DNA from: Parcubacteria group bacterium | GTDB lineage: Bacteria; Patescibacteriota; Minisyncoccia; Moranbacterales; GCA-2747515 | Assembly (NCBI GenBank): GCA_041660065.1 | Contig: JBAZXC010000001.1 | Span: forward strand, 328,535-392,534 | Direction: 5' to 3' | DNA: 64,000 bases | In this document: in pieces, positions 1-64,000 of the stretch | How the letters are laid out: every line of letters starts with the position of its first letter | Numbering within the stretch: the first letter of the stretch is position 1 | The notes under the pieces: model-generated | Database searches by the model: none | Seen by the model: only the letters and a program-made list of their open reading frames with translations | Told to the model about the DNA's origin: nothing | Program-made: the position numbers and the translations under genes

Positions 1-1813
1 GGCGGAATTTCCACACTACCGGATTGTTTCATACGTTTCTTTCCCTTTTTTTGTTTTTCCAATAACTTTCTTTTGCGCGTAATATCACCGCCATAGAGTC
101 CCGCGATCACATCCTTGCGAAATGCACTGATCGTTGCGCGTGCGATCACTTTTGCGCCGATCGTTGCCTGAAGCGCCACGGCAAAGTTTTGTCGCGGAAG
201 TACTTCTTTGAGCTTGTCAACGATTTCTTTGCCGATGTGAAACGCACTTTTTTTCGGTACAATGCGAGAAAACGCATCGATCAATTCCCCGGCAACCATA
301 ATGTCCAATTTGATCAGATCGCTCTTGCGATAGCCCGACATTTCGTAATTCATCGATGCATATCCACTTGAAATACTTTTCAGTTGATCATGGAAATCCA
401 CGATCACTTCCATAAGCGGTGCATTGAAAGTCAGTTGCACACGGTCCGCATCGATATAATTCGTGTTGACATATTCTGCACGCGTTGTGTTCATGAGCTC
501 CATGATATTTCCCAGATATGTGGACGGTGCAATAATATCCAATTTTGCATATGGCTCATGAATTTCCTCGACAATTGATGCATCCGGCAACTCTGCCGCT
601 GAATAAATATCGATCAGTTCATCAGAATTTTTCTTTCGTATTTTATACACGACACTCGGCGTTGTGATCGTCGGTTGCAGACCGAATTCACGATCCAATC
701 GCGCTTGGATGATCTCCAGATGAAGCAGTCCCAAAAAGCCACAACGAAATCCCCGCCCCAAGGCTTGATTGCTCTCCGGCTCAAAACGAAACGCCCCATC
801 ATTGAGTGTGAGTTTATCCATTGCATCCCGCATCACATTGTATTCCCCACCATCCACAGGATAAAAGCTCGCATACACCATCGGTTTGACCACGCGATAC
901 CCGGGAAGCTGTACAATGCGATCATAGTTTTTTTCTTTATTGCTCTGTTTCAATGTGACCGTATCACCAACCCTGCACTCCACAACCGTTTTGAACCCCG
1001 TGGCGATATAGCCGATATCTCCCATCGTGAGCGTGTCGCATGCATCATATTGCGGACGGAAGTGCCCGAGCTCAACGATACCACTATCTTTTTTTGTCGC
1101 CATCATATGAATGTCGTCCCTTTTGGAAATCGCGCCATCCACCACCCGCACATACGCCAAGACACCCTTATACGAATCGTACACGCTGTCAAAGATCAAT
1201 GCGCGAAAATCAGCATTTTCATTTCCCCGCGGTGCCGGCACACGATCGATCACCACTTTCAATAACTCCTCCACGCCCTCGCCCGTCTTCCCGCTCACAG
1301 CCAAAATCTCCTCCTCTTTGCATCCGAGGATATGGATCACTTCTTTCTTTACTTTTTCCACATCCGCATTTGGCAGATCGATCTTGTTGAGCACAGGAAT
1401 GATCTCCAGATCATGCTCCAATGCAAAATAGAGATTGGTCAATGTCTGCGCTTGCACACCCTGTGACGCATCCACAAGCAAGATCGCACCTTCTACAGCT
1501 GCAAGTGATCGTGACACTTCATAGGCGAAATCCACATGTCCCGGCGTATCGATCAAATTCAACGTGTATTCAATTCCTTCCTCTCCCCCTTTCGTAAAGG
1601 AGGATCTGGAGGAGGATTTATATGTATATTTCATCTGTACCGGTTGTAATTTGATGGTAATGCCACGCTCTCGCTCCAAGTCCATCCCGTCCAGCATTTG
1701 CTCCTTCATCTTGCGCTTCTCCACAGTACCGGTCACTTCCAAAAGACGGTCAGCCAACGTAGACTTCCCATGATCGATATGCGCAATAATACAGAAATTT
1801 CGAATATTCTTCA
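1..1813 (-). CDS. lepA: Elongation factor 4 (LepA), C-terminal residues truncated by window start
   Basis: Minus-strand translation from ATG at 1813 reads MKNIRNFCIIAHIDHGKSTLADRLLE..., the GTP-binding motifs and LepA-specific C-terminal domain (…RKKLLEKQKKGKKRMKQSGSVEIP). The ORF runs off position 1, so it is missing from the supplied ORF track. Plus-strand ORFs 189-1431 are shadow ORFs. Confidence 0.9.
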
Positions 1814-1932
1814 TAATAGTTTCAGAGCTACATTACTTATATTATACCAAACAACTAAATACAGCGTCTTTCATCCCTCGAAGCTTTAGCGTAGTGGGAC
1901 AAAAATTTCTAATTTTTTTCATAAAAAATAGC

Positions 1933-2313
1933 TTACGTAATTTTGTTAATCTCTCTTAAAAGTGCCTTATCAAAAGTCTGAACATGATAAAACTTTGTCA
2001 GATACAGAAGTGAGCAATCAACAAAGGAAAGTTTATTGGTCTTCATTTCTTGAAAGACACTCACTGTCCCGACAAAAAAAACATTGTCCGACAAAATGAT
2101 TTCTATCTCATTATTATCCAAAGCAAAACGCAAAAATTTATCAGCGGTTTTTTTATTCACCCGCAAAGATAAAACCGAGCAGATCTCCGCCAGTAAATAT
2201 TCCGGCAGAACAATTTTCTCATCCACATTCTCAAAAATTTCCTTGGCTTTTTTATGCTGATTGTCCGCTTTACTTAAGTAAGCGATCCAAATATTCGAAT
2301 CTAAAATACGCAT
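1933..2313 (-). CDS. PIN-domain protein (VapC-like toxin)
   Basis: 126 aa, MRILDSNIWIAYL… with a PIN-type acidic residue pattern. Lies immediately downstream of a small Phd/YefM-like gene with a 6-nt gap. Confidence 0.55.
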   Translation of the reverse strand: MRILDSNIWIAYLSKADNQHKKAKEIFENVDEKIVLPEYLLAEICSVLSLRVNKKTADKFLRFALDNNEIEIILSDNVFFVGTVSVFQEMKTNKLSFVDCSLLYLTKFYHVQTFDKALLREINKIT

Positions 2314-2319
2314 ACTATT

Positions 2320-2553
2320 CTAGTAAATTTGTTTGTCAATTTTGCTACTCAAATCTTTATCCTTAACAACAAATTGGATTTTCTTTGCATCGCTTAGACT
2401 ATACTGCTTATTGGTCGTATCTTTTATAGGCTCTATCCTGAATATGGGTTTAGAGTTTTTGACAACCAAAAAGGACTGTCCGCGAAGGACTTGATCAGAA
2501 ATCTTTTTGAGATCTTTATATAATTGCTTCACCCCAATAATTTGAGCTTCCAT
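2320..2553 (-). CDS. Phd/YefM-like antitoxin
   Basis: 77 aa. Pattern …LYKDLKKISDQVLRGQSFLVVKNSKPIFRIEPI matches the Phd/YefM antitoxin fold. Adjacent to the PIN gene. Confidence 0.5.
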   Translation of the reverse strand: MEAQIIGVKQLYKDLKKISDQVLRGQSFLVVKNSKPIFRIEPIKDTTNKQYSLSDAKKIQFVVKDKDLSSKIDKQIY

Positions 2554-2649
2554 AAAAATAGGTCGACTAATTATCTAACTATAGTTTAACTTTTATGTGG
2601 GAAATAGTCAATGATTCAAAGCATCTTCTAGTATTATGTATCTTGTTTT

Positions 2650-2728
2650 AAATCTCGCCTCCCCCAAATTGCGCTGTGGTAAGTCAAGGTTTAATGATAT
2701 AATCGAAATAGGTGAATGTTTAAAGTTT
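2650..2728 (+). repeat. Promoter-repeat family copy 1 (core only: TTGCGCTGTG…TGATATAAT)
   Basis: ~85% identical to 3255-3330 and 6712-6790. Contains an extended -10 motif, TGaTATAAT, at 2695-2703. Confidence 0.6.
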
Positions 2729-2787
2729 TTTGAAAAACGCCCTCTGGGAGATTATCCCAGAGAGCGCAACTGCGATGTGAAAAAAGG

Positions 2788-3096
2788 TTATTCGACGGGT
2801 TGAAAATATCCGGACAGATGATCATATCTGGCTTTTGACCCGTCACTAAATGACAACACGACCGGTTCCGCATCTGTCACTTCAGGATGAACATCTGTTA
2901 TCTTGCCAAAAAAATATTTCATCTCTTGCCAAGTTTCAGACCCGAATATTCTCGGCTTTGTCTGCTGTTTGATAGTATTCCAAAAAATCGAAAAATCGAC
3001 CACCTCAACGCTATTATCTTCAACAAACTCACAGAACCTTTCTGCCACTGTTTCCATTTTTACTCCATTGCTCGGTTTGACCACCAACCAAGCCAA
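2788..3096 (-). CDS. hypothetical protein
   Basis: 102-aa ORF between two copies of the promoter-repeat family. No recognisable domain. Confidence 0.3.
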   Translation of the reverse strand: MAWLVVKPSNGVKMETVAERFCEFVEDNSVEVVDFSIFWNTIKQQTKPRIFGSETWQEMKYFFGKITDVHPEVTDAEPVVLSFSDGSKARYDHLSGYFQPVE

Positions 3097-3217
3097 GGCA
3101 TGATTGAAGGAACTAGCCTTAATCCAGAACTTACACTACCATCGTAATTGACTATTATACCAGCTTTTAACAACCGTGTCAAGCCAAAATTCAAATAATT
3201 TCAAAAAATGGCTTACA

Positions 3218-3560
3218 TTAAGGAAAATATTTGTAATTTTCATATCTCGTCCACCCAAATTGCGCTGTGATAAAACAAAGTTTAATGATATAATCAAGAC
3301 AGGTGAATGTTTGAAGTTTTAGCCAATAAACACAGGCGTAACTTCAGATATTCGGAAACGTTATGAAAAATATCGCTTCGCTCATTTTTCATAACGTGCG
3401 CGAATATGCGAAGAGGGCTCAGCAATACATCTCATAACAACGGATATGCGGCATATCGCCCAAATTTTCTGAGCCAGCCACCCTTTGGGATGTCTGTCTC
3501 AGAAAACTTCGCATATTCGCGCACGTTAGACGAAATAAATTTATTTTATTTTTAAATTCG
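3218..3560 (+). repeat. Promoter-repeat family copy 2 (full length: operator-like palindrome + extended -10 promoter + palindromic/structured module)
   Basis: AAGGAAAATATTTGTAATTTTCATATCTCG… TTGCGCTGTG… TGATATAAT at 3286-3294. Downstream is a 36-nt palindrome GTTATGAAAAAT…ATTTTTCATAAC. A perfect 21-bp inverted repeat, AACGTGCGCGAATATGCGAAG (3393-3413) / CTTCGCATATTCGCGCACGTT (3507-3527), encloses a ~93-nt hairpin-rich segment, followed by a T-rich tract. Confidence 0.6.
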
Positions 3561-3666
3561 CTTTTTATAATAAGGAAAAATAAGTTTTTTTTATCTATTT
3601 ATAGAGGGGGAATAAGGTGTTTTTTCTGCTCTGGGAAGGCTGCAGAAAAAAATTAATTAAAAAACT

Positions 3667-4173
3667 ATGAAATTAATTACAATAAATGGACCATGCGGCA
3701 TTGGAAAAAGTACTTTATCGGAAAAAATACATGCCAACATGCCACTTTCTTTTCTTTTAGACATTGATGCCCAAAGAAGATTCATAAGTCAATACAGGGA
3801 GAAAAAAGAAGAAAGCGGTAAGATAATGATGACTATCTCAAAGGCGATAATTAAAAGTTGCCTAGAAGACGATCGCGATATCATTATTGATAAAATAATG
3901 CTTGATAATGATGTTCTTGATTTTTATTATGAAATTGCAAAGATATATGGCGCTGATGTTTATGAAATTATTCTTTGGGCGCCAAAAGAAGTTGTTATGA
4001 AACGTGCTAATGAGCGTGGTTGGCGAGAAGGTGGATTATTGACGCCAGAAAAATGCGAAATATTTTGGGATAAAATTGATGTATTAAAAAATACTCGACC
4101 TCAGGCACATATTATAAACATTGATAAAATGTCTGAGGATGAAACTTATCTTGAGGTAGCTAAAATACTATAA
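3667..4173 (+). CDS. P-loop NTPase / small-molecule or nucleotide kinase (AAA_33/zeta-toxin-like fold)
   Basis: 168 aa. Walker A motif GPCGIGKST at the N-terminus; size and pattern match small P-loop kinases. Confidence 0.6.
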   Translation: MKLITINGPCGIGKSTLSEKIHANMPLSFLLDIDAQRRFISQYREKKEESGKIMMTISKAIIKSCLEDDRDIIIDKIMLDNDVLDFYYEIAKIYGADVYEIILWAPKEVVMKRANERGWREGGLLTPEKCEIFWDKIDVLKNTRPQAHIINIDKMSEDETYLEVAKIL

Positions 4174-4186
4174 TTTTTTTTAGGCT

Positions 4187-4813
4187 ATGATATATCTAAT
4201 TGGTGGTCCTCCAAAATGTGGAAAGACGACACTGGCAAAAACATTATCAAAATCATTGGGAATTCCGTGGGTTTCTACTGACACCCTTCAATGTGTGATT
4301 AAGCCGTACATGAATGAAAGGGATTTTTCAAAAAAATTTCCTACAAGCTATCAGCGCGGTAAAGATAATGATGAAAAATACTCTAAATTTTCATCGAGGG
4401 AAATTATTGAAGCCTATCAACAACAGGCAAAAACTGTTTATGAGGCAGTAGATATGTTCACGGTTTGTGAAATTACTGACGGCAATGATTTTATTATTGA
4501 AGGCTATCATGTTGAGCCTGAGCTTGTTGCAAAACTAAACTTGAAATATCCAGAGAAAATTGAGAGTATTTTTCTTGTGAAATCTGACAAGGAAAAATTT
4601 ATTTGCGATATAAAGAAAAGTACAACCACAAATGATTGGATAATCGCAAGAACAAATAATGAAGAAACTTATCAGAAAATCGCAAACATGATTTGTGAGT
4701 ACGGAAATTTTTTTGAAAAAGAATCTGAAAAGTACGACTTCAAGGTGTTAAATATGGACAATGATTTTGATAATCAGATCAAGGAGGCAATTAATTATTT
4801 AATAACCGCCTAA
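4187..4813 (+). CDS. P-loop kinase (AAA_18/2-phosphoglycerate-kinase-like)
   Basis: 208 aa. Walker A motif GGPPKCGKTTLAKTL. Co-directional and 14 nt downstream of the previous kinase. Confidence 0.6.
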   Translation: MIYLIGGPPKCGKTTLAKTLSKSLGIPWVSTDTLQCVIKPYMNERDFSKKFPTSYQRGKDNDEKYSKFSSREIIEAYQQQAKTVYEAVDMFTVCEITDGNDFIIEGYHVEPELVAKLNLKYPEKIESIFLVKSDKEKFICDIKKSTTTNDWIIARTNNEETYQKIANMICEYGNFFEKESEKYDFKVLNMDNDFDNQIKEAINYLITA

Positions 4814-4823
4814 AATAATTATT

Positions 4824-5117
4824 ATGAATTTTGATTTAAACAACTTAGAAGAGTATTTAAAAGAAAAAATACTACCAGACTTAGAAAATAGTCGCGGTGG
4901 TTTTGACAAAATTCACACATTGGAAGTCGTTGATTGGTTAAAGCAGATTATTCGCCACAATCCTGAATTAGAACTAGACGAAACGGTTTTGCTAATTGCG
5001 GCGTATGCTCATGATTGGGGTTATGCGGGTCTTTTTAGAGACGGGCAGGTGATGAATTCTGAAATAATTGAGAACGCCAAAAAATTGCACATGGAGTTAG
5101 GCGCAAAAAATAATTGA
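4824..5117 (+). CDS. HD-domain phosphohydrolase, N-terminal fragment (interrupted gene)
   Basis: Contains H…HD motifs (HTLEVVDW…AYAHDWGY). Ends at TGA 5115-5117, immediately after an A6 run at 5105-5110. Confidence 0.5.
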   Translation: MNFDLNNLEEYLKEKILPDLENSRGGFDKIHTLEVVDWLKQIIRHNPELELDETVLLIAAYAHDWGYAGLFRDGQVMNSEIIENAKKLHMELGAKNN

Positions 5118-5121
5118 AACC

Positions 5122-5697
5122 TTGCTGAACAATAATTTTTTCTCTTTTTTGACCGATGCGCAAAAATCGCGTTGCGTTCACCTTGTAGCTGTTCATGACA
5201 AGAAGTTTGAAATTAAAGATGTTGACGAAATAATTTTAATGGAAGCTGACGTGTTGAGTGGCTTGGATGTAAATACTGAAAAACCTGTGATAGACGCCAA
5301 ATCTAATATATATCTCATGAAATCGGCGCTTAATGTAAGAATTCCGAAGTTTATTACTGATTTTAGTAGGAATGAGGCGAAAAAACTGCTCCTAGCTAGA
5401 AAAAATTACTATGAGCAAAAAAAGAGAAAGCTAATAAGGAGTTTTGAATTTTTGGCATTCACCCCTGACCCCTCTGCCAAAAATCCAAAACAAAAAAGCT
5501 TATTTAATCTATTTAGAATAAAAAGCGAATTTAAAAATAAAATAAATTTACATCGTCTAACAACCCATATCTGGTTACAGAAATTTGCATCAATGACTAA
5601 TAATAAGGAGTGCAAATTTCTTCCACCCAAATTTTTGCCTTCCCTTTCTTTATATATTACAATAAGGAAGGAAGACAAAAACTTCAGATATGAGTAA
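5122..5697 (+). CDS. HD-domain phosphohydrolase, C-terminal fragment (+1 frame; open from 5101). The 3' part probably reads into the repeat element.
   Basis: The frame is open back to 5101 (AQKIIETLLNNNFF…). Removing one A from the A6 run fuses it to the 4824 ORF. The last ~60 codons are low-complexity and overlap repeat copy 3. Confidence 0.4.
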   Translation: MLNNNFFSFLTDAQKSRCVHLVAVHDKKFEIKDVDEIILMEADVLSGLDVNTEKPVIDAKSNIYLMKSALNVRIPKFITDFSRNEAKKLLLARKNYYEQKKRKLIRSFEFLAFTPDPSAKNPKQKSLFNLFRIKSEFKNKINLHRLTTHIWLQKFASMTNNKECKFLPPKFLPSLSLYITIRKEDKNFRYE

Positions 5698-5770
5698 CGT
5701 TATGAAAAATATCGCTTCGCTCATTTTTCATAACGTGCGCGAATATGCGAAGAGGGCTCAGCAATACATA
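5683..5770 (+). repeat. Promoter-repeat family copy 3 (partial: palindrome + left arm of the 21-bp inverted repeat)
   Basis: CTTCAGATAT…GTTATGAAAAATATCGCTTCGCTCATTTTTCATAACGTGCGCGAATATGCGAAGAGGGCTCAGCAATACAT is near-identical over ~75 nt to 3350-3430. Confidence 0.6.
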
Positions 5771-5875
5771 ACACTGGATATCAGGTTCCGTAAAAAGAAA
5801 TTATTATAGTTTTTTGTTAAAAAACGTAATACTAATATCAACGTACTGACATTAGGAGGATTCATTATGAGTCAA

Positions 5876-6025
5876 GATGGGGATGATAAAATCATCAACG
5901 AAGAGTTAGACAGACTTGAATCTGAAGGTAAAGATGTTGATGATCTACGAAAGTTTTTGCTCGATAAAGACAGAGGCAACTCTTTGGTTGATCCAGAGCT
6001 AGAAAAATACGGATGCTTTGACTAA
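5876..6025 (+). CDS. small acidic hypothetical protein (49 aa; 52 aa if a G-run at 5876-5881 is miscounted)
   Basis: Strong RBS TAGGAGGAT at 5852-5860. The ATG at 5866, which has ideal spacing, is out of frame by one G in a G5 run. A perfect rho-independent terminator follows. Confidence 0.3.
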   Translation, partial: DGDDKIINEELDRLESEGKDVDDLRKFLLDKDRGNSLVDPELEKYGCFD

Positions 6026-6041
6026 GCACAAATGCACAACC

Positions 6042-6086
6042 AAGCCCTGTTTATGAAAATATATAAACAGGGCTTGAATCTTATTT
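6042..6086 (+). terminator. Rho-independent terminator
   Basis: 13-bp perfect stem AAGCCCTGTTTAT / ATAAACAGGGCTT followed by a T-rich tract. Confidence 0.7.
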
Positions 6087-6352
6087 AAGAACGCTATAAT
6101 AATTTCTTTTATTCCATTCAAATATTTGATATTATTTATAAATAATATCAGGGGTATCAAAAACTTTTGATACCGAGAAATATTTTGCAATATCCGCTTC
6201 ACTCATTTTTCATAATACCGAATAGCTGGTTACACAGAAAAAAAATCACAAATATCCTTTCATTTTTAAATAGCCCTTTTTTGAAATTCTTTGAAAAAAG
6301 TCCCCAGCAGAAATAGAATCTGCCAGGGACAAGACGTGGGCTTGCGCGCTGT

Positions 6353-6566
6353 TCACAAAAAAACAGAACGCAGTTCGCCAAATGTGTTTGATCCGCTGCT
6401 TGACGACACTGATGAAAGAACGATCGGAATGAAGATGGGGAGTAACTGCGACATTGGCGTTACATACACCATCGCTTCAGCAGGCACAAAATGTGGCAAG
6501 ACAGTAACGTTGATAATTGCTACCAACGTGTTCCAAACCGCAATCACGAGAAATATTTGTCTCATA
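6353..6566 (-). CDS. small hydrophobic membrane protein (71 aa)
   Basis: RBS AGGAGGG directly upstream of ATG 6566. MRQIFLVIAVWNTLVAIINVTVLP… is highly hydrophobic. The longer tracked ORF (to 6757) runs into the repeat and is unlikely. Confidence 0.3.
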
Positions 6567-6681
6567 TAACCCTCCTTGTATAGTATGTCAGCAGGAAATC
6601 CACTGAACCGTGCATCGTAGCATATTTCAAAGCTTTTGTCCATAGGCGTTTCAAAAAATTTAAAATAAAGACTTATGATAA

Positions 6682-6818
6682 GGAAAATATTTGCAATTTT
6701 CATATCTCGCTCACCCACGTTGCGCTTTGGTAAATCAATGCTTGGTGATATAATCAAAATAATTGGATATTGAAGTTTTGGCCGATATGCACAGGTGCAA
6801 CTTCAGATATTTGAAAAC
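6682..6818 (+). repeat. Promoter-repeat family copy 4 (operator-like palindrome + extended -10 promoter), upstream of the GNAT gene
   Basis: AAGGAAAATATTTGCAATTTTCATATCTCG…TTGCGCTTTG…TGATATAAT at 6746-6754. ~85% identical to 3218-3358. Confidence 0.6.
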
Positions 6819-6843
6819 GTCAATTGAAATTTAATCATCAAAC

Positions 6844-7311
6844 ATGAACAACATTAGAAATAAAAGCATATCTGCAGGTATTAAGATAGAAAAAATGACC
6901 AGAAAAGATCTGCCTATTCTATTTCATTTTGGCAAAGATCAGTGGAAAAAGTCTGATTGGCTTACTATGGAATATTTGCGCTCTTCATTCGAACAGAGCG
7001 GCCCTAGTTATGTGGCAAAAATTGGAGATGATGTGGTTGGCGGCGTGATCTTTGTATATGAAGACATCGTGAGGAACTGGATCCGATATCTGATCATCAA
7101 TAAAAAATTCCGAAGACAAGGGGTTGGGACAGCGTTGCTCCAAAAGATCTTTGAACAAATGAAGTCTGGCGAGAGCATTTTTGTCGATACGGGCGTCAGC
7201 GATAAAGATGCGATCAACTTCTATGAAAAATGCGGCTTCAAAAATCGCGGAATGGTCAAGAGCCTCTATGGAAACGAGCCGGCCTATTTTCTAGAAAAGA
7301 CGTTCAATTGA
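6844..7311 (+). CDS. GNAT family N-acetyltransferase
   Basis: 155 aa. Acetyl-CoA binding motif RRQGVGTALL (Q/RxxGxG/A). Confidence 0.8.
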   Translation: MNNIRNKSISAGIKIEKMTRKDLPILFHFGKDQWKKSDWLTMEYLRSSFEQSGPSYVAKIGDDVVGGVIFVYEDIVRNWIRYLIINKKFRRQGVGTALLQKIFEQMKSGESIFVDTGVSDKDAINFYEKCGFKNRGMVKSLYGNEPAYFLEKTFN

Positions 7312-7383
7312 ATTTCAAACGAAATTTTTGGCAATATTACACAACAAAAATACGTATTAGCCGAGACGCATTAATTTACTGCT

Positions 7384-7833
7384 ATGGAGATGATAAAACA
7401 TTTTACTGCCACTACTTATGTTGTGCACGAAAAGAAAGTGCTTTTGCATTTTCACAAGAAACTTCACATGTGGCTGGCAATTGGTGGTCACATCGAGGAC
7501 AATGAACTTCCCGAGGAAGCTGCCTTACGAGAAATAGCTGAAGAAACCGGTTTGATCGCAACCCTTTATGATCCGGATGGACAAATTGGCGTTAGTGATG
7601 TTGAGCAATTAATTCGCCCGATGCATATCTTGCTTGAAGATATTGGCGGGACGCATAAACATATTGACCTTATCTACTATGCGAGAACTGAGTCCGATGT
7701 ATTAAATCCGCAAGACGGAGAGACCGCCAACATAAAATGGTTCACAACTGATGACATACAAAACCTTGATGCGCCGGAAAATGTAAAGACACTTTCTTTA
7801 GCAGCAATTCTTCTTTTATGCCCTACCGATTAA
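7384..7833 (+). CDS. Nudix hydrolase
   Basis: Nudix box GGHIEDNELPEEAALREIAEETGL (GX5EX7REUXEEXGU). Confidence 0.8.
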   Translation: MEMIKHFTATTYVVHEKKVLLHFHKKLHMWLAIGGHIEDNELPEEAALREIAEETGLIATLYDPDGQIGVSDVEQLIRPMHILLEDIGGTHKHIDLIYYARTESDVLNPQDGETANIKWFTTDDIQNLDAPENVKTLSLAAILLLCPTD

Positions 7834-7837
7834 CATT

Positions 7838-7882
7838 ATACAAAAAATAAAAAGGTCTTTCATGATACTAATGAAAAACCTT
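7838..7882 (-). terminator. Hairpin terminator (minus-strand reading gives a T-run after the stem)
   Basis: 12-bp stem AAGGTCTTTCAT / ATGAAAAACCTT between convergent genes. An A-run lies on the plus side. Confidence 0.45.
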
Positions 7883-7911
7883 TGTGAATCGTAAGGATCG
7901 TCACCTAAATG

Positions 7912-8232
7912 TTAAAAATATTTTTGGTAAGAATTCAGTGTTGTGCCGATATCTCGCGCTTCCCGAAGATACGCATAAATGCTGGGAAGTTTGAATCCCG
8001 GAATGTCCATACTTTCTTCCCCCACTTTGATCTGATACAACGTTTTGCTATCGACACACAATGCTGCCAGTTCCGTTAAGAATTCTTCGATCTTTTCCAC
8101 TGCAATGGCACACCCATGACCATTGATGCCATACAAATGCACTTCTGCGCTACCGTTTTTCGTCGCAACCATCATGACCGCCGGTGGAGTATCTCCTTCA
8201 CTTAAAAACTTGATCGCATCTGAAATATCCAT
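7912..8232 (-). CDS. hypothetical protein
   Basis: 106-aa ORF with no recognisable motif. Confidence 0.4.
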   Translation of the reverse strand: MDISDAIKFLSEGDTPPAVMMVATKNGSAEVHLYGINGHGCAIAVEKIEEFLTELAALCVDSKTLYQIKVGEESMDIPGFKLPSIYAYLREARDIGTTLNSYQKYF

Positions 8233-8316
8233 ATTCTTCTCCTTCTTCTGTTGAATGATCTCGCTATTTTTCGACTATTGCAGTCGTCACGAAAATATCG
8301 TCGATTGACATGCATA

Positions 8317-8691
8317 TTATGCCACAGCCTGACTCTCAAGGAACTTTTGAATATTGACGTCCCATGCGCTGTTTACCCTCGGACAACCATGTTCACATCG
8401 AATAACCTTGTCAGGATTTTTTTGCTTTTCCGATGCACATGCCGGACAGACTACCGACCGACAGATTATCCTGACGTTTGCAAATGCGGGATCCAAATCT
8501 GCAATTATTTTTGGAAGACCATCCTTCACCTCATCCATCGTAGCCGCTAAGAATACCTCTTTGGGACCATCAATCGTCTTGCCACAAAACTGCACGTATT
8601 CCGCCGATGAAGCCTCGGGGAAATTCTGAACGATCTTCAAAAACTCATCTGAGACTGCCACAACCTCAAACCACATTATAGATGATTTCAT
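8317..8691 (-). CDS. hypothetical Cys-rich (CxxC … CEHGC) protein
   Basis: RBS GGAGG upstream of ATG 8691. The tracked longer ORF starts inside non-coding sequence. Motifs CRSVVCPAC and CEHGC suggest a metal-binding site. Confidence 0.45.
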   Translation of the reverse strand: MKSSIMWFEVVAVSDEFLKIVQNFPEASSAEYVQFCGKTIDGPKEVFLAATMDEVKDGLPKIIADLDPAFANVRIICRSVVCPACASEKQKNPDKVIRCEHGCPRVNSAWDVNIQKFLESQAVA

Positions 8692-8895
8692 GCTCTGCCT
8701 CCTTTTTATGAAAATAACTGTATATTTGCAAACGTTAATATAGTATAGGCAAAAAAGTAATGAAAAGTCAATAAAATAATGTGACCGTGGCCAATTTGTG
8801 TTTGACTGCACCATCAAACCCTGATACTGTGCTTATAAAGTTCTTTAACCATATTAACAACATTTCAGCAAATTCCACGGAAAAGAGGAGTCATT

Positions 8896-9546
8896 ATGGG
8901 ACCATTGCTTATTGAAAACATACAGGAAATCGTCGAGAAATACCCTTTCCCCAAAATTCACAGAATTCTTGCATGTCTTATCGTCGCCTTATTGAAGATC
9001 AGACATCATCCCAACTACCTATCGGAAAGCATAGAAGCGACAACAATTGCAAAAAGAGGCATGACCAAGGTCTTGCGAGATCTTGATCATGCGATGCGAG
9101 TTGAATTCGAAATGAAAATATTTGCAATCATTCAAATCATGGCCCTTTTTGCAGAATTAAAAGACGGTGACGTTGATGCGATCAATCAGTATTGCGAAAA
9201 GATCACACCGACCAGCGAGGAAACATTGAAAGGTTTTATGCGCAACCATTTTAATGCTGACCTTAAGATCGACCCCGTCTATTCGGACAGTGACTTTGCA
9301 ATTCAATTGGCAATTCTTGAGACAATGTCAGGACTTTATGACGAGAAATTTGTCTTGTGTCCATCAGAAAAAATTACGGATGAGATAATCACTCAGACGA
9401 TCATCGATTTCTTCGCAAACAAAGGATTTTCGTTGTACAAAAAAAGCAATCATTTTGTACTCATGAAAAAAGATGACGAGCTGATCAACATTGTTTTTTC
9501 AAATTATGACGACTCTATTCATATCACAGTAGAAAATGTCAGCTGA
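8896..9546 (+). CDS. hypothetical protein
   Basis: 216-aa ORF followed by a terminator hairpin. Confidence 0.5.
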   Translation: MGPLLIENIQEIVEKYPFPKIHRILACLIVALLKIRHHPNYLSESIEATTIAKRGMTKVLRDLDHAMRVEFEMKIFAIIQIMALFAELKDGDVDAINQYCEKITPTSEETLKGFMRNHFNADLKIDPVYSDSDFAIQLAILETMSGLYDEKFVLCPSEKITDEIITQTIIDFFANKGFSLYKKSNHFVLMKKDDELINIVFSNYDDSIHITVENVS

Positions 9547-9569
9547 TCTTTGTCGTTTAGACCATCCTT

Positions 9570-9606
9570 GCGGAGCAGGCACGTAGCCTTCTCCGCATTT
9601 TTATTT
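9570..9606 (+). terminator. Rho-independent terminator
   Basis: 11-bp stem GCGGAGCAGGC / GCCTTCTCCGC (one mismatch) followed by ATTTTTATTT. Confidence 0.55.
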
Positions 9607-9689
9607 ATATCCCAAAAAACCCTTCGAAAAAATGGCATTCAATGTTATGCTATTATTAGCAAACGAGTAAATTTTAATCATGCATCATT

Positions 9690-10301
9690 ATGCGAACAGA
9701 ATTAAAAGAGGATGAAAAAGTTTTTTTGATCATACGCCGGCATTGGCTCATTCTCATGTTGCCGATCACGATCGCAATCATTGGCCTCGTCATTGGCTTT
9801 TTCTTCAGAGGTTATTGGCTCATTGTTCCCATCCTTCCACTTTGTTATTTGCTCTATCGCGTGATCGAGAGACGAAATGATCTCTGGGCAGTGACAAACT
9901 TACGCGTTATTGATGAGTATGGTGTTTTCACATTGAACTCCAAAGAGAGTCCTCTGGACAAGATCAACAACGTCAGTTACAGCCAATCCATATGGGGCAG
10001 ACTCCTCGGCTATGGCAATGTACAGATCCAGACAGCCGCAGAGGTCGGAGCAAGCACATACGAACAAGTAGAAAAACCGCAAAAGTTAAAAGACGCGATC
10101 ACAGAGATGCAGGAGGAATACAAGAAAACGCAGATATCTGCACAAGCACAGGAATTGGCAAAAGCAATTGCGCATAATTCACAAGATCACGATAATAGCG
10201 ATATCACACACGAGATCGAAAAGATCTTTGCATTGAAACAAAAAGGAATGATCACCGAACAGGAATTCATTGATGCAAAAAAGAAACTGCTTGATCTCTA
10301 A
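9690..10301 (+). CDS. Membrane protein with bacterial PH (bPH_2/YdbS-like) domain and C-terminal SHOCT domain
   Basis: Two N-terminal TM helices, then a PH-like region. The C-terminus EIEKIFALKQKGMITEQEFIDAKKKLL matches the SHOCT motif. Confidence 0.6.
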   Translation: MRTELKEDEKVFLIIRRHWLILMLPITIAIIGLVIGFFFRGYWLIVPILPLCYLLYRVIERRNDLWAVTNLRVIDEYGVFTLNSKESPLDKINNVSYSQSIWGRLLGYGNVQIQTAAEVGASTYEQVEKPQKLKDAITEMQEEYKKTQISAQAQELAKAIAHNSQDHDNSDITHEIEKIFALKQKGMITEQEFIDAKKKLLDL

Positions 10302-10355
10302 TAAACACAAAAAAAGGAGCATGTTGCAAACACGCTCCTGCAAAATCAACTTTAA

Positions 10356-10709
10356 TTAAAGAATCGGACATCCCCACATTGTGCCGGCACATGAACAGCC
10401 AAAATAGCTGTCTCTTTCATGATTTCCGGGAAACTCACATTTAACAACGACATTACTACATTCTTTACATCGCCAGAAATACATGATATTTCCATCCTTG
10501 CCGACGAGCTTTATACCCTCTTCATCAGGTATTGTGTCTTTGCTGTTATAGCGCCACACGACAAAACGATGCGCCCACCCATTTGGCGAGTAATCCTTTG
10601 CATCCAGAACATCGAGAAATTTGCTTTTGAGAAATTCGCGAATATCCCTCATGTTAGGCGTCACATCCGCAGGACATAAAACTTTTAAAAAAGCTCTGCC
10701 AGTACTCAT
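10356..10709 (-). CDS. hypothetical Cys-rich protein
   Basis: RBS GGGAGG upstream of ATG 10709 (MSTGRAFLK…). C-terminal cysteine cluster CKECSN…CSCAGTMWGC. Confidence 0.45.
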   Translation of the reverse strand: MSTGRAFLKVLCPADVTPNMRDIREFLKSKFLDVLDAKDYSPNGWAHRFVVWRYNSKDTIPDEEGIKLVGKDGNIMYFWRCKECSNVVVKCEFPGNHERDSYFGCSCAGTMWGCPIL

Positions 10710-10819
10710 TATTGCCTCCCTCTCGTAATATTTTGGGTTAAAAAACTTAGACAAAGTTAAACATGTTTTTTTTAACATGTCAACAAACATGCTCTCTCAA
10801 AGATTCCCATGATCCTGAG

Positions 10820-12028
10820 CTATTTTACGATTATTTTTACAAAAAAGTGTTTACCGATCTTCATCACTTTGCCATTATCATCAGCGGTCAATACGCAGTT
10901 ACTGTCAGTAACCTTTTCCCCGTCGATCGACACGCCACCTTGTGCGATCTTCCGTCGTGCGTCACCTTTACTTTCCGCACCGCCACAGGAAACCATGTAA
11001 TCCACAAGACTCATTAAAACACTGCACGCGCACTCTTGCACATCTTCGGGAATTTCTTTTTTGGAAAATGTGTTGATGAAATATTCCTGCGCTTTTTGCG
11101 CCGCATCCTCTCCATGAAAGATCCGCACCAGTTCATGTGCCAGTAGGATCTTTGCATCGCGCGGATTTTCCATTTGCATATACTCCTCCACTTTTTCCAT
11201 GTCTATACGCGTACACCCGACAAAAAGCGGTCGCAACATGCCATCCGATTGCGCCATGATCGCGCCAAAGAGGTCTTGAGCACTTAGATCGAGAAATACC
11301 CCCGTACTGTTTGACTTGGACATAAGCGTGCCCGTTTTTTCATCGGCGATCAGTGTTGTCGCGATCACAAATTTATCTTTCCCTTTCAATTTTTGCATCA
11401 ATGTCCGTCCGGCAAGCGCGTTAAAGATCTGATCCGTTCCACAGAGCTCCACATCCACATCCATCGCCACACTATCATAGCCCTGCATCAGCGGATACAA
11501 AAACTCATGGAGATAAATCGGGCGCTCCTCTTGTATGCGCTTGTCAAACATATCGCGCTCAAGCATTTGTTGCACCGTGAAATTACTTGCGAGTTCCAAC
11601 GCTTCCGCAAAATTCAACTTGCCGAGCCATGCGGAATTATATCTGATCTGAAACGGGTTTTCTTTATCGTCAAAATCTGCGATATTTTTTACCTGATCTT
11701 TCCACAGTGCAAAATTCTCTTGCACTTGCTCAGGTGTTTGTTTGACGCGCGCAGATGATTTGTCCGTTGGGTCGCCGATCATACCAGTAAAATCACCAAT
11801 GAGAAAGATCACCTCATGCCCCAGATTGCGTAAATCCTCCAATACCATGAGCCCTTGTGCGTGCCCCAAATGCAATGATTTTGCCGTTGGATCAAACCCC
11901 ATATAAAAACGCATCTTTTTGCCAGAAAGCAATTGATCACGAAATTCCTGCTTGGTCGGGAAAAACTGCGACAGCACCCCGCGATCAAGAATACGATCAA
12001 CCTGTGCCTCGATATCTTTATTTTTCAT
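10820..12028 (-). CDS. tyrS: Tyrosine--tRNA ligase
   Basis: GFDPTAKSLHLGH (HIGH), GDPT, a KMSKS-like motif LMSKS, and a C-terminal S4 RNA-binding domain (ARRKIAQGGVSIDGEKV). Confidence 0.9.
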   Translation of the reverse strand: MKNKDIEAQVDRILDRGVLSQFFPTKQEFRDQLLSGKKMRFYMGFDPTAKSLHLGHAQGLMVLEDLRNLGHEVIFLIGDFTGMIGDPTDKSSARVKQTPEQVQENFALWKDQVKNIADFDDKENPFQIRYNSAWLGKLNFAEALELASNFTVQQMLERDMFDKRIQEERPIYLHEFLYPLMQGYDSVAMDVDVELCGTDQIFNALAGRTLMQKLKGKDKFVIATTLIADEKTGTLMSKSNSTGVFLDLSAQDLFGAIMAQSDGMLRPLFVGCTRIDMEKVEEYMQMENPRDAKILLAHELVRIFHGEDAAQKAQEYFINTFSKKEIPEDVQECACSVLMSLVDYMVSCGGAESKGDARRKIAQGGVSIDGEKVTDSNCVLTADDNGKVMKIGKHFFVKIIVK

Positions 12029-12095
12029 AATTTTTCACGTAAAATTAGCCAATATATACTCTCATACTACCAATTTACCACTGGAACTACAAGTA

Positions 12096-12124
12096 TTGAC
12101 AATTTGTCTTTTTTGTGATATAAT
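12096..12124 (+). promoter_or_regulatory. Sigma70-type promoter TTGACA-17-TGtGATATAAT for the 12158 gene
   Basis: TTGACA at 12096-12101 and TATAAT at 12119-12124 with a TG extended -10 element. Confidence 0.65.
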
Positions 12125-12157
12125 CGGCGGTTAGTAAAATTTCTGATATTTACACAC

Positions 12158-12661
12158 ATGACATCAACAGAAAACCTCAAAAAACATATTGAAGATCTGG
12201 AAAAGCGCCGCATGGCACTCTTTTTTCACATGCAAAAAATTGCAATCGACATCAATGCACGCCTCTATGGTTTTAATACCGTGTTGGGCATTTGCGCACT
12301 CGTGCTCTTTGTTGTCGCATTTTTTGCACTACAGAAAGATCCTTTCTTTCTTTTGTGGAGCAAAATATTTGCCTTGATCACCATCGTGATCACTCTGACA
12401 CAACATCTCTATATCCTGGATAAAGTCTCAACAAAGATCTATCGTGATATTTGTACGATCTACACCGGTTGCGATGACGAATACTTTGTCCTCAAAAAAT
12501 ACAACATCGGCGAACTTGATGAACGCCTGATCCGCCAATTTTATGTCAATAAAACACATGAAATGGGACGCTACACCTGCACAACAGCAACGCCGGGTTG
12601 GCTTGCATGGCTTAGCCTTTCTTCATTCCTCGTAGCGATCATCTTACTCTTTTTTGCATAG
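12158..12661 (+). CDS. hypothetical membrane protein
   Basis: 167 aa with several predicted TM helices. Consensus promoter upstream. Confidence 0.5.
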   Translation: MTSTENLKKHIEDLEKRRMALFFHMQKIAIDINARLYGFNTVLGICALVLFVVAFFALQKDPFFLLWSKIFALITIVITLTQHLYILDKVSTKIYRDICTIYTGCDDEYFVLKKYNIGELDERLIRQFYVNKTHEMGRYTCTTATPGWLAWLSLSSFLVAIILLFFA

Positions 12662-13294
12662 GTCACTGAGAAAATCTCGTGCTTCGTACAAATTGTGTAC
12701 GATCAGATCAGCCTCATCAAAATTGAGGCTGATATTTTTTGCATTGATTCGCACGATACAGACCATGCCCGCACTTTTTGCCGCCACAACACCGACAGGT
12801 GAGTCTTCGATCACAACGCACTGCCCTGGCTCGACACCCAGTTTTTGCGCTGCCACAAGATAGGGATGCGCACTGGGTTTGCGGATAGCACAATCTTCAA
12901 ATGTCACAACTGCGTCAAACAAATCTGCGAGATGATGTTCTGCCAACACACTCATTGTCGTCGGATGATTTGCGCTTGTCACAAGTGCTGTCGCAAGCAT
13001 GAAATCCCTCTTGGCACGCAACAGAAATTTGACCGTATCATCAAAAACGATCGCATTTGCCAAAAGATCATTATACAGTTTTGATCGCAAAGCAAGAAAT
13101 TGCTCACCGTTGATATGATACTTCCCCACAAAGAAATCCACATAATCCAGTGGATGTTTGCCCATGATCATCATTTCATCCTCCTCATCCGGATGGACAT
13201 CGAGCACTTTCAACGTTTCAAGCGATGATTGAATATTGACAATTTCAGAATCCAACAACACGCCATCACGATCACATAAAATTGCCTTGATCAT
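12644..13294 (-). CDS. HAD-superfamily hydrolase (beta-phosphoglucomutase-like subfamily)
   Basis: N-terminal DxDG motif, MIKAILCDRDGVLLDSE. Confidence 0.8.
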   Translation of the reverse strand: MIKAILCDRDGVLLDSEIVNIQSSLETLKVLDVHPDEEDEMMIMGKHPLDYVDFFVGKYHINGEQFLALRSKLYNDLLANAIVFDDTVKFLLRAKRDFMLATALVTSANHPTTMSVLAEHHLADLFDAVVTFEDCAIRKPSAHPYLVAAQKLGVEPGQCVVIEDSPVGVVAAKSAGMVCIVRINAKNISLNFDEADLIVHNLYEARDFLSDLCKKE

Positions 13295-13302
13295 ATTCTT
13301 TT

Positions 13303-14046
13303 TTATTTACTGAGACTTTGTCCCCCATCTACCATGAGATTTTCTCCCGTGATACCACTGGCATCCTCTGATGCGAGAAAGGTGATAGCCTTCGCGATTT
13401 GAGAGGGTTGGATCAGGTCACCAAGATAAATTTCCTCTTTGATCTTTGCGATAAAATCCTCTGAATATTGCTTTGTCATCTCTGTGTTTGCGACACCGGG
13501 AGATACACTGTTTACACGGATCGCTGGTGCGAGCTCCTTTGCCATCGTTTTGGTAAAACTGATCACACCGGCTTTGGCCGCACAATAATCAGCGATCGGT
13601 GGTCGTCCAAAATTGTACACACCACGGATCGATGCAAGATTCACGATTGCCCCGCCATGTGTCATAAGTGGCACGATGTGTTTTGTACACAGAAATGTGC
13701 CTGTGAGATTGACGGCAAAAGTCTTATTCCATTTTTCCAAAGTCGTCTCTTGCAAATTTGCCGAACTGACAATGCCCGCATTGTTGACAAGCACATCAAC
13801 CGTATTGCGTAAGGCGTGAATTTCAGCGCTCATGCGCGCAACATCTTCTTCGTTACTGATATCTGCATAGACACTGGCGCATTTTTCTCGCCCGATCTCA
13901 TCCATAAGCATGTCGATCTGCTCATGTGGTGCAAGATCATTGATCACGACAAAACCACCCTGGCGCGCAAATTCTCGTGCCGTTTCCGCACCAATACCGC
14001 GCCCCGCACCTGTGATAACGATCGTTTTCCCTGCAAAGTCTTGCAT
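13303..14046 (-). CDS. SDR family oxidoreductase (FabG-like)
   Basis: TGAGRGIGAETAREF Rossmann motif, NNAG, and a YxxxK-type catalytic region. Confidence 0.85.
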   Translation of the reverse strand: MQDFAGKTIVITGAGRGIGAETAREFARQGGFVVINDLAPHEQIDMLMDEIGREKCASVYADISNEEDVARMSAEIHALRNTVDVLVNNAGIVSSANLQETTLEKWNKTFAVNLTGTFLCTKHIVPLMTHGGAIVNLASIRGVYNFGRPPIADYCAAKAGVISFTKTMAKELAPAIRVNSVSPGVANTEMTKQYSEDFIAKIKEEIYLGDLIQPSQIAKAITFLASEDASGITGENLMVDGGQSLSK

Positions 14047-14066
14047 AAATTTCTATTGAGAAGCAA

Positions 14067-14642
14067 TTAATAATTCTCGCACTGCACTTCAAAAAATGCT
14101 TGCGGATGCAAACATGCCGGACATTTTTCCGGTGCACTTTTTCCTTCATGCAGATATCCGCAATTACGGCATTTCCAGACGATCACATCGCCACTCTTAA
14201 ACACATGCCCTGCATCCAACTTCTGATATAATTTGCGATACCGTGCTTCGTGCGCTTTTTCCACCAGTGCAATATTTTCAAATGCAAGTGCTACATCCAC
14301 AAAACCTTCTTCACGCGCCACACGTGCAAATTCCGGATATAACTCTGTCCACTCTTCTTTTTCACCGTCTGCTGCCGCTTTGAGATTTTCCAACGTCGAA
14401 CCGATCTTCCCTGCCGGATATGTCGCAGTAATTTCTACCATGCGTCCCTCGAGAAATTTGAAAAATCGTTTCGCATGCTCTTTTTCATTGAGTGCCGTCT
14501 CGGCAAAAAGCGCGGAGATCTGCTCCAATCCCTCCTTTTTTGCAGCAGATGAAAAATAATCATACCGCATACGCGCTTGCGACTCACCGGCAAATGCCTT
14601 TAAGAGATTTTGTTCTGTTTTTGTGCCTTGTAATTGTGCCAT
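14067..14642 (-). CDS. Rubrerythrin
   Basis: Ferritin-like diiron domain (EGESQARMRY…EKEHAKRF) plus a C-terminal rubredoxin-like CxxC…CxxC. Confidence 0.85.
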   Translation of the reverse strand: MAQLQGTKTEQNLLKAFAGESQARMRYDYFSSAAKKEGLEQISALFAETALNEKEHAKRFFKFLEGRMVEITATYPAGKIGSTLENLKAAADGEKEEWTELYPEFARVAREEGFVDVALAFENIALVEKAHEARYRKLYQKLDAGHVFKSGDVIVWKCRNCGYLHEGKSAPEKCPACLHPQAFFEVQCENY

Positions 14643-14696
14643 ATAAAAACTTAAAATAATTATCGTCTTTTTTTATCCTCTTATGATCGTTACAAA

Positions 14697-14732
14697 AGAT
14701 GGGGGCGTATTTCACCCAACGGCCCCCATCTT
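14697..14732 (-). terminator. Hairpin terminator downstream of the cytidylyltransferase-like gene
   Basis: 11-bp perfect stem AAGATGGGGGC / GCCCCCATCTT. Confidence 0.45.
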
Positions 14733-14819
14733 GTGTCACGACACAAAAAGATCACCGTTTCAATACCCCCTCTTATACTCTTATTGTATAGAAAAAAAGA
14801 AATCACTGCAACAATACTA

Positions 14820-15227
14820 TCATTGTTCATTTATCAGCGATGATTTATATTTTTCCGGATGAAATGATTGACCGCGCACAATTGTGCACGCCATTTTTTC
14901 GCGTTCAATAAAATCATACAATTCATTCACAAACGCCTCCTGATCATATCCGAGAAGAATGACATCCGGCGTATGATCGCGGATAACTTGAAGTTTATCG
15001 TCTCCTTCATATCCAAAGATCACATCGTCGATCTCATCCACGCGCAACATCGCCGCGATACGCTCACACTCATCACATACGGGCATCTTTCCCTTAACGG
15101 CATGCACTGTCTTATCCCGCGCGACAACAGCCATTACATGATCACCATGCTCTGATGCCTGACGAAAGAAATCCCGATGTCCTTCATGAATGCCGTCAAA
15201 TGTTCCAAAAATCATGACTTTGCGCAT
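14820..15227 (-). CDS. Cytidylyltransferase-like nucleotidyltransferase (TagD/RibL family)
   Basis: KVMIFGTFDGIHEGH (HxGH) and the overall pattern resemble glycerol-3-phosphate cytidylyltransferase. Confidence 0.7.
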   Translation of the reverse strand: MRKVMIFGTFDGIHEGHRDFFRQASEHGDHVMAVVARDKTVHAVKGKMPVCDECERIAAMLRVDEIDDVIFGYEGDDKLQVIRDHTPDVILLGYDQEAFVNELYDFIEREKMACTIVRGQSFHPEKYKSSLINEQ

Positions 15228-15258
15228 ATATTTTTGTGTTACGTATTATTTGTACGAT

Positions 15259-16734
15259 TTATTCATCTTGTGCTCGTGGCTTCATAAGAGGAAATAACGT
15301 CACCTCACGCAAGGTTTTGTCCTCCAAGAATGCAAAGAGTCGTTCACCGGCACCAAACCCGCATGTGGGCGGCATGCCATATTCCAGCATCTCCACAAAA
15401 TCCCAGTCCGGCATCATCGCCTCTTCATCGCCTGCCTCGATCAATTTCTTTTGCTCTTCAAAGCGCGCACGCTGATCGATCGGATCATTGAGCTCACTGT
15501 ACCCATTACCCACCTCAGCACCGCCAATGATCACTTGAAATTTTTCTGTTTGTTCCGGTTTATCTTTTTTCCTTTTGGCAAGCGGTGCCATCGCTACCGG
15601 ATGATTGACGAGGAATGCCGGACCGGAAATTTTTTGACGGCAATATTTCCACAGCGAATCCGTCAAACGTTCTCTATTTTCACCCTCATATTTTACATGC
15701 AATGCGTCAAGTTTCTCTCTCAAATCACCCTCAGATGCTGTAATCACATTCACACCAGTTTGCCGCAAAACCTCATCCACATAATCGATCTTTACCCATT
15801 CATCCGCCAGATCAAACGTGAGTCCGCGTGTGGTAAATTTGGTGCGTCCATACACCTCCTGTGCGATCGTACGATACATTTCCTGCACAAGCGCCATGCC
15901 ATCATCATAATTCGCATACGCCCAATAAAATTCCATATTGGTAAACTCCTGCAAATGATTGGGACTGGACCCCTCATTACGGAATGCGCGCCCGATCTCA
16001 AACGTTTTTTCAAAACCACCCGCCATAAGTCGTTTCTGCCACAACTCACCAATACTAATGCGCATATATACTGGCAGATCAAAATCATTATGATGCGTCG
16101 CAAATGGCCGCGCTTCTGCACCGCCAGTTGTCACTTCAATGTATGGTGTTTCCACTTCGATAAATCCTTTGGCCTCCATGAATGAGCGCATCACGCGCCA
16201 AAACTTCGCACGACGCATGAACAATGCGCGCAATTCTGCACTAAGTACAAGATCGATATACCGTTTACGAAATCGTTCATCCTCATCCTTCAGTCCGAAA
16301 TGTTCTGCCGGTATGGAGCGCAATGCCTTGGCAAGCATTTGCCACTGTTGTACCATAATTGTCTGCTGTCCGGCTTGTGTCGTAAAAACAGATCCTGTCA
16401 CACTCACAAAATCACTCGCGTCAATCAACTTGACAAATGCTTTGTATGACTCACCCACCTCTTTTTTAGATATGGCCACTTGCATACGTCCGCTCATATC
16501 CTCAATATCGGCAAAAGACAAATTTCCATGTGTGCGCTTGGATCGCAGACGCCCGCATACCGTGACGGTTTGCGCACCTTTTTCCAACGCAGAAAAATCA
16601 TCCAAAACCGCGCCGACCATATGCGTCCGATGTGCTTGTGCGGGATATGGTTCAATGTCCTGTTCTTTTAATTTTTGCAATTTTTCAATGCGCTCTTCAT
16701 ATTCTGTCAGTGCTTCAGATTTTTTCTCGTCCAT
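15259..16734 (-). CDS. lysS: Lysine--tRNA ligase (class II)
   Basis: OB-fold N-terminus, class II motifs, and the FRNEG signature of LysRS. Confidence 0.9.
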   Translation of the reverse strand: MDEKKSEALTEYEERIEKLQKLKEQDIEPYPAQAHRTHMVGAVLDDFSALEKGAQTVTVCGRLRSKRTHGNLSFADIEDMSGRMQVAISKKEVGESYKAFVKLIDASDFVSVTGSVFTTQAGQQTIMVQQWQMLAKALRSIPAEHFGLKDEDERFRKRYIDLVLSAELRALFMRRAKFWRVMRSFMEAKGFIEVETPYIEVTTGGAEARPFATHHNDFDLPVYMRISIGELWQKRLMAGGFEKTFEIGRAFRNEGSSPNHLQEFTNMEFYWAYANYDDGMALVQEMYRTIAQEVYGRTKFTTRGLTFDLADEWVKIDYVDEVLRQTGVNVITASEGDLREKLDALHVKYEGENRERLTDSLWKYCRQKISGPAFLVNHPVAMAPLAKRKKDKPEQTEKFQVIIGGAEVGNGYSELNDPIDQRARFEEQKKLIEAGDEEAMMPDWDFVEMLEYGMPPTCGFGAGERLFAFLEDKTLREVTLFPLMKPRAQDE

Positions 16735-16868
16735 AAGATTCGTTATATTCTACTCATTATCTCTTCTACCACTGTAACGCAAATACACAAAAAAATCAAA
16801 GCCTCAAAAGAAAAAACAAAACACCACTCAGGTGATCCCGCGTGGTGTTTTTGCTTTAATTTTTTTGA

Positions 16869-17327
16869 TCAGTTTATGGAAGTAATTTCATACTGCATCA
16901 CACCGCTCGGTGTATTTACATCAATCGTATCACCCGCACGTGCACCGATAAGAGCTTTGCCAATTGGCGATTCATTGGAAATTTTTCGCTGTACAGGGTC
17001 AGCCTCATTTGATCCAACGATCTCAAATGTCATCTCTTGATGGTTTTTTGTCCGTACACCAACTTTTGAACCAATCTGCGCCGAATCATCACTCGCATCA
17101 TGCTCCACGACACGCGAGTCTTTGATCATGCCTTCCAACTGCGCAATACGCGCTTCATTTTCCGTTTGACGTTCTTTTGCAGCAGAATATTCCGCATTTT
17201 CTGAAAGATCACCCTGCTCCTTTGCCTCTTTGATCGCAGCCGCAATCTCTTGGCGCACAACAGTTGTGCGTTCATCAAATTCCTTCTGCAATTTTTCCAA
17301 GCCTTCTTTTGTAACTAAACGTGCCAT
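16869..17327 (-). CDS. greA: Transcription elongation factor GreA
   Basis: MARLVTKEGLEKLQKE…DLSENAEYSAAKERQ. Start trimmed to MARL (ten codons shorter than the tracked ORF). Confidence 0.85.
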   Translation of the reverse strand: MARLVTKEGLEKLQKEFDERTTVVRQEIAAAIKEAKEQGDLSENAEYSAAKERQTENEARIAQLEGMIKDSRVVEHDASDDSAQIGSKVGVRTKNHQEMTFEIVGSNEADPVQRKISNESPIGKALIGARAGDTIDVNTPSGVMQYEITSIN

Positions 17328-17478
17328 AGCATTTTCTTTTTTACCAATTAAAAACACACGTTATTCCCGTATGCTTCTTTTCAAACATGATTACACTATA
17401 GCAAATACGCCACCTCTGTCAAATACAAAAGCAACTAACCCTATAGCTGGTTGCCTTTGTCCCAGTAAATAATTTTCA

Positions 17479-17838
17479 CTACAAACGAGCACCTTCGTCA
17501 ATGGTCATTTTTTTCTTAAGAGAACGACCACCGCGCCGTTTGAGATCGCGCACTTTTTCCGTATCACGACGGATTTGTACTTTAATTTCATCTTCAATGA
17601 TATCAACACATGCCTGCACACTCTGACTCTTTTCTTCTGCTCGATACTCATTACCGTCAGTCGCACGAACAACAGCGTTCATAAAGAAATCACCATCTTT
17701 TCTTTGGCTTATTTCTATATATGCATCACGCACCTCCGTCAACTTGCCAATCGAACTGATTTTGTCTTCCACATACGTTCGTGACGCCTCTCCAAGAGGA
17801 TCGATGTTCTTATAATAATACTCGATATTCATAATCAT
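17479..17838 (-). CDS. hpf: Ribosome hibernation promoting factor / RaiA family
   Basis: S30AE family pattern NIEYYYKNID…AYIEISQRKDG…ATDGNEYRAEE. Confidence 0.65.
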   Translation of the reverse strand: MIMNIEYYYKNIDPLGEASRTYVEDKISSIGKLTEVRDAYIEISQRKDGDFFMNAVVRATDGNEYRAEEKSQSVQACVDIIEDEIKVQIRRDTEKVRDLKRRGGRSLKKKMTIDEGARL

Positions 17839-17899
17839 TTTTATTAACTATTTACCTACTCATTAATACATACGTGATACTACTGCACAGTCTTTCAGA

Positions 17900-18829
17900 T
17901 CAAAAACCGGCAAGCACGACCTCCTCCTTCAAGTTTACATCAAATTCATCTCGCACGCGAGTTTTGGCGACTGCTGATAATTGCATGGCTTGTTCAGCTG
18001 TACCATTGCCCATATTGATGAAGTAATTTGCATGCTGATTACCTGCCTGAATATCGCCAATACGCTTTTGAAATATACCACACGATTGCAACAGCCATCC
18101 TGCGGGCACGCGTCCGTTATGAACTTTTTGTCCTGTGTCCTGTTCAAACAATTGCTGGACATGCTCCGACACCTCCGGATTGATAAACCACGATCCCGCA
18201 CTTTTGATGTCTTGGATCTGTTTGGTGTTTCTTTTTGATATGACATCATGCATCGCCGCATCAATCTCTTTTTTGTTCCCTCGAGAAAAGTTACATATCA
18301 CACTAACGATAATGAATGATGGATTTTTTTTAAAAAAACTTTTGCGATACCCAAACTCACACATCTCTTTGGTAAAGACTTTTGTTTCTCCCGTTGTAAT
18401 ATCCAATGCATACACTTCTTTGACGATATCTTTCATTTCTGTGCCAAACGCACCCGCATTGCCACGCACAGCACCACCGACTGACCCGGGAATACCTGTG
18501 AGATTTTCCCCGCCGGTATATTCTTTTTCTGCTGCAAACATCAGTAGCGTCATCAAATTTGTCCCTGCGCCACACATGAGATCTCCACCATTATCCGTCA
18601 TACTGTTATTTTTGATCCTGATCACCAATCCATTGAAACCACTGTCCGCAAATAGTACATTGCTCCCACCGGAAAAAACAAAATATTCCAAATCTTTTTC
18701 CTTGGCAAAAGCAATTGCTTCTTTGATTTCTTCGATACTGGACACCTCCACAAAATATCGTGCCTTGCCGCCAATGTCAAATGTCGTGAATGGTGCCAAT
18801 GCTATATTTTCTTGCATGTTGATCATCAT
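17900..18829 (-). CDS. murB: UDP-N-acetylenolpyruvoylglucosamine reductase
   Basis: FAD-binding TFDIGGKARYFVEV … GGSNVLF motifs. Confidence 0.85.
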   Translation of the reverse strand: MMINMQENIALAPFTTFDIGGKARYFVEVSSIEEIKEAIAFAKEKDLEYFVFSGGSNVLFADSGFNGLVIRIKNNSMTDNGGDLMCGAGTNLMTLLMFAAEKEYTGGENLTGIPGSVGGAVRGNAGAFGTEMKDIVKEVYALDITTGETKVFTKEMCEFGYRKSFFKKNPSFIIVSVICNFSRGNKKEIDAAMHDVISKRNTKQIQDIKSAGSWFINPEVSEHVQQLFEQDTGQKVHNGRVPAGWLLQSCGIFQKRIGDIQAGNQHANYFINMGNGTAEQAMQLSAVAKTRVRDEFDVNLKEEVVLAGF

Positions 18830-18885
18830 GTTGCATTTAAAACTTATGCTCCTGTAATTATATCGCTTTGACTTTTATAGACTTC

Positions 18886-18919
18886 ATTTACCAGTCCGTA
18901 GCTTTAGCGAAGGATGGCT
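18886..18919. repeat. Short repeat ATTTACCAGTCCGTAGCTTTAGCGAAGGATGGCT (copy 1 of 3)
   Basis: Near-identical copies at 40704-40738 and 50798-50831. Confidence 0.6.
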
Positions 18920-20299
18920 TTATAACTCATTATACACCTTCCAAATATCTCCCGCTCCCATTGTAATAAACACATCACCATCAGACAAATATTTTTTCAT
19001 CCATGCACCCAACTCCACGATCGTTGGCAGATGTTGTGCTTTGCTCGGAGAGAGATCATTGATTGCTTCCACAACACGCATTGCGTTGATATTTCCTTTC
19101 TTTTCTCGTGCACTGCCATAAATATCCAACACGACCACTTGATCCGCAAAAGCAAGCGCCGCAGCAAAATCCGACAGCAATGCTTCCGTACGCGTAAATG
19201 TATGCGGGTGAAATGCCACAATGATCTTTTTGCCGGGGAAAACTTCTCGCGTGCCACGCAATGTTTCTACGATTTCCTTTGGATGATGCGCGTAATCATC
19301 GACCAAGATTGCCCCATTATATTCGCCTCTGCGCTCAAAGCGCCGTGCCGTACCTGCAAATTGCGCAACGCCCTCCGCAGTTCTATACGCATCGCCTGTC
19401 AAAAGAAATGCCAGCAACCATGCAGCAGTCGCATTTGCGGCATTATGCGCACCATACAATTGTGTCATGATCTCGTATTCTTTTTCCTCAAAAAGCACCG
19501 TGATCTTTTGTCCATGTGCATCGATACTACGCCGCATGATCACACAATCATTTTTTACGTCTTCTCCATAAAAAACAACACGGCAATCTGCATGCGCCGC
19601 CACTGCACACACATCACCCTGATCACCACACGCTACCAAAATTCCATCCTGCGGAATGCGCGCAACAAACACGCCAAATACATCACGATATGACTCCACG
19701 TCCGCAAAAAAATCAGGATGGTCATAATCCACACTTGTAAGGATCACATCATGTGGCTGATACAACGCAAGCTTATTTTGATATTCATCCGCTTCAATGA
19801 TCAAAATGTCATCCCCAGTTACATACGCACCGCCATTCCACGCGGAAATTTGCGACCCTACAATAACTGTCGGCTTGACATCGGTCGCGATCATCGCAAA
19901 AGCTGTCAGCGCGGTCGTGGTCGTTTTACCGTGTGTGCCACACACCGCAATTGTCGACATCTCCGCCGTAAGAGCGCCAACTGCTTCCGGATACGAATAA
20001 ATTGTAATCCCCTTTTCTTTTGCAGCAATAATTTCCACATTATCAGTGCCATTTAGCGCTGTCGTATATACGACAAAATCAATGTGATCAGTAAGATGTG
20101 CTACATCAAAAGTATCGTACACAACAATACCATTTTGCACGAGCATTTCATGATAAAAACCATCACCCGTATCCACGCCACTCACATCGTATCCTTTTTT
20201 TGCATACACTACAGCGAGAGCCGATGTGCCAGCGCCACCAATTCCAACGATATACACTTTTTTCATAAATTCCTTTTTTACAATTTCAGCCACATCCAT
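18920..20299 (-). CDS. murC: UDP-N-acetylmuramate--L-alanine ligase
   Basis: VYIVGIGGAGTSALAVVYAKKGYDVSG plus Mur ligase middle and C-terminal domains. Confidence 0.9.
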   Translation of the reverse strand: MDVAEIVKKEFMKKVYIVGIGGAGTSALAVVYAKKGYDVSGVDTGDGFYHEMLVQNGIVVYDTFDVAHLTDHIDFVVYTTALNGTDNVEIIAAKEKGITIYSYPEAVGALTAEMSTIAVCGTHGKTTTTALTAFAMIATDVKPTVIVGSQISAWNGGAYVTGDDILIIEADEYQNKLALYQPHDVILTSVDYDHPDFFADVESYRDVFGVFVARIPQDGILVACGDQGDVCAVAAHADCRVVFYGEDVKNDCVIMRRSIDAHGQKITVLFEEKEYEIMTQLYGAHNAANATAAWLLAFLLTGDAYRTAEGVAQFAGTARRFERRGEYNGAILVDDYAHHPKEIVETLRGTREVFPGKKIIVAFHPHTFTRTEALLSDFAAALAFADQVVVLDIYGSAREKKGNINAMRVVEAINDLSPSKAQHLPTIVELGAWMKKYLSDGDVFITMGAGDIWKVYNEL

Positions 20300-20300
20300 C

Positions 20301-21431
20301 TTATTTTTCTTCGATCATTTTGAGAATGCCGGCAGCAATCTTGGCCGCAGCATCCGGATGATAAAACGCTTTGACATTTTCTTGCAACTTCACGCGCAAC
20401 TCTTTGCTGTATAAAAGCTCCGTGATCTTTTCCATCAAGATATTACTACCCAAATTTGATTCTTCCAAAACCAACGCCCCGCCAATCCTCGCAACTTCAA
20501 ACGCATTCATGTGTTGATGATTGTTTGCGCTACCGGCAAGAGGCACAAGAATTGACACTTTCTGATTTGCGGCAATTTCTGTAATGGAATTTGCTCCAGC
20601 ACGTGATACCACAATGTCAGAAACAGCATAGGCATCCGCCATCTCCTCACGACTAAAGAATGGCGCCGCAAAATATTGATGACGTTCGGATTTAAAGCCA
20701 TATTCAGCAGCACGATGTAAAACATCCTCATAATTTTCTTTTCCTGTGACATGAAGCACTTGGACAATTTTTGACAATTCCGGCAAAATCCGCAAAATCG
20801 CTTCATTGATCACTTGTGCACCTTGACTCCCTCCAAAAACAAAAAGTACGGGACGCGATTCACCAAAGCCCCACCGTTGATATCCGCGAGCACGATCCCC
20901 TTGTAGCATCGTTGTGCGAATTGGGTTGCCGGTTAATACTGTTTTCTCTGCGAGAAAATACCGCTTACTCGCCACATAAGACACTGCTACATAATATGAC
21001 AGCTTCCCACCGACGCGATTTGCCCACCCGGGAACTGCATCAGAATCATGCGTCAATACGCGAATACGATAGATACGCGCTGCGATCACTACAGGAATTG
21101 CCGCATAGCCTCCTTTTGAAAAAACAGCATCCGGCATAAAAATAAGGAGATGCCACAATGATTGCACGATACCAAAAGGTATACGAAAAAAATCAAAAAA
21201 ATATTCTATGGAAAAATATCTGCGCATTTTTCCTGTAGAGATGTTTTTTGTCTTAATACCAACAGCTGCCATGGATTGTTCCGCGAGATCCCCCATCTGT
21301 GACTTCGTGCCAATATAGAGAAATTCTACATCTTGACACTGGCGACGAATTTCTTCCGTTACTGCAATCAAAGGAAAAATGTGTCCCCCCGTACCGCCAC
21401 CTGTCAACACGATCCTCTTTTTATCGTTCAT
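20301..21431 (-). CDS. murG: UDP-GlcNAc:undecaprenyl-PP-MurNAc-pentapeptide GlcNAc transferase
   Basis: LTGGGTGGHIFPLIAV at the N-terminus. The stop of murC and start of murG abut. Confidence 0.9.
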   Translation of the reverse strand: MNDKKRIVLTGGGTGGHIFPLIAVTEEIRRQCQDVEFLYIGTKSQMGDLAEQSMAAVGIKTKNISTGKMRRYFSIEYFFDFFRIPFGIVQSLWHLLIFMPDAVFSKGGYAAIPVVIAARIYRIRVLTHDSDAVPGWANRVGGKLSYYVAVSYVASKRYFLAEKTVLTGNPIRTTMLQGDRARGYQRWGFGESRPVLFVFGGSQGAQVINEAILRILPELSKIVQVLHVTGKENYEDVLHRAAEYGFKSERHQYFAAPFFSREEMADAYAVSDIVVSRAGANSITEIAANQKVSILVPLAGSANNHQHMNAFEVARIGGALVLEESNLGSNILMEKITELLYSKELRVKLQENVKAFYHPDAAAKIAAGILKMIEEK

Positions 21432-21494
21432 GTGATAATCTTTATTGTTTATATAATACTACATACAACCATTATACCGCATAGCGCAGATCAT

Positions 21495-22697
21495 TCAAAT
21501 TTTTTCTTTTGATTGCTTGGAAATATTGAGCAAAATCCCCACAGCCGCCAACGAAAAAATAATTGATGTGCCTCCATAACTGATAAAAGGCATCGGGATG
21601 CCCGTGAGTGGCATGAGCGATGTGATCGCAGCGATGTTAATGATCGCTTGACCGGTGATCCACACAGTTATACCCCCTGCAACAAGCTTGCCAAATACGT
21701 CCGGCGCATTAGCAGCAATTTTCATCCCACGCCACGCAAATAGGAAAAAAAAGATCAAAACGATCAGTGCGCCGATGAGACCGAGTTCTTCGGAAATGAT
21801 CGCAAAGATCGAATCTCCGACCGGTTCCGGAAGATATAATCCTTTTTGTTTGCTATGTCCCAAACCAACGCCAAGCCATCCTCCGCTACCAATTGCGATC
21901 AGTGCTTGTTGGATCTGATAACCTGTCCCCTGTGGGTCAGCCTCCGGATTGATAAATGACATAAAACGTGCCATGCGATATGGCGCGGCAATGATCAAGA
22001 TAATGATCCCGGCCACTCCCAGCCCGATCACGCCAAAAATATGTTTTGATCTTGCACCCGCAAGATAAAAAACCGCAAGGGCAATAAACACCAAAATACT
22101 CGTCGTTCCCACATTTGGCTGCATCAAAACTAAAACGCATGGCAAACCGATAATTCCCAGAAATGGGATGAGACCCGTATAAAAGTCTTCAATCACTTTT
22201 GCACCTTTGCCACTGCACCACGCCGCAATATAGAGGATCAATGCCAACTTCATCATTTCAGATGGTTGAAAAGATGGGATAGGACCAAGATTGAGCCAAC
22301 GGCTTGCACCATATGCCGTAATGCCGAATTCGGGCACCAAAATAAGCACAAGAAGAGTAATCGCGGAAAGATAGATCACATGCGCCCATTTACGAAAAAA
22401 ATGATAATCGATACGACTAAAAACAACCAGTAAGACCAAACCCAACACTACGCCGATCAGTTGTCTTTTGAAAAAAAAATATGGATCACCAAACCGCACA
22501 TCCGCATAGACGATGCCCGCCGATGCCACCATAAGGACACCAAAAACCGTCAAAATGCCCACAATGCCAAAAAGCATGCGATCAGATGCACCGGAAAAGT
22601 GCAATGTCTCTCGAGAAATTTTATTTTTATTTTGTTTTTTCGAGTGTACTACTCTACTTTTTTTCTTAAACATTATCTGTTTTTTTACTGTGTTCAC
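21495..22697 (-). CDS. ftsW: SEDS family peptidoglycan glycosyltransferase FtsW/RodA
   Basis: Ten TM helices and the SGGWLGVGLGHS…LPEP motif. The start may be 22673 (MFKKK) to avoid overlap with trmD. Confidence 0.8.
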   Translation of the reverse strand: MNTVKKQIMFKKKSRVVHSKKQNKNKISRETLHFSGASDRMLFGIVGILTVFGVLMVASAGIVYADVRFGDPYFFFKRQLIGVVLGLVLLVVFSRIDYHFFRKWAHVIYLSAITLLVLILVPEFGITAYGASRWLNLGPIPSFQPSEMMKLALILYIAAWCSGKGAKVIEDFYTGLIPFLGIIGLPCVLVLMQPNVGTTSILVFIALAVFYLAGARSKHIFGVIGLGVAGIIILIIAAPYRMARFMSFINPEADPQGTGYQIQQALIAIGSGGWLGVGLGHSKQKGLYLPEPVGDSIFAIISEELGLIGALIVLIFFFLFAWRGMKIAANAPDVFGKLVAGGITVWITGQAIINIAAITSLMPLTGIPMPFISYGGTSIIFSLAAVGILLNISKQSKEKI

Positions 22698-23334
22698 TTC
22701 GCCACTTTTCGATCAATTGATGATTGCCGGAAAGCAATACATCCGGCACATGCCACCCATTGAAATCTTCCGGTTTAGTGTATTGCGGATGTTCACAATA
22801 TCCTTCTGTGGCGTGTGATTCATGTATAATACTTTCCGCATTACCCAAGACGCCCGGAAGCAAGCGTACGATGCTATCCGCAATAACCATTGCTCCCAAC
22901 TCACCACCGGTAAGTACATAATCCCCGATTGACAACTCCTCATCTGCAATATGTTCCGCAACACGCTCGTCCACACCTTCATACCGACCGCAGATAAAAA
23001 TTACGTGTTTATAATTTTTCAATCGCTGTGCGTCAGATTGTGTAAATCGTTTACCTTTTGCAGAGAGTAAAATGATTCGTCGATCTCTCTGTATATCACT
23101 GTTTTCCACAACCTGCACAACTGCACGATGAATCGGTGCAACTTGCATCACCATACCCGCACCGCCACCATACGGCGTATCATCCACACGATGATGTTTA
23201 TCCTCTGCAAAATCACGAATATCCGTATAACCGAAAGACGCCACACCTGCATCACATGCGCGTTTCATGATCGACCCTTCCATATATGGACGGACCAATT
23301 CCGGAAAAATTGTCAGAAAATCGATCTTTATCAT
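22666..23334 (-). CDS. trmD: tRNA (guanine37-N1)-methyltransferase
   Basis: MIKIDFLTIFPE… SPOUT knot motifs. Confidence 0.9.
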   Translation of the reverse strand: MIKIDFLTIFPELVRPYMEGSIMKRACDAGVASFGYTDIRDFAEDKHHRVDDTPYGGGAGMVMQVAPIHRAVVQVVENSDIQRDRRIILLSAKGKRFTQSDAQRLKNYKHVIFICGRYEGVDERVAEHIADEELSIGDYVLTGGELGAMVIADSIVRLLPGVLGNAESIIHESHATEGYCEHPQYTKPEDFNGWHVPDVLLSGNHQLIEKWRSEHSKKTDNV

Positions 23335-23410
23335 ATGTGTAGCTCTTATTGTACCCTTTTTTTGAGTATTTTAAAAGTAGAACATTATATATTATGGGAA
23401 AAATTATCGC

Positions 23411-23445
23411 AAATCAAAAACCATCCGCCTTGGGCGGATGGTTTT
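23411..23445 (-). terminator. Rho-independent terminator downstream of rplL
   Basis: Stem AAAAACCATCCGCC/GGCGGATGGTTTT. The minus-strand reading has a trailing T-run. Confidence 0.65.
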
Positions 23446-23472
23446 CGTGCATGCGATATTCACCGAGAAAGA

Positions 23473-23886
23473 CTATTTTACACTTACTGTTGCGCCAGCT
23501 TCTTCAAGCTTTGCTTTTACTTTTTCAGCCTCTTCTTTTGATACACCCTCTTTGATCACTTTTGGTGCAGCATCTACCATGTCTTTTGCTTCTTTTAAAC
23601 CAAGACCTGTGATCTCACGCACTGCTTTGATCACATTGATCTTTGATGCACCAACTGCTGCCAATTCTACATCAAATGCTGTTTTCTCTTCCGCAGCAGC
23701 TTCACCGCCAGCTACCGGCATAGCCATCGCTACCGGAGCAGCAGCAGACACGCCAAATTTCTCTTCGAGAACTTTGATCAACTCCGCAAGATCGAGAACA
23801 CTCATCTCTTCGATCTCTTTGACGATCTTTTCAAACTTCTTTGGCACTACTACTTCTTTTTCTTCTGCCTTTTTTTCCTCTGTCAT
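23473..23886 (-). CDS. rplL: 50S ribosomal protein L7/L12
   Basis: Ala-rich hinge and C-terminal [24 protein letters not shown]. Confidence 0.9.
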
Positions 23887-23940
23887 AGGATTATTGGTTA
23901 AACTTATTAATTAATTTATAAATAAATTACATGGAAAATA

Positions 23941-24459
23941 TTATGATTCTTTGCTGTCTTTGATCGCTGAAAGTGCTTGTACGAATGTACGCGGCACACC
24001 AGCCAACACATTGACGAAACCACTGATCGGCGCCTGCAATTGTCCGAGGAGTCGCGCACGGAGTTCGTCGCGTGACGGCAATTTTGCCAATACATTCACT
24101 TCATCCACGCTCATCAATTTCTCTCCAAGCACACCGCCAACGATTTTGATGTTCTCATTTTTCTTTGCTGTGTCAAAAATGATCTTTGCGCTTGTCACCT
24201 CATCCGGAGATACACTCACTGCGATCTGTCCTTCAAATGATTTTGGATCGATCTCAATGTTGTTATTTTTGAGTGCGATCGCCAATAGTTTTTTCTTGAT
24301 GATCTGAAATGTCGATCCCGCCTGACGAAGATCTCTCTTGAGCGTCACCATATCATTTGCGTTTAGGCCTTTGAAATCAGCCAAGACACATGCGGGGGAC
24401 GATTTGAGTTCTTTTGTCAACTTTGCGACAATCACCTCTTTTTGTTGTCGTGTGAGCAT
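23941..24459 (-). CDS. rplJ: 50S ribosomal protein L10
   Basis: MLTRQQKEVIVAKLTKEL… Start trimmed by 10 codons relative to the tracked ORF. Confidence 0.85.
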   Translation of the reverse strand: MLTRQQKEVIVAKLTKELKSSPACVLADFKGLNANDMVTLKRDLRQAGSTFQIIKKKLLAIALKNNNIEIDPKSFEGQIAVSVSPDEVTSAKIIFDTAKKNENIKIVGGVLGEKLMSVDEVNVLAKLPSRDELRARLLGQLQAPISGFVNVLAGVPRTFVQALSAIKDSKES

Positions 24460-24663
24460 ATATTTCTTTGCGTTAACCCATTTATGCAATTAAAAAATCC
24501 TGCGGTCAAACTTCGCAGAACTCATTAATAGACGTAATTACCTACATCATCAATGTTCCTCACAAGGACTTATGTCCTGCCTTGCTTCTGCGGAGCATTT
24601 GTGCGTATTCATTTTTTCAAAACTCCCCTATCGTATCGCAATATGCAACAACTGTCAACTCAT

Positions 24664-25038
24664 TTACGCTACTGGAGTTGCTTCTGGTGTTTTTTCTGTC
24701 TTTTCCACACTCTCCGCCTCTTTTGTCTTTTCTTCCACGACTTCAGCAACCGCTTCCGGCTCCGGCGTTGGTTTTGCAGGGACTTTTACAACACGTTTTG
24801 CGCCTTTGATCACGCCATTTCTGACCAAAAGATTGTACACGCTATCAGATGGCTGTGCACCATTTGCCAAAAATTGCTTGATCTTTTCCTCTTTCAAAAC
24901 TGTTTGCTTGAGATGAGGATCATGGCTTCCCACGACTGCGATGTGTTTTCCTTTCGGTGACTTCGTTTTTTCCTGTACCACGATGCGATATTGCGCGTGA
25001 TTGTGTCTTCCGACACGACTGTACCGTATTACCAACAT
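24664..25038 (-). CDS. rpsP: 30S ribosomal protein S16 with Lys/Glu-rich C-terminal extension
   Basis: MLVIRYSRVGRHNHAQYRIVV… matches S16. The gene is 124 aa because of the tail. Confidence 0.85.
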   Translation of the reverse strand: MLVIRYSRVGRHNHAQYRIVVQEKTKSPKGKHIAVVGSHDPHLKQTVLKEEKIKQFLANGAQPSDSVYNLLVRNGVIKGAKRVVKVPAKPTPEPEAVAEVVEEKTKEAESVEKTEKTPEATPVA

Positions 25039-25304
25039 AATTTCACTTATTATTATAGACTAATCAAACAACCGCATGAGCATGTACTCTCATGAGTAGT
25101 AAAGCATGTACTGTATAGCATAACCAATATCTCATTTTTTGTCAATATTCCACGATTATTCATCACACAGCGCAAAGCGGACATTTGCATCAACAGTTTC
25201 TCTATCTTTCCGGTCATGATAAATTAGAGCGTGTTTCCAGATTTCAATTTTTATTATTCACATTTTCCTGATATAATAGAAAAATAAAATATCAAAATAA
25301 AAAT

Positions 25305-26036
25305 ATGAAAGATCAGAAAGTTTCCACAATACTCGGCACGACAATTCTTATCATCATTGCTGCAACAGTTGCAGGATTTACATTTCTGTGTGTAAAAAAT
25401 ACTTCGATCAAAACGAATATCGCGCCGACTGTTGTTCAACCGCGATTAAGTCAAAAAAAAGGAGTTCTTGACGATGTAAATAAAAATATTACAAAAGAAG
25501 ATTTGCTCATAGCAAGTGATTGGAAAATGGTTTCTCATAAAAACTTCTGGAATAATCCCGATCTTTTTTCACATTCAAATTATTTTTTTCCACAGATTGT
25601 CTTTTATTATCCTGAAAACTGGTACTTTCAGTGTTGCAATGATATGAATTACGCCTCAGTGCATAATATTTTTTCCTCCCAAGATCAAAAAACATCAAAA
25701 CCATATATTAGGATTACAAATTATAGCCTATTAGGCTGTCCATCTACAAAAAAACAATGTTCATTGGACGAAAAAATTACACTATCCGCAAATGAAAAGT
25801 TTCTACAGTTAATTTCAGAAATTCCTCAAAAATATAATCTTCCATCTGTGCATCTTTCGAACATTGATGCTGATGCCTTTATGTATCAAAAATTAGAAAA
25901 AGATGGTAATTTTTCCAAAGGATGTTTTGTCAAATTACGCGATGGTGTTATCGGAGTGGATTTTGTGCATGATGATTTATTTGTTGGAGATTTTATTGAA
26001 AAATTCTTATCTACTATTTCATACGAAATAAAATAG
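25305..26036 (+). CDS. hypothetical membrane-anchored protein
   Basis: N-terminal TM helix. An A/T-rich promoter region with TGATATAAT-like -10 lies upstream. Confidence 0.5.
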   Translation: MKDQKVSTILGTTILIIIAATVAGFTFLCVKNTSIKTNIAPTVVQPRLSQKKGVLDDVNKNITKEDLLIASDWKMVSHKNFWNNPDLFSHSNYFFPQIVFYYPENWYFQCCNDMNYASVHNIFSSQDQKTSKPYIRITNYSLLGCPSTKKQCSLDEKITLSANEKFLQLISEIPQKYNLPSVHLSNIDADAFMYQKLEKDGNFSKGCFVKLRDGVIGVDFVHDDLFVGDFIEKFLSTISYEIK

Positions 26037-26101
26037 AAATTTTAGCATTAAAGAAAAAAGACGAAATTCTATTACAGAATTTCGTCTTTATAATTGTACA
26101 A

Positions 26102-27625
26102 TCAACGCTCAATAATTTGCGGACTAAAACTATGTAGATTTCCAGATGTATTTTTTCCAGAGTAAACAACAAAGTGCAAATGATTGTTGTCTGTCCCAGT
26201 GTTGGAAATATATCCGATTATTGTGCTTGTAGACACAGTATTTCCTATAGCAACTTGAATATTGGTTAAATGGAGATACCCACTCCACCATTTACTACCA
26301 TTATATTCATGCTCAATAAGAACTTGACCATAATTTCCTCCTGCGTTTATGGCACCAGCATATGTTTGAGTGACAATACCTGAAGTGGTTGCATAGACCG
26401 GTTGGGCATTATCATAATCATAGCTTGGAAAATTCAAATTAATATCCCATGCCCATGTGTCATCAGAACTTCCTATTCCACCCGTAGCTGTATGTGCCCC
26501 TGTACCATGTTGATTAAAACACCATTTATCAGTAGGGCAATCATCTTGATTATTGACGATTCCCAATTCTCCAATGACAGGAGATAAAATTTTAGACGGA
26601 GGAGTACCTCGCACCACCCACAAACGCGTAATATAGCTTGCGTTTTTTGGCGTGTAATTCTTTTCTCCCCACCACAGTGACGCGTGCCACGCATAGCCGG
26701 AATTCACTTCCAGCGTGGTGGATGTCCAGTGATGTGCATTGGAAACGTTTGTGAATGGATGTCCGACCGGCAATGCCGGAGCGATTCGACCCATGTCCAT
26801 CAAACTTTTCAGTTCATTGATATTTGGCATGCGCCAATCCGTATGACCAAAATTTGGATTTGTGCCGGCATTCATGCCGTTGACATAACTGACAGCATTG
26901 AGCCATGTGATGTCATAGGTGAGTTGTGAGTTTTTGGTCCACATGAGACCGGTGAGATTGTCTGTGACCGTGCTATCCCCATTATCAGTAAATCTATAGC
27001 TATCCCAGCCGACACCTTTTTGGAGGTTGCCATCATCACCCGTGGCATAGGATGTCTTTTGCCATGTTTTTGACAGTTTAGCCGGTCCGGTACTTTCCCC
27101 GCACACAGGCCACAGATTAAAAGGGCTTGTTTTCCCGGTAACTGCGGTACTTCCGCGATCAAATTCCACCACACTTGCTGCCGTTGTCTGATTTGCGATA
27201 GACGTTGATGTGAAATAGTAATAGTAGGGATAGGTTGTCTGCAGATTCGTGAATGGATGATTTTGTGCAAGAGCTGGAGCTGTGCGTCCATGATCAACAA
27301 GACTGAGAAGTTCATTCATGTTTGGCATGCGCCAATCAGTGCGTCCCGCATAGCTTGTGGCATTCATATTTGCAATGTAACTGAGCATTTGCTGCCACGT
27401 TCTGCGATTGCCGGTCAGATTTGCATTTTTGGTCCATATGAGACCGGTGAGATTGTCTGTTACGGTGAGATTGTCGTTGTTGAGAGTGAATCGTGGTTCG
27501 GGTAGCGGTATACCTCCGGGACCATCATCACTTTGTCCTGTTTTTGGAAGAGAAATGATCTCTGCTGTTGCATTGCTTGTAAAACATAGTAGAAAAATGA
27601 TCAGTGTAAGACATTTCCATCGCAT
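26102..27625 (-). CDS. Secreted protein with two DUF1566 (Lcl C-terminal-like) domains and a C-terminal M23 peptidase domain
   Basis: Signal peptide. Repeated DNLTGL(I/M)WTKN…WRMPN(M/I)NEL(L/K)SL(V/M)D blocks. C-terminal YLHLTNIQV…HLHFVVY is an LytM/M23 signature. Confidence 0.7.
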
Positions 27626-27802
27626 GCGTTACCTCTTTGGTTTGTGGTTTTTTGGTTACAATATTGTGAATGATGTTAAGCCTTCGGTTTCTTTGTGTGT
27701 TCCCTCCTTTATGTGATTTTTGGTTGTGAAAGAACGGCATCAACTGTTTCCTGTCACATTGATGTTATAAAATGTAATTTTTTATTTTGCTTTTCTTTTC
27801 AA

Positions 27803-28519
27803 TTACTTACCGCGTAATACATAGAGCGGGAAAATGATCACTGCACGAATAATCCTCTTGATGCGCCGGGGTTGTTGTGCAAAACGAAAGAGCCATTCAC
27901 AGCCGCATCGGCGCATCCAGTGCGGTGCACGTTTGACCTTGCCGGTTGCAAAGTCAAATGCCCCGCCGACACCGATCCCTACTCTACATGCGTTGCGATC
28001 TTTGAGCATATGGATGAACATCTCTTGATACGGTGCACCAAAGTTACACAAGACGATATCGGCAGATGTCTCCGGATCGATATGCGGTGCATGCGGATCC
28101 ATATTTGCGCCGATAACCCTAATATGCGGATACCGCAATCGGATCACATTGTGCATATCCTGCCACTGTGTCAAGCCAAATGCATTGGTCGCGAGAAAAA
28201 CCGACAGTCTCCCGCGATCTGCATGATCAAGTAACTGCCACATCAATTCCACACCCGTCATACGGCATTGCACACGCTTTCCGCGCCAGAAAAAAGCACA
28301 CGACACACCGAAGCCATCGACCACTTGCAGATCTGCTGAATTGAGTACGGCACGAAAATCCTTATCGTGCCGCGCAGTATAGAGAAACTCCGGATTGATG
28401 GTGACAACTTGTCGTGCTATATTTTCTTGCAAAAATCGCGAAATCGCTTTCTCGATCTCTACGCAAGACACATTGGTTACATCTACTCCACAAATACGAA
28501 CACTTTGATTATTTGTCAT
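27803..28519 (-). CDS. WecB/TagA/CpsF family glycosyltransferase
   Basis: Glyco_tran_WecB pattern (…ADLQVVDGFGV…VFLATNAFG…). Confidence 0.8.
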   Translation of the reverse strand: MTNNQSVRICGVDVTNVSCVEIEKAISRFLQENIARQVVTINPEFLYTARHDKDFRAVLNSADLQVVDGFGVSCAFFWRGKRVQCRMTGVELMWQLLDHADRGRLSVFLATNAFGLTQWQDMHNVIRLRYPHIRVIGANMDPHAPHIDPETSADIVLCNFGAPYQEMFIHMLKDRNACRVGIGVGGAFDFATGKVKRAPHWMRRCGCEWLFRFAQQPRRIKRIIRAVIIFPLYVLRGK

Positions 28520-28540
28520 AATGAGACCTATTGGAGATTT

Positions 28541-29101
28541 TTATCGCAAATCAAAGACACATACCGGCTCAAATTGCCATGTGTCATCAACATGAGTGCT
28601 TTCAAAAAGTGTAAGTGCACTGACATCCATCTCAAAAGGTAACGGCATTTCCATCGGCGGATATTCCGTGAGTTCCTGCCACTTCTGCGCGCGCATACTG
28701 CCCAATGCAATGACTGGCCGAAATGAGACATTTTTTCCGAGTGGTAAATGCAATGCTTTCCCAATTGCGTAATATAACTCCTTTAGCATCTCACTGTCCT
28801 CCCCAATAACTTGTACACGCTGTGCGTCACGAGGATCGGTTTTGTTGATGTCTTTGCTTCGCGCTACAACCTTTGTAAAAGAAAGCGAAAAAGAGGGTGT
28901 TTTTGCACTTAACTCCAAAAGAGCGTTTTCAATCTGCAAGAAATCACTGTCACTCACCCAACCAATTGTGATGAGACCAACATGAAAACTGTCTTCTTTG
29001 TGCCACTTGATCGGCAGTTCCTGCCACGGACGTATCGCACGCGAAATTGCCCTCTTAAAATGTGTATCGAGATCGATCCCGATGAATAATTTCTGTTGCA
29101 T
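28541..29101 (-). CDS. 2H-phosphoesterase (LigT-like) fold protein, both H-x-T/S-x motifs degenerate
   Basis: 186 aa. LFIGIDL…FHVGLITIG and FRPVIALG align to the LigT HxTx motifs but lack the second His and the Thr. Confidence 0.4.
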   Translation of the reverse strand: MQQKLFIGIDLDTHFKRAISRAIRPWQELPIKWHKEDSFHVGLITIGWVSDSDFLQIENALLELSAKTPSFSLSFTKVVARSKDINKTDPRDAQRVQVIGEDSEMLKELYYAIGKALHLPLGKNVSFRPVIALGSMRAQKWQELTEYPPMEMPLPFEMDVSALTLFESTHVDDTWQFEPVCVFDLR

Positions 29102-29245
29102 ATATATTGATAAATAGATTAATCATGTCCCTACAAGTATAACATCGTTTATGATGATACCAAAACGGTGTTTTTTGCAGGTTACTTTTATAGTATTATC
29201 ATATCACGCAAAAGATAACAAAAAGCGAACACCGGGATTAACTAA

Positions 29246-31240
29246 ATGTTAACTCACCAAATATGCTACAATACCCCCATGGATACGTCAGACAAAAAAT
29301 ACCTCATTTCTGTTGCTCCGCTTACACGCATTGCCCTTTCACGCGATCAGTCGTTCTTTTATATGTGGCATGAGATGTTATCCACTGGAACGCTTGTGTC
29401 AATTTCAATAGGTCGGCGCACGATCGAAGGTATTGTGACAGATAGCGCACCGGATTTCCCGCGCGAAAGTCAATTTCAGATCAAACGAGTCACGAAGATC
29501 ATTGAGAAGGATTTTCTCACGAAAGAACAACTGGAGTTGGCACAGTATATTTCAGAATACTATTATGCCCCTCTCGGACTCGTACTCAAACACTTTGTCC
29601 CCCAACGCACGATGATGCGTGGCACACCAGTCACTCTTCGTATTAAAAAACACACGATCGAAACAAATGTGGCGCAAGAAGATATCATTGCACAATTATT
29701 CACTACGCATAAGACATCTAGATCCTTTTTTCTCCACGCCCCAGTTGTCCATGACAAGATGACGATCCTTCTCGGATTGCTTCAAAAGATCCACGCCGAG
29801 AGTACATCTCAAACTTTATACATTCTCCCGGAACTGATGCAGACACCCTATATTTCAGAATTCTTTCATCAATTTTTTCCTGCAGATGAGGTCGCGATCC
29901 TCCACAGCAAAATTCCACGCGGACAATATTATCACAAGTGGCGAGCGATCCGTACAGGCAAAGTACGCGTCATCATTGGCACACGCAGTGCGCTTTTCGC
30001 ACCGTTTACCAAACTGGCGACAGTGATCATCGACGAAGCACATGATCCGTCGCACAAACAATGGGACCATTATCCCCTTTATGACGCACGCACGGTGTCC
30101 TATACGCTTGCCACATTACATAATGCCACGCACATCCTCACATCCGCTGCCCCGCGTGCGGTGGATTATGTGCACAAACTCACCAAAGACGCGTCCCTCA
30201 CATTTGTCCAATCCCCCGCGCACGCCCATGCAAAAATTGAGATCGTTGATATGAAAAAGGAACGCTGGGACAAAAACCGCTCACCTCTTTCACGCACGCT
30301 GACATATCAGATCAAGACTGCTTTGCAAAAAAACAAACAAGTTTTACTTTTTGTCAATCGTCAAGGGGAAAGTGCTTTTTCGCTCTGTACCAAATGTCGC
30401 ACGGTTGTGTTGTGTCCCACATGCGATCGCGCACTCATTCATCACTCATCCAAAAAGTACATGTGTATTCATTGCTCTTTCACCATGCCATCCAGCGCAA
30501 AATGCACTGCGTGTAAAGCACCTGTTGAACATATCGGCATCGGCACACAGCGCATCGCCAAAGAATTACACAAAGCCCTCCCCAAAGCGCGCATCGCAGT
30601 AGTGGATTCCTCGACAATGAAAAAGACAGGTGCGCATAAAAAGATCTACGATGATTTCCGTGACAAGAAGATCGATGTCGTGATCGGTACACAGATGATC
30701 ACAAAAGGCTGGCACGGCGACAATGTGACACTGGTCGGTATCATTGATATGGACGACCTCCTGAGCCTTCCATCATACGATGGCAACGAAAAAGCGTTTT
30801 CCTATATCATGCAACTCACCGCACGCACACATCACGGCACCGTACTTGTGCAAACATTTCAACCGGAGAATCCTGCCCTGCGCTATGCAGGCACATATGA
30901 CTTTGACGGGTTTTATCGTGAAGAGTTGGATCTGCGCAAAGTACTTTCCTATCCGCCATATACACAACTCATCAAACTGACGTGCAAAGGAGATACAAAA
31001 GAAAAAGTGCATGCACTTGTCAAAGAAAAATATGCCACACTCTGTGATGTGTGCAAAAGTGATCCAAAAATTCGCGTCTCAGAACCGCATGATCCCCTCG
31101 TGAATAAAGTACGCACAAAATACTATCGCCAAATCGTTGTACGTTGTGCACACAAAAAGATTCCGCAAGCATTACACTATATATTACGCGACTGTGACCT
31201 CGCATGGTCGATTGATATGGATCCGATTTCTATCGTATAA
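29246..31240 (+). CDS. priA: Primosomal protein N' (PriA helicase)
   Basis: Walker and DEAH (IIDEAHD) motifs plus the Cys-rich zinc region CTKCRTVVLCPTCD…CIHC…CTAC. Start may be Met at 29279. Confidence 0.85.
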   Translation: MLTHQICYNTPMDTSDKKYLISVAPLTRIALSRDQSFFYMWHEMLSTGTLVSISIGRRTIEGIVTDSAPDFPRESQFQIKRVTKIIEKDFLTKEQLELAQYISEYYYAPLGLVLKHFVPQRTMMRGTPVTLRIKKHTIETNVAQEDIIAQLFTTHKTSRSFFLHAPVVHDKMTILLGLLQKIHAESTSQTLYILPELMQTPYISEFFHQFFPADEVAILHSKIPRGQYYHKWRAIRTGKVRVIIGTRSALFAPFTKLATVIIDEAHDPSHKQWDHYPLYDARTVSYTLATLHNATHILTSAAPRAVDYVHKLTKDASLTFVQSPAHAHAKIEIVDMKKERWDKNRSPLSRTLTYQIKTALQKNKQVLLFVNRQGESAFSLCTKCRTVVLCPTCDRALIHHSSKKYMCIHCSFTMPSSAKCTACKAPVEHIGIGTQRIAKELHKALPKARIAVVDSSTMKKTGAHKKIYDDFRDKKIDVVIGTQMITKGWHGDNVTLVGIIDMDDLLSLPSYDGNEKAFSYIMQLTARTHHGTVLVQTFQPENPALRYAGTYDFDGFYREELDLRKVLSYPPYTQLIKLTCKGDTKEKVHALVKEKYATLCDVCKSDPKIRVSEPHDPLVNKVRTKYYRQIVVRCAHKKIPQALHYILRDCDLAWSIDMDPISIV

Positions 31241-31339
31241 AAAGATTCCGGATCACGTCCGGAATGACAAATAAAAAGAATAATATCAAATCAACCCCTT
31301 CTCTCACCATAGCGGGGAGAAAGCGACCAGTCAAAGATC

Positions 31340-32368
31340 TTATTTCCCTGCCAGTTGTCCGCATGCGCCACTGATATCATCGCCGACACTCTTGCGGATC
31401 GTGCACGGGATATGCGCTTTTTGCATGATCGATTGAAATTTTTTGACCGTTTCTCGTTCTGACGGTGAGAAGTTTTCTCCGATCGCGTTGTAACGGATCA
31501 GATTGATATGAAGAAGTTGCATATGTCCGATCGATGCAACGTATTGCGCAAGCAAGCGTGCATCTTCCGGCGTATCATTGATCCCTTTTAACATAATATA
31601 TTCGATGAAAATTTTGCGTTTGTTTTTGGATAGATAATATTGCAATGCGTGACGCAATTGTGAGAGATCGTATCCATTGTTCACCGGCATGTATTTTGTA
31701 CGTTTTGCATCAGATACGAAATGCAAGGAAATCGCCAGATTGATCTGTGGACACGTATCTGCAAAATCCATGATCCCCGACACAATGCCCGATGTGGAGA
31801 TAGAGAGCCCGCGATTGGCAAATCCAAAGAGGTCCTTATCCGTCAATATGTCAATGCTCTCTTTGACATTCTTCCAATTCATAAACGGTTCTCCCATGCC
31901 CATGTAGACGATATTGGCAAATGTGTCGATGATATTATGTTGCTTCAGATATTGACGCCACAAAAGCACCTGACTTGTGATCTCATCCGTTGTAAGATTG
32001 CGTACCAAACCCAATTTTCCCGTTGCACAAAAAGCGCACCCCATCGCACAGCCAACTTGCGATGAAATGCACGCTGACCACATTTGTGGTTTGGGAGAAA
32101 TCAAAACGGTCTCGATCATGTGCTTACCCTCTGTCAGTTGTAACAGCGCTTTGATCGCGCGACCGTCTTGCGAGGCGTGTATTTTGACCACAGTAAACGG
32201 CAAAATCGGCACATTGCGTAATAATTCTTCTTGCAATGCTCGTGGAATTGTCGTGATCTCCGCGTATGTTGCACAACCGTCTTGCACAATGCCCTTGATG
32301 ATCTGCTTGCGGCGAAAATCCGGATGCTTATGTTCTGAGAGATATGTCGATAACTGTGTGATATTCAT
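31340..32368 (-). CDS. rlmN: 23S rRNA (adenine2503-C2)-methyltransferase RlmN (radical SAM)
   Basis: CISSQVGCAMGCAFCATG radical-SAM cysteine motif and overall RlmN/Cfr pattern. Confidence 0.85.
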   Translation of the reverse strand: MNITQLSTYLSEHKHPDFRRKQIIKGIVQDGCATYAEITTIPRALQEELLRNVPILPFTVVKIHASQDGRAIKALLQLTEGKHMIETVLISPKPQMWSACISSQVGCAMGCAFCATGKLGLVRNLTTDEITSQVLLWRQYLKQHNIIDTFANIVYMGMGEPFMNWKNVKESIDILTDKDLFGFANRGLSISTSGIVSGIMDFADTCPQINLAISLHFVSDAKRTKYMPVNNGYDLSQLRHALQYYLSKNKRKIFIEYIMLKGINDTPEDARLLAQYVASIGHMQLLHINLIRYNAIGENFSPSERETVKKFQSIMQKAHIPCTIRKSVGDDISGACGQLAGK

Positions 32369-32391
32369 ATAATGTCTTATTTTTACGTGGC

Positions 32392-32576
32392 TACTTAGTA
32401 ACTGTCTAATATCTCATGTCGAGTTGAAATGCCAAAATTTCGAGCGAAAAAAACGGAAGTTGAGGGAGAGCTATCGGGTGATAACCCGACGAAACTTACG
32501 TTTTTTGTAGCCGAAATTTTGGCATTTCAGCCGACAAGCCATTTTTTGGTGTTGAGATGTTAGGCAGTTACTTAGC
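32392..32576. other. ~185-nt long imperfect hairpin / nested inverted repeat filling the CapA-rlmN intergenic space
   Basis: Outer arms GTAACTGTCTAATATCTCA / TGAGATGTTAGGCAGTTAC. Inner arms TGAAATGCCAAAATTTCG / CGAAATTTTGGCATTTCA. Centre GAAAAAAACG…CGTTTTTT and CGGGT…ACCCG. Several mismatches are T/C (G-U compatible). Confidence 0.5.
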
Positions 32577-33605
32577 ATCACATACTACCGTTTGACCGGT
32601 ATTTTTCATGCAAACAGTATGCTCACGAAAAGTCAGTGTATCATGTTCTTTGTCAAAAGTCACGCCTACCATGAGACCTTTTTGTGTCTCTGGACGGAAA
32701 TATTGATCAAACACAAAATTGCCCAATGAATAATAGATCTGCTTGCCGTTATATTCCTCTGCATCTTGTACGACGTGCGGATGCGATCCGATGATCACAT
32801 CACTACCGGCGTCGATCAGCGCATGTGCAAGTTCTCTTTCCACACTACGCGATTGTGTTGCATATTCTACACCCCAATGTGTATAGACCACCACAAAATC
32901 ACTTTCATTTTTTACAGCGGCCAGGTCGGCAAATACATGTTCGCGCGCATCCGGTACAAATGCGTTATAATTCACCACGCCGATCGCCATACCGCCAATA
33001 TGGAGAACATCAAACCGTTTTTCTTCCGGCGATCCCGTATCACCGACATACGTGATACCTTTTTCTTCCAAGAATTTTTTGGTACTCCGGATCCCCTCGT
33101 TACCAAAATTGTTCATGTGATTGTTGCCGAGGTTGACTGCACACACATGTGTATTTTTGAGTACATCGACTACCTGCGGATCAAATGTAAATTGATAATT
33201 TTGTGCGGAGCCAAATGCCGATCCTTCCGACACCGATGCATTTTCTGTCACCGGTCCTTCGAGATTGGCAAACACACAATCACTGCCGCGCATTACATCT
33301 TTTGTCCCTGCCAAAATATTCTCATAACCATTTTGACGCGCTTTCTGCCGGATGTGGCGATCAAAATTCATATCACCTGCAAAGAGAATTGTGACGGGAC
33401 GCACTTCTTGAGTCGCATTGTTTTCATCTTCTTTTGATGCTCCAAGATCATCAGAAGTGGCATGCTCTACAACGCCTGTAGTTTGTATTTGCGATAACTG
33501 TTCCGGATGATGATACAAAATAACAAAGCCCCACACCATACTACCCGTGGCAACCATAAGTAAAAAAAGAGTCGTTAATGTATTTTTCATATGCAATAAA
33601 TTCAA
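32568..33605 (-). CDS. CapA/PGA_cap family metallophosphoesterase-like protein
   Basis: N-terminal TM helix, then ILFAGDMNFDRH…GNNH…GSHPHVVQ motifs. Confidence 0.75.
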   Translation of the reverse strand: MNLLHMKNTLTTLFLLMVATGSMVWGFVILYHHPEQLSQIQTTGVVEHATSDDLGASKEDENNATQEVRPVTILFAGDMNFDRHIRQKARQNGYENILAGTKDVMRGSDCVFANLEGPVTENASVSEGSAFGSAQNYQFTFDPQVVDVLKNTHVCAVNLGNNHMNNFGNEGIRSTKKFLEEKGITYVGDTGSPEEKRFDVLHIGGMAIGVVNYNAFVPDAREHVFADLAAVKNESDFVVVYTHWGVEYATQSRSVERELAHALIDAGSDVIIGSHPHVVQDAEEYNGKQIYYSLGNFVFDQYFRPETQKGLMVGVTFDKEHDTLTFREHTVCMKNTGQTVVCDAK

Positions 33606-33655
33606 CCAATTTCATTATACAACACAAAGTCATATTTTTATTGTATAATGAAGAA

Positions 33656-34669
33656 ATGGAAAGGAATTGGGTACTGACATTTGTCGTCTATTTCGCCGTT
33701 TTTAGCCTCATCGTCATTGTTGGGATGGTTTCTGTGCGTCTTATTACACATCAGACCGATACTGCTCCGACAGTGACTCCCAGTCTTGCATCATCATCCG
33801 CACCAGAAGAATTACCAAAAATTACACCCGAAGAAACAAAGCAAAATGCAAATGCCCAAAACCCTGTGCCGCCCACGCCAACAAAGCCATTTTCGTTTGT
33901 CGTCCTTGCCGATGCCGAGGATTATGGCGTCCCATCCGGACACAATGCTATTCTCGAACACATGCTGGCATCCGGCGCGGCACAAAAGCCGACGTTTGCG
34001 ATCTTTAGCGGAGATTTGATCACTATGCCCGATACACTCCCTTCACGCATTACCAACCTCCTCGCACTTCTCAATCGCCATTATCCCACCTATTACATCG
34101 CGTTTGGCAAACACGACATCGAATGTGGCAACCAATGTGTTGACGTCTGGAACAAACTTTTTTTTCATATAAAAAACCCTACAAAAAAAGATCGTATCTT
34201 GTATCATTCATTTGATCATGAGAACACGCACTTCGTCCTCCTCTCATCCGACTATCCGCTCAAGCACGGTGTGGACGATGCGCAATTGGCATGGCTTGAT
34301 GATGATCTCACCAAAACAGACAAAGAAAATATCATCGTTGTTTCTCACGTGCCACCAATTAACTTTTACAAAGAATCCACCGAAACGTGTCATGACATGA
34401 CCTGTGACGAGGCACGACGCATGCGCCTCCAAAACATCCTCGCTAAACATCATGTCGACCTCGTCCTCTCCGGACATGAACACACATTCGATCACAGGAT
34501 CGTCGACAATGTCGTGTATATCCTCGCTGGCAATGTTGGTAATGGTAAGCGATACAAAAACACACTGTGGCAAAGCAGCTTCCTCTACATCACTATCGAT
34601 GGACCACACATCACATTGAAACTACTCGACGAAAACGGCAATGCCCTCCAGCAAAAGCCGATCAAATAG
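33656..34669 (+). CDS. Calcineurin-like metallophosphoesterase, membrane-anchored
   Basis: FVVLADAE…SGD…GKHD…VSHVPP…SGHEHTFDHR. Start placed at ATG 33656 after TATAAT at 33644. Confidence 0.7.
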   Translation: MERNWVLTFVVYFAVFSLIVIVGMVSVRLITHQTDTAPTVTPSLASSSAPEELPKITPEETKQNANAQNPVPPTPTKPFSFVVLADAEDYGVPSGHNAILEHMLASGAAQKPTFAIFSGDLITMPDTLPSRITNLLALLNRHYPTYYIAFGKHDIECGNQCVDVWNKLFFHIKNPTKKDRILYHSFDHENTHFVLLSSDYPLKHGVDDAQLAWLDDDLTKTDKENIIVVSHVPPINFYKESTETCHDMTCDEARRMRLQNILAKHHVDLVLSGHEHTFDHRIVDNVVYILAGNVGNGKRYKNTLWQSSFLYITIDGPHITLKLLDENGNALQQKPIK

Positions 34670-34715
34670 AAAAAGACCATAAGGCACTGTCCCAAAGCAC
34701 CCGGAGTCACCCACC

Positions 34716-35267
34716 TTACTCTATATCGGAAAGTAGTATGTCGATCTGCGCGTAAAGATTCTCAATATCGCTGTTATTATCAAGCACAACATCAGCATAT
34801 TCTTTGAGTCCGGCGATTTGTAATTCTGCATCTGCCTTGCTCTCTGCTTCGAACTGCTCAAATGTTTTGTCACGATCATCAGTATTTTCACTGCGCTTGA
34901 TGATGCGTTCATAACGTGTCTTGATATCCACATCGATATACACGAGCTTGAACTCCGGAATTTGTTTGAGGAAGACAATGTCATCCATCCGTCGCACACC
35001 ATCCACCACGATCACTTCCGCAGGATCCTTTTTGACATCTTCCGCCATCACATGCGCAAGCGCGTCTTGTCCATATGTTTCTCGAATGATCCGTGAAAGT
35101 TCTTGTAAATTGTCCCGCGACTGTTCAATATGCAAGCGATCCAACACATCACGCAACATTGTCGAAAAACGATGTGTTGACGCTTTTTTCTCCGCCACCA
35201 AATATTGCGCGACTGTACCCTTGCCGCTCGCCATCTCTCCCGCAAGTCCGATAATGATCTTTGCCAT
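34716..35267 (-). CDS. P-loop deoxynucleoside-monophosphate kinase-like protein
   Basis: Walker A motif GLAGEMASGKGT. Paralogous to the 35832 gene. Flanks the dCMP deaminase. Confidence 0.55.
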   Translation of the reverse strand: MAKIIIGLAGEMASGKGTVAQYLVAEKKASTHRFSTMLRDVLDRLHIEQSRDNLQELSRIIRETYGQDALAHVMAEDVKKDPAEVIVVDGVRRMDDIVFLKQIPEFKLVYIDVDIKTRYERIIKRSENTDDRDKTFEQFEAESKADAELQIAGLKEYADVVLDNNSDIENLYAQIDILLSDIE

Positions 35268-35316
35268 AAATATAGTTAAAAGTTTATAAAGTTATAAAGA
35301 CTCAGCCAACAGCCAA

Positions 35317-35814
35317 TTATTTCTTCTTTTTTATCTTTTGCAAAAGCAATTCATTTTTTGGTACGTACCGACGTAACTTCACGCCCGCCATACGCAACAT
35401 CTTACGTGACGCTTTGAATATGTCCACATCTGCATATTTGTCAGAGGTATATACGACCTCAGCAATCCCGCTCTGGATGATTATCTTTGCACATTCATTG
35501 CAAGGAAAAAGACTAATATACATCCGACAACCTTTCACAGAACTGTTTGCATTCATGATCGCATTTGCCTCCGCATGAACAACGTACGTGTATTTTACAT
35601 CTAATACTTTTCCCTCACGCTTCCATGGTATTTTGTCATCATGACACCCACGCGGATGTCCATTGTATCCCAGTCCAATGATCACATTATTCTGACCGAC
35701 GATGCATGCACCCACTTGTGTCGATGGATCTTTGGATCTCTGTGCAATAAGCATGCTCATGAGCATAAATGTTTCATCCCAGTCCAAATAATCTTTTCTC
35801 TTATCACCTTTCAT
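35317..35814 (-). CDS. dCMP deaminase (ComEB/cytidine-deoxycytidylate deaminase family)
   Basis: Zinc motifs HAE…PCNECA. Confidence 0.85.
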
Positions 35815-35831
35815 AGATTTGCTCTACTTAA

Positions 35832-36401
35832 TTATTCAGAACGACTTTTTAAGATCTCTTTCATCACATCATCCACTTGCCACAGAAGTTCATCCATTGT
35901 TCCCTCGTTGCGTACCGTAAAATCCGCTTTTTTGCCAATTGCCGGAATGGCTTTCTCTGTTTCTGCTGTTGCTTCAAATGTCTGAAATGCGTCAAATGTC
36001 TGATTATCGTCGGATTTTTCTCCACGACTTGTCGTACGTTTCCATCGCAATTTTTGATCCGCAGTCACATAGATAATATAATTATCAGGGAAAGAGCGGA
36101 TGAAATCAAGATCCATCATCATGCGCATCCCGTTGACACACATGATCCCGTCATGCTGTGCGATATAACGTGCCACGCCCCGATGCAACACGTCCTCCCC
36201 AAATCGTTCTTTGAATATGCTATACAGCCATGATTGATCCTCTTTGGATGATTGTTCAAAAAAGAGATCCAGCGCCTTCTTGAGCGGTCGACTAAAACGC
36301 AGAAGTTCCACATCATACCGTCTATGCAAGTAATGTGCAACCGTATCTTTACCGCTTCCTGTTTCTCCCACCAACCCAAGAATAATTTTTTTATTTTGCA
36401 T
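35832..36401 (-). CDS. P-loop deoxynucleoside-monophosphate kinase-like protein (T4 gp1-like SGKDT motif)
   Basis: LGLVGETGSGKDTVAHYL Walker A motif. Confidence 0.6.
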   Translation of the reverse strand: MQNKKIILGLVGETGSGKDTVAHYLHRRYDVELLRFSRPLKKALDLFFEQSSKEDQSWLYSIFKERFGEDVLHRGVARYIAQHDGIMCVNGMRMMMDLDFIRSFPDNYIIYVTADQKLRWKRTTSRGEKSDDNQTFDAFQTFEATAETEKAIPAIGKKADFTVRNEGTMDELLWQVDDVMKEILKSRSE

Positions 36402-36512
36402 AAATTTATTCCCTATAATAAAAAATCATGTATTACTTGTAAATTATATAGCACCCCAACAAAAAAGTCCACGCTACTCACATGAACCGTTTTGTATGAA
36501 TTCCTCAGAGCT

Positions 36513-37184
36513 TTACTGCACCTTTACGGATGGGCCCATTGTGGAACACATGCTTATTGATGTAATAAATTGTCCCTTGTGTGCTTCTGTGCGACACGCT
36601 TTTACAGAGTCGACCAGTGCATTATAATTTTGTGTGATCTTTTCTCCGTCAAATGACGCTTTGCCGATGACCTGATGGATATTGCCGGAATTATCATTTT
36701 TGAAATTTGCCTTGCCCTTTTTGAGTGATTCTACCGCCTCGCCGACATTCACTGTCACGGTATCCGTTTTTGGACTTGGCATGAGACCGCGCGGTCCGAG
36801 AATGCGTGCGACTGGCGCAAGCTTTGGCATCATGTCCGGTGTTGCTACGAGAACATCCGCTTCCGGTAATTCACCCGCCTTGATCTTATCAATGAGTTCT
36901 TGACCTCCGACGATATCTGCACCCGCCTTTTTTGCCTCGTCTGCCTTGCTCTCTGTGATCACAGCAACACGAACGGCTTTGCCGATGCCATGTGGCAACG
37001 ATACGCTTCCGCGCACTGCCTGCTCTCCTTTTTTGGGATCGATATTGAGTCGTACATGCACTTCGATCGATTCGTCAAACTTTGCTTTGGCATTTTCTTT
37101 GACAAAATTTATTGCATCTGCCAATACCATTTGCTCGCTAACACGTTTCTCCATTGCACCATTGTATCTCTTGCTTCTTTTCAT
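36513..37184 (-). CDS. rplA: 50S ribosomal protein L1
   Basis: …AKFDESIEVHVRLNIDPKKGEQAVRGSVSLPHGIGK…. Confidence 0.9.
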   Translation of the reverse strand: MKRSKRYNGAMEKRVSEQMVLADAINFVKENAKAKFDESIEVHVRLNIDPKKGEQAVRGSVSLPHGIGKAVRVAVITESKADEAKKAGADIVGGQELIDKIKAGELPEADVLVATPDMMPKLAPVARILGPRGLMPSPKTDTVTVNVGEAVESLKKGKANFKNDNSGNIHQVIGKASFDGEKITQNYNALVDSVKACRTEAHKGQFITSISMCSTMGPSVKVQ

Positions 37185-37249
37185 AATATTGTTGTGGTAT
37201 TACCGAGTCACACTGACTCTCCCACCAATGAGTTTAAAAGTTATAATGT

Positions 37250-37504
37250 TTACCCTGTTAAATACGATTTGAGCCGATTCTTGAGAAACATTTTACCGTA
37301 ATATGTTTTGAGATACTTTTCTCTGTGTGTTGCATCTTGCTGATTAAGTGATGCTTCATAATAAATCAATTTTAACGGCCTTCTGTCTTTTGTGGAATCA
37401 ACCAAACCTTTTTTATGTTGTTCAAATCGTAATTTTAAATTTTTAGTATACCCTGTATAATTTTTTTGATCTTTCTCACTCTTCAATACGTATACATAAT
37501 ACAT
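37250..37504 (-). CDS. GIY-YIG nuclease superfamily protein (YhbQ/UPF0213-like)
   Basis: MYYVYVLKSEKDQKNYTGYTKNLKLRFEQH… carries GIY/YIG, the conserved Arg and Glu spacing. Confidence 0.7.
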   Translation of the reverse strand: MYYVYVLKSEKDQKNYTGYTKNLKLRFEQHKKGLVDSTKDRRPLKLIYYEASLNQQDATHREKYLKTYYGKMFLKNRLKSYLTG

Positions 37505-37552
37505 ATCTCTACGGAAATTTAAAATTATTTAACAGGGTAAATTTGTTAACCC

Positions 37553-37981
37553 CTATTCTTCTACTGTAATACCCATAGATCGTGCTGTGCCTTCGATGAT
37601 CTTCATCGCGGATTCCACATTTGCCGCATTGAGATCCTCCATCTTTGTTTCTGCGATCTCGCGCACCTGCGCTTTGGTCACTTTGCCCACTTTATCCGTT
37701 ACAGGATTACTTGCGCCTTTTTGTGCTCCGGCTGCCTTCTTGAGCAGATCCGATGCCGGTGATGTTTTCATCACAAATTTAAATGTGCGATCTTCATACA
37801 CCGTGATCGCAACTGGGACGATATCACCCATACGTTCTTTGGATGCCTCATTGAACTGTGAACAAAACTCCTGAATATTGAGCCCATGTTGACCCAATGC
37901 CGGACCGACCGGAGGAGCAGGGTTTGCTTTTCCTGCCGGAATCTGCAATTTGATGATTGTCTTGATCTTCTTTTCTGCCAT
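37553..37981 (-). CDS. rplK: 50S ribosomal protein L11
   Basis: [33 protein letters not shown]…. Confidence 0.9.
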
Positions 37982-38021
37982 ATGTTTGAAATAGTGAATA
38001 AATAGTATAATTTATAACTGC

Positions 38022-38567
38022 TTAAAGTTTTTTGATCTGGAGAAAGTCCAGTTCTACCGGTGTTTCGCGACCAAATACGAGCACAAACACCTTGACCTTT
38101 CCTTTTGCTTCATCGATCTCTTTTACTTCTCCATCAAAGTCTTTGAACGGTCCATCGACGATCTTGATGCTTTCCCCTTTCTTTACATCAATACGATATT
38201 TCGGTTCATTTTGTCCCATCTTCTTTTTGATGGAAGTGATCTCGTTGGCATCTACAGGTGTCGGCGTTGTCCCAAGTCCGATAAATCCTGTTACATTTGG
38301 CGTATTGCGCACCACATACCATGACGCATCCGTCACCACCATCTGCACCAATACATATCCGGGATAAATTTTTTCTTCCACTGTTACACGTTTGCCGTTT
38401 TTGATCTTGATCTTTTTTTCCACAGGGACGATCACATCAAAAATGTAGTCTTGCATGTCCATGGATTCGATACGTTGTCGCAAATTGCGTGCCACATTAT
38501 CCTCGTAACCGGAATATGTATGAAGAACATACCACGCCTTGCCGTGATGTTGCGTTTGTTTTGCCAT
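38022..38567 (-). CDS. nusG: Transcription termination/antitermination protein NusG
   Basis: WYVLHTYSGYE (NGN) and a C-terminal KOW domain. Confidence 0.9.
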   Translation of the reverse strand: MAKQTQHHGKAWYVLHTYSGYEDNVARNLRQRIESMDMQDYIFDVIVPVEKKIKIKNGKRVTVEEKIYPGYVLVQMVVTDASWYVVRNTPNVTGFIGLGTTPTPVDANEITSIKKKMGQNEPKYRIDVKKGESIKIVDGPFKDFDGEVKEIDEAKGKVKVFVLVFGRETPVELDFLQIKKL

Positions 38568-38612
38568 ATATACGAACTAAATATTATTGATATAAATTAC
38601 ACGAAAAAAATT

Positions 38613-38798
38613 TTATTTGAAAAGCACATCTTTGATAATGCCACCAAAGATATAATCCAATATCCCGAGGAAAAGTGCGATTGCCACACTGATCACGACA
38701 ACCAGCGTCGTGTATTGGATCGTTTGTTCACGCGTCGGCCATGACACTCTGCGCAATTCGCCATAGGCCTCCCGCAAAAATTGTTTGATTTTCTCCAT
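38613..38798 (-). CDS. secE: Preprotein translocase subunit SecE (single-TM, 61 aa)
   Basis: Immediately upstream of nusG. EAYGELRRVSWPTREQ… followed by one TM helix. Confidence 0.8.
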   Translation of the reverse strand: MEKIKQFLREAYGELRRVSWPTREQTIQYTTLVVVISVAIALFLGILDYIFGGIIKDVLFK

Positions 38799-38990
38799 AT
38801 TTGTTGGATTTTAAAAAAGCCCCCTCGGGCTCTATATACACATTCATACTATCGCTTTTTCCAATTTTTGTCAAATACCTTTTTAGGGAGTAGACATTGG
38901 GTGGTAGGTGATAGAAGTTAGGTTGTAGGGGGTGAGGGTCAGAGGTTAGGTGATAGCCGGTTGTTACTCTCGCGCTCGCATGTCGGTCCA

Positions 38991-39150
38991 TTGTCATCCT
39001 GTCGCGCCCTGAGCATTTAGGGATCTACACTGGGAATCCACTTGTCATCCTCAGCTGGACTGGGGATCCATAAGCTCTCAATGATCTTTTTTGGTTTCTC
39101 TATATTCCCAATAATCTACGCCCTACCACCCTAATTTCTACACCCTCAGA
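38991..39150 (+). repeat. Left ~160-bp direct repeat flanking the AAA ATPase cassette
   Basis: ~85% identical to 40535-40700 (TTGTCATCCT…GGGGATCCATAA…CAATGATCTTTTTT…TACGCCCTACCACCC). Confidence 0.65.
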
Positions 39151-39177
39151 AAACGAGAATCATTGTCTTCAAATTTC

Positions 39178-40422
39178 CTATACGATCCAATGTGGCAAAA
39201 GATAAATTTGCGTTTTGCTTTTCTTTTCAATTTCAATTGAACTCTCATTGGCAATTACTGCACATCGTGGATTATATTCTCTGATAAACGATGTCAACGA
39301 TTTTGATATTTTGGCACTGGAGAAACCGCTTTTACTTTCCAAGGGAATTTTTTCATTATTAGCGTCGATCACAAAATCCACTTCAGCACCAGTTTTGGTA
39401 CGCCAAAAATTCATTTCCATGTCCTTTTTAATAAATTGGGTGGCAATGAAATTTTCATACAAAAAACCTTTATCCAGCCTATTCTCCAACTTATTAAAGT
39501 CATCAATGACGTAATTGCGCAGTCCCGTATCAAAAAAATACACTTTTGGGTTTTTCACAATTTCCGTTCTCTTATTTACAAAAAATGGTCGAATTGTTTT
39601 GCAAATGAATGTTTTTTCCAAAATGTTTATATATTTCTTAAGGGTTATATAATCATATCCGGAGATGTTTCCCAACTCGTTATAGGCAATCAGTTGACCA
39701 ATTTGTACCGAAAGTGCACGCAATAACCTGGAAAGTCTAAAATCATCAGCCAAACCAAGCAAGTCCTTAACGTCTCGTAAGAAATAGGTATTATAAATAT
39801 TTTTGAGGATCATTTCCTTTTCTTTCATATCTTCAGCCAAGACGACACGCGGGTATCCTCCCCAGATAATAAATTCCTCCAAAATATTATTCATTTGCCC
39901 ATTGATATTTTTTGAGACATCAAGTGTGCCGACTTTATTATTTTTCAAATCAACTATTTTTTTATTTTCCTCATAAATTTTAAAAAGGTTTCCGTCTCTA
40001 AAGCGCAAAAATTCTTCAAAATCCAGTTGATACAAATTGAAAACAAAAACGCGTCCAACCAAATATTTAATGGCATGGATTGTCAAATCGATAGTTGAGG
40101 AGCCGGAAATAATAATCTTGTTTTCCGGAAAAGTATCGAACAAATATTTCAATAGTTTCCCCCCATTTTTGGAATATTGAAACTCATCGATAAAAATATA
40201 TTTATGATGAAAATATTTTTTTGCAAACCCTTTGATATCCTGCTCAAAAAGTTCCAGATCATCTCGGTCTTCAAAATTCAAAAAAATCGAATTTTCCAGT
40301 TGCCCCTGAATCTTTTTGAGAAGAGTTGTCTTTCCGGATTGCCGCGGACCGACAATTGCCAAAATTTCTCTTTTTCCCAAATAGTCTAGAATGAGAGGCT
40401 CAATTTTTCGCTCTATATACAT
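39178..40422 (-). CDS. AAA+ ATPase with C-terminal DUF4143 domain (COG1373 family)
   Basis: Walker A motif GPRQSGKTTLLKKI. Size and layout typical of AAA_14 + DUF4143 proteins. Confidence 0.8.
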   Translation of the reverse strand: MYIERKIEPLILDYLGKREILAIVGPRQSGKTTLLKKIQGQLENSIFLNFEDRDDLELFEQDIKGFAKKYFHHKYIFIDEFQYSKNGGKLLKYLFDTFPENKIIISGSSTIDLTIHAIKYLVGRVFVFNLYQLDFEEFLRFRDGNLFKIYEENKKIVDLKNNKVGTLDVSKNINGQMNNILEEFIIWGGYPRVVLAEDMKEKEMILKNIYNTYFLRDVKDLLGLADDFRLSRLLRALSVQIGQLIAYNELGNISGYDYITLKKYINILEKTFICKTIRPFFVNKRTEIVKNPKVYFFDTGLRNYVIDDFNKLENRLDKGFLYENFIATQFIKKDMEMNFWRTKTGAEVDFVIDANNEKIPLESKSGFSSAKISKSLTSFIREYNPRCAVIANESSIEIEKKSKTQIYLLPHWIV

Positions 40423-40534
40423 ATATTTCGATACTTTTTACTAAAATTATATTACAATATCATTTTAGCAAAGCTAGAATTTTATGTCAAACAGAGAATA
40501 AAAACGACAGCTAGATTGGTGCATACCACCCCAA

Positions 40535-40700
40535 TTGTCATCCTACCACGCCCTGAGAATTTAGGGAGCTCGACTGGAGATTCCATTGTCATCCTCAGCT
40601 CGACTGGGGATCCATAATTTTTCAATGATCTTTTTTAGTTTCGCTAGATTCCCAATCATCTACGCCCTACCACCCAATTTCTACTCCCTAATTTCTACTC
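40535..40700 (+). repeat. Right ~160-bp direct repeat flanking the AAA ATPase cassette
   Basis: See 38991-39150. Followed by the ATTTACCAGTCCGTAGC…GGATGGCT repeat (40704-40738) and CTAATTTCTAC short repeats (40740-40795), which are inverted copies of 38878-38952. Confidence 0.65.
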
Positions 40701-40773
40701 TCTATTTACCAGTCCGTAGCTTCAACGAAGGATGGCTCTACCCCCTAATTTCTACCACCTAAAAATCTACTCC

Positions 40774-42423
40774 CTAATTTCCTTTCGCGATCGGCATTTC
40801 GATGATGAATTCCGAGCCTTTGTCGACGCCGTCTGATTTGGCGTAAATGTGCCCACCCTGTGATTCGATCAAGTTCTTGCCCACATACAATCCCAATCCC
40901 GATCCATCGGTATAGACTTTGGTCGAATCCGTCCCGCGTGAAAACTTGGCAAAAAGTGTCTTGAGCGATTCTTCGGAGATGCCCATGCCGGAATCCTTTA
41001 TGGTCACACGCACGACCTCACCATCTTTTTCTGCGATAACATGCACAAATCCCTCCTTGGTATATTTGATCGCATTGTCCATCAAATTTGAGATCACTTC
41101 CCGTAATTTGGATTTGTCCGCTTTGATCGCCGGTAATTGTCCATCCGGTGTCTGGATCTCCAGCTCCAATTTCTTGTCCTGCGCGCGCAAGATGAACATG
41201 TCTTTGAGCTCATTCAAAATATCCTCCACATGCACATCATCTTCCAAACGATATTCCAGTCGCCCCGACTCGATGCGCGTGAGATTGAGCATATCCTCCA
41301 CAAGTTGGATGAGTCGTTCATTGGCGAGAAAGATCTTGTTGAGTGCATCATCCGTCTTGTCCGTATTCTCTCCATACGCCCCCTCGAGAATGAGAGAGAT
41401 ATATCCTTTGATCGCCGTAAGCGGCGTGCGCAATTGATGCGACGCGATCGAGATAAATTCCGATTTTGCATTGTCCAATCGCTTGAGCTCGGCATTGGCA
41501 CGCGCCAGATCCTTGGAGAACTTCATCAACCGATCCTTCTGCATCTCTTCACGTTTCACACTCTTGACCACCCCATAACCGATGATGCACACCAACACAA
41601 ACGCGATACTATTGAGCACTCTGTTAGTAGGATTACCGATAAAAAAGAACTGCGCCCCGATGAGAAAAATGAGCGACCACACCAAAGCCTGCGCCCGCGC
41701 AAGCTTGATATCCATTGCACCGTATTGAACGATCAAATATGCTAACGTAACTATAAAAAACAATATTCCAAACAGTCCATACATCTGAATTTCGTATGTG
41801 ATGTATCCCAACCAAACCAATATACCAGCAACAAAATCAGACACAATATAGATAAACACACTCATGCCCAGAATTGCAATTTTTTTGCGATTATCACCAG
41901 CAGCGCGAAAGTATCGATTAGTCAAAAGAGCAACAACCCACAAAGAAATCACAGCTGTTAATATAAACGCATACGCATTATAATACACACCTTCCGAGGC
42001 TTCACAGTTTACCGCATTGAAATTCACCAAACTCCACTCTGACGACATAAAAACAATCAATGGCAACAACAAAGCGCCCCACACTATTTTACTCCGCACA
42101 TGTGCATCTTTACCATCGACAAAAACATAGATAAAATATAACCCTAAGATTTGGTACATGGAAGAAAATATATTAAACACAGACCACCAAAACATAATCT
42201 GAGAACTGTCCACGCTGAGCCATGTCATCAGATCCGCAACAACCCACAACGCGAACGACATGCTGATCCCGCATAAAATATATCCGAGCAACGATCTACT
42301 TTTAAGTAATACAAAACCACCCATAAACAAGGCAATGATCATCGTGGGAATATGCGTATACCATAACAGATGAGGAACTACTATATGACACGATTCAATA
42401 TTTGTCACAAAATTATAATCCAT
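40774..42423 (-). CDS. Sensor histidine kinase with ~8-TM N-terminal sensor domain
   Basis: HisKA H-box ISIASHQLRTPLTAIKGY and HATPase_c N/G1/G2 boxes. No response regulator gene within the window. Confidence 0.85.
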   Translation of the reverse strand: MDYNFVTNIESCHIVVPHLLWYTHIPTMIIALFMGGFVLLKSRSLLGYILCGISMSFALWVVADLMTWLSVDSSQIMFWWSVFNIFSSMYQILGLYFIYVFVDGKDAHVRSKIVWGALLLPLIVFMSSEWSLVNFNAVNCEASEGVYYNAYAFILTAVISLWVVALLTNRYFRAAGDNRKKIAILGMSVFIYIVSDFVAGILVWLGYITYEIQMYGLFGILFFIVTLAYLIVQYGAMDIKLARAQALVWSLIFLIGAQFFFIGNPTNRVLNSIAFVLVCIIGYGVVKSVKREEMQKDRLMKFSKDLARANAELKRLDNAKSEFISIASHQLRTPLTAIKGYISLILEGAYGENTDKTDDALNKIFLANERLIQLVEDMLNLTRIESGRLEYRLEDDVHVEDILNELKDMFILRAQDKKLELEIQTPDGQLPAIKADKSKLREVISNLMDNAIKYTKEGFVHVIAEKDGEVVRVTIKDSGMGISEESLKTLFAKFSRGTDSTKVYTDGSGLGLYVGKNLIESQGGHIYAKSDGVDKGSEFIIEMPIAKGN

Positions 42424-42439
42424 ATTTTTTTATTTGTAT

Positions 42440-43237
42440 TCATTTTATCACAAGTTCATAATCAAAGCGATCTTTCACATATTTTTTCACGATTTCTTTT
42501 TGTGATACCGCACCACACCACCAATATAGATCATCCAACACTTCTGACGGTGTTAATTGACAAATAAGCGGCTTTACACCAAAAATTTCCTCTACTTTTG
42601 TAAAACTCGGCAACAAAATTTCTCTCACAAAATTCCCCTCATCACCTTCTACAACATAATTTTCAAAAAGAATGCCGTGACATAAAAAGAGGGATAAAAA
42701 GTACAAATAATAATATTCTGTCAAATTTCGTGTCCGATAAAACCAATCAGAAAAATCGTACACATTTCCGACTAAATCCGGCATCACCATATCCGTCAGG
42801 TCGTGATGAAAATCTAATAACGATTGTCCCCACACTGTTTTTACATCACACAACCGCTTACCTTCTTCGGTATTGTAATTAATGATCTTTGTGTAAGGCA
42901 CATTTGCAAAACTCTCCAGTCCAAATTCATCGCAAAAATACAATTTGCCCAGTAGATACTTAGGAATGCTCTTTGCAACAAATTTGTCCTTTGTGAATTC
43001 CAAGCATAATGGCTCTAATTTGATTTCTTTTGCCAACTGCAAAAAACGTTCAGTATCATGTCCCGGAGTAATCACATATTGATTCGTGATCGCGCGCGGA
43101 CCATTTTTAAATAAAAATGTAATATCATCACCAAGAAATTCTTCTACTTTGGCACGCAAAACAACATCATTCCATCTTTTGTGAATTTCCATCTTTGCAT
43201 CCTCCAGTGATGTATAAATGCTATAATCTTCTTTCAT
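42440..43237 (-). CDS. Tandem-paralog family protein A (unrecognised ~255-aa family)
   Basis: Shares (I/V)(E/H)(R/K)RW…, T(V/L/M)WG(E/Q)…DFHH, HG(V/I)L(F/C)(E/D)N(F/Y), FG(V/M)(S/K)PL(I/V) and YWWC motifs with the next three genes. Start trimmed to MKEDYS (43237) by alignment. Confidence 0.6.
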   Translation of the reverse strand: MKEDYSIYTSLEDAKMEIHKRWNDVVLRAKVEEFLGDDITFLFKNGPRAITNQYVITPGHDTERFLQLAKEIKLEPLCLEFTKDKFVAKSIPKYLLGKLYFCDEFGLESFANVPYTKIINYNTEEGKRLCDVKTVWGQSLLDFHHDLTDMVMPDLVGNVYDFSDWFYRTRNLTEYYYLYFLSLFLCHGILFENYVVEGDEGNFVREILLPSFTKVEEIFGVKPLICQLTPSEVLDDLYWWCGAVSQKEIVKKYVKDRFDYELVIK

Positions 43238-43257
43238 TTTTTTATCATACAAAAAAT

Positions 43258-44019
43258 CTATACATGTACATCTTCCATGACATCCTTTGGATAACACCAC
43301 CAATACACATCCATCACCTCTTCCTCCGGTTGTGCGGGAATAATAAGTGGGGATACACCAAATGTATCAACGATTTCATCAAAGGCCGGATTAAATATCT
43401 CTCGTGTAAATTCTTCCTCACCCGCCACAACGTCCGTAAAATTTTCAAAGAGTACGCCATGAGCCACAAATAACGCCAAAAATTTTTTGTAATACTGATC
43501 AATGGATGTTTTCATATGATTTTCAGCGAACCATTCAAAATCATCAAAAATTTCCACCTGCGGAACATATTTCTGTGCAATTCGATGATGAAAATCAACC
43601 AACTTTTCTCCCCACAACGTCACAATCTCATCAAATCTCTTTCCTTGCGCCTGCGCAAGATCAACGATCAATTTATTCTGACTGATAACATCATGATTTT
43701 TATCATACCCTTTAAAAAAACGTGGTTTTACAAGAAGCATTTTATCTTCATTGTTCGTTACAAAAATATCATGCACACCCTCTAATCCCAGTGGCGCAAG
43801 ATGTAATTCCTGTGCCATCTTCACAAAATGACGCAATTCAAAATCCGGTGAAATAATATTCCGTGACAATACAGCGCGCGGCTCATGCTGAAACGGCTCT
43901 GGGATTTCTCCGCTCAAATATTCACGCACACGCTCTTTGAGAGCATCATCTTTCCATCTCCTCTGAATTTCTACCTTTGCATCTTCTATTGTGGTGTAAA
44001 AACTCCTTTTTTGATCCAT
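43258..44019 (-). CDS. Tandem-paralog family protein B
   Basis: See 42440. MDQKRSFYTTIEDAKVEIQRRW…TLWGEKLVDFHH…VAHGVLFENF…YWWC. Confidence 0.6.
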   Translation of the reverse strand: MDQKRSFYTTIEDAKVEIQRRWKDDALKERVREYLSGEIPEPFQHEPRAVLSRNIISPDFELRHFVKMAQELHLAPLGLEGVHDIFVTNNEDKMLLVKPRFFKGYDKNHDVISQNKLIVDLAQAQGKRFDEIVTLWGEKLVDFHHRIAQKYVPQVEIFDDFEWFAENHMKTSIDQYYKKFLALFVAHGVLFENFTDVVAGEEEFTREIFNPAFDEIVDTFGVSPLIIPAQPEEEVMDVYWWCYPKDVMEDVHV

Positions 44020-44027
44020 ATAATTTT

Positions 44028-44801
44028 TTATTTTTTAATACCTTTCATTTTCTCATCCAATATCTCCTGCATCTGCGCATCAAAATACCACTGATCTGTT
44101 TCCATTTCTTCTTGCGTAAAAAGTGGCACAATTAATGGATAGACCCCAATCTTTTCTTTGACATATTCTATCGCAGGATAACTCACTTCCTCCAAAAAAC
44201 CTTTTGCCGCATCTGGATCATCGTCGTACTCCAAGACTTCGCACGACACGCCAAAGACGGTCACAATCGCATAGAACGCTTTGTAGTATTCCTTGGCTCG
44301 CTCTCCATTGTGCACAAGCCAATCGGACATATCTTTCATTTCAGGCTTTTCTTGATGCATTGTGAAAAATGCATTGTGAAAAAATTCAATCAAATTTTCA
44401 TTCCACATCGTTTGTAATCCTTTTAATTTTTTTCCATCACTGGCAAAATAGTCTATGATATGTGTGGAATGAATGATTGGTTCATTATTTTTGTTCATTT
44501 TTTCGCACACATCAATACGACCCCAACGCAATTTATCAGGGTTTACTGTTGTAAATTTATCATCATAATACTCAAATACAAACGGCTTGAGTTGCAACTG
44601 TTCCGCAATATGCATAAACCGTCGCGTCTCTGAATCTGGGATGCAAATCTGACGAAACAACACTGCACGAGGCTCCTGTAAAAAAACTTCTGGCACATCA
44701 CCATGCAAAAAATCTACGACACGTTTCTTTAGATCTTCATCCTGCCAGCGCCTCTGAATTTCTTCTCGCGCCTCTTCAATTGACATATTATATTTTCCCA
44801 T
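44028..44801 (-). CDS. Tandem-paralog family protein C
   Basis: See 42440. …EIQRRWQDEDLKKRV…CEKMNKNNEPIIHST…QWYFDAQMQEIL. Confidence 0.6.
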   Translation of the reverse strand: MGKYNMSIEEAREEIQRRWQDEDLKKRVVDFLHGDVPEVFLQEPRAVLFRQICIPDSETRRFMHIAEQLQLKPFVFEYYDDKFTTVNPDKLRWGRIDVCEKMNKNNEPIIHSTHIIDYFASDGKKLKGLQTMWNENLIEFFHNAFFTMHQEKPEMKDMSDWLVHNGERAKEYYKAFYAIVTVFGVSCEVLEYDDDPDAAKGFLEEVSYPAIEYVKEKIGVYPLIVPLFTQEEMETDQWYFDAQMQEILDEKMKGIKK

Positions 44802-44816
44802 ATTGCTTTCTTAATA

Positions 44817-45596
44817 TTACACCAATCTATTAGATGTTTTTTTCATTTTCTCATTCAATATCTCCTGCATCTGCGCATCAAAATACCATTGGTCACATTG
44901 TTCAATTTCTTCATCTGAAAAAATTTGAACTACCAGCGGTTTCATGCCAAATTCTTGTGTTACATGATCAAATGCGGGTCGTACCACCTCATAAAAAAAA
45001 TTATTCTCGTCACCACCGTCTGCACCAAAGTTATCACACAATACGCCATGTGCAATACACAACGCAAAAAATTGTTTATAGTATTCATTTGCCTTTTTAC
45101 CATGACACACAAGCCATGCAGACAAATCATAGATTTCTGGTCGTGCCATACCCATCGCATCAAATGATGCGTGAAAAAAATCCACAATAGGTTCACCCCA
45201 TGTTGTAGCGATATCCGCCAGTGACTTATTATCATTTGCAATAAAATCAATGATGCGTGTCGAACGAATGATCGGCTCGTTGTTTTTGTTCATTTTTTCA
45301 CACACATCCAATCTACCATACTGCAATTTATCGGCATTACGCGTACAAAACTTATCTGCAAGATATTCCAAATTGATCGGCAATAAACTCATTTTTTGAG
45401 AACATTCCAAAAATCGTTTTGTCTCTGACCCGGGGATGCAAATATTGCGAAAAAGAATGCTCCGCGGTTCACGCAAAAACACCTCGGGGATATCACCTTG
45501 CAGATATTCGCGCACTTTTGTTTTTACCTCCTCATTTTGCCAACGTTTTTGAATTTCCACTGATGCGGTTTCTGGTGTTACATAAAAATCGGACAT
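44817..45596 (-). CDS. Tandem-paralog family protein D
   Basis: See 42440. ~60% identical to protein C over most of its length. Confidence 0.6.
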   Translation of the reverse strand: MSDFYVTPETASVEIQKRWQNEEVKTKVREYLQGDIPEVFLREPRSILFRNICIPGSETKRFLECSQKMSLLPINLEYLADKFCTRNADKLQYGRLDVCEKMNKNNEPIIRSTRIIDFIANDNKSLADIATTWGEPIVDFFHASFDAMGMARPEIYDLSAWLVCHGKKANEYYKQFFALCIAHGVLCDNFGADGGDENNFFYEVVRPAFDHVTQEFGMKPLVVQIFSDEEIEQCDQWYFDAQMQEILNEKMKKTSNRLV

Positions 45597-45700
45597 ATCA
45601 TGATGTGATTATAATATATTTAATTATAACACAATTTAAAAGTTTATAGACAAAAAATTAAAGAGGTGCATGTTTATAGAAACACACACCTCAATAGTTC

Positions 45701-46708
45701 TTAGAAAAGATTGGTAACATACTTGATGAAATCACCAGCCTCTTCCAGTCCCTCACTGTACGCCCAGATCCAAAAAACGGCTTGAACGGCAGTGGCCGGG
45801 AGAAGGAACATCCACCGTCTTACGACAGTATTCAATTCCTTATGGTAAAAATACATCACCTGATCCGGACCGTCCCACAAAATACCGACAGTATTGATCC
45901 AAATCATCCACAAATATGCAATCCATGGAGATCGGGTTTTGACGTGATCAAACACCCGACGAAATGCTTTGCCAAAGGATAAATCCTTATCAAAAGCCTC
46001 CGCCATCTTGACCGCACCGGCTGCCTTGATATTGTTACCAAGCCAACCGAAAAGAAAGTACCAGACCAGAGAGAATTGCGCTTTTACACACAACTCCACC
46101 ATCGCCAGGGAAAACACGGACCAACTCCAATCATAGATCGAGTCAACCAGTCCCCATTTTTCCATCGTGGCAACCTTCTTCACAATCTCATCTTTACCAT
46201 CTTCTTCTTCGATAGCGTAGAACTCAATCGCTGTGATCTTGATCACATTGACGGAGTACACGACAAATCGTGAAAACCGATGTGACTTTTCTGTCGCCGA
46301 TGCAACATAATACGCATACAGACGCCCGAAAATCTTTTTTGACAACTCACTGAAAATCACCTTCTTGACCATTGCGATGATCTGTGCAAAAAACACAAAC
46401 GCCACAATAATCACCGCGACCTTCGGTAAAAATTCCCACAAGTACTTTGACAGAAAGTCAAATACCCGAGGAGCATAGAACACAATCTGATCACCAAAGA
46501 CTACAGCAACGGTAGTGGCGATCACGATCATACTGATTTTCAGAAACACTTTGTTGCCACTGATGATCCAAATCAGACACAACAGTGCCATAGCAACCAT
46601 CGCTAACACCAGAGAAAATTCCCCAAGGTTAGCAACCAACCATAGAGTTACCGCATGAAGTTCATGCAATAACCCGTTCTCCAAAAGCCTGTTTACGAGT
46701 CCCTGCAT
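45701..46708 (-). CDS. hypothetical polytopic membrane protein
   Basis: 335 aa with multiple TM helices. First gene of the co-directional block membrane protein → paralogs D, C, B, A → histidine kinase. Confidence 0.55.
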   Translation of the reverse strand: MQGLVNRLLENGLLHELHAVTLWLVANLGEFSLVLAMVAMALLCLIWIISGNKVFLKISMIVIATTVAVVFGDQIVFYAPRVFDFLSKYLWEFLPKVAVIIVAFVFFAQIIAMVKKVIFSELSKKIFGRLYAYYVASATEKSHRFSRFVVYSVNVIKITAIEFYAIEEEDGKDEIVKKVATMEKWGLVDSIYDWSWSVFSLAMVELCVKAQFSLVWYFLFGWLGNNIKAAGAVKMAEAFDKDLSFGKAFRRVFDHVKTRSPWIAYLWMIWINTVGILWDGPDQVMYFYHKELNTVVRRWMFLLPATAVQAVFWIWAYSEGLEEAGDFIKYVTNLF

Positions 46709-46807
46709 GACATCACCTCTTTGGTTTTGGTTAAAGTTGTAAACGAACTACGAAATCCCATTATACACCAAAAAAGCCCCTTTGTCAATCCCCCACACAC
46801 CAAAAAC

Positions 46808-46915
46808 CGCATAAAAACTCACTTTTTATGCAAAAACAACCTCAAAATCTACCATCTTTGAGAATTTAAAAAGCCATAGTCAGCTTATACAGCTTTATTA
46901 TCAAAAACTGCATCA
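46808..46915 (+). repeat. ~105-bp direct repeat (left) flanking the Nudix gene pair
   Basis: ~88% identical to 48403-48510. Contains the hairpin GCATAAAAA-CTCAC-TTTTTATGC. Confidence 0.6.
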
Positions 46916-47010
46916 TAGCAATTACTCACAATACGTTCGACTATTTTTTCACTATACCAACTTCAAAATGATATAATGGGATTATTATGTAACTGTTTAT
47001 AAATTACTCT

Positions 47011-47517
47011 ATGCACCCACTAGATAAACTATGCCGTCCTGTAGTCACTGCGATCATCAGGAAGAACATCGGCAACATACCTCACATCCTTATGCAAACA
47101 CGGTGGAAACCAAAAGAAGATCCCCTCTACAGTGGCACGCTGGAATTGCCGGCTGGACATTTGGATGCGTTCGAGGATATACATGAAGCTCTAAAACGTG
47201 AGGTTTTCGAGGAAACCGGTTTGCATGTGCGTGTCATTTCACCGGATACGCGAACAAAAACTTTCTCACCACGTGAGGACGGTGCATTTGGTTTTCAACC
47301 GTTTTGTGCTCATCAACAGATCAAAAATGGCTTACCCTGGATCGGATTTGCCTTTTTATGCGAAGTTGAAGATGGTGAATTTGTCGCGCAAGAAAGTGAA
47401 ACACGCGACCAAAAATGGCTGCCGGAATCTGACATCGAAATGATGGTCAAAAATGCTCCTGAAAAAATATTTACATTTCACCTTGCGGCACTCGCATACT
47501 ATTTTGAGAAAAAATAA
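47011..47517 (+). CDS. Nudix hydrolase
   Basis: Nudix box GHLDAFEDIHEALKREVFEETGL. Confidence 0.8.
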   Translation: MHPLDKLCRPVVTAIIRKNIGNIPHILMQTRWKPKEDPLYSGTLELPAGHLDAFEDIHEALKREVFEETGLHVRVISPDTRTKTFSPREDGAFGFQPFCAHQQIKNGLPWIGFAFLCEVEDGEFVAQESETRDQKWLPESDIEMMVKNAPEKIFTFHLAALAYYFEKK

Positions 47518-47636
47518 AATCCTTATAATGACAAGGGTTTTCAGGCTCGCTAAATTAAAAAATGTGTGGCCATTGACTACTCTTATTTTTTAATGTTAGT
47601 TGAATACGAAAAAAACATATCACTTAAAACCGCTCT

Positions 47637-48104
47637 ATGCAAAAAATTAAATGTAAAAATAATTTCGACAAATTAGTCGAATTGCCGATCAACAAATTTG
47701 TTTTTAGGCCGAGTGTATATGGAATAATATTGGATAAGGGTGAAGCGGTTTTCATGAAAAATAAAAGTAATGGTAAACTCTGGTTCCCAGGCGGAGGCAT
47801 TGAAATCGGGGAAACTCTGGAGGTGGCATTAAAAAGAGAAATTATGGAAGAAACCGGTCTCAAAGTCAACATGGGTGAGATGACCCTATTCAAAGAAAAT
47901 TTTTTCTACTACGAGCCGTTGGATGAGGCTTATCATGCTTTCCTATTTTTTTTCATATGTAAAGCTAAAAATAAAAACCTTTCTGACTCCACCGACTTGG
48001 AATCAAAAAATCCAAAGTGGATGAAAATCAAAGAAGTCAAGAAAAATCAAATTAGCGATCTAGCCGATGATTTGTATAAATTATTACAGAAGATCGAGGA
48101 TTAG
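47637..48104 (+). CDS. Nudix hydrolase
   Basis: Nudix box GGGIEIGETLEVALKREIMEETGL. Confidence 0.75.
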   Translation: MQKIKCKNNFDKLVELPINKFVFRPSVYGIILDKGEAVFMKNKSNGKLWFPGGGIEIGETLEVALKREIMEETGLKVNMGEMTLFKENFFYYEPLDEAYHAFLFFFICKAKNKNLSDSTDLESKNPKWMKIKEVKKNQISDLADDLYKLLQKIED

Positions 48105-48288
48105 AAGTAATCTGTTTGTTCGTTAAAATCAACCCCTATCAAAGGAAGGTGACATCATGAACGAATCCGGCAATGGGTAATGACAGCTCTTTTATTAGAA
48201 TCAGAAAGGAACAGTTTGGCTACTGAAAAACCGGACGACGAGTTATGTTTTGTTCACCTGCTTTAGCAATAGAAATATTCAAAATTCT

Positions 48289-48340
48289 TAAACTGCCCAT
48301 GTTCTCTAGCGAGAAGATTTGGCAGTTTTTATTTTTTTAT
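48289..48340 (+). terminator. Hairpin + T-run (terminator of a possible short transcript or of the Nudix operon)
   Basis: AACTGCC…GGCAGTT stem followed by TTTTATTTTTTT. Confidence 0.45.
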
Positions 48341-48402
48341 ATGAATAATGATATTATACTATCGTTTTTCATATGAATTTTGATATTTTAACACGCCAAT
48401 TC

Positions 48403-48510
48403 GCATAAAACCTCACTTTTTATGCAAAAACAACCTCAAAATCTACCATCTTTTAAAATTTAAAAAGCCATGGTTAGCTTATGCGGATTTATCATCAAAA
48501 AAGATATAAT
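48403..48510 (+). repeat. ~105-bp direct repeat (right) flanking the Nudix gene pair
   Basis: See 46808-46915. Confidence 0.6.
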
Positions 48511-48560
48511 TCAACAATACAAAAGGGACGCCCTAAAAAAGATGCTTGACCCCTTATTCA

Positions 48561-49616
48561 TTATCCAAAATAATTTTCCACCGCAAATTCAAACTGCTTC
48601 AAAAATAATTCCTTGAAATATGAAATATTATTTTGCTCATAGAATAGAAGAATCGCTTTTTTGTATTCTATTTCGTCCATGTTACGGTAAGAAAGCGGGC
48701 AAGAATCAAAGGACTGTAGAATTGCATTGCCGGATAACCGACTGGTTCGTTTATTTCCATCGACAAATGGCTGAATATAGGCAATAAGAAGCATCAGAAT
48801 AACAGCTTTCTCAAAAACATCTCCTGTTTTGTTCACAAGCTGACAGGATTTTTCTAGAGCCTCTCTGATCTGAAATTCATTGTCAAGCGGCTTGTATTTT
48901 GTCCCAGTTATTCCGACCATGGTTTTTCGCAAATTTTTGGTCACATGCAAACTATCCACTATCAGTGAGTGGATGTTTTCTATTTTGGAAACCGATACTA
49001 ACTGGAAATTTTTTCTGTTGTTCCCGATATAGTCCAGAGCCTTCTTGTGATTAAGGATCATGATCATCTCTTCCTTGGTGTGTCCCAATGCTTCTTGTTG
49101 ATTCTTAATCAGTTGTTCCGTTTCCAGAAGACTGTAGGTATTCCCTTCAATTTTTGACGACTTCCAACTGAAATCGATATTGAGTCTCTCAATTTCTTTC
49201 CTGAGAGCATCAGGAAAGATGTTTTTTATTTTGTCCCTGTAAATTTCATTCAGCTCCAGTAGCTTTTTTTTCTCAGTATCGTTAAAAATGTTTTTTAGAT
49301 GATCAAAGATATCAAAGTTAAACTTCTCCCCGATATCCCGCTGATCGGCATCAGTAGCAAAATACTTTTCGATATCGATTTTCTTAAGTATAGAGTATTG
49401 AGGAGATAATTGATAAATAACTGCCCGCCCGGCTCCCTGCCTCCCAATAAGATTGAGTTCAAGCATTTTCTCCAAATCTCTGGAAATAGTAATTCTGGTC
49501 ACTTCTCCAATGCTTTCTTGAACATGTGCAAGTATCTGCCCAATAGAGGCAGTTTTATTGATCTCAATAAAGACTAAAATGGCATCTTGCCTTTTGTTTA
49601 ACTTGTTGTCTACCAT
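48561..49616 (-). CDS. Fic/DOC family protein with N-terminal wHTH; catalytic-motif His replaced by Gln
   Basis: Motif region reads IQPFVDGNKRTSR (CAG codon confirmed on the minus strand near 48745-48790). The canonical motif is HPFx(D/E)GN(G/K)R. Confidence 0.75.
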   Translation of the reverse strand: MVDNKLNKRQDAILVFIEINKTASIGQILAHVQESIGEVTRITISRDLEKMLELNLIGRQGAGRAVIYQLSPQYSILKKIDIEKYFATDADQRDIGEKFNFDIFDHLKNIFNDTEKKKLLELNEIYRDKIKNIFPDALRKEIERLNIDFSWKSSKIEGNTYSLLETEQLIKNQQEALGHTKEEMIMILNHKKALDYIGNNRKNFQLVSVSKIENIHSLIVDSLHVTKNLRKTMVGITGTKYKPLDNEFQIREALEKSCQLVNKTGDVFEKAVILMLLIAYIQPFVDGNKRTSRLSGNAILQSFDSCPLSYRNMDEIEYKKAILLFYEQNNISYFKELFLKQFEFAVENYFG

Positions 49617-49705
49617 ATTTTTATATCATTTTTATGCCATAATTGTATCATTTATGATACAGAAAGTCAACACGCATGTCCCTAATTTAATATCAGTTCG
49701 TGGGC

Positions 49706-49734
49706 TTGACTTCCGATACAAAATATGCTATAAT
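49706..49734 (+). promoter_or_regulatory. Sigma70-type promoter TTGACT-17-TATAAT for the 49801 gene
   Basis: TTGACT at 49706-49711 and TATAAT at 49729-49734. Confidence 0.6.
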
Positions 49735-49800
49735 ACACGGTTGTCATTAGTTGGCACAAAAACAGTTATTTAATTCAAAAAATAGACGAGGAGAGAAACA

Positions 49801-50661
49801 ATGAAGACTACATCAAAGAATTTTCGTTTGCTGTTTGCATTTTTATTTGCAATGACAATCACCTTCACCTCAAGCGCCACTATGGCCACAGAGGATGAGG
49901 ATGATGTTGCAGATGATGCTGTAGTATCGTCCCAAGATGTCGGCGCTGTGCCTACATCAACAGAAGATGCCGAGGAAGAAACAGCACCTCAACCAACTGA
50001 TGCGCAAGCATCTGATGAGCAGGAGGAAGCGACCGGTCTTTCGGTAAGCGGTGACGTGACAGTTGCCACGATGAACGTGGACGCACTGTCAGGCGAGAAG
50101 TTATCGTCTCACATCACCATCGCGCCGACCGTGATCGTGAGCTACGACGATTTTTATGCAAGTGCCACGCTGACCACGGAGGACTTCGACAAGAGGTTTT
50201 CCGACAACACAGCAAATTCCGTTCAGATTTCTGTCGGCATGGAAAAAGAGTTTGCCGGCATCACGTTTGACGGTGGTATGGGCTTCTTAGATACTCAGAA
50301 TTCCGCAGGAGACTTCTGGTGTATCTACCTCAACGCCGAAATGAAGGAATTAGCAATAATTCCTTACATCAAGGTAGAAGTAGACATCCCTACCAACAAA
50401 GAGATCACCGAAGGCGGCTTCCTATACAGGTTTGGTGGGAAGTACGCCTGGAATGAGATCCTGTTCGATCTGTCAGTTGCAGGTCATGATGGCGCTTATG
50501 GCTACAAGCCCCAAGCGCTCAGCTCAGGACTCCTCTCCGTTTCTAGAGAGTTCACTCTCTGGGGACAAAAGATCATCCCGTCAGTAAACATTCAAAAAAC
50601 ATTTGACACCGATGGGATCGCGGAAGATCTCGTGTGGTTAAACCTGCAAGTCAAGTTCTAA
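49801..50661 (+). CDS. Secreted acidic protein with beta-rich C-terminal domain ending in …VKF (OMP-like terminal Phe)
   Basis: Signal peptide, a D/E-rich low-complexity segment, then alternating hydrophobic strands. C-terminal Phe. Confidence 0.5.
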   Translation: MKTTSKNFRLLFAFLFAMTITFTSSATMATEDEDDVADDAVVSSQDVGAVPTSTEDAEEETAPQPTDAQASDEQEEATGLSVSGDVTVATMNVDALSGEKLSSHITIAPTVIVSYDDFYASATLTTEDFDKRFSDNTANSVQISVGMEKEFAGITFDGGMGFLDTQNSAGDFWCIYLNAEMKELAIIPYIKVEVDIPTNKEITEGGFLYRFGGKYAWNEILFDLSVAGHDGAYGYKPQALSSGLLSVSREFTLWGQKIIPSVNIQKTFDTDGIAEDLVWLNLQVKF

Positions 50662-50687
50662 CCAACCGACTGCTCTCCTCGCACAAA

Positions 50688-50730
50688 AAGACCGGCTGAC
50701 AGCAATTGTCATCCGGTTTTTCATTTTTTA
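50688..50730 (+). terminator. Rho-independent terminator
   Basis: CCGGCTGACA…TGTCATCCGG stem followed by TTTTTCATTTTTT. Confidence 0.6.
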
Positions 50731-50797
50731 AATCTCCCTCAGTCCCTCTTTACAAAAGAGGGATATTTTAAATCTCAAATCAGATTTCCTACTTTCT

Positions 50798-50880
50798 ATT
50801 TACCAGTCCGTAGCTTTAGCGAAGGATGGCTCTACCAATCTACTAATCTACCAGTCTAAATGTCTACCAATCTAACAAAC
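50798..50880. repeat. ATTTACCAGTCCGTAGCTTTAGCGAAGGATGGCT repeat (copy 3) followed by TCTACCAATCTA-type short tandem repeats
   Basis: Identical core to 18886-18919 and 40704-40738. Followed by CTACCAATCTACTAATCTACCAGTCTAAATGTCTACCAATCTA. Confidence 0.6.
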
Positions 50881-52616
50881 TACACTCCCGTATGTTGCAA
50901 TTCGTGGAGTTTTTTGTATACACCACCGTGACGGATGAGCTCATTGTGGTCACCGCGTTCAATGATGCGCCCGTTGTCTACCACGAGGATCATATCCGCT
51001 TTACGCACCGTGCTCAGTCGGTGCGCGATCACGATCGTCGTGCGTCCGCGCATCACTTCTTCCATTGCATCTTGAATGTATTTTTCTGACTCACTATCGA
51101 GTGCACTTGTTGCTTCATCGAGGATAAGGATCCGCGGATCGCGCAAGATCGCACGCGCGATCGACAAACGCTGGCGTTGACCGGCAGACAGTTTGGCACC
51201 GCGATCTCCGATCAATGTGTCGTAATTTTTGGGCAGTTTGTGCACGAACTCATGGCAATGCGCCTTGCGTGCGACACGTAAAATTTCATCCGGTCGCGCG
51301 CTCTTGCGTGAATATGTGATATTGCTTTTGATCGAGTCGTGAAACAGTCCATTCTCCTGCGACACGATCGCGATCTGGCGGCGCAAGTCTTCCAATCTGA
51401 TGTTGCGTACATCGATCCCATCAATGCGCACTGCACCCTCTGTCGGTATGAGAAAACGCGGGATCAGATCCACGAGCGTCGTCTTGCCTTGTCCGCTCTT
51501 CCCCACGATCGCCACCATTTGTCCCGGCTGGATCGTGAAATTCACGTCTTTCAATATCTCTCGCTCTCCATAGGAGAAATGTACATGGTCAAACTCGATC
51601 TTGCCATCGCAACGATCCATGTGCTCGGCGTGGAGATCGAGATATTTTTCCTCCGGTACGCGGTAGATCTCTTCGGCGCGCGCGATCGTGACTAGGCCTT
51701 CTTGCAATTCTTTGTAATTACTTCCAAGCGTTTGGATCGATGCGGATGCCATGTTGATATATGCCAGCAACATAATAAACTGCCCGATCGTGATCATATC
51801 CCGCGTGATAAAATACAACCCTGTAAGAAAAAGCAAAAGGAATCCTGTAGAAAAAACCACATGCTGCCAAAACTGCAATTTCATGAGAAATCCTGTGTAA
51901 CGATCGAATTGACGATAGATCTTCTCATATTTTTCACAGTTTTGCAGGTATTCCGCTTCCTCCGTGCCATGTGCTTTGATCACAAACACGTTTGGCGTAC
52001 GTTCAAATACGTCGCCGTAGATATCTTCCAGTTTTTCACTGATATCCTCGTTATACGTAATGATCGGCTTTGTCTTGATGATCGTGATAATGATAAACAC
52101 GCCCACAAACACAAGATAAATTAACGCCAACTCCCACCGAATCCACATGATCACACAAAAGGCCAAAAATGATGTGAGAATATGTGGCGCACTCTGTAAT
52201 ACGCCATCATTGATCACACGATCCATATATGCGTCAGCACGATCAAATCTCTCGATATATTCCCCCGTCTTATTTTCCCTGTGAAATGACAATGGGAGAC
52301 GGATCAAGTGGCGCACATATCGCGTGAACATATCAATGCCAATTTTATAACCGATCCGCACACCCCACCGCACACGCATACGCATCGCCCATTCACTCAC
52401 GAGACTGAGGATATACCATCCACCGATAAGGACGAGTACGATCAGAGAAAAACTCTTCTCTCCGACCACGATGTCTATCGACTTTCCATAAAGAAGTGGC
52501 AGGATCAATTGGATGCCATTTTCCACAAGCACAAAAAGCAAGGCCACTACAAACATCTTTTTGTGCGGTTGAATATACTTTTTGATCGTTGAAAAATGTG
52601 TTTTTACATAACTCAT
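50880..52616 (-). CDS. ABC transporter permease/ATP-binding protein (MsbA-like exporter)
   Basis: Six-TM domain, Walker A GKSGQGKTT, ABC signature LSAGQRQR, Walker B ILILDEATSALD. Confidence 0.9.
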   Translation of the reverse strand: MSYVKTHFSTIKKYIQPHKKMFVVALLFVLVENGIQLILPLLYGKSIDIVVGEKSFSLIVLVLIGGWYILSLVSEWAMRMRVRWGVRIGYKIGIDMFTRYVRHLIRLPLSFHRENKTGEYIERFDRADAYMDRVINDGVLQSAPHILTSFLAFCVIMWIRWELALIYLVFVGVFIIITIIKTKPIITYNEDISEKLEDIYGDVFERTPNVFVIKAHGTEEAEYLQNCEKYEKIYRQFDRYTGFLMKLQFWQHVVFSTGFLLLFLTGLYFITRDMITIGQFIMLLAYINMASASIQTLGSNYKELQEGLVTIARAEEIYRVPEEKYLDLHAEHMDRCDGKIEFDHVHFSYGEREILKDVNFTIQPGQMVAIVGKSGQGKTTLVDLIPRFLIPTEGAVRIDGIDVRNIRLEDLRRQIAIVSQENGLFHDSIKSNITYSRKSARPDEILRVARKAHCHEFVHKLPKNYDTLIGDRGAKLSAGQRQRLSIARAILRDPRILILDEATSALDSESEKYIQDAMEEVMRGRTTIVIAHRLSTVRKADMILVVDNGRIIERGDHNELIRHGGVYKKLHELQHTGV

Positions 52617-52642
52617 AAGAAAATACTTTCTTGAGTATTGTT

Positions 52643-53410
52643 TTATTTTTTTATTCCAAAGAGAAATGAATCTCGTTCACCATAGCTCGGGATCATAATA
52701 TCAGAACGTGTGACATCAGTAAAATATTCTTCAAAAATACCTTGTAACAATAGGGCTGCATCAACGTACTTATCACGATCAACATCAGTGTCTCCAGCCT
52801 GAAATGCCACCCATCCCCCGGTTTTTACAACTTTATGCGTCAATGCAATCACCTTTCTGTAAAATTCTGTAAATTCAGCCTTTTCTTCTTCAGTAATCGG
52901 CTCTCCTGTAAAATCACAAACGAGTCCGTCATAAAGTTCCTTTCCCTCTTTTACGGCATTTTCCATGTATACCAATCCATCCCCTATATGCAAATGTAAT
53001 CGCGGATCATCAAAAACCTTTTGTTCCAAAAATTCTTTGGCACAATAAATGATCTCGGGATCCAATTCTGCCAGATCAATTTGCAACTGCGGATTCTGTG
53101 TCAACGCCTCCTGCGCAACATATCCATCACCGCCTCCCAAAATCGCCAATGATCGATCTTCCGGTCGCAATAGCGTAAGAATCTCCTTATCATACAAATG
53201 ATGATCACTTTCTGCTGTCTGCATGCACTTATTGATTATCAAACAACGTCCAAACTCTTTTGTATCAATTACCATAATATCCTGAAATTCAGACTTTTTA
53301 TCATAAAAAATCTCTTTGACTCCAATTGTCATATTCTCTCCGGTTTCAAAAATCGGCAAGGTGATTGATTGGATATTCTCATTCTCTCCTTTCGTCTTCA
53401 TTTTTTCCAT
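52643..53410 (-). CDS. speE: Spermidine synthase-like aminopropyltransferase (stand-alone)
   Basis: ILGGGDGYVAQEAL…DLAELDPE…GDG pattern of the SpeE fold. Confidence 0.7.
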   Translation of the reverse strand: MEKMKTKGENENIQSITLPIFETGENMTIGVKEIFYDKKSEFQDIMVIDTKEFGRCLIINKCMQTAESDHHLYDKEILTLLRPEDRSLAILGGGDGYVAQEALTQNPQLQIDLAELDPEIIYCAKEFLEQKVFDDPRLHLHIGDGLVYMENAVKEGKELYDGLVCDFTGEPITEEEKAEFTEFYRKVIALTHKVVKTGGWVAFQAGDTDVDRDKYVDAALLLQGIFEEYFTDVTRSDIMIPSYGERDSFLFGIKK

Positions 53411-53448
53411 ATTTTTTATAATAATATTTATGCTATATATCTAATACA

Positions 53449-54576
53449 TTATTTCTTTGCAAAAAGAAATGCGTGATTTGTGCCAAAACTCGGGACAAAA
53501 ACATCGCTTTGCTCGATATCTTTCCATGACTTTTCCTGTAATATTTCCTTTACGATTGAGACTGCGTCGACAGTTTCCACTGAAACTGTTGATGCACCGG
53601 CCTGAATCGCGATCCATCCCCCATCTGTCAATTTCTCATACGCCAGATCGCACGCTTCATCATAAAACGCAGAAAACTCCTCCCCATCCTCGCGACCGAT
53701 CGGCTTGTCAGTAAGATCAAAGATGATACCGTCATAATTTTTGTCCGTTGTTTTGAGATAATGCAACGCATCCGCAATATGCAACTGCGCTTGTTCATTG
53801 CAAAAAACATCTTGTCCGAGATGCCGCTCGCACGCTCGCACCACTTCCACATCCAGATCCACCACATCCACCCGCACTTTTGATTGTGGGTTTTCTGCAA
53901 GCACGCGCCCTGTAATATATCCATCACCACCACCAAGAATCAAGATATTTTTATCTTCCGGCCGTAATTTTTTGATCATCTCTCGATCATACAGATAATG
54001 ATCTTTTTCCGCCGCTTGCATCATATTGTCAATGATCAGACATTTGCCAAATTCCTTTGTATCCACGATCATGATCTTTTGCAAAGCTGTTTCGACCTCG
54101 ACAATATCTTGCACCACATCCACATACATCAATTCTCCCGTACTGAAAACCGGTAAAGCCATGCGATATTTCTCAAATGAACACCCTTGTCTCTCCACGA
54201 TCGCACCACCCTTTCTTGCAACGCGATACCCGCGCTGGATCTTTTTTATCTCGACACATTCATACGTGATATGTTCTTTGAGATATTGCACTGCTCGTTC
54301 TGTTTCTGCTTCTATCGCGCATGTAAACACATCGCACACCACATAATTGTTTTCTGGCCATGTATGGATGGAGATATGCGATGACGACAACAACAAATAC
54401 CCCGTGATACCCTGCGGTTCAAATTCAAAGAAAAAATCATGCAACGATTCCATCGTTGTCCCCTCAATTGACGCATGAAGTACCTGCTTCCAAAAATTCA
54501 CATCATTGATCTGCTCGATATCACACCCAAAAAACTCAATAAGAAAATGAAACCCGTCCGGTTTACTGTTAAACAT
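53449..54576 (-). CDS. Fusion of S-adenosylmethionine decarboxylase (SpeH-type proenzyme) with spermidine synthase domain
   Basis: The N-terminal ~120 aa have the SSSHISIHTWPE processing/active-site motif of class 1B AdoMetDC. The C-terminal ILGGGDGYITGRVL…VDLDVEVV… is the SpeE fold. Confidence 0.75.
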   Translation of the reverse strand: MFNSKPDGFHFLIEFFGCDIEQINDVNFWKQVLHASIEGTTMESLHDFFFEFEPQGITGYLLLSSSHISIHTWPENNYVVCDVFTCAIEAETERAVQYLKEHITYECVEIKKIQRGYRVARKGGAIVERQGCSFEKYRMALPVFSTGELMYVDVVQDIVEVETALQKIMIVDTKEFGKCLIIDNMMQAAEKDHYLYDREMIKKLRPEDKNILILGGGDGYITGRVLAENPQSKVRVDVVDLDVEVVRACERHLGQDVFCNEQAQLHIADALHYLKTTDKNYDGIIFDLTDKPIGREDGEEFSAFYDEACDLAYEKLTDGGWIAIQAGASTVSVETVDAVSIVKEILQEKSWKDIEQSDVFVPSFGTNHAFLFAKK

Positions 54577-54639
54577 ATTGCGTCATCATCACATATTACA
54601 CATAAAATCTCTGCACTATACCATCAAATTAAAAATATG

Positions 54640-55281
54640 TCAATCATTCGCTTCAGGAGAAACTACCATGTCCTTATCAGTCATATCTGCGCTTTCATTA
54701 TCTTCTCCTGCTTCAACACCCTCATCCGCCACTACTCCATCTTCTGCTTCAATCATTCCTCCTTCAACTACCCCTGCCTCATCAACACTTCCTTCTCCTT
54801 CCTCCAATTCTTCCTCCTCACCTTCTTCATCTTCCAGAAGAGCTTCCGGATGTTCGTTGATGTATGTCTCAGGATCACTACATGTCACTTCGTCAACTTT
54901 TGCTGTCTCCTCAGTACACGTTACCTCACCGCAATCTTCCTCCCCATCATCACATGCGAACGGATCGCAATCCGCATCATCCACATTACATTCTGGCACA
55001 TTTTTTGCCAATCGTTCCAGATGTGTATAATACCACACATCCTCTTCTGGATTGCCCGTACATTTTTCTTCCTCATCGACAGCATCCGGATCACATTCCC
55101 ATACATAACAGATCTCTACAGTCGGATCACAATCATCATGATAGACAAGTATATATCCCCGATCAATCACAAAATGCCAGTAGGAATATCCTATCCCGCC
55201 AAAGATCACCAAAAACATCATAACCACAAAACCTTTATCTTTAAGTTCCATACTATTTTTTGTTTTATCCACAAAACTCAT
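54640..55281 (-). CDS. Membrane-anchored, extremely acidic Cys-containing protein
   Basis: N-terminal TM helix, then a D/E-rich region with repeated CDPD / C-x-x-C elements. Opposite-strand ORFs 54475-55323 are low-complexity shadows. Confidence 0.45.
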   Translation of the reverse strand: MSFVDKTKNSMELKDKGFVVMMFLVIFGGIGYSYWHFVIDRGYILVYHDDCDPTVEICYVWECDPDAVDEEEKCTGNPEEDVWYYTHLERLAKNVPECNVDDADCDPFACDDGEEDCGEVTCTEETAKVDEVTCSDPETYINEHPEALLEDEEGEEEELEEGEGSVDEAGVVEGGMIEAEDGVVADEGVEAGEDNESADMTDKDMVVSPEAND

Positions 55282-55379
55282 CCTTCCGTCCGCACCAACA
55301 AACGTCTCTTCTATTGTCTATAAGTATATCATACAATGACGTCTTGTGCTTCCTGAAAAAAATTACTTCTTTATTTTGA

Positions 55380-56531
55380 TCATTTGAGATATTTGCCATA
55401 CTTTCCCGGATCATAATAACAATTCGGGTTTGGATACTCATCAGGATCCAGACAGCACTCCATATCCATATGACGACTTTTGTGTTGGTTGCTTTTGCCA
55501 GGCTTGTCATTTTTCTTATTGCAGACACGTCTCCCCGCCGAATCTTTTTTGTACGCGGCAGGTAGCGGTGCACTAATCCTTGCTACAGCAGGCCTCGGCT
55601 TGGGACGCACGACATCAATATTTGTAAACTGTGAGACCGCAGAAAAAAATTCCGGCACAACATCCGCAGTGACAACCATCGGATCAATACCATCACCTTG
55701 TGCTGTTGTGCTGACAATTGGCACGATATTGTAGATATATTGTCCTTTTACAACAGTAAAAAAGAGTGCACTCTCATAACATTCATTCATTGGTGGCACA
55801 TACATTTCTTCCGCGGGATATTCCCCCGTTTCGATCATAGATCCACTCGGCACAGCACAGAGCCCCGCCACCGAAAGATCGTTATTTTTCATCGCGGGAA
55901 ACTCATCCGTATCAGATAAATTTACCGTTTTTGCAGTATCATAGACCGCCACAGAGAAACCCACTGGCTCACTATACATATCACTATGTTTGAGAAAGTC
56001 CACGCGATATATTGCTCGCGATGTGGCATCGACTTTTTTTGTCACAACCGTCCACCCGCTTTCAGGATATTTGATCGTAAATCCGTACCATTTACTTGCA
56101 AATTCTTTCCACGCATCCGTCGGCAAAGATTCTTGGATCGTTGCAATCTCTTGAATATTATCCTCCTCAAATTGTTGCATGAGCTGCGTGTATGATTCTG
56201 AACTGATTTTGCGTTCATACGCAATGATCTCCTTTTGTGTTTGATAATAATAGATACCATACCCCACACCACAAATAACAAGCAGCAAAAAAAGACCTGT
56301 CCCGAGCCACATAACAGTTCGCCGATCGATCTTTCGAAATAATTCTTTAAAAAAATGTTTGCCTTTTTTTTGAATATTTTTATGCTGTTCTCCCTGTGCA
56401 TCATGCGTGCCATCCGTCACTCTTTTATGATCAAATCGATTATCTTTTTTCTCTTCTTGTACGACAGATCGATCTTCATGATCTTTGTTTTCTGCTATCC
56501 TCTTTTTCTTTTTTTTCTTTTTTGCGCTCAT
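55380..56531 (-). CDS. hypothetical membrane protein with Lys-rich N-terminus
   Basis: MSAKKKKKKKR… one TM helix, then a large extracytoplasmic domain. Confidence 0.5.
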   Translation of the reverse strand: MSAKKKKKKKRIAENKDHEDRSVVQEEKKDNRFDHKRVTDGTHDAQGEQHKNIQKKGKHFFKELFRKIDRRTVMWLGTGLFLLLVICGVGYGIYYYQTQKEIIAYERKISSESYTQLMQQFEEDNIQEIATIQESLPTDAWKEFASKWYGFTIKYPESGWTVVTKKVDATSRAIYRVDFLKHSDMYSEPVGFSVAVYDTAKTVNLSDTDEFPAMKNNDLSVAGLCAVPSGSMIETGEYPAEEMYVPPMNECYESALFFTVVKGQYIYNIVPIVSTTAQGDGIDPMVVTADVVPEFFSAVSQFTNIDVVRPKPRPAVARISAPLPAAYKKDSAGRRVCNKKNDKPGKSNQHKSRHMDMECCLDPDEYPNPNCYYDPGKYGKYLK

Positions 56532-56614
56532 AAAAAAATCGAGAAATTTAATATCTACCTCATAATATCATGTGTTTCAAACACTGGTCAAACAACACGG
56601 AAGATCCTCAAAAA

Positions 56615-57202
56615 CTACATCCCTAATTCATCACCGATGCCCTGCAATGCCGTCAAACTCAGTGTCAAAAATTCATCCAATGGGATTCCCGCATCTTCAC
56701 ACTCCTTGATGATCGCGCGATCACAGCGTGCCGCAAAAGACTTTGTCTTGAATTTTTTCTTGAGCGACTTTGCGCTCACACTTGCCAATTTTTTGTCCGG
56801 TTGCATCAGTGCTGAAGCGATCACGAGTCCTGTCACTGTCTCAGCAGCGGCAAGACTGTGTTGGATGCGTGTCGTGCGTTTTTGATCGGTAAGCGCAGGA
56901 ATTGATGCATTGGCATATCCATGCGAGATAATCGTCGTAATAAGAAATTCCGTCGCTCCCGCATCGCGCAAAATCTCTTGACACATGACACAATGTTGCG
57001 CTGGCTCATTTTTGGTCTGATCCCAATCGATATCGTGCAACAGTCCGGCAATGCCCCACACATCTTCATCTTCCCCAAAATGTCGCGCCAGCGCGCGCAT
57101 GACTTCTTCCGACTCCCGCAAATGCAATCGCGTTACAGGATCAGTAATATATCGATCCACCAATTGCATCGCCCCTTCCCTCGTAATCCCAATATTCTCC
57201 AT
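56615..57202 (-). CDS. HD-domain phosphohydrolase
   Basis: H…GLLHDIDW HD motif, ~195 aa. Confidence 0.75.
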   Translation of the reverse strand: MENIGITREGAMQLVDRYITDPVTRLHLRESEEVMRALARHFGEDEDVWGIAGLLHDIDWDQTKNEPAQHCVMCQEILRDAGATEFLITTIISHGYANASIPALTDQKRTTRIQHSLAAAETVTGLVIASALMQPDKKLASVSAKSLKKKFKTKSFAARCDRAIIKECEDAGIPLDEFLTLSLTALQGIGDELGM

Positions 57203-57341
57203 AAAAAATCCTCCTAAAAAAATTACGTATGTTTTTGTGTGTATAATTTATGTCTTGTTTTTATTGTATCACGATATGTGTTGTAAATAAAAGAACGGGA
57301 ATACACAGCATTATGTGCATTCCCGATATTTGCTCTTGTTG

Positions 57342-57836
57342 TCATACAGATCGTTTTTTGCCCTCCTTCCATGTGATCTTAACAACCATTTGTTTTTGTC
57401 TTCCCCACTTTTTTGCCTTTTTACTTGCAATCTTGCCTTTGCCACAGTAGAGATCCAAGCGATTACCTTTGATCGCACCACCGCGATCAGCAGTAACACC
57501 TGCTCCATACCCCGGCACGATCCAAACCGTTCCATAAGGAACATTTGGACCGGCGGCAATTGTCCCAAACGTTGTTTCCGTGGGAATTTGTGGGATGACA
57601 CCCGTACTCGTCTTTTTTCCTTTCCCATTGAGGGCGACGAGCTTGTGATAGTTCTTTTGCTCTGGCACCGGCGTAATATATGCCGTTGTCCTTACCGGAA
57701 CCATTTCGATACGTACAGGCACATGCTGCGTGACAAATCGCTGCACATCTGCTACAACAGGATACTCGTACGAAAAGTGTGTAAGAAGCAAAAATAACGT
57801 TAACAAAACAACCTCCTTGTGTTTGTGTATGCACAT
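57342..57836 (-). CDS. 3D-domain (MltA/Rpf-like) cell-wall-binding protein, secreted
   Basis: Signal peptide. [30 protein letters not shown] matches the 3D domain. Confidence 0.65.
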
Positions 57837-58039
57837 TATTGCATACGTTGATATATAAAGAACAAAAAAACAGGTCCTACTAAATCTAGGGCTAGTTATA
57901 TAACAGACGACAAAAGACGTGGTGTCTTTTATTCATCATCATTGGTTAGTACGACAAAAAGTCGCTTTTTCTTTCATTCTTCCAAAGATTTCATTCTGTG
58001 ATACCATTATACTTTATAATAAAATTTCTGTCAATCATT

Positions 58040-58096
58040 CTCAATTATTTTTAATTTAAAAAACGACATATCCAATATGTGAATATGTCGTCTCAT
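58040..58096 (-). terminator. Hairpin terminator downstream of the Prs-like gene
   Basis: CGACATAT…ATATGTCG stem. The minus-strand reading is followed by TTTTTTAAATT. Confidence 0.55.
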
Positions 58097-58114
58097 TGAT
58101 TTCCTTGGATCATT

Positions 58115-59170
58115 TTATCGATCATACAATTGACGCAGAACACGAAAGATACCGGATGCCATAAATCCTGCAGCTGATACATCATGCACACCACCATTTG
58201 TACGATGCATCTTTCCGCGAAAGATCGTATTTGTAAAACAGATCTTGGCAAATGGCTCACCATCAAACAATTTTTCTATCCACTGATTACTACATACCGG
58301 ATGCGTCACGAACAACATGATCATGGCGGAGCCCCACTGCAATAAATTTTTTGCTTGTTTATTGGCCGTAGTACCGGTTGTCACCTCATCATCGATCATG
58401 ATCATGATCGCATCTTTGATCCTTTCAGGTATTGCATAATACAAACGGTCATAACCATGTTTTGCAATGATCTGATCAATTTTTTCCTGAGCTGCTTCCA
58501 CGATCGCTACTTCATTGTTGTGACCACGATCCTTGATCTTGAACAAGACATCCACATCAAGAAGTCGTGCAAAAGCTATCGCTCGTGCAATCGCTCCTTC
58601 ATCCGGGGCAAAAACAAATGCTTTTTTATCTTCTCCTTTTTCCGGAAGAAAATCCTTGCACACACTTGCGAACGCTTCAGTATAATCAACTTCGCGAAAC
58701 ACAATGCCCACATCCTCACAATTTTTTCGTGTTTGATCAGAGTGGGGTGTGGCTACGATCAAATGGTCTACGCCATTTGCTTTCATCATCTCCATCAACC
58801 ACCTGTTCCGATGGATCTCATGAATTTTCTCCGGATGATCTTGACGGCGATAGTGCAAGAACGATGTCGCGATAATGATATGCTTTGCACCATAATGATA
58901 TTTTGCCGCCCAGCACAGTTGCAAAAGACGCATTGTTGTCTCAAAAGATTTGAGGCATTCATAGAAAACAATTGTTTTTCCACGGAGTTCGTCAAACTCA
59001 GGAAAAAAGTCTTTGATCTCACCATCATCGAAATATCCATATCTGATATGTCCTTTTTGCGGATCCTCCCGCAAATATTCACGCAATTTGAGACATATAC
59101 CCTCTACCAACGGATCATTATCCAACCCTGTAAAAATGATCACATCTCCCCAACGCTTACCTTGCTTCAT
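58115..59170 (-). CDS. Ribose-phosphate pyrophosphokinase-like phosphoribosyltransferase (divergent Prs)
   Basis: N-terminal F(D)DGE…RGK(T)IVF and PRTase-type MIDDEVTTGTT motif. Confidence 0.55.
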   Translation of the reverse strand: MKQGKRWGDVIIFTGLDNDPLVEGICLKLREYLREDPQKGHIRYGYFDDGEIKDFFPEFDELRGKTIVFYECLKSFETTMRLLQLCWAAKYHYGAKHIIIATSFLHYRRQDHPEKIHEIHRNRWLMEMMKANGVDHLIVATPHSDQTRKNCEDVGIVFREVDYTEAFASVCKDFLPEKGEDKKAFVFAPDEGAIARAIAFARLLDVDVLFKIKDRGHNNEVAIVEAAQEKIDQIIAKHGYDRLYYAIPERIKDAIMIMIDDEVTTGTTANKQAKNLLQWGSAMIMLFVTHPVCSNQWIEKLFDGEPFAKICFTNTIFRGKMHRTNGGVHDVSAAGFMASGIFRVLRQLYDR

Positions 59171-59333
59171 GCCACACCTCCTTAGGTACTTTATTTTTAG
59201 AATACGCTTTATTGTGTAAATGAACTATCTGTCCTGTCATCGTTTCATGATGCAGAAATAATGTCAAGATTCCTCCACAAAAAAAATAAAAACCCGATCT
59301 CATTTCTGAAACCGGGTGATAAAAGGAACTCCA

Positions 59334-60959
59334 TTAGAGACAAATCTGATCTTTGCCTTTGTCTTTTGCCTCATACATCAATTTGTCTGCGCGTTTCCTA
59401 AAAGCATCTTCATTCTCATTTGTTTTTGGATCATATTGCACTACACCACAGCTAAGCGTGATTTGCTCATCGCTGATACCTTCAATTTTTTTAGCCTTCA
59501 AGGCTGTAGCGATATGACAAGTAGCAACATATGCCTCGTCCTTTGTTGTTGCCGGGAAGATAATAAAAAATTCCTCTCCGCCAATCCGGCACGGAATATC
59601 ATTTGAACGGATATTCTCTTTTGTCACACTGGCAATCGCTTGCAACACACAATCACCTACACCATGACCATGATGATCGTTGATGATTTTGAAATCATCA
59701 ACGTCAAACATAACTGCAGAAAATGGAAGTCCATAGCGCTGAGAAAAATCAATTGCCTGCCTCAGTTCAAACTCAAAGTGACGACGATTGTACAGTTCCG
59801 TCAAAGGGTCTGTTGTGCTTAACCTGAGCAATTCTTCACGACTTTTTTTTAATGCCTTAATCATAGCATTCTGATTTGTGTTGTCCCGCAAAATCCCGAC
59901 GGATCCCCGTTTATCACCAATTGTCATCGGTGAAAGTGCCAATTGCACATCAACAGTGCTACCGTCTTCACGCAAGATCTTTTGATCAGTGATCCTGCCG
60001 ACAGCCGGTCCTTCGCCGGTACTAAGAAAACGTTCAATACCGGCAAGACACTGTGATCGACACGCCTCAGGAGCGAGAAGCTCGTGCAACGGTTGCCTGA
60101 TTGCTTGTTCTTTCGTATAACCAGTCAGACGTTCTGCAGCAGGATTGAAAAATGAGATGTTCTTGTCCGGATCCATCACAACGATCGCATCAAGTGCTGA
60201 TTGGGTAATGGCTCGCAAAAGTTCCTCACTTTTTTGCAAAGCCACCTGAGCAGATTTCAGTTCTGTGAGATCGACATCCACACACACCAACTCCAATTCT
60301 CCTTCATAATTTTCAAACAGCCAATGACTGGAGAAAACATTGACGAATGTGCCATCACTGCGCATGAGTTGTAATTCACTGGACGGGATCGGTATCCGCG
60401 TCTTCGCCATATCCTGTACGCACTGCCACACACCATCACGCATATCTGGTGGAATGATCAGATCCAACAAATTCTTCCCACAAACTTGTTCTCTTGTAAA
60501 TCCATAGAGCTTTAGGGCAGCCCCATTGAAATCGATCACTGTGCCATCCATTTTATAGATTTGAATGGCCATACAATCAATGTTCATAAGAAGCGTACGA
60601 TACCGCTCTTCACATCTTTTGAAACGTGTAATGTCTTCCGATACGATCACCGCACCCCATGGGAAAGCATTGATTGTGATATTCAAGATCTTGCCGTTGT
60701 ATGGACACTCGGGAAAATTTTTTAATCCACCTTCTGTGATATATTTCATCAATTCCGCACGCATGTCTGCAACAGTATGATTGGCCGCATAATCGATATA
60801 CATACGCATGCCTACTTCTGCAATGCGATCACTCGACCTTTGCTTGGCATCATTGACTGCGATAATTCTGCCTTCACGATCCACAATGATCATCTGAGCA
60901 GATGTATACCTAAATACATCCTCAAAAAAATCCGGGCTAAAAATTTTTTGTTTTTCCAT
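59334..60959 (-). CDS. PAS-domain (x3) diguanylate cyclase (GGDEF)
   Basis: C-terminal …RIGGEEFFIIF with RxxD upstream. Three PAS-like repeats sit N-terminally. Confidence 0.85.
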   Translation of the reverse strand: MEKQKIFSPDFFEDVFRYTSAQMIIVDREGRIIAVNDAKQRSSDRIAEVGMRMYIDYAANHTVADMRAELMKYITEGGLKNFPECPYNGKILNITINAFPWGAVIVSEDITRFKRCEERYRTLLMNIDCMAIQIYKMDGTVIDFNGAALKLYGFTREQVCGKNLLDLIIPPDMRDGVWQCVQDMAKTRIPIPSSELQLMRSDGTFVNVFSSHWLFENYEGELELVCVDVDLTELKSAQVALQKSEELLRAITQSALDAIVVMDPDKNISFFNPAAERLTGYTKEQAIRQPLHELLAPEACRSQCLAGIERFLSTGEGPAVGRITDQKILREDGSTVDVQLALSPMTIGDKRGSVGILRDNTNQNAMIKALKKSREELLRLSTTDPLTELYNRRHFEFELRQAIDFSQRYGLPFSAVMFDVDDFKIINDHHGHGVGDCVLQAIASVTKENIRSNDIPCRIGGEEFFIIFPATTKDEAYVATCHIATALKAKKIEGISDEQITLSCGVVQYDPKTNENEDAFRKRADKLMYEAKDKGKDQICL

Positions 60960-61107
60960 TGCTTCGAACCTCCCTTTTCCTTTTTATAAAGGCAATAAAT
61001 CGATTTTTTGATTATTCAATTTTTAATTTACAGCAATCAAAAATTATACTCTTTTTTGCAGTTTTGTCAAACCTGTGTCCAAATATATGGTCCAGATACC
61101 ATTGTGT

Positions 61108-61160
61108 CTTAAAAAAATAAAAGCGACCTATTTCTCATTGAGAAATAGGTCGCTTTTTAA
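61108..61160 (-). terminator. Rho-independent terminator (15-bp perfect stem)
   Basis: GCGACCTATTTCTCA-TTG-AGAAATAGGTCGC flanked by A-run/T-run. Confidence 0.7.
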
Positions 61161-61180
61161 ATTAATTGATCGATCGAATC

Positions 61181-62398
61181 TTACCATCTACCGGAAGATC
61201 CTCCGCCTCCAAATCTTCCGCCTCGGTCTGAAGATCCTATCCTGATATTACCCAGACCTCCCGTGCGTCCTGCAATGATCAAAAAAATAAGCAGTGGAGC
61301 GATAGATGCACATGCTAGAAAAATCCCAATCGGCCGCCTCAAATCTCGTACCAATAAGGCCACCATGCCAAAAATTCCCAAAAATGCAAGAAGTCCATAA
61401 AGCACCGAGCGATATTCATGCTCCGTAAAGATCATCCTCACGAAATCGATTCCCAGCATCACAGCTTTGAACTCAAACATTGCGGGAGGAAGATCACGTT
61501 CCGTCGGCAATCTGGGACTACCAGAAACAACTGGCAATGATGCATAGTCAGACACTTCCCCGGCATTGTGTATCGGTTTTCCATAAAAATCAGATTGTAC
61601 CCTCTGCACTTTCCCGATCATAAAATGAAGGGAGGGATTGGAAAGTAACAGCCAGCGAAATTCTTTCCATCGCTGACTCCTTTCCGAAAATAAATATCCA
61701 CCAATAAAACGATAATATTCCGTCTTTCCTATGCGATCTTTTTTGAGCAATTCACCAACTCCCAGCTTATAGTCGACATCCTCCTTCAAGTCAGGATATA
61801 TGTCACCCAAAGCAAACCGCTGCGCATGGCTGTAATAATCCCACTCATAATAGGATCCGCCATCTTTATCATCTCGATAATGATAGGTATAACGTTCTAC
61901 GATCACACGTTTGACGCTGGCCGTGTCCGTCACATACATGTCACCTTCCAACCATACATGTGTAAACATGATCGTACACATCCAGCCACCCAATAGCAGT
62001 CCGCAGATCGCAGGAATCATTGTCCGACGCTCTTCCCAAAAATTCAGCATCAACTCATCCAGTGTGTAACTAAACCAGCCGATGATCATTCCACCAATCA
62101 CAGCAATCGTCATCGAAATCCAATTGAAACCAAACTCCCATCCAAACGCACCAACAAAAAACACGGGAAACACGATGATCCCAACGATCGAACACCGCCG
62201 TTCATCGGTTCTACCATCCTCTCGGACAATGTGCTTGTTCATAAGAAAAATGCACCAACTCATCATCCCGATAAAAGGTCCAATGAAAAGAAGGCTCTTA
62301 AACACATGCGACTCGACCGACGTGATTTGCGGCGAATCACAGCCACTTAAAAATATCATCATCACAACTGCAACCGATACATTGATATATCTCCTCAT
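61181..62398 (-). CDS. Lipoprotein-signal membrane protein with C-terminal Gly-rich tail (DUF2207-like architecture)
   Basis: Lipobox FLSGC, multiple TM helices, C-terminus SSDRGGRFGGGGSSGRW. Confidence 0.45.
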   Translation of the reverse strand: MRRYINVSVAVVMMIFLSGCDSPQITSVESHVFKSLLFIGPFIGMMSWCIFLMNKHIVREDGRTDERRCSIVGIIVFPVFFVGAFGWEFGFNWISMTIAVIGGMIIGWFSYTLDELMLNFWEERRTMIPAICGLLLGGWMCTIMFTHVWLEGDMYVTDTASVKRVIVERYTYHYRDDKDGGSYYEWDYYSHAQRFALGDIYPDLKEDVDYKLGVGELLKKDRIGKTEYYRFIGGYLFSERSQRWKEFRWLLLSNPSLHFMIGKVQRVQSDFYGKPIHNAGEVSDYASLPVVSGSPRLPTERDLPPAMFEFKAVMLGIDFVRMIFTEHEYRSVLYGLLAFLGIFGMVALLVRDLRRPIGIFLACASIAPLLIFLIIAGRTGGLGNIRIGSSDRGGRFGGGGSSGRW

Positions 62399-62641
62399 GA
62401 CTCTTTCCTCCCTGAAATGGATCTCGATTCTCTTAGATAACGATAAATTCGATCTTTTTTATTATTTACTTGTTAAAAAAAACAACCTATATTTATAACA
62501 TACTATCAAATCATTGTCAATATCACTCGAATGGATCGAGATTTATTCTTCCCAATAAAAAAAGCTACCTAAGCCTTTTTTGTATATCTCGCCATTTTTT
62601 CATTCTTAAAGATAAACCTGATAATCCAAATGTATGGCAAA

Positions 62642-63490
62642 TCATCCAAATATTTTTTTTATAAAAGATTTCACGTATTTTCTTAGACCTCCCTTGCTTT
62701 TTTGACTCATTAATTCTTTCAATTGCGGGAGGATCATCTCCGTCGCATCTTCTCCTGCCACAATCAACTTTTCCCCATCCAAAAGCTGTGCCCACCGTGC
62801 ATCGCCAACGTGAGGATTGATAACTACGTCAGCATTTTTGACGTTTTGACGAGCAAGATTGTTTTGTAAAAGATCGATAGAGTTTTCAGCAATTTTATAA
62901 AAACCAAATTTATCGTCCTTGGTATTTTCACTGGCAAAGAAACCCGCATTCAAATTAACCGCTATGATCAATTCTGCTCCCATGTTTTTCAAAACATCCA
63001 CGGGAACAGGTTGGGATAGCCCTCCGTCAGCTAACACTTTTCCCTCCCAATGCACAGGATTAAAAACCAATGGCAATGAGATGCTCGCCCTGATCGCAGA
63101 AGAAACCTTGCCCTTCGTTATCACAACCGCATCCCCACTCTTAAAATTAGTCGCCACCACGGAAAGAGGTATCTTTAAATCATCAAAATGTACCTTGTCT
63201 ATGTTTTTTTCGATAAAATTTACCACCTTTTCGCCACCAAGCAACCCTTGGCTAAAAGACGGGTCCAGTAGTGAAAAAATCAACGTGCGATCAATCCCGA
63301 GAGCTATCTTTTCAATTTGTTTTATATCTTTCTTGTAAGCATAAAATCCACCGATCATTGCACCGATGCTTGTCCCGGCAATATAATCGATCGGAATGTT
63401 ATTTTCTTCCAGAACTTTGATCACACCAATATGCGCCAAGCCCCTAGGACCACCAGCACCCAAAGCCAAACCAATTTTAGGTCGTTTCAT
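62642..63490 (-). CDS. Patatin-like phospholipase
   Basis: GAGGPRG oxyanion motif, GTSIG (GxSxG) nucleophile elbow, and a later DGG. Confidence 0.85.
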   Translation of the reverse strand: MKRPKIGLALGAGGPRGLAHIGVIKVLEENNIPIDYIAGTSIGAMIGGFYAYKKDIKQIEKIALGIDRTLIFSLLDPSFSQGLLGGEKVVNFIEKNIDKVHFDDLKIPLSVVATNFKSGDAVVITKGKVSSAIRASISLPLVFNPVHWEGKVLADGGLSQPVPVDVLKNMGAELIIAVNLNAGFFASENTKDDKFGFYKIAENSIDLLQNNLARQNVKNADVVINPHVGDARWAQLLDGEKLIVAGEDATEMILPQLKELMSQKSKGGLRKYVKSFIKKIFG

Positions 63491-63557
63491 TTTTATTCGA
63501 AAAAATAAATTTATATCACTATTGTATCATGATTCCACGTTCTCATCTTGTGCATTT

Positions 63558-64000
63558 CTATGAAATGATAATATCAAAACCGGCCAACAGGGACATGACC
63601 TCCGGCGATGAAAATTTTGCTTTTGCAATTTTATTGGCAGTCGGATCTATATAATAGTTTACCGCTCCAACAAAATTTGCCTTGCTCAAATTAGCATTGT
63701 GGAATTTACTGCCTTTCAGATCAGAGTTTGCAAAATCAGATCCGGTGAGATCACTATCCACAAAATCAGTTTCATGGATCTCACATCCGACAAATGCAGA
63801 ATTTTTGATATCCAACATGCTAAAACTGCACAATTTTACCGCACAGTCATGAAATTTCCACGAAAGCAGAAACTTATTTATTTCACCAAAGACCACACCG
63901 CTTATTTTACATTCCGTGAATACAACATCGCAAAAACTGCAATTGACAATCTTTGAATTTGAGAAATTGCACCCATCAAAGACGCATTCGATAAATTTGG
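63558..64000 (-). CDS. Pentapeptide-repeat protein (N-terminus beyond window end)
   Basis: Tandem A(D/N)LSxA-type pentapeptides (DFVDSDLTGSDFANSDLKGSKFHNANLSKANF). The reading frame stays open upstream of the GTG at 63896 to position 64000. Confidence 0.7.
   Translation of the reverse strand, partial: KFIECVFDGCNFSNSKIVNCSFCDVVFTECKISGVVFGEINKFLLSWKFHDCAVKLCSFSMLDIKNSAFVGCEIHETDFVDSDLTGSDFANSDLKGSKFHNANLSKANFVGAVNYYIDPTANKIAKAKFSSPEVMSLLAGFDIIIS

Follow-up and report, generated by a model that had tools for sequence, protein, structure and literature searches.

In classical integrons, recombination of attC sites needs the IntI-specific domain of the integrase. The terms integron and CALIN, the latter an attC cluster lacking an integrase, are used here as defined by IntegronFinder (PMC9024848). 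Archaeal integrons, discovered in MAGs and with attI sites inferred next to intI, extend the integron principle beyond the classical hosts (Ghaly et al. 2022, PMC9668308). For the host phylum of the DNA described here, no integrons have been reported in the literature accessible to our search. Gene modules bounded by recombinase sites are also found in the XerA/XerC/XerD-dif systems and in the pdif modules of Acinetobacter plasmids, the latter with alternating orientation. Promoter-bearing MITEs (e.g. the Correia elements of Neisseria) are short repeated palindromic DNAs that supply promoters to neighbouring genes; MITEs are dispersed, with target duplications and terminal repeats of the element itself.

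The window, i.e., the whole 64-kb stretch of DNA analysed, contains four copies of a repeat plus fragments, all within 2610-6830 and including every copy described in a first-pass annotation; BLAST and HMM scans gave no further copy in the other 57 kb. The GC content of the 2-7 kb region is 33-36%, compared to about 42-45% in its flanks. We consider it likely, with a probability of roughly three in four, that the repeats represent the junction (recombination) sites between the gene cassettes of an integron-like array typical of a group of Patescibacteria. By comparative sequence analysis, this array type appears to vary the integron principle in a new way; a literature search found no published description of such arrays. 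In the proposed mechanism, circular cassettes would be inserted and excised by a site-specific crossover at the AAC/GTT boxes of the folded sites or adjacent to them, with folded single-stranded DNA as the presumed substrate. In related genomes, the array is headed by a divergently transcribed XerA/IntI-like tyrosine recombinase with an attI-like site, and this recombinase would catalyse the cassette exchange.

The complete sites are attC-like: ACATCnnnnAAC is followed by an arm of 11 nt, a centre that varies from 40 to 170 nt, the complement of the arm and GTTnnnnGAAAT. On the coding strand, the 5' side reads ACATC-nnnn-AAC (R''), one nucleotide and the 11-nt arm L''; the 3' side reads L', often with one bulged G, three to four nucleotides and GTT-nnnn-GAAAT (R'). 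The centre, which can be as short as 40 nt, always contains CACCCAAAT and AACTTC. Site lengths form a series from 64 to 190 nt, with a constant architecture of the ends. The arms covary: in 73 sites with 44 distinct arms, 10.47 of the 11 positions form Watson-Crick pairs with the site's own partner, compared to 6.96 with the partners of other sites under the same scoring. In the window's sub-lineage the centre contains a hairpin and an extended -10 promoter facing outward, by which each junction would express the cassette downstream of it. The L'' and L' arms straddle this promoter in complete sites; therefore, they must pair at the DNA level, pairing in the transcript of that promoter being impossible.

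As in attC, the palindrome of these sites is imperfect: the AAC/GTT boxes lie on the inside, the spacer is asymmetric and unpaired, and a second stem covaries. Each cassette likewise opens with bases complementary to its own R'', and within an array the sites are homogeneous. They differ from those of classical integrons in the outer stem, which is longer (from 9 bp to 70 nt) and always includes the 2x2 mismatch of GAAAT versus ACATC, in the conserved loop motifs CACCCAAAT and AACTTC, and in the bulged base, which is in L', the 3' arm of the coding strand. Their length can also be about 190 nt or greater, and a promoter may be included. ORF-less or gene-less integron cassettes with promoter activity similarly provide in-array promoters able to drive downstream cassettes independently of Pc, but there the promoter is in a separate cassette (PMC6557892; bioRxiv 10.1101/2023.11.21.568050), whereas here it is inside the recombination site, between the pairing arms. 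On reading by eye, no 11-6-11 dif-type core was noticed in the sites; unlike in pdif modules, all are in direct orientation, as long folded palindromes with covarying arms.

Two of the window's sites are complete (3427-3536 and 5550-5710), and copies 1, 2 and 4 are promoter-bearing half sites; in addition, there are orphan half sites and a recent duplication of 74-91 nt. All four copies are on the plus strand. Copy 1 (2610-2735, nhmmer score 91) is a truncated promoter module with the extended -10 TGATATAAT at 2695-2703; its positions 2646-2729 are 84.5% identical to copy 2 (E 3e-20), and it breaks off around 2728-2735, facing the terminator hairpin (2738-2766) of a convergent ORF. Copy 2 (about 3190-3361, score 167) is a half site of what we call the A-type, with an upstream module including GAAAAT..ATTTTC, CCACCCAAATT, an extended -10 (3286-3294), AACTTC and the L' arm (3340-3355), then the spacer AAAC; the same unit is found in loci L002-L021. 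Copy 4 (6647-6830, score 132; alignment 6650-6820, 79.7% over 172 nt, E 3e-38) is also an A-type half site, with the upstream module, an extended -10 (6746-6754), AACTTC plus L' (6799-6813) and a variant R', GTCAATTGAAAT (6819-6830). That three of the four promoter copies lack the R''-L'' half counts against the integron-like reading.

Between copy 2 and the first cassette is an 'empty cassette' hairpin (3360-3395, plus strand), made of an R'-type end GTTATGAAAAAT, a 12-nt loop and its complement ATTTTTCATAAC, an R''-type end. It confirms the palindrome noted earlier after copy 2, with a 13-bp stem at 3358-3395. Equivalent hairpins with compensatory changes are present in L002, L010, L014 and L015; these vary in sequence and length without a common reading frame, so the letters of the mini-ORF proposed here exist, but its conservation does not hold. 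The hairpin is followed by a composite palindrome (3396-3536, plus strand), of which the outer arm 3396-3413 is perfectly complementary to 3507-3524. The inverted repeat previously given as 21 bp is indeed perfect but measures 22 bp (3392-3413/3507-3528). Nested within the palindrome is a complete attC-like site ('short' HMM match 3425-3537, E 2e-10; structural finder), composed of R'' ACATCTCATAAC (3427-3438), L'' (3440-3451), CGCCCAAATT (3457-3466), AACTTC plus L' (3505-3524) and R' GTTAGACGAAAT (3525-3536). Folded as single-stranded DNA, 3355-3540 has z = -8.6 relative to shuffles, and 5545-5715 has z = -3.6.

Copy 3 (5550-5710, 'short' HMM E 3e-29) is the other complete site, with R'' ACATCGTCTAAC (5550-5561), L'' (5563-5574), a hairpin (5580-5620), CCACCCAAATT (5623-5633), AACTTC plus L' (5680-5695) and R' GTTATGAAAAAT (5699-5710); it has homologues in L004, L005, L013 and L019. 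Its alignment (5680-5769) is 95.6% identical over 91 nt, and 5696-5769 exactly repeats the 74 nt of 3357-3430. The duplicate of the hairpin and outer palindrome arm (3360-3430) occupies 5699-5788 on the plus strand, truncated at 5769, with an orphan R''-L'' half site after it (5766-5785; weak 'short' HMM match 5767-5802). A further fragment of the repeat is at 6158-6215, and a degenerate junction at 6204-6295 contains an R''-L''-like half site (6204-6229) and an inverted A-type upstream module (6242-6295; BLAST, inverted repeats).

The gene cassette at 3525-5561 (plus strand) is bounded by its own inverted ends, 3525-3595 and 5492-5561. By Pfam, it encodes two P-loop kinases (3667-4173 and 4187-4813) and a frameshifted HD-domain gene (4824-5117, then 5122 onward). 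It also contains a leader motif on the 5' side (3604-3660) and, at 5449-5483, a 3' hairpin with the conserved loop TTCACCCCTGACCCCTC. The 45-70-nt inverted repeat bracketing this block, 92% over 49 nt and extending to 70 nt, was overlooked in the first-pass annotation. Long own-end inverted repeats are also present in L005 (two cassettes), L009, L013 and L020. After copy 3, a unit at 5867-6076 contains a 52-residue acidic ORF (5867-6025, plus strand) and a terminator (6041-6076). The last expressed unit (6844-7883, plus strand) contains a GNAT acetyltransferase (6844-7311) and a NUDIX hydrolase (7384-7833), both identified by Pfam, and a bidirectional terminator (7851-7883); HMM scans gave no site downstream of it, and it thus ends the array.

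The left border of a cassette reads GTTnnnn... and the right border, complementary to it, ...nnnnAAC, which is the footprint expected from integron-type insertion and excision. In an independent set, 12 of 27 adjacent pairs had a tetranucleotide after GTT that fully matched the complement of the one preceding the next AAC, compared to 4.5% of 2,574 non-adjacent pairs and 8/73 within one site. The other 15 pairs do not fully match, which counts against the integron-like reading, although part of them are probably missed or mis-anchored sites. Also counting against it, a cassette common to L003 and L014 has a 5' tetranucleotide that mismatches its own 3' end in L003.

When 185,579 species genomes were scanned with the promoter core, 20 loci were found, all in Patescibacteria, where about 0.07 would be expected by our estimate. 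The whole ~190-nt unit is conserved in these loci, and same-orientation arrays occur in more than 20 Patescibacteria genomes. The unit is 80-90% conserved across the candidate phyla Moranbacteria, Magasanikbacteria, Falkowbacteria and Parcubacteria, and the family is also present on dozens of metagenome contigs. With an HMM of the unit, same-strand arrays were found in which the copies are 0.6-1.6 kb apart, with unrelated ORFs in between. The segments between sites have a median length of about 750-790 nt, and their longest ORF is on the array strand in 29/36 and 22/31. Sedentary chromosomal integrons, such as the Vibrio superintegron with its VCR-type attC, likewise have a divergent recombinase, an adjacent attI-like site and one-orientation arrays; the cassettes are ~0.75 kb long and mostly have an unknown or accessory function (TA, GNAT, kinases). 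The search of related genomes that had been proposed thus found copies far beyond the window; therefore, their absence elsewhere, the result named in advance as speaking against the repeat family, was not what was observed. A recent segmental duplication of one promoter region, private to the window's genome, would account for the exact 74-nt duplicate (3357-3430/5696-5769), but is refuted by this spread over genomes and contigs and has a negligible probability.

A divergent recombinase is present in the six genome loci having enough left flank, and the gene order in L010, L014 and L105 is lepA, recombinase, array. The window begins with lepA (EF4; 1-1790, minus strand, running off the left end; six-frame translation), and this region has nucleotide homology to L010 and L014. 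Here, however, a vapBC pair (1933-2553) occupies the slot of the relatives' tyrosine recombinase and attI-like site: vapC (PIN; 1933-2313, minus strand, Pfam PIN E 4e-10) and a vapB-like antitoxin gene (2320-2553, minus strand). The 64-kb window contains no tyrosine recombinase by tblastn and no attI-like site, which counts against the integron-like reading; with vapBC in the recombinase position, the window array is therefore one without recombinase and partly decayed. In this respect it is comparable to a CALIN.

In 80 metagenome loci, retrieved by the tyrosine recombinase alone, 283 kb upstream and 295 kb downstream were searched; 67 of the 69 sites are located upstream of this gene, on the strand opposite to it, and one is downstream. 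Arrays are present in 19/24 loci with a recombinase at least 45% identical to the query, compared to 1/13 below 45%. The neighbourhoods differ, with lepA in L105, def-fmt in L102 and a glycosyltransferase gene in L115, and the recombinase-headed array of L060 contains the promoter-bearing site type. Directly upstream of the recombinase is a conserved attI-like region with two TTCGYATA repeats, the second abutting the first GTT, at which the first cassette begins. The recombinase is XerA/IntI-like, aligning end to end with archaeal XerA (PDB 4a8e, 5hxy) and scoring at about the cut-off of NCBIfam NF040815. It differs from the integrases of classical and archaeal integrons (PMC9668308) by lacking the IntI-specific domain. 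The absence of a domain needed for classical attC recombination weakens the integron-like reading. Arrays are mosaic between populations: the recombinase is identical in L115/L116 and L118, which come from different samples, but the arrays that it heads differ, and L118 is a mosaic of L009-type and L014-type arrays. The sole mappable allele switch falls in a 61-nt interval of the conserved 3' module upstream of R'', not at GTT, and is explained equally well by homologous recombination.

These observations could also reflect a recombination hot spot without dedicated site-specific chemistry, in which the units are standardised expression signals (promoter, 5' leader and 3' hairpin) common to accessory genes, homologous recombination between these units reshuffles the arrays, and the Xer-like gene is a housekeeping dimer-resolution recombinase linked by synteny only. 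The allele switch within a 3' module identical in both parents, the end-to-end likeness to XerA and the long conserved 5' and 3' modules flanking many cassettes agree with this. Against it, homologous recombination gives no reason to expect ends that are complementary within each cassette and flush with GTT/AAC, L arms that covary and have conserved asymmetric spacers, an attI-like half site at the first cassette boundary or the 67/69 site polarity across different neighbourhoods. We regard such a hot spot as unlikely.

The first-pass annotation had considered a MITE-like unit, a discrete 190-nt structured RNA or a small regulon; its repeat family, outward extended -10 promoter and palindromic modules stand, while these interpretations give way to the integron-like array. 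A promoter-carrying MITE/REP-like element spreading by transposition would account for a multi-copy, palindrome-rich unit with a promoter, and 80-90% conservation between candidate phyla suggests horizontal spread. It is nevertheless very improbable: copies are not dispersed but found only in one-orientation arrays beside the recombinase, with none in the remaining 57 kb of the window, target-site duplications and an associated transposase are absent, and complementarity is between the ends of each gene cassette, not between the flanks of one element. Equally hard to sustain is a cis-regulatory RNA or regulon, with the leader, hairpins or 'operator' acting as riboswitch, sRNA or repressor site for the downstream genes. 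A conserved, predicted 65-nt transcribed leader, the upstream GAAAAT..ATTTTC palindrome and single-strand folds more stable than shuffles would fit; however, complete sites have the covarying arms on either side of the promoter, an Rfam search up to E <= 10 gave no match, and changes in the 5' half of the leader hairpin (gaagtt) are uncompensated, with aacttc remaining invariant. The downstream genes are also unrelated, and a promoter is absent from most sites of recombinase-headed arrays, TGnTATAAT being present in only 4/69. The leader may have a regulatory role added to its role in recombination.

The junction promoters of the window, which probably fire, are predicted extended -10 promoters TGATATAAT at 2695-2703, 3286-3294 and 6746-6754, while copy 3 has a weak predicted promoter, TTGCCT-17-TACAAT (5635-5663; promoter scan). 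TTGCGC was rejected as a -35 box because it is 23 nt upstream of TATAAT. The GAAAAT..ATTTTC 'operator' stretch is part of a conserved bidirectional-promoter module. Two units are reverse-oriented (minus strand). That at 2738-3182 has a perfect leftward promoter, TTGACA-17-TATAAT (3182-3154; 12/12 with TG in the promoter scan), overlooked previously, an ORF (2788-3057, or to 3096) without Pfam or PADLOC match, and the terminator hairpin at 2738-2766. The other (6300-6642) has the promoter TGGACA-17-TACGAT (6642-6614), a 70-residue membrane ORF (6356-6568) and a terminator (6330-6300), with inverted copies of the A-type module on both flanks.

The repeat family described in the first-pass annotation was borne out by reading the region 2400-7200, by a repeat finder, by BLAST against the whole window and by a four-way alignment. 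Over 172 nt, copy 2 (3190-3361) shares 79.7% identity with copy 4 (6650-6820). Copy 1 (2646-2729) consists of the promoter part only, and copy 3 (5570-5769) of a diverged promoter part followed by 91 nt near-identical to 3340-3430, 74 nt of which are exact. An extra repeat fragment is located at 6158-6215; BLAST and HMM scans found no similar repeat in the other 57 kb of the window. The hairpin at 3358-3395 is present as claimed, as is the inverted repeat reported as 21 bp, which is a perfect 22 bp (3392-3413 / 3507-3528); an additional perfect palindrome arm lies at 3396-3413. Two features had been overlooked, an inverted repeat of 45-70 nt around the kinase-kinase-HD genes (3525-3595 / 5492-5561) and a perfect leftward promoter, TTGACA-17-TATAAT, at 3182-3154. 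The rightward promoters (TGATATAAT) belong to the extended -10 class; TTGCGC was ruled out as their -35 box because it is 23 nt away from TATAAT. The GC content is 33-36% in the region 2-7 kb, versus around 42-45% in its surroundings. A tRNA/tmRNA scan yielded nothing relevant, and Rfam 15 gave no match at gathering thresholds in the whole window, with only sub-threshold matches at E <= 10 in 2500-7000.

Judged from sequence, the repeats are best explained as part of an integron-like platform comprising a recombinase, an attI-like site, attC-like sites and cassettes; the array in the window is recombinase-less and partly decayed. The 5' half of a complete site consists of ACATC-nnnn-AAC, a single spacer base, an arm of roughly 11 nt, GGYT, in some sites a hairpin, and CACCCAAAT. 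In the 3' half a promoter or hairpin may come first; then follow AACTTC and, overlapping it, the complementary arm (in many cases with one bulged G), three to four spacer bases ending in C, and GTT-nnnn-GAAAT. The AAC and GTT boxes are between 64 nt (locus L015, 6436-6500) and about 190 nt apart. Over 73 sites, AAC is invariant and GTT nearly so, and the spacer is asymmetric, with 1 nt on one side versus 3-4 nt on the other.

The arms vary in sequence and retain their pairing. The 73 distinct sites contain 44 variants of the 5' (L'') arm, pairing at 10.47 of 11 positions with their own 3' arm versus 6.96 with that of another site under the same maximising procedure. This matched-control test was used to score pairing because a MAFFT alignment of site ends was out of register wherever the spacer is 3 nt long or a bulge is present; a generic AAC...GTT palindrome finder (about 86 matches observed, against 32 per shuffled data set) served solely for listing arm variants. 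The covariation spans 40-170 nt and crosses the promoter, which in promoter-bearing sites is located between both arms. The arms can therefore not pair in RNA started from that promoter, and their pairing must act in DNA, as a single strand or cruciform, or in read-through RNA.

Two complete sites are present in the window, at 5550-5710 (copy 3) and at 3427-3536, the latter nested inside the long palindrome; as single-stranded DNA, both fold better than shuffled sequences. Copies 1, 2 and 4 are half sites (A-type), which retain the promoter, AACTTC, the 3' arm and GTT, and have their 5' half replaced by a module with a conserved leftward promoter; each follows a minus-strand gene. Pairing of this upstream module with the 3' arm was considered and ruled out: sub-types with 'cagatacacag' lack a complementary upstream stretch. 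Minus-strand units lie between inverted copies of the module, at 6242-6295 / 6650-6703 and 2722-2735 / 3199-3208. The inverted flanks measure 54 nt at a 70-aa membrane ORF and only about 14 AT-rich nt at the ORF 2788-3057, which hints at a separate event of inversion or capture for these units.

Scanning one genome per species (GTDB) with the pattern CCCANNTTGCGCTNTG-N16-TGATATAAT retrieved 20 loci, against an estimated chance expectation of about 0.07. All are from Patescibacteria MAGs (Moranbacteria, Parcubacteria, Magasanikbacteria, Falkowbacteria), and the roughly 190 nt surrounding the match are 80-90% conserved, even between different candidate phyla. This refutes the idea, raised with the original description, that the repeats are a private duplication of one promoter region, since the family extends to these 20 loci beyond the local copies. 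With an HMM of the unit, further copies of greater divergence were identified in these loci. Within a locus they all share one strand, with a spacing of 0.6-1.6 kb, as at 625, 1548, 2137 and 2871 in L005 and at 2472, 3377 and 4937 in L009. Most ORFs between copies are encoded on the array strand, and they have no homology between genomes.

In the six genome loci with enough left flank, a tyrosine recombinase of 272-308 aa is encoded immediately to the left of the array and on the other strand. In two of them (L010 and L014) the order is lepA, recombinase, array. The window has the order lepA, vapBC, array: lepA is at its left end on the minus strand, and the PIN/VapB-like pair follows where relatives have the recombinase. 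No recombinase is encoded within the 64-kb window. An alignment of the six recombinases was used to fetch 80 metagenome loci, the repeats playing no part, and two HMMs located 69 sites in these. Of the 69, 67 are upstream of the recombinase gene and on the opposite strand, one is upstream on the same strand and one downstream, with roughly equal amounts of DNA searched on either side. When only loci with 1.5 kb or more of upstream flank are counted, 11 of 14 have sites at a recombinase identity of at least 55%, 8 of 10 at 45-54% and 1 of 13 below 45%. The promoter-bearing site type of the window also occurs inside a recombinase-headed array (L060). TGnTATAAT is found in 30 of 57 sites from the genome loci, a set selected by its promoter pattern, all facing the next cassette and none in reverse; in the unbiased set it occurs in 4 of 69. 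The other side of the recombinase gene is variable, with lepA, def-fmt or a glycosyltransferase gene, so its linkage to the array is not plain synteny.

In more than 15 loci (among L022-L066, and in L004, L010 and L014), a conserved region 80-180 nt upstream of the recombinase start codon contains two direct TTCGYATA(A) motifs with a spacing of about 40 nt. The second motif is followed by AnAACGA|GTTnnnnGAAAT, and the first cassette begins at GTTnnnnGAAAT; the far end of this cassette is complementary to its start in L009, L010 and L014. We infer that this region functions as attI. TTCGYATA resembles the conserved AACTTCGCAT in the 3' arm of the sites, which makes it a candidate recombinase-binding sequence.

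The recombinases match the archaeal XerA family NF040815 (NCBIfam) with 211-234 bits (cut-off 220) and the integron integrase family TIGR02249 nearly as well, in two stretches, with 209-230 bits (cut-off 265). They align end to end with the XerA structures 4a8e and 5hxy. The alignment with VchIntIA (2a3v) is in two pieces, with IntI residues 183-236 represented by only 18 residues; the skipped stretch is the region of the IntI-specific additional domain. This domain counts as a defining feature of IntIs in a paper on archaeal integrons (PMC9668308), and the additional domain around patch III is required for attC recombination according to Messier & Roy (2001) as cited there. Public records name these recombinases 'Phage integrase family protein' or 'hypothetical'.

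The cassette boundaries bear a further signature. What follows GTT where a cassette begins is the reverse complement of what precedes AAC where that cassette ends. This complementarity extends over 20-45 nt in two cassettes of L005, in L009, L013 and L020 and in the kinase-HD cassette of the window. The two flanks of one site match in the family consensus only. In an independent set, the tetranucleotides match fully in 12 of 27 adjacent pairs, versus 4.5% of 2,574 non-adjacent pairs; within one site they do so in 8 of 73. Integron cassettes have this very footprint: bases beyond the R' crossover are part of the downstream cassette and complementary to its own R''. Seen in this way, the hairpin at 3360-3395 is a cassette with nothing between its ends.

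Evidence for array turnover comes from an identical recombinase, P0006, which heads two different arrays in different samples, so the arrays are mosaic. The arrays of contigs L115 and L116 equal that of L009. Contig L118 has its proximal four genes in common with these and then continues as L014 at 99.9% identity. The switch falls in a 61-nt interval within a conserved 3' module (hairpin, loop TTCACCCCTGACCCCTC), 70-130 nt upstream of R'' and of the same sequence in both parents. It could be a homologous recombination event, and it does not confirm the crossover point. Only P0006 yielded two array versions: contigs with recombinase P0005 all contain one and the same array, and those with P0001 are mostly too short on the array side. 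L010 and L014 have lepA and the recombinase in common and different cassettes.

Several other explanations were weighed. A hot spot driven by homologous recombination would account for a switch such as that in L118, but leaves the cassette-end signature, the covarying arms and the polarity of the arrays unexplained, and it ranks lower. The first-pass annotation had proposed a MITE-like unit or a structured RNA of about 190 nt. MITEs and REP-like repeats have dispersed copies, terminal inverted repeats of their own and target-site duplications. A MITE is contradicted here, as copies occur in arrays only and the flanks of one element are complementary only in the consensus (same-site tetranucleotide matches in 8 of 73). 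A regulatory RNA is also contradicted: the covarying arms straddle the promoter, most sites have no promoter, the cargo genes are unrelated, and Rfam gave no match at gathering thresholds. A regulatory role for the leader is conceivable. We put the probability at roughly 60% that the platform represents an integron lineage or analogue that has not been described before and is widespread in Patescibacteria. Its recombinase would be XerA/IntI-like without the IntI-specific domain, its attI-like site would have two direct repeats, its structured attC-like sites would share conserved loop motifs, and in one sub-lineage the site would contain a promoter. The recombinase would catalyse cassette exchange, with crossover at the site and with the folded single (bottom) strand as substrate, at which the covariation across the promoter and the favourable ssDNA folds hint indirectly. 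In the lineage of the window many sites would have gained an outward, presumably active promoter, so that a captured gene would arrive in a ready-made context of promoter, 5' leader and 3' hairpin.

The system has several features in common with integrons. In the six genome loci of relatives, although not in the window, a recombinase gene adjoins the array and is divergent from it. The sites have the R''-L''...L'-R' imperfect palindrome of attC, with inner AAC/GTT, an unpaired spacer and an L stem variable in sequence and conserved in structure. The bases after G|TT are complementary to the R'' of their own cassette, not to that of the same site. A putative attI is located beside the recombinase gene, with the first cassette joined at GTT. 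The system works like an integron but lacks two features that define strict-sense integrons. The IntI-specific domain, on which integrons are thought to depend, is absent, and where integron cassettes are promoterless and under the platform promoter Pc, the window sub-lineage has predicted promoters in its sites, facing the next cassette. The sites also differ from attC in detail. Integron attC sites measure 57-141 nt and are conserved in sequence in the R boxes only, whereas here the R boxes are 64 to about 190 nt apart, CACCCAAAT, AACTTC, ACATC and GAAAT are conserved, the outer stem is longer with a fixed 2x2 mismatch (GAAAT opposite ACATC), and the bulged base is placed differently. Modules of the pdif (Xer/dif) type have short dif-like cores in alternating orientation, in contrast to the single orientation of all sites here.

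Searches of 8 million papers and preprints on integrons, attC or cassettes in CPR/Patescibacteria turned up no report of integrons in this group and no account of arrays of this kind. Separate ORF-less cassettes with promoters have been described (PMC6557892; 10.1101/2023.11.21.568050); a promoter between the arms of a recombination site did not turn up in the literature consulted. IntegronFinder, the standard search tool, needs a match to its IntI profile to call a complete integron and seeks attC sites by a covariance model, and therefore would probably miss or under-call this system. If true, a Xer-like enzyme with integron logic would widen the host range of cassette capture to much of the diversity of tiny-genome bacteria and provide a test case for the evolution of integrases from Xer recombinases; the system may represent an ancestral stage of integrons, or their principle may have been invented in parallel. 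Having the promoter within the recombination site would solve the problem of silent distal cassettes. The sites also offer a means of finding the flexible genes of Patescibacteria in metagenomes.

Between the repeats of the window lie small genes with no relation to one another, encoding two P-loop kinases, a frameshifted HD protein, a GNAT and a NUDIX protein, together with family-less small ORFs. PADLOC returned only local P-loop and Nudix-box matches for the cassette proteins, so no defence system is identifiable among them. Arrays of relatives also carry large defence-type genes, as a cassette in L115 (4307-6727, equal to L009 5344-7764) encodes an 806-aa protein with N6-methylase and specificity domains, resembling a restriction-modification system. 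An exact-protein look-up gave no record for the first kinase, and for the GNAT returned solely the Logan contig L001 (SRR18595301), from the same genome. This contig matches the window at 100% identity up to its end, which falls precisely on the 74-nt exact repeat (window 5696); exact repeats cause short-read assemblies to break at arrays. In the HD-domain gene (4824-5697), an A-run near 5100-5117 contains a +1 frame change that splits the gene, which is either a pseudogene or an assembly error; its second part runs through the 3' inverted repeat of the cassette to 5697.

Cassettes contain a conserved 5' leader (AGAGGGG..AAGGTG..hairpin). Just 5' of the ORFs it appears as 'tttatttatAGAGGGGtAtAAGGTGTTTT..hairpin..gAAAAA', at 3604-3660 in the window and also in L004 (3517), L009 (3635 and 5203), L015 (7521), L016 (1933) and L020 (238). 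In the window it could include a 17-codon GTG-initiated uORF (3619-3672), the stop codon of which overlaps the kinase start (ATGA). A sub-threshold match to antisense_SR1 (Rfam; 30.7 bits, gathering score 45) spans 3569-3702. In relatives, the lepA gene of L010 (2523-4838, equal to L105 10849-13164) has an insertion of about 150 aa, PDDEXK_3 nuclease-like, inside its GTPase domain, which is missing from L014 and the window. Near the 3' end of cassettes, about 70-100 nt upstream of R'', lies a hairpin module into which the sole mapped allele switch (L118) falls; the hairpin is located at 5449-5483 in the window and around 3195 in L004, 4230 in L005, 4810 in L009, 6440 in L014 and 5260 in L019. 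Its stem varies with compensation (TTTTTGGCA/TGCCAAAAA, CTCAAAAAA/TTTTTTGAG and GAAAAAAGGAA/TTCCTTTTTTC), and its 17-nt loop, TTCACCCCT(G/T)ACCCCTC, is conserved.

What the first reader, a model, noticed from the sequence alone, without database searches (positions are those of the whole stretch)
38878..40795. DUF4143 AAA ATPase carried in a repeat-bounded cassette between secE and the histidine kinase
The ATPase gene (39178-40422) is flanked by ~160-bp direct repeats (38991-39150 and 40535-40700, ~85% identical). Outside these lie CT-rich short-repeat arms that are inverted copies of each other. 38878-38952 is GGTGATAG/GTTAGG-rich and is the reverse complement of the CTACC/CCTAATTTCTAC motifs at 40738-40795. 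Direct repeats nested inside inverted arms around a single cargo gene are transposon- or cassette-like. COG1373 ATPases are frequently mobile or defence-island associated.
Basis: seen in the sequence. Interest (0 to 1): 0.55.

Follow-up and report, generated by a model that had tools for sequence, protein, structure and literature searches.

The report
Defence-type ATPase gene inserted between repeats
A stand-alone ATPase–nuclease gene of a candidate anti-phage family has been dropped into the gap between a sensor kinase gene and secE in a tiny-genome (CPR) bacterium and is flanked by a real 158-base duplication. It looks like a transposase-free gene insertion rather than a transposon, which makes it a modestly interesting example of a known pattern.

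Summary
The core observation holds. The ATPase gene (39178-40422, minus strand) is flanked by direct repeats at 38990-39146 and 40534-40689 (158 nt, 87% identical). These are the only two copies in the window and in 1.44 Mb of related loci.

The "inverted arms" exist, but they are arrays of a 14-nt CTAC unit. The same unit also forms the inner end of both direct repeats, so they are not transposon-style terminal repeats.

The gene is an insertion. Two syntenic relatives (L097, NusG 98.9% aa; L096) have the kinase directly followed by secE. They carry no ATPase, no direct repeat and no CTAC array. A third relative (L099) carries a different gene in the same slot.

The cargo is an intact AAA_14+DUF4143 protein, PADLOC candidate defence family PDC-S01. 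Its Walker A/B and PD-(D/E)XK residues are conserved, and it has its own promoter and a conserved leader. Its closest homologues (80-89% aa) sit in unrelated contexts, and two of those have their own unrelated flanking repeats.

The window holds no transposase or integrase. The repeats have host-like GC (45% against 34% for the gene).

Best reading: transposase-free insertion with duplication of local spacer, as described for restriction-modification genes. The defining test for that class (repeat present once at the empty site) was not met with the relatives available. Interest is modest.

The parts
38613..38798 (-). secE, downstream neighbour of the insertion slot
   Evidence: Pfam SecE E 1.7e-20. 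95% aa identical to L097.
38846..38876 (-). secE promoter (TTGACA-17-TAGTAT). This is the left edge of the sequence shared with the empty-site relatives.
   Evidence: Promoter scan 10/12. Window 38770-38876 is 97% identical to L097 and 90% to L096, and similarity stops at 38876.
38880..38952 (-). Array of about five degenerate 14-nt CTAC units in inverted orientation.
   Evidence: Inverted matches to 40652-40691, 40738-40765 and 39115-39131. 26 nt at 96% to 40666-40691. Motif enrichment 6 against 0.29 expected.
38953..38989 (.). Unique 37-nt spacer between the inverted CTAC array and the left direct repeat
   Evidence: No repeat match. Only weak similarity to 40501-40533 in the pairwise alignment.
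38990..39146 (.). Left direct repeat (DR-L). Contents: module A 38991-39041, module B 39042-39092 with an 8-bp hairpin at 39047-39067, an A/T tail, and CTAC units at 39115-39146.
   Evidence: 158 nt at 87% identity to 40534-40689, E 2e-49. GC 45.9%. Folding energy no better than shuffles, z about 0.
39147..39177 (.). 31-nt junction between DR-L and the ATPase stop codon
   Evidence: Not repeated and not shared with homologous loci.
39178..40422 (-). Cargo gene: 414-aa AAA_14 + DUF4143 ATPase-nuclease of candidate defence family PDC-S01, apparently intact
   Evidence: Pfam AAA_14 7e-29 and DUF4143 5e-37. PADLOC PDC-S01 1.7e-89. AlphaFold model pLDDT 90.5 with AAA+ fold matches. Walker A GPRQSGKT, Walker B IDEF, and D349 / E362-S-K364 conserved. 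GC 33.7% against 41.4% for the window.
40423..40497 (-). The ATPase's own promoter (-35 at 40485-40490, extended -10 at 40462-40467) and conserved leader, with palindrome CTAAAAT/ATTTTAG at 40441-40447 / 40462-40468
   Evidence: Promoter scan 11/12 with TG. The leader is conserved in six different genomic contexts: 72-86% identity against 43-61% at third codon positions.
40498..40533 (.). 36-nt junction between the ATPase promoter and the right direct repeat
   Evidence: Not shared with homologous loci. Contains TACCACCCCAATT, a CTAC-like unit (family D13).
40534..40689 (.). Right direct repeat (DR-R), same module order as DR-L, hairpin at 40591-40611
   Evidence: Terminator-like hit on the + strand. 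GC 44.9%.
40692..40742 (.). Copy of a separate dispersed 51-nt element (core ATTTACCAGTCCGTAGCTTYARCGAAGGATGGCTCTACC)
   Evidence: Copies at 18874 (80%) and 50786 (92%), each immediately 3' of a minus-strand gene. Absent from the syntenic spacer of L097.
40737..40781 (+). Three forward 14-nt CTAC units running into the kinase stop codon (40774-40776).
   Evidence: TRF period 14, 3.1 copies. Kinase C-terminus and TAG stop are shared with L096 and L098, and similarity ends at the stop codon.
40774..42423 (-). Histidine kinase, upstream neighbour of the slot
   Evidence: Pfam HisKA and HATPase_c. Only 73-79% aa identical to relatives whose flanking genes are 94-99% identical.

Best explanation
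The gene at 39178-40422 is a horizontally acquired, self-contained unit made of its own sigma-70 promoter, a conserved leader and the ORF. It encodes a PDC-S01-type AAA+ ATPase fused to a PD-(D/E)XK nuclease. The unit was inserted into a variable slot between the histidine kinase and the secE-nusG-rplKA cluster of a Moranbacteria (CPR) genome.

The 158-nt direct repeats are duplicated local spacer DNA created in connection with the insertion, that is, a long target duplication. They are not the ends of a transposon. The 'inverted arms' are arrays of a lineage-specific 14-nt satellite that populates this spacer. No element-encoded recombinase is involved.

Shown: the insertion polymorphism, the repeat, the cargo identity, and the absence of mobility genes in the 64-kb window. 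Inferred: insertion by the host's break repair or recombination after DNA uptake, with staggered or resected ends filled in to give the duplication. The repeats then leave the gene excisable or amplifiable by homologous recombination.

The protein itself most likely acts as an NTP-driven nuclease against foreign nucleic acid. The leader palindrome overlapping the -10 box suggests repression. Both points are inference from domain content.
For: - **Empty sites.** L097 (NusG 98.9% aa, 92% DNA) and L096 have the kinase stop followed by a 186/266-nt spacer and then secE. They have no ATPase, no direct repeat and no CTAC array. Similarity to the window stops at the kinase stop codon and resumes at the secE promoter.
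- **Same slot, other cargo.** L099 has a different 252-aa gene in this slot.
- **Homologues elsewhere.** The closest homologues (89, 84, 82, 80, 66% aa) lie in five unrelated contexts. They share only the stretch from the -35 box to the stop codon.
- **Composition.** Gene GC is 33.7%, the repeats 45-46%, the window 41.4%.
- **Repeat copy number.** The repeats are unique to this locus in the window and in 1.44 Mb of related DNA. They do not accompany the homologues.
- **Other loci have their own repeats.** Two other ATPase contexts have unrelated flanking direct repeats next to the unit: L084, about 47 nt, abutting both ends; L091/L092, 20 nt, perfect. Flank-against-flank score >=40 occurs in 3 of 6 ATPase contexts against 3 of 291 other genes, Fisher p = 9e-5.
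- **Timing.** Repeat divergence (13%) is below the third-position divergence between the window and L097 (20-34%), which fits a duplication after their split.
- **No mobility genes.** No transposase or integrase among 48 window proteins. No tRNA target.
- **Parallel case in the window.** Two NUDIX genes are flanked by a 105-111-nt, 87% repeat. Its hairpin part occurs once in the corresponding spacer of L099.
- **Published precedent.** Restriction-modification genes inserted with long, variable target duplications and no mobility genes (PMC2853133).
Against: - The defining test failed. Neither empty-site spacer aligns with the repeat, so I cannot show that the repeat pre-existed once at the target.
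- The comparators are imperfect. The kinase is only 73-79% identical while its neighbours are 94-99%, so the kinase plus spacer may be a replaced block.
- Three of six ATPase contexts (L082, L100, and L090 at best borderline) show no significant flanking repeat.
- The repeats do not abut the conserved unit. They lie 31 and about 36-43 nt from it.
- The spacer is prone to tandem duplication on its own (51-nt modules, 14-nt units). A pre-existing duplicated spacer therefore cannot be excluded.
- The rest of the source genome (469-kb contig, NCBI protein MFA5986079.1) could not be searched for more copies.
- One PDC-S01 representative gave no protection against T4, T5 or T7 in E. coli (bioRxiv 10.1101/2024.09.26.614923). 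The defence role is therefore unproven.
Confidence: 0.5

Rival explanations
1. The two 158-nt copies belong to a lineage-specific intergenic repeat family, either MITE-like or a local tandem satellite. The family pre-existed in duplicate in this spacer or colonised both sides later. Its position around the ATPase says nothing about how the gene arrived.
For: - The spacer is built of repeats at several scales: 14-nt CTAC units, 51-nt modules, and a 51-nt dispersed element with three copies in the window.
- 38880-39148 resembles a small element with CTAC arrays as imperfect inverted ends (pair I12).
- These small repeats are young and lineage-specific, being absent from the syntenic spacers of L097.
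- The empty sites carry no single copy of the repeat.
Against: - Only two copies exist in 64 kb plus 1.44 Mb of relatives.
- Both copies are in direct orientation, at similar short distances (31 and about 40 nt) from the two ends of the conserved gene unit.
- The right copy lacks an inverted left end.
- Flanking direct repeats are enriched at other loci of the same gene family, with unrelated sequences.
Confidence: 0.24
2. A small circular DNA carrying the ATPase plus one copy of the 158-nt segment integrated by single-crossover (homologous or site-specific) recombination with a resident copy. This would leave attL/attR-like imperfect direct repeats.
For: - Imperfect direct repeats (87%) of this length are typical of integrations in which the element brings its own version of the target. 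This rests on established knowledge and on the discussion in PMC2853133.
- The module A part of the repeat is more diverged than the module B part, as expected for a hybrid of two sources.
Against: - No integrase was found in the insert or the window.
- No tRNA or other conserved attachment target is present.
- The repeat is not found next to any homologous ATPase.
- Both repeat copies have host-like GC, unlike the cargo.
Confidence: 0.1
3. First reader's model. The whole block 38878-40795 is a transposon-like cassette whose inverted CTAC arms are its termini, mobilised in trans by an enzyme encoded elsewhere.
For: - The entire block from 38877 to 40773 is missing from the empty sites.
- A perfect 12-nt inverted pair (38883-38894 / 40766-40777) lies within a few bases of those boundaries (pair I24).
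Against: - The boundaries coincide with the stop codon and the promoter. That is simply where constraint ends, because the spacers of L096 and L097 do not align with each other either.
- The right 'terminus' overlaps the kinase's native TTAG, which is shared with L096 and L098.
- There is no target-site duplication outside the arms.
- The arms are tandem arrays that also occur inside the block.
- No second copy of the block or arms exists anywhere.
- Homologues lack the arms.
- No transposase is present in the window.
Confidence: 0.07
4. The ATPase is ancestral at this site and was lost in the relatives.
For: Direct repeats would allow deletion by homologous recombination. Gene loss is common in CPR lineages (general knowledge).
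Against: - Deletion between the repeats would leave one repeat copy, but L096 and L097 have none.
- None of 80 Moranbacteria and related species has the ATPase or the kinase within 10 kb of secE.
- The gene's GC is 8 points below the window average.
- L099 has a different gene in the slot.
Confidence: 0.05

Closest known systems
Insertion with long target duplication of restriction-modification genes (Nobusato et al. 2000, cited from memory; Furuta, Abe & Kobayashi 2010, PMC2853133)
   Same: - A nuclease-containing defence-type gene is inserted as a small unit with no transposase or integrase.
- It is flanked by direct repeats far longer than transposon target duplications. Published cases range from 45 to about 420 bp, some imperfect.
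- Insert GC is lower than that of the genome.
- Repeat lengths vary between loci (here 158, about 47 and 20 nt).
   Different: - The cargo is a single ATPase-nuclease gene (PDC-S01), not an R-M pair.
- The host is a CPR bacterium.
- The defining evidence is missing here: the repeat does not align once with the empty site. By the authors' own scheme this locus would be scored as 'substitution'.
PDC-S01 / COG1373 (AAA_14 + DUF4143) candidate defence genes
   Same: - Domain architecture and HMM match (E 1.7e-89).
- Intact ATPase and PD-(D/E)XK motifs.
- A single-gene unit located in a variable region next to other candidate defence genes (SoFic/PDC-S04-like and PDC-S07-like).
   Different: Nothing atypical in the protein. 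The family's function is unvalidated, and the one published phage test of a member was negative.
Composite transposons, MITE-bounded cassettes and integron cassettes
   Same: One cargo gene lies between repeated sequences, with some inverted-repeat symmetry at the outer edges.
   Different: - No transposase or integrase.
- No short fixed target duplication.
- No attC-like folded site (fold z about 0).
- The repeats are not multi-copy and do not travel with the cargo.

Membership tests
PDC-S01 / COG1373 ATPase-nuclease | AAA_14 P-loop domain followed by DUF4143, both above the Pfam gathering scores | tested here: met
   AAA_14 100.8 bits (cut-off 27). DUF4143 127.4 bits (cut-off 28.1)..
PDC-S01 / COG1373 ATPase-nuclease | Match to the PADLOC PDC-S01 profiles over the full length | tested here: met
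   PDLC04789 E 1.7e-89, residues 1-393 of 414.
PDC-S01 / COG1373 ATPase-nuclease | Intact Walker A/B and PD-(D/E)XK catalytic residues | tested here: met
   GPRQSGKT, IDEF, and D349 / E362-S-K364 are present. They are invariant or nearly invariant in 46 homologues. DUF4143 is listed as PD-(D/E)XK in PMC3424549.
PDC-S01 / COG1373 ATPase-nuclease | Protects against phage | not testable with these tools
   Candidate only (PMC12988326). One representative was negative against T4, T5 and T7 in E. coli.
Insertion with long target duplication (Furuta et al. 2010 criteria) | The inserted genes are absent from the syntenic site of a related genome | tested here: met
   L096 and L097 have the kinase directly followed by secE.
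Insertion with long target duplication (Furuta et al. 2010 criteria) | Direct repeats longer than 30 bp flank the insert, and the insert is under 20 kb | tested here: met
   158 nt at 87%, 1544 nt apart.
Insertion with long target duplication (Furuta et al. 2010 criteria) | No mobility gene in or beside the insert | tested here: met
   The only gene in the insert is the ATPase. No transposase or integrase among 48 window proteins.
Insertion with long target duplication (Furuta et al. 2010 criteria) | The repeated sequence aligns, as a single copy, with the empty-site genome | tested here: not met
   No similarity between the L096/L097 spacers and the repeat. The comparators may be too diverged or may carry a replaced kinase-plus-spacer block. 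This is therefore a failure to confirm, not proof of absence.
Insertion with long target duplication (Furuta et al. 2010 criteria) | The repeat is otherwise unique in the genome | tested here: inconclusive
   Unique within the 64-kb window and 1.44 Mb of relatives. The remaining roughly 400 kb or more of the source genome could not be searched.
DNA transposon / composite transposon / MITE | Transposase present, or for a non-autonomous element, multiple copies with the same ends | tested here: not met
   No transposase in the window. No other copy of the arms or repeats.
DNA transposon / composite transposon / MITE | Terminal inverted repeats at the exact ends, flanked by a short target-site duplication | tested here: not met
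   The inverted similarity comes from tandem 14-nt arrays. The right end overlaps the native kinase stop region. The flanks GGAAA and AAAGG are not a duplication.
Integron cassette / integrase-mediated island | Integrase gene and an att/attC site (a folded imperfect palindrome or a tRNA 3' end) | tested here: not met
   No integrase. No tRNA in the window. No Rfam hit. The repeat folds no better than shuffles.

The most novel reading that the evidence does not exclude
PDC-S01 ATPase-nuclease genes might be transposase-free selfish units. Their own PD-(D/E)XK nuclease, or the breaks it provokes, would drive their insertion and generate long, variable-length target duplications. In CPR bacteria, which lack classical mobile elements, this would be a main route by which defence genes enter slots next to core operons. 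The enrichment of unrelated flanking repeats at three of six loci of this clade, and a second repeat-bounded defence-like cassette 6 kb away, would be its footprints.
Probability: 0.12. Interest if true: 0.7.

Novelty: new member of a known kind. Interest (0 to 1): 0.33.

Why it matters
[quoted passage not shown] That mode has so far been documented for restriction-modification systems. The extension would be to one of the most abundant but unvalidated candidate defence families (PDC-S01) and to CPR bacteria. CPR genomes are tiny and poor in classical mobile elements.

The locus also offers a concrete polymorphism for study: the slot is filled in the window, filled with a different gene in L099, and empty in L096 and L097, right next to the secE-nusG-rplKA cluster. 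It could be followed in metagenomic time series or read data.

None of this changes what is known about the protein's function.

Tried and rejected
- **tRNA and Rfam scans of the window:** nothing. The repeats are therefore not a tRNA-derived att site or a known RNA.
- **RNA folding of both repeats and the 51-nt element:** energies no better than shuffles. A structured RNA or attC-like site is rejected.
- **Genome-collection scan with NusG:** 80 Moranbacteria and related loci, none with the ATPase, the kinase or the repeat near secE. These species are too distant to serve as empty sites, but they show the upstream side of secE is not conserved.
- **Metagenome-collection scan with the ATPase:** only 3 loci, and the source contig was not among them.
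- **Three viral-contig pattern scans** (repeat core, 51-nt element, ATPase leader): no hit.
- **blastn of the whole spacer-plus-gene block against plasmids and phages:** no match.
- **Protein-database search with the 58-aa ORF read across the right repeat,** as a proxy for finding other repeat copies: no candidate. This is uninformative, because such ORFs are rarely called.
- **PDB sequence search with the ATPase:** no hit. The fold search gave only generic AAA+ relatives.
- **Kinase homologue L098:** the contig ends 123 nt after the kinase, so it says nothing about the slot.
- **Resemblance between repeat module B and the kinase terminator hairpin of L096 in opposite orientation:** the blastn match (16 nt, 87.5%, E 0.28) is not significant, so I did not use it.


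Full report
**What is there**

The window comes from a Candidatus Moranbacteria / Parcubacteria (CPR) metagenome-assembled genome. The ATPase is NCBI protein MFA5986079.1 on a 469-kb contig.

On the minus strand the gene order is:
- histidine kinase, 40774-42423
- AAA_14+DUF4143 ATPase, 39178-40422
- secE, 38613-38798
- nusG, then rplK, then rplA

The ATPase is flanked by direct repeats at 38990-39146 and 40534-40689. They align over 158 columns at 87% identity (E 2e-49). A profile built from the two copies finds no other copy in the window or in 1.44 Mb of related loci. An independent Logan assembly shows the identical arrangement.

**Anatomy of the flanks**

Each repeat is composite. It holds two 51-nt modules that begin TTGTCATCC, the second of which forms an 8-bp hairpin. 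These are followed by an A/T tail and a run of 14-nt units of the form CTACYNCCYAATTT.

The same 14-nt unit occurs in two other places. It forms an inverted array at 38880-38952, directly upstream of the secE promoter. It also forms a forward array at 40737-40781 that runs into the kinase stop codon.

- The best inverted match of the left arm is to the end of the right direct repeat (40666-40691; 26 nt, 96%).
- The match to the outer right arm is weaker (28 nt, 82%, plus a perfect 12-mer).

Between the right repeat and the outer array lies a copy of a different 51-nt element. It recurs at 18874 and 50786, each time just 3' of a minus-strand gene. At 50831-50883 it is followed by an 8-nt CTACCAAT array.

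None of these small repeats is present in the syntenic spacers of the close relative L097. They are therefore young and lineage-specific. Neither the repeats nor the 51-nt element folds better than shuffled sequence. There is no tRNA or Rfam match in the window.

**The gene is an insertion in a variable slot**

Kinase homologues led to syntenic contigs.

| Locus | Relatedness to the window | Content between kinase and secE |
|---|---|---|
| L097 | NusG 98.9% aa, 92% DNA; L1 98%; ABC transporter 94% | 186-nt spacer, no gene |
| L096 | NusG 96% aa | 266-nt spacer, no gene |
| L099 | kinase 75% aa | an unrelated 252-aa gene |
| L098 | kinase 79% aa | contig ends 123 nt after the kinase |

Similarity between the window and L096/L097 ends at the kinase stop codon. 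It resumes at 38876, the -35 region of the secE promoter (97% over 107 nt to L097). Nothing in the L096/L097 spacers resembles the ATPase, the repeats or the CTAC arrays.

L099 also carries a distant PDC-S01 ATPase in a second slot. In the window that second slot holds a Fic gene and two NUDIX genes, and in L097 it is empty.

None of 80 other Moranbacteria and Patescibacteria species has the ATPase or the kinase within 10 kb of secE.

**The cargo**

- **Family.** The 414-aa protein matches PADLOC's PDC-S01 (E 1.7e-89). This is a single-gene candidate defence family. It is described as an ATPase fused to a PD-(D/E)XK domain, is very abundant, and is prone to transfer between domains of life (PMC12988326; PMC3424549).
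- **Integrity.** Walker A (GPRQSGKT), Walker B (IDEF) and the nuclease residues D349 and E362-S-K364 are present. They are invariant or nearly so in 46 homologues.
- **Structure.** The AlphaFold model is confident (pLDDT 90.5). It matches AAA+ clamp-loader, Orc1 and STAND ATPases in general. No solved close relative exists.
- **Function.** The family's function is unproven. One representative gave no protection in E. coli.

**What moves and what does not**

The closest homologues (89, 84, 82, 80 and 66% aa) lie in five unrelated contexts:
- between ispE and a DUF7695 gene
- after an AbiEii gene
- before a DUF2000 gene
- after hydrogenase-maturation (hyp) genes
- after recJ

Across these contexts the DNA similarity runs from the -35 box, about 75 nt upstream of the ATG, to the stop codon and no further.

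The leader is better conserved (72-86%) than third codon positions (43-61%). It contains a palindrome CTAAAAT-N14-ATTTTAG overlapping the -10 box. It is therefore a functional regulatory region rather than a sign of recent transfer.

The window's repeats and arms occur at none of these loci. The gene's GC is 33.7%, whereas the repeats are 45-46% and the window 41.4%. The repeats look like host spacer, not cargo.

**Are flanking repeats linked to the gene family?**

Two other contexts have their own unrelated direct repeats next to the unit:
- L084 has about 47 nt at roughly 83%, abutting both ends of the unit (2868-2915 / 4236-4280).
- L091/L092 have a perfect 20-mer, 25-27 nt from each end.

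L082 and L100 have none, and L090 is borderline.

As a control, I compared the two 300-nt flanks of 293 genes in the window and 14 related loci. Only five reached the same score (>=40), and two of those are these ATPases. That gives 3 of 6 ATPase contexts against 3 of 291 other genes (Fisher p = 9e-5).

The window also holds a second such case. A 105-111-nt repeat at 87% identity (46797-46907 / 48391-48501) brackets two NUDIX genes with weak PDC-S07 similarity. The hairpin part of that repeat occurs once in the corresponding spacer of L099.

**Interpretation**

The most economical reading is a transposase-free insertion of a promoter-plus-gene unit into a hot slot, accompanied by duplication of at least 158 nt of local spacer.

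This is the pattern Furuta, Abe and Kobayashi described for restriction-modification genes as 'insertion with long target duplication'. Their cases have repeats from 45 to about 420 bp and no mobility genes. They attributed it tentatively to double-strand breakage (PMC2853133).

I do not file the locus as a proven member of that class. The class's defining evidence is that the repeat aligns once with the empty site, and that test was run and not met. A plausible reason is that the comparators are unsuitable. The kinase is only 73-79% identical while its neighbours are 94-99%, so the kinase and its downstream spacer may be a replaced block.

Repeat divergence (13%) is lower than third-position divergence between the window and L097 (20-34%). 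That is consistent with a duplication after the two lineages split.

**Rivals**

- **Pre-existing or independently spreading spacer repeat.** This remains serious because the spacer plainly generates tandem duplications.
- **Campbell-type integration of a circle carrying one repeat copy.** This would explain the imperfect identity but lacks an integrase, a target, and any repeat next to homologues.
This is weakly supported by a 12-nt perfect inverted pair near the block's edges. It is contradicted by the tandem nature of the arms, the overlap with the native stop-codon region, and the absence of a target duplication, a transposase or a second copy.
- **Ancestral presence with loss in relatives.** This is contradicted by the absence of a residual repeat copy in the empty sites and by the gene's composition.

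**Verdict**

The finding is real and the gene is an inserted accessory (defence-candidate) gene. The mechanism is not transposon-like on present evidence. It is a new example, in a new host group and for a new cargo family, of a known but mechanistically unresolved pattern. Interest is modest. It would rise if the source genome and read data show a single-copy repeat at an empty site, or if the repeat enrichment holds across the PDC-S01 family.

Noticed in passing
window 46797-46907 and 48391-48501 (genes 47011-47517, 47637-48104): A second repeat-bounded cassette. A 105-111-nt direct repeat at 87% identity, containing a terminator-like hairpin GCATAAAAMCTCACTTTTTATGC, brackets two NUDIX genes on the opposite strand to their neighbours. 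The genes are weakly PDC-S07-like. The hairpin part occurs once in the corresponding spacer of relative L099 (864-898). The slot is empty in L097 and holds a PDC-S01 ATPase in L099.
   Followed up: partly
window 18874-18924, 40692-40742, 50786-50836: A dispersed 51-nt element (core ATTTACCAGTCCGTAGCTTYARCGAAGGATGGCTCTACC, 80-92% identical) lies immediately 3' of three minus-strand genes: murC, the histidine kinase and an ABC transporter. Two copies are followed by short tandem arrays that start from its terminal CTACC (14-nt units at 40737-40781, 8-nt CTACCAAT units at 50831-50883). It is absent from the syntenic spacer of L097, has no Rfam match and only a weak hairpin.
   Followed up: partly
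window 2599-6820: A dense nest of repeats surrounds small P-loop kinase / zeta-toxin-like genes (3667-4173, 4187-4813). It includes three copies of a 122-nt repeat (2599, 3190, 6650), a 74-nt perfect direct repeat (3357-3430 / 5696-5769), and a 49-nt inverted repeat at 92% (3525-3573 / 5513-5561). It looks like another rearranged accessory region.
   Followed up: no
window 42440-45596; L096 2-1262; L097 5934-6710; L099 3485-5835: Four tandem paralogues of an unknown roughly 255-aa protein (no Pfam hit) lie directly upstream of the kinase. The number seen on each relative's contig differs: at least 2 in L096, 1 in L097, 3 in L099.
   Followed up: partly
window 40774-42423 compared with L097 6821-8437: The kinase is only 73-77% aa identical to L097, while flanking genes (NusG, L11, L1, ABC transporter) are 94-99% identical. 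The kinase is either fast-evolving or has been replaced by a divergent allele. This limits the use of L097 as an empty-site comparator.
   Followed up: partly
L099 7505-8263 and 1048-2196: In this relative the kinase-secE slot holds an unrelated 252-aa gene with no Pfam or PADLOC hit. A distant PDC-S01 ATPase (33% identical, PADLOC E 8e-130) sits in the other variable slot. Neither has flanking repeats.
   Followed up: partly
window 40441-40468 (minus-strand leader of the ATPase): Palindrome CTAAAAT-N14-ATTTTAG overlaps the -10 box. It is conserved, along with the whole roughly 75-nt promoter and leader, in six unrelated genomic contexts, and more strongly than synonymous sites. It looks like an operator for autoregulation.
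   Followed up: partly
L023 487-574 / 998-1085 around gene 575-997; L005 11057-11160 / 11996-12099 around rplA: Other long direct repeats flank single genes in Moranbacteria loci. A perfect 88-nt repeat abuts both ends of a type IV pilin-like gene (its N-terminus reads FTLIELLIVIAIIGILA). A 104-nt AT-rich palindromic repeat lies on both sides of rplA.
   Followed up: no
window 1-64000: ARAGORN finds no tRNA gene anywhere in the 64 kb. From memory, many bacteria have a tRNA-Trp gene just upstream of secE; none is present here.
   Followed up: no

Follow-up and report, generated by a model that had tools for sequence, protein, structure and literature searches.

The four tandem genes described here belong to a family of HUP-like proteins which, together with two membrane proteins (X and Y) and a polytopic histidine kinase mostly without an adjacent response regulator, defines a four-part module conserved in most sampled lineages of the Candidate Phyla Radiation (CPR). 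Three of the four components carry no annotation, and the family and the module appear undescribed. On the basis of sequence, we tentatively regard the family protein as a cytoplasmic, amine-directed enzyme subunit of this conserved membrane signaling module. The Patescibacteria (CPR), epibionts with tiny genomes, account for much of bacterial diversity, and to our knowledge almost nothing has been established about what they sense or how. The module provides a testable entry into CPR signaling: its proteins are defined, the family has a confidently predicted structure and a short set of residues for mutagenesis, and polyamines or lysine-type amines are candidate ligands.

All four genes come from a Parcubacteria genome and lie in the window, the 64-kb stretch of DNA that was analyzed, directly upstream of the kinase gene.

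40774-42423, minus strand: sensor histidine kinase, 549 aa; eight transmembrane (TM) segments, then HisKA and HATPase_c
42440-43237, minus strand: family paralog D, 265 aa, adjoining the kinase; from ORF and alignment
43258-44019, minus strand: family paralog C, 253 aa; canonical copy, used for the structure model
44028-44801, minus strand: family paralog B, 257 aa; from ORF, alignment, and family HMM
44817-45596, minus strand: family paralog A, 259 aa; from ORF, alignment, and family HMM (2e-96)

The initial annotation had described four homologous, co-directional ORFs separated by 8-20 nt, and this was borne out on each point. All four are present on the minus strand, the A-B, B-C, and C-D gaps measure 15, 8, and 20 nt (D and the kinase are 16 nt apart), the full-length alignment of A, B, C, and D contains 43 invariant columns, and the family HMM matches every copy with E values of 1e-93 to 1e-104. 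The raw ORF of paralog D extends to a TTG at 43303; the ATG at 43237 yields the 265-aa product of the public annotation (P0002). The shared motifs that had been quoted are present, except that D reads EIHKRW and that A and B read DFFH instead of DFHH. A and B are indeed the closest pair (50.8% identity), but C and D, also named as a close pair, are no closer (36.3%) than A and C (36.7%).

Tandem amplification, taken as a recent event, did not hold. Each window copy has its nearest ortholog in another genome, closer than any of its partners in the window (A, P0004, 77% identity; B, P0003, 92%; D, P0008, 75%, with a further ortholog as the second copy in L027). The gene order A-type, canonical, D-type, kinase is found again in relatives, and the D-type copy adjoins the kinase in L093 and L027 too. 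Because closer orthologs lie elsewhere and the gene order recurs, the four copies are, judged by these sequence comparisons, old, ordered paralogs and no recent amplification. L019, the closest by kinase similarity among the loci compared, has one family gene where the window has four, and across about 80 species the family is present in essentially one copy per locus.

The downstream gene encodes the kinase that had been expected, with a sensor region of about eight TM segments. Pfam identifies HisKA (9.1e-18) and HATPase_c (3.8e-23) with a weak HisKA_7TM match, the translation shows the H-box SHQLRTPL along with N, G1, and G2 boxes, and hydropathy predicts eight TM segments. Pfam detects no cytoplasmic sensor domain. 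A receiver-HMM search across the 64 kb found no response regulator, in agreement with the initial annotation; an adjacent one occurs in only six of 63 related loci, mostly as a single-domain receiver of about 125 aa. The linkage between family gene and kinase is a conserved one. Among 70 species-level loci, each representing one species, 63 have the family gene as the immediate 5' neighbor, on the same strand, of a kinase with a homologous TM domain. The gap between the two has a median of 14 nt and is at most 30 nt in 42 of 67 pairs, and the called kinase gene in L004 overlaps the family gene. This recurrence beside multi-TM kinases, for which a gene-neighborhood check had been suggested, supports the proposal that the genes form a functional module with the kinase.

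X and Y usually lie 5' or 3' of the family gene. X, a small unclassified helical membrane protein, is encoded within 3 kb in 36 of 63 loci, and Y, a membrane-anchored, Cys-rich, acidic protein, in 50 of 63. The window copy of Y stands at the head of a string of polyamine genes.

54640-55281, minus strand: module protein Y, window copy, 213 aa; from phmmer, Y HMM (9.6e-41), and composition
53449-54576, minus strand: AdoMet decarboxylase-spermidine synthase fusion, directly 3' of Y; from Pfam
52643-53410, minus strand: second spermidine/spermine synthase; from Pfam
50880-52616, minus strand: ABC exporter (ABC_membrane and ABC_tran), last gene of the Y/polyamine string; from Pfam

In this Y, an N-terminal TM anchor is combined with a 10-Cys domain and a strongly acidic tail (66 D+E vs 10 K+R). 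The AdoMetDC/spermidine-synthase genes beside it are 9 kb from the paralogs. Genes for AdoMetDC or AdoMetDC-SpeE also adjoin the family locus in L004, L011, L015, L019, L027, L054, and L095. The polyamine link is nevertheless a minority feature (four of 78 species loci), and in the reverse test the module was near only one of 80 AdoMetDC loci.

Clustering at 50% identity divides the family into 868 clusters, of which almost all are patescibacterial, and its members are soluble, acidic proteins of about 255 aa. The earlier statement that they cannot be assigned to a known domain stands: the four paralogs match nothing in Pfam, NCBIfam, PADLOC, or PHROG, 63 family members gave no recurrent Pfam match at E <= 1, and a profile search against PDB sequences returned no match at E <= 10. 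Residue conservation was computed on 446 non-redundant members of about 35% identity. About 14 polar residues, a mix of basic, acidic, Thr, His, and Tyr, are near-invariant (90-100%), including K93 (100%), R21 and Y177 (98%), T134 (97%), E80, N90, and H144 (96%), D84 and E201 (95%), R53 and E61 (92%), and D159 (91%). The strand-1 loop has the consensus R53-x-I-x-[ST]-P58-x-x-E61, and the P224-L-I-V strand is followed by PLxPxxxExxxYW.

An AF2 model of paralog C (pLDDT 94.6, pTM 0.91) predicts the five-stranded Rossmannoid alpha/beta core of the HUP class. As modeled, the fold is a HUP-class Rossmannoid like the core of class I aminoacyl-tRNA synthetases (aaRS) and related nucleotidyltransferases. 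Foldseek matches are weak, with none at E <= 1e-3 and a best TM-score of about 0.34, and are HUP-enriched; the nearest HUP systems are class I LysRS (1irx), TyrRS, BshC (4wbd), and the NaMN/PPAT/ATP-sulfurylase nucleotidyltransferases. In the model, several conserved residues map to the strand-1/helix-1 loop and to positions at or immediately past a predicted strand's C-terminal end, the places where HUP domains bind substrate (PMC2922099). The predicted conserved pocket appears rich in acidic and aromatic residues. Pfam, NCBIfam, and PDB profile searches show no sequence-level relationship of the family to class I aaRS or nucleotidyltransferases, and unlike class I aaRS the whole protein of about 255 aa has no anticodon-binding, coiled-coil, or other appended domain. 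HIGH-type motifs occur at no conserved position (H.GH in 2 and T.GH in 15 of 446 members), a KMSKS-type loop follows the last core strand in 0 of 446, and a motif scan found no PP-loop. As far as these scans indicate, the family has lost both ATP motifs, HIGH and KMSKS, and carries a near-invariant polar set of its own instead. Since the canonical HUP nucleotide motifs are all absent, its chemistry is not readable from its relatives. As modeled, the family gives the class-I-aaRS/HUP superfamily a further branch, one that lacks the motifs; earlier branches of this kind (CDPS, MshC-, and BshC-type enzymes) proved to carry out unexpected reactions. Mycothiol synthesis employs a class-I-aaRS-like ligase, MshC, followed by a GNAT acetyltransferase, MshD. 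MshC is recognizable as a CysRS paralog and still has the ATP-binding motifs of class I aaRS, whereas the family is missing them and has no thiol-biosynthesis genes in its neighborhood.

In our tentative reading as an enzyme subunit, the family protein would be the small-molecule-handling component of the kinase module on the cytoplasmic side. Its conserved pocket would bind an aliphatic-amine substrate, either a polyamine or a lysine-type side chain, and most likely convert it chemically in a reaction of the ligase or transferase type. For the amine theme we rely on the GNAT and SET fusions of some family members (listed below), on the adjacent AdoMetDC genes, and on the acidic and aromatic pocket. 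This activity may be coupled to the partner kinase through formation of a ligand that is read by the membrane domain of the kinase; alternatively, the family protein may modify or gate the kinase complex. Paralog C, the only window copy with the full set of near-invariant residues, would be the canonical active form. Paralog A is of the A/B type, in which the conserved H144 is replaced by F, and paralog B has the most degenerate pocket (H144F, N193V, and E201A). Paralog D belongs to the D-type subfamily (R53Q, E61D, and N90S). These three would be long-diverged copies with altered pockets that differ in specificity or regulate without catalysis, and all of them would feed into one kinase. With three of four window paralogs substituted at near-invariant sites, catalysis is not required of every copy. 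All functional steps of this reading are inferences.

A more specific version is rather unlikely. Here, a new HUP-fold enzyme would make or tailor an amine-derived molecule of polyamine or aminoacyl type, which X handles, Y captures as a surface protein, and the membrane domain of the 8-TM kinase reads. If true, a self-produced-signal circuit of the quorum-sensing or host-contact type would extend across the Candidate Phyla Radiation, and the four window paralogs would supply one receptor with four variants of signal or input. In CqsA/CqsS-type quorum sensing, a synthase gene beside a polytopic kinase receptor is the rule (PMC3285556). The family locus resembles CqsA/CqsS, LqsA/LqsS, and LuxM/LuxN in placing a gene for a cytoplasmic enzyme, here a putative one, beside a kinase whose sensor part is wholly transmembrane; the analogy is confined to layout. 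The family is homologous neither to LuxM nor to the PLP enzyme CqsA, X and Y have no counterpart in these systems, and the rarity of an adjacent response regulator is another difference.

A non-catalytic sensor would account for a conserved ligand pocket just as well. By analogy, the HUP-type pocket might do no more than bind a cytoplasmic metabolite or nucleotide while the protein docks on the kinase DHp/CA domains and X as a scaffold, setting kinase/phosphatase activity. We consider this possible but doubtful. Kinase modulation by HUP-class USP domains is documented for KdpD, whose Usp domain is bound by UspC (PMC2714519) and also by c-di-AMP (PMC4686210). In UspC/KdpD, a membrane histidine kinase is modulated from the cytoplasm by a HUP-class domain or protein, and the tight pairing of family and kinase genes suggests a comparable physical partnership. 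The family differs from USPs, with twice their size, no Pfam Usp match, the G-2x-G-9x-G(S/T) motif in 0 of 446 members, and best structural neighbors that are aaRS and BshC, not USPs. A sensor role is favored by the tight gene spacing and by a kinase that has no cytoplasmic sensor domain of its own, and several altered-pocket paralogs on one kinase would fit diversification of sensor input. Some family members carry an N-terminal GNAT fusion (P0023, P0117, and P0168), and ligand-binding domains are often fused to GNAT enzymes as regulators. Others carry a C-terminal SET fusion (P0166, P0180, P0204, P0213, and P0357). SET domains are protein-lysine methyltransferases, and this fusion agrees no less with a protein target or a role in regulation than with chemistry on small molecules. 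However, polar residues conserved to this degree across 446 members are more often a sign of catalysis than of ligand binding by itself. Pairs of X and family genes without the kinase, seen in about 10% of loci (such as L036, L070, L082, and L089) and persisting in high-GC, non-CPR genomes, also speak against a pure sensor, because they imply a family role independent of the kinase.

The same kinase-less pairs would suit a housekeeping or envelope enzyme that partners X and simply shares a transcript with the kinase, whether as a kinase-regulated gene or through a shared promoter, while having no part in perceiving or transmitting a signal. In the compact CPR genomes, operons are long and mixed, and the family's neighbors elsewhere include many aaRS and cell-envelope genes. 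We find this explanation unlikely, given that the family gene keeps a fixed position 5' of one kinase family in 90% of species-level loci, among divergent Patescibacteria whose other flanks differ. Genes for the family-SET fusions retain that position, likewise directly 5' of the kinase.

Cyclodipeptide synthases (CDPS; AlbC family) share with the family the form of a small stand-alone, derived class-I-aaRS-like HUP domain with HIGH replaced by its own signature, and CDPS products can serve as signals (PMC2922099; PMC3105412). A CDPS-like enzyme, using aminoacyl-tRNAs and not ATP, might by this analogy produce a small peptide-type signal for X to export and the kinase to sense, in line with the CqsA/CqsS arrangement. 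This is very unlikely. The CDPS active-site loop after strand 1 is GxSxxN (PMC2922099), but a G.S..N is present, at whatever position, in just 13 of 446 members, a chance-level frequency, and the family strand-1 loop has R..P..E. The window paralogs are acidic (pI about 5; family median 6.0), which is unfavorable for tRNA binding, and the profile search showed no similarity to any PDB chain.

A mobile defense, toxin-immunity, or phage-derived cassette amplified in tandem, which a PDC-S01-type AAA_14/DUF4143 ATPase and a Fic gene nearby and the AT-richness of family genes relative to their flanks in many loci might suggest, is already largely refuted and scarcely credible, as PADLOC and PHROG match none of the paralogs, viral contigs hold no family relatives, the gene is essentially single-copy per locus in a fixed chromosomal operon with the kinase in about 80 species, and the paralogs are ancient with orthologs elsewhere.

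Upstream of the enzyme-subunit candidates lies a further membrane-protein gene with its own putative signals.

45611-45640, minus strand: promoter-like site, 9 of 12 consensus matches, just 5' of paralog A
45663-45692, minus strand: terminator-like hairpin, 13-bp stem then a T-run, between the membrane-protein gene and A
45701-46708, minus strand: polytopic membrane protein, 335 aa, in the position occupied by X elsewhere
46760-46788, minus strand: perfect sigma-70 consensus (TTGACA, 17 nt, TATAAT), 5' of the membrane-protein gene

The protein is polytopic (at least five TM segments) and upstream, as had been described, and it recurs upstream of family genes in L019 and L093, but it is not the usual partner in the module, since most genomes carry X and Y there. 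It has no PADLOC match and, by hhalign, no detectable relationship to X (probability <1%). The 104 nt between its gene and paralog A hold both the hairpin (45692-45663) and the promoter-like site. These features suggest that the membrane-protein gene is probably a separate transcription unit and that the site at 45611-45640 is a possible start of the unit comprising the four paralogs and the kinase.

The initial annotation had placed four related open reading frames, here paralogues A to D of one family of about 255 aa, between a 335-aa membrane-protein gene (45701-46708, minus) and a 549-aa histidine kinase gene (40774-42423, minus). All four were confirmed on the minus strand of the window, which is part of a 469-kb contig from a Parcubacteria-group MAG, and the features of the region are as follows.

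46788-46760, minus, perfect promoter TTGACA-17-TATAAT preceding the 335-aa membrane-protein gene
45692-45663, minus, hairpin with a 13-bp stem and then a T-run, directly past the stop codon of the membrane-protein gene
45640-45611, minus, promoter-like site ahead of paralogue A
44817-45596, minus, paralogue A, 259 aa, WC819_01895
44028-44801, minus, paralogue B, 257 aa
43258-44019, minus, paralogue C, 253 aa
42440-43237, minus, paralogue D, 265 aa, WC819_01880

For D, the mechanically called frame reaches a TTG at 43303, and the product from the ATG is the public protein P0002. The gaps A-B, B-C, and C-D measure 15, 8, and 20 nt, and 16 nt lie between the end of D and the kinase gene. Because these spacers are only 8-20 nt, A, B, C, D, and the kinase most likely form one operon, while the 335-aa membrane protein most likely belongs to a separate though adjoining transcription unit. 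A full-length alignment of the paralogues has 43 invariant columns. A/B and C/D had been taken as the closest pairs; the former holds at 50.8% identity, but C-D (36.3%) is no closer than A-C (36.7%), followed by B-C (33.9%), A-D (31.7%), and B-D (27.8%). The kinase carries HisKA and HATPase_c domains, a sub-threshold Pfam match to HisKA_7TM, and eight transmembrane segments predicted by hydropathy at residues 28-287; no sensor domain was found in it other than this transmembrane region. As had been remarked earlier, there is no response regulator in the window, none being detected by a receiver-domain HMM across the 64 kb.

The family is unannotated but large. A, B, C, and D have no match in Pfam, NCBIfam, PADLOC, or PHROGs. 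Scanning each of the 63 members of a deep alignment singly against Pfam at E ≤1 gave no recurrent family, and a profile of that alignment retrieved no chain from the PDB sequences even at E ≤10, so the family is still unassignable to a known domain, as first reported. When 1.84 billion cluster representatives were searched exhaustively with an HMM, 868 proteins passed E ≤1e-3 and 378 passed E ≤1e-30. Word-indexed searches yielded 113 and 713 proteins, and those with names are called "hypothetical protein", except P0357, a fusion to a SET domain. Scanning genomes with the four-paralogue alignment gave 78 species-representative loci, by record title overwhelmingly Patescibacteria (Paceibacteria, Saccharibacteria, Moranbacteria, Nomurabacteria, Kaiserbacteria, Peribacteria, and others). 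Family genes at a few loci of high GC (L048, L070, L082, L089, L028), which are labelled Gamma- or Deltaproteobacteria or Verrucomicrobiota, match their contigs in GC content, and the family is therefore also native outside CPR. In many CPR loci (L002, L019, L027, L033, L087, and others) the GC content of the family gene is 10-25 points below that of its surroundings; in L087 it is 0.315 vs 0.563 for the whole locus, and in L033 0.348 vs 0.543. The dip in the window is milder, 0.37-0.38 at 42-46 kb vs about 0.43 in well-conserved regions.

Whether the linkage to the kinase recurs in other genomes had been put forward as a check, and it does recur. Open reading frames were called in the 78 species-level loci, followed by profile and probe searches. 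In 63 of the 70 loci with enough flank, the next gene downstream, in the same orientation, is a kinase whose multi-transmembrane region is homologous to that of the window kinase. The median gap is 14 nt, 42 of 67 pairs are at ≤30 nt, and L004 has a called kinase gene that overlaps its family gene (8794 vs 8804). The pairing is near-obligate and operonic, and involves one polytopic kinase clade lacking any other sensor domain. Two further proteins frequently co-occur with the family. X is a membrane protein of about 180 aa with three long hydrophobic helices in its AF2 model, several transmembrane segments by hydropathy, and the motifs FDYxLYP, FYDWxKKDWLGxE, DPFxTTxYxRxG, and GLSKRDWKIF. Y, of about 115-220 aa and presumably extracytoplasmic, has an N-terminal transmembrane anchor, a domain with about ten cysteines, and in many cases a poly-acidic tail. 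Of 63 loci, 50 have Y no more than 3 kb from the family gene, 36 have X there, and 56 have at least one of the two. The commonest order, X-Y-family-kinase, occurs at 17 loci, three of which continue with a response regulator; the next most frequent are family-kinase (9 loci), Y-family-kinase (7), and X-family-Y-kinase (7). A response regulator is adjacent at only 6/63 loci, mostly as a single-domain receiver of about 125 aa.

Four of the loci that lack a downstream kinase (L036, L070, L082, L089) hold just the family gene and X; three of the four are non-CPR. The units at L070 (9333-10786), L089 (9347-10789), and L082 (2982-4424) stand alone at native GC in high-GC MAGs labelled Gammaproteobacteria; those of L070 and L089 are flanked by opposite-strand ORFs. 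Such kinase-less units make the pair of X and family gene the more widespread core, which was seen together with the kinase only in CPR-type loci. Long forms of X (P0383, P0409, P0426; about 350 aa) add an N-terminal multi-transmembrane region and are called "MFS permease" in some sources. A 173-aa homologue, P0466, bears the JGI name "predicted membrane-bound spermidine synthase", an annotation that hints, as a lead only, at a resemblance between X and the membrane domain of these synthases. The 335-aa membrane protein was considered as a divergent X, but hhalign against X and its long forms gave a probability <1%, and its E-value with the X HMM was >0.2. It is thus treated as a different, lineage-specific partner, whose position is kept in L019 and L093.

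The array had been read as a tandem amplification. A recent one is ruled out, since each copy is closer to an orthologue in another genome than to any partner in the window: A to P0004 (77% identity), B to P0003 (92%), C to the copy in L019 (52%), and D to P0008 (75%). A to D are instead old, ordered paralogues. C is canonical at all 16 diagnostic sites; A has H144F and the conservative E192D, and B has H144F, N193V, and E201A. D combines R53Q, E61D, and N90S, a combination present in only about 10-16 of 446 members. In L093 the membrane protein is followed by an A-type copy, a canonical copy, a D-type copy, and the kinase; L027 has a canonical copy, then a D-type copy, then the kinase. A lone canonical copy precedes the kinase in L095 and in L019, whose kinase is the most similar to that of the window among the fetched relatives. 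Immediately after the kinase of L093, in the same orientation, comes a 252-aa ORF (7505-8263) that lacks a Pfam match and, by HMM, does not belong to the family.

An AlphaFold2 model of C built with the 63-sequence alignment reached pLDDT 94.6 and pTM 0.91. Foldseek returned nothing from the PDB at E ≤1e-3, and its weak matches were HUP proteins (TyrRS, GMP synthetase, QueC, LarE, TtuA), so the modelled fold is HUP-type at superclass level only, without a close solved relative. It is similar to class I aaRS cores, BshC, and CDPSs, and the family shares with CDPSs the loss of HIGH (PMC2922099), but every sequence-level test for membership of the class I aaRS, BshC, CDPS, or USP families came out negative. 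None of the canonical signatures characterises the family: among 446 non-redundant members, H.GH occurs in two, a P-loop in one, and a KMSKS-like motif, the PP-loop SGGxDS, and the USP glycine motif in none. A literature search for a prior account of the family, or of the X-Y-family-kinase module in CPR, gave nothing relevant, and the available portion of the survey of class-I-aaRS-like proteins by Aravind et al. does not describe the family. We rate a HUP-fold family acting as a kinase-linked partner as new, and it is experimentally tractable.

Conservation in the same 446 members, in paralogue-C numbering (printed number plus 3), is highest at K93 (100%), P224 (99%), R21 and Y177 (98%), and T134 (97%), followed by E80, N90, and H144 (96%), D84 and E201 (95%), R53 and E61 (92%), D159 (91%), H145 (90%), and E192 (89%). 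In the model of C, the loop joining the first strand (48-53) to the first helix (60-71) contains R53, P58, and E61; E80 and D159 are at the ends of strands 75-80 and 156-159, D84 shortly past strand 75-80, and E192 past strand 188-191. This is the sheet edge where all HUP domains bind substrate (PMC2922099). The putative polar pocket is conserved, its residues are novel, and conserved acidic and aromatic residues are plentiful in it. The window paralogues are acidic (pI 4.9-5.2; family median 6.0) and have no transmembrane segments.

The family protein would be the cytoplasmic, small-molecule-handling part of a membrane module. Our best guess, a tentative one, is an amine-directed enzyme of ligase or transferase type whose activity may be coupled to the kinase, because of the density and type of its conserved residues, its amine-handling partners, and the acidic and aromatic putative pocket. 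Fusions to an N-terminal GNAT acetyltransferase are clear in P0023, P0117, and P0168 and weak in P0127 and P0073, and C-terminal SET fusions occur in P0166, P0180, P0204, P0213, and P0357. P0357 occupies the normal place directly upstream of the kinase (L094), and P0073 lies between an AdoMet decarboxylase gene and X, without a kinase (L011). We infer that the fused or juxtaposed partners (GNAT, SET, and aminopropyl-transfer enzymes) all handle aliphatic primary amines. Genes for AdoMet_dc or AdoMet_dc-spermidine-synthase are adjacent to the module or within a few kb at L004, L011, L015, L019, L027, L054, and L095. In the window a polyamine string (50880-55281, minus) lies 9 kb upstream of the array.

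54640-55281, minus, Y, Cys-rich, acidic, and membrane-anchored, at the head of the string
53449-54576, minus, AdoMetDC-SpeE fusion
52643-53410, minus, second SpeE (spermidine/spermine synthase)
50880-52616, minus, ABC exporter

The presence of two aminopropyltransferases and an exporter suggests synthesis and secretion of a longer or unusual polyamine. Polyamine genes lie near the module at 4/78 species-level loci, against an estimated chance expectation of about 1 (single-copy gene, genome of about 1 Mb, 6.5 kb on either side). A reverse search from AdoMetDC-SpeE found the family and kinase nearby at 1/80 metagenome loci, the closest one, and polyamine linkage was downgraded from a defining trait to a minority association. 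On these two counts the association, real as it is, serves only as a hint at substrate type.

In the main rival reading, only somewhat less probable, the protein would sense a ligand or serve as a scaffold for the kinase without catalysing a reaction, for which UspC and the Usp domain of KdpD offer a precedent (PMC2714519, PMC4686210); the conserved residues, by their density and type, speak for probable catalysis rather than mere binding. A circuit in which the cell produces its own signal, laid out on the logic of CqsA/CqsS (PMC3285556), is conceivable, if rather improbable. An enzyme co-transcribed with the kinase yet functionally separate from it is improbable. A CDPS-like, aminoacyl-tRNA-dependent synthase is very unlikely: the CDPS motif GxSxxN occurs in 13/446 members, the chance level. 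A mobile or defence cassette is scarcely credible, as there are no viral relatives and no PADLOC match for A to D.

Several other genes were seen around the module. An AAA_14 and DUF4143 ATPase (39178-40422, minus) with its own promoter-like site (40490-40462) lies just downstream of the window kinase, with a match (1.7e-89) to PDC-S01, a candidate defence family in PADLOC; L093 has an AAA_14 and DUF4143 gene (1048-2196) upstream of its cluster. At Rfam gathering thresholds there are no RNA families across the 64-kb window, despite housekeeping-looking genes; a NusG-like gene is at 38022-38567. A 286-aa protein (49801-50661, plus) with an N-terminal signal-like segment, an acidic low-complexity region, and no Pfam match is encoded between the polyamine string and a Fic-domain gene (48561-49616, minus). 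In the window this gene is a few kb from the module, and the distant Peribacteraceae locus L094, which holds the SET fusion, likewise has a Fic gene (13034-13969) at such a distance, perhaps by coincidence. Two divergently oriented NUDIX hydrolase genes (47011-47517 and 47637-48104, both plus) lie upstream of the module in the window, and NUDIX genes recur beside it in L018 (12542-12952), L073 (13032-13529), L007 (10002-10601), and L004 (12854-13303), in L018 and L073 directly after the kinase on the same strand.
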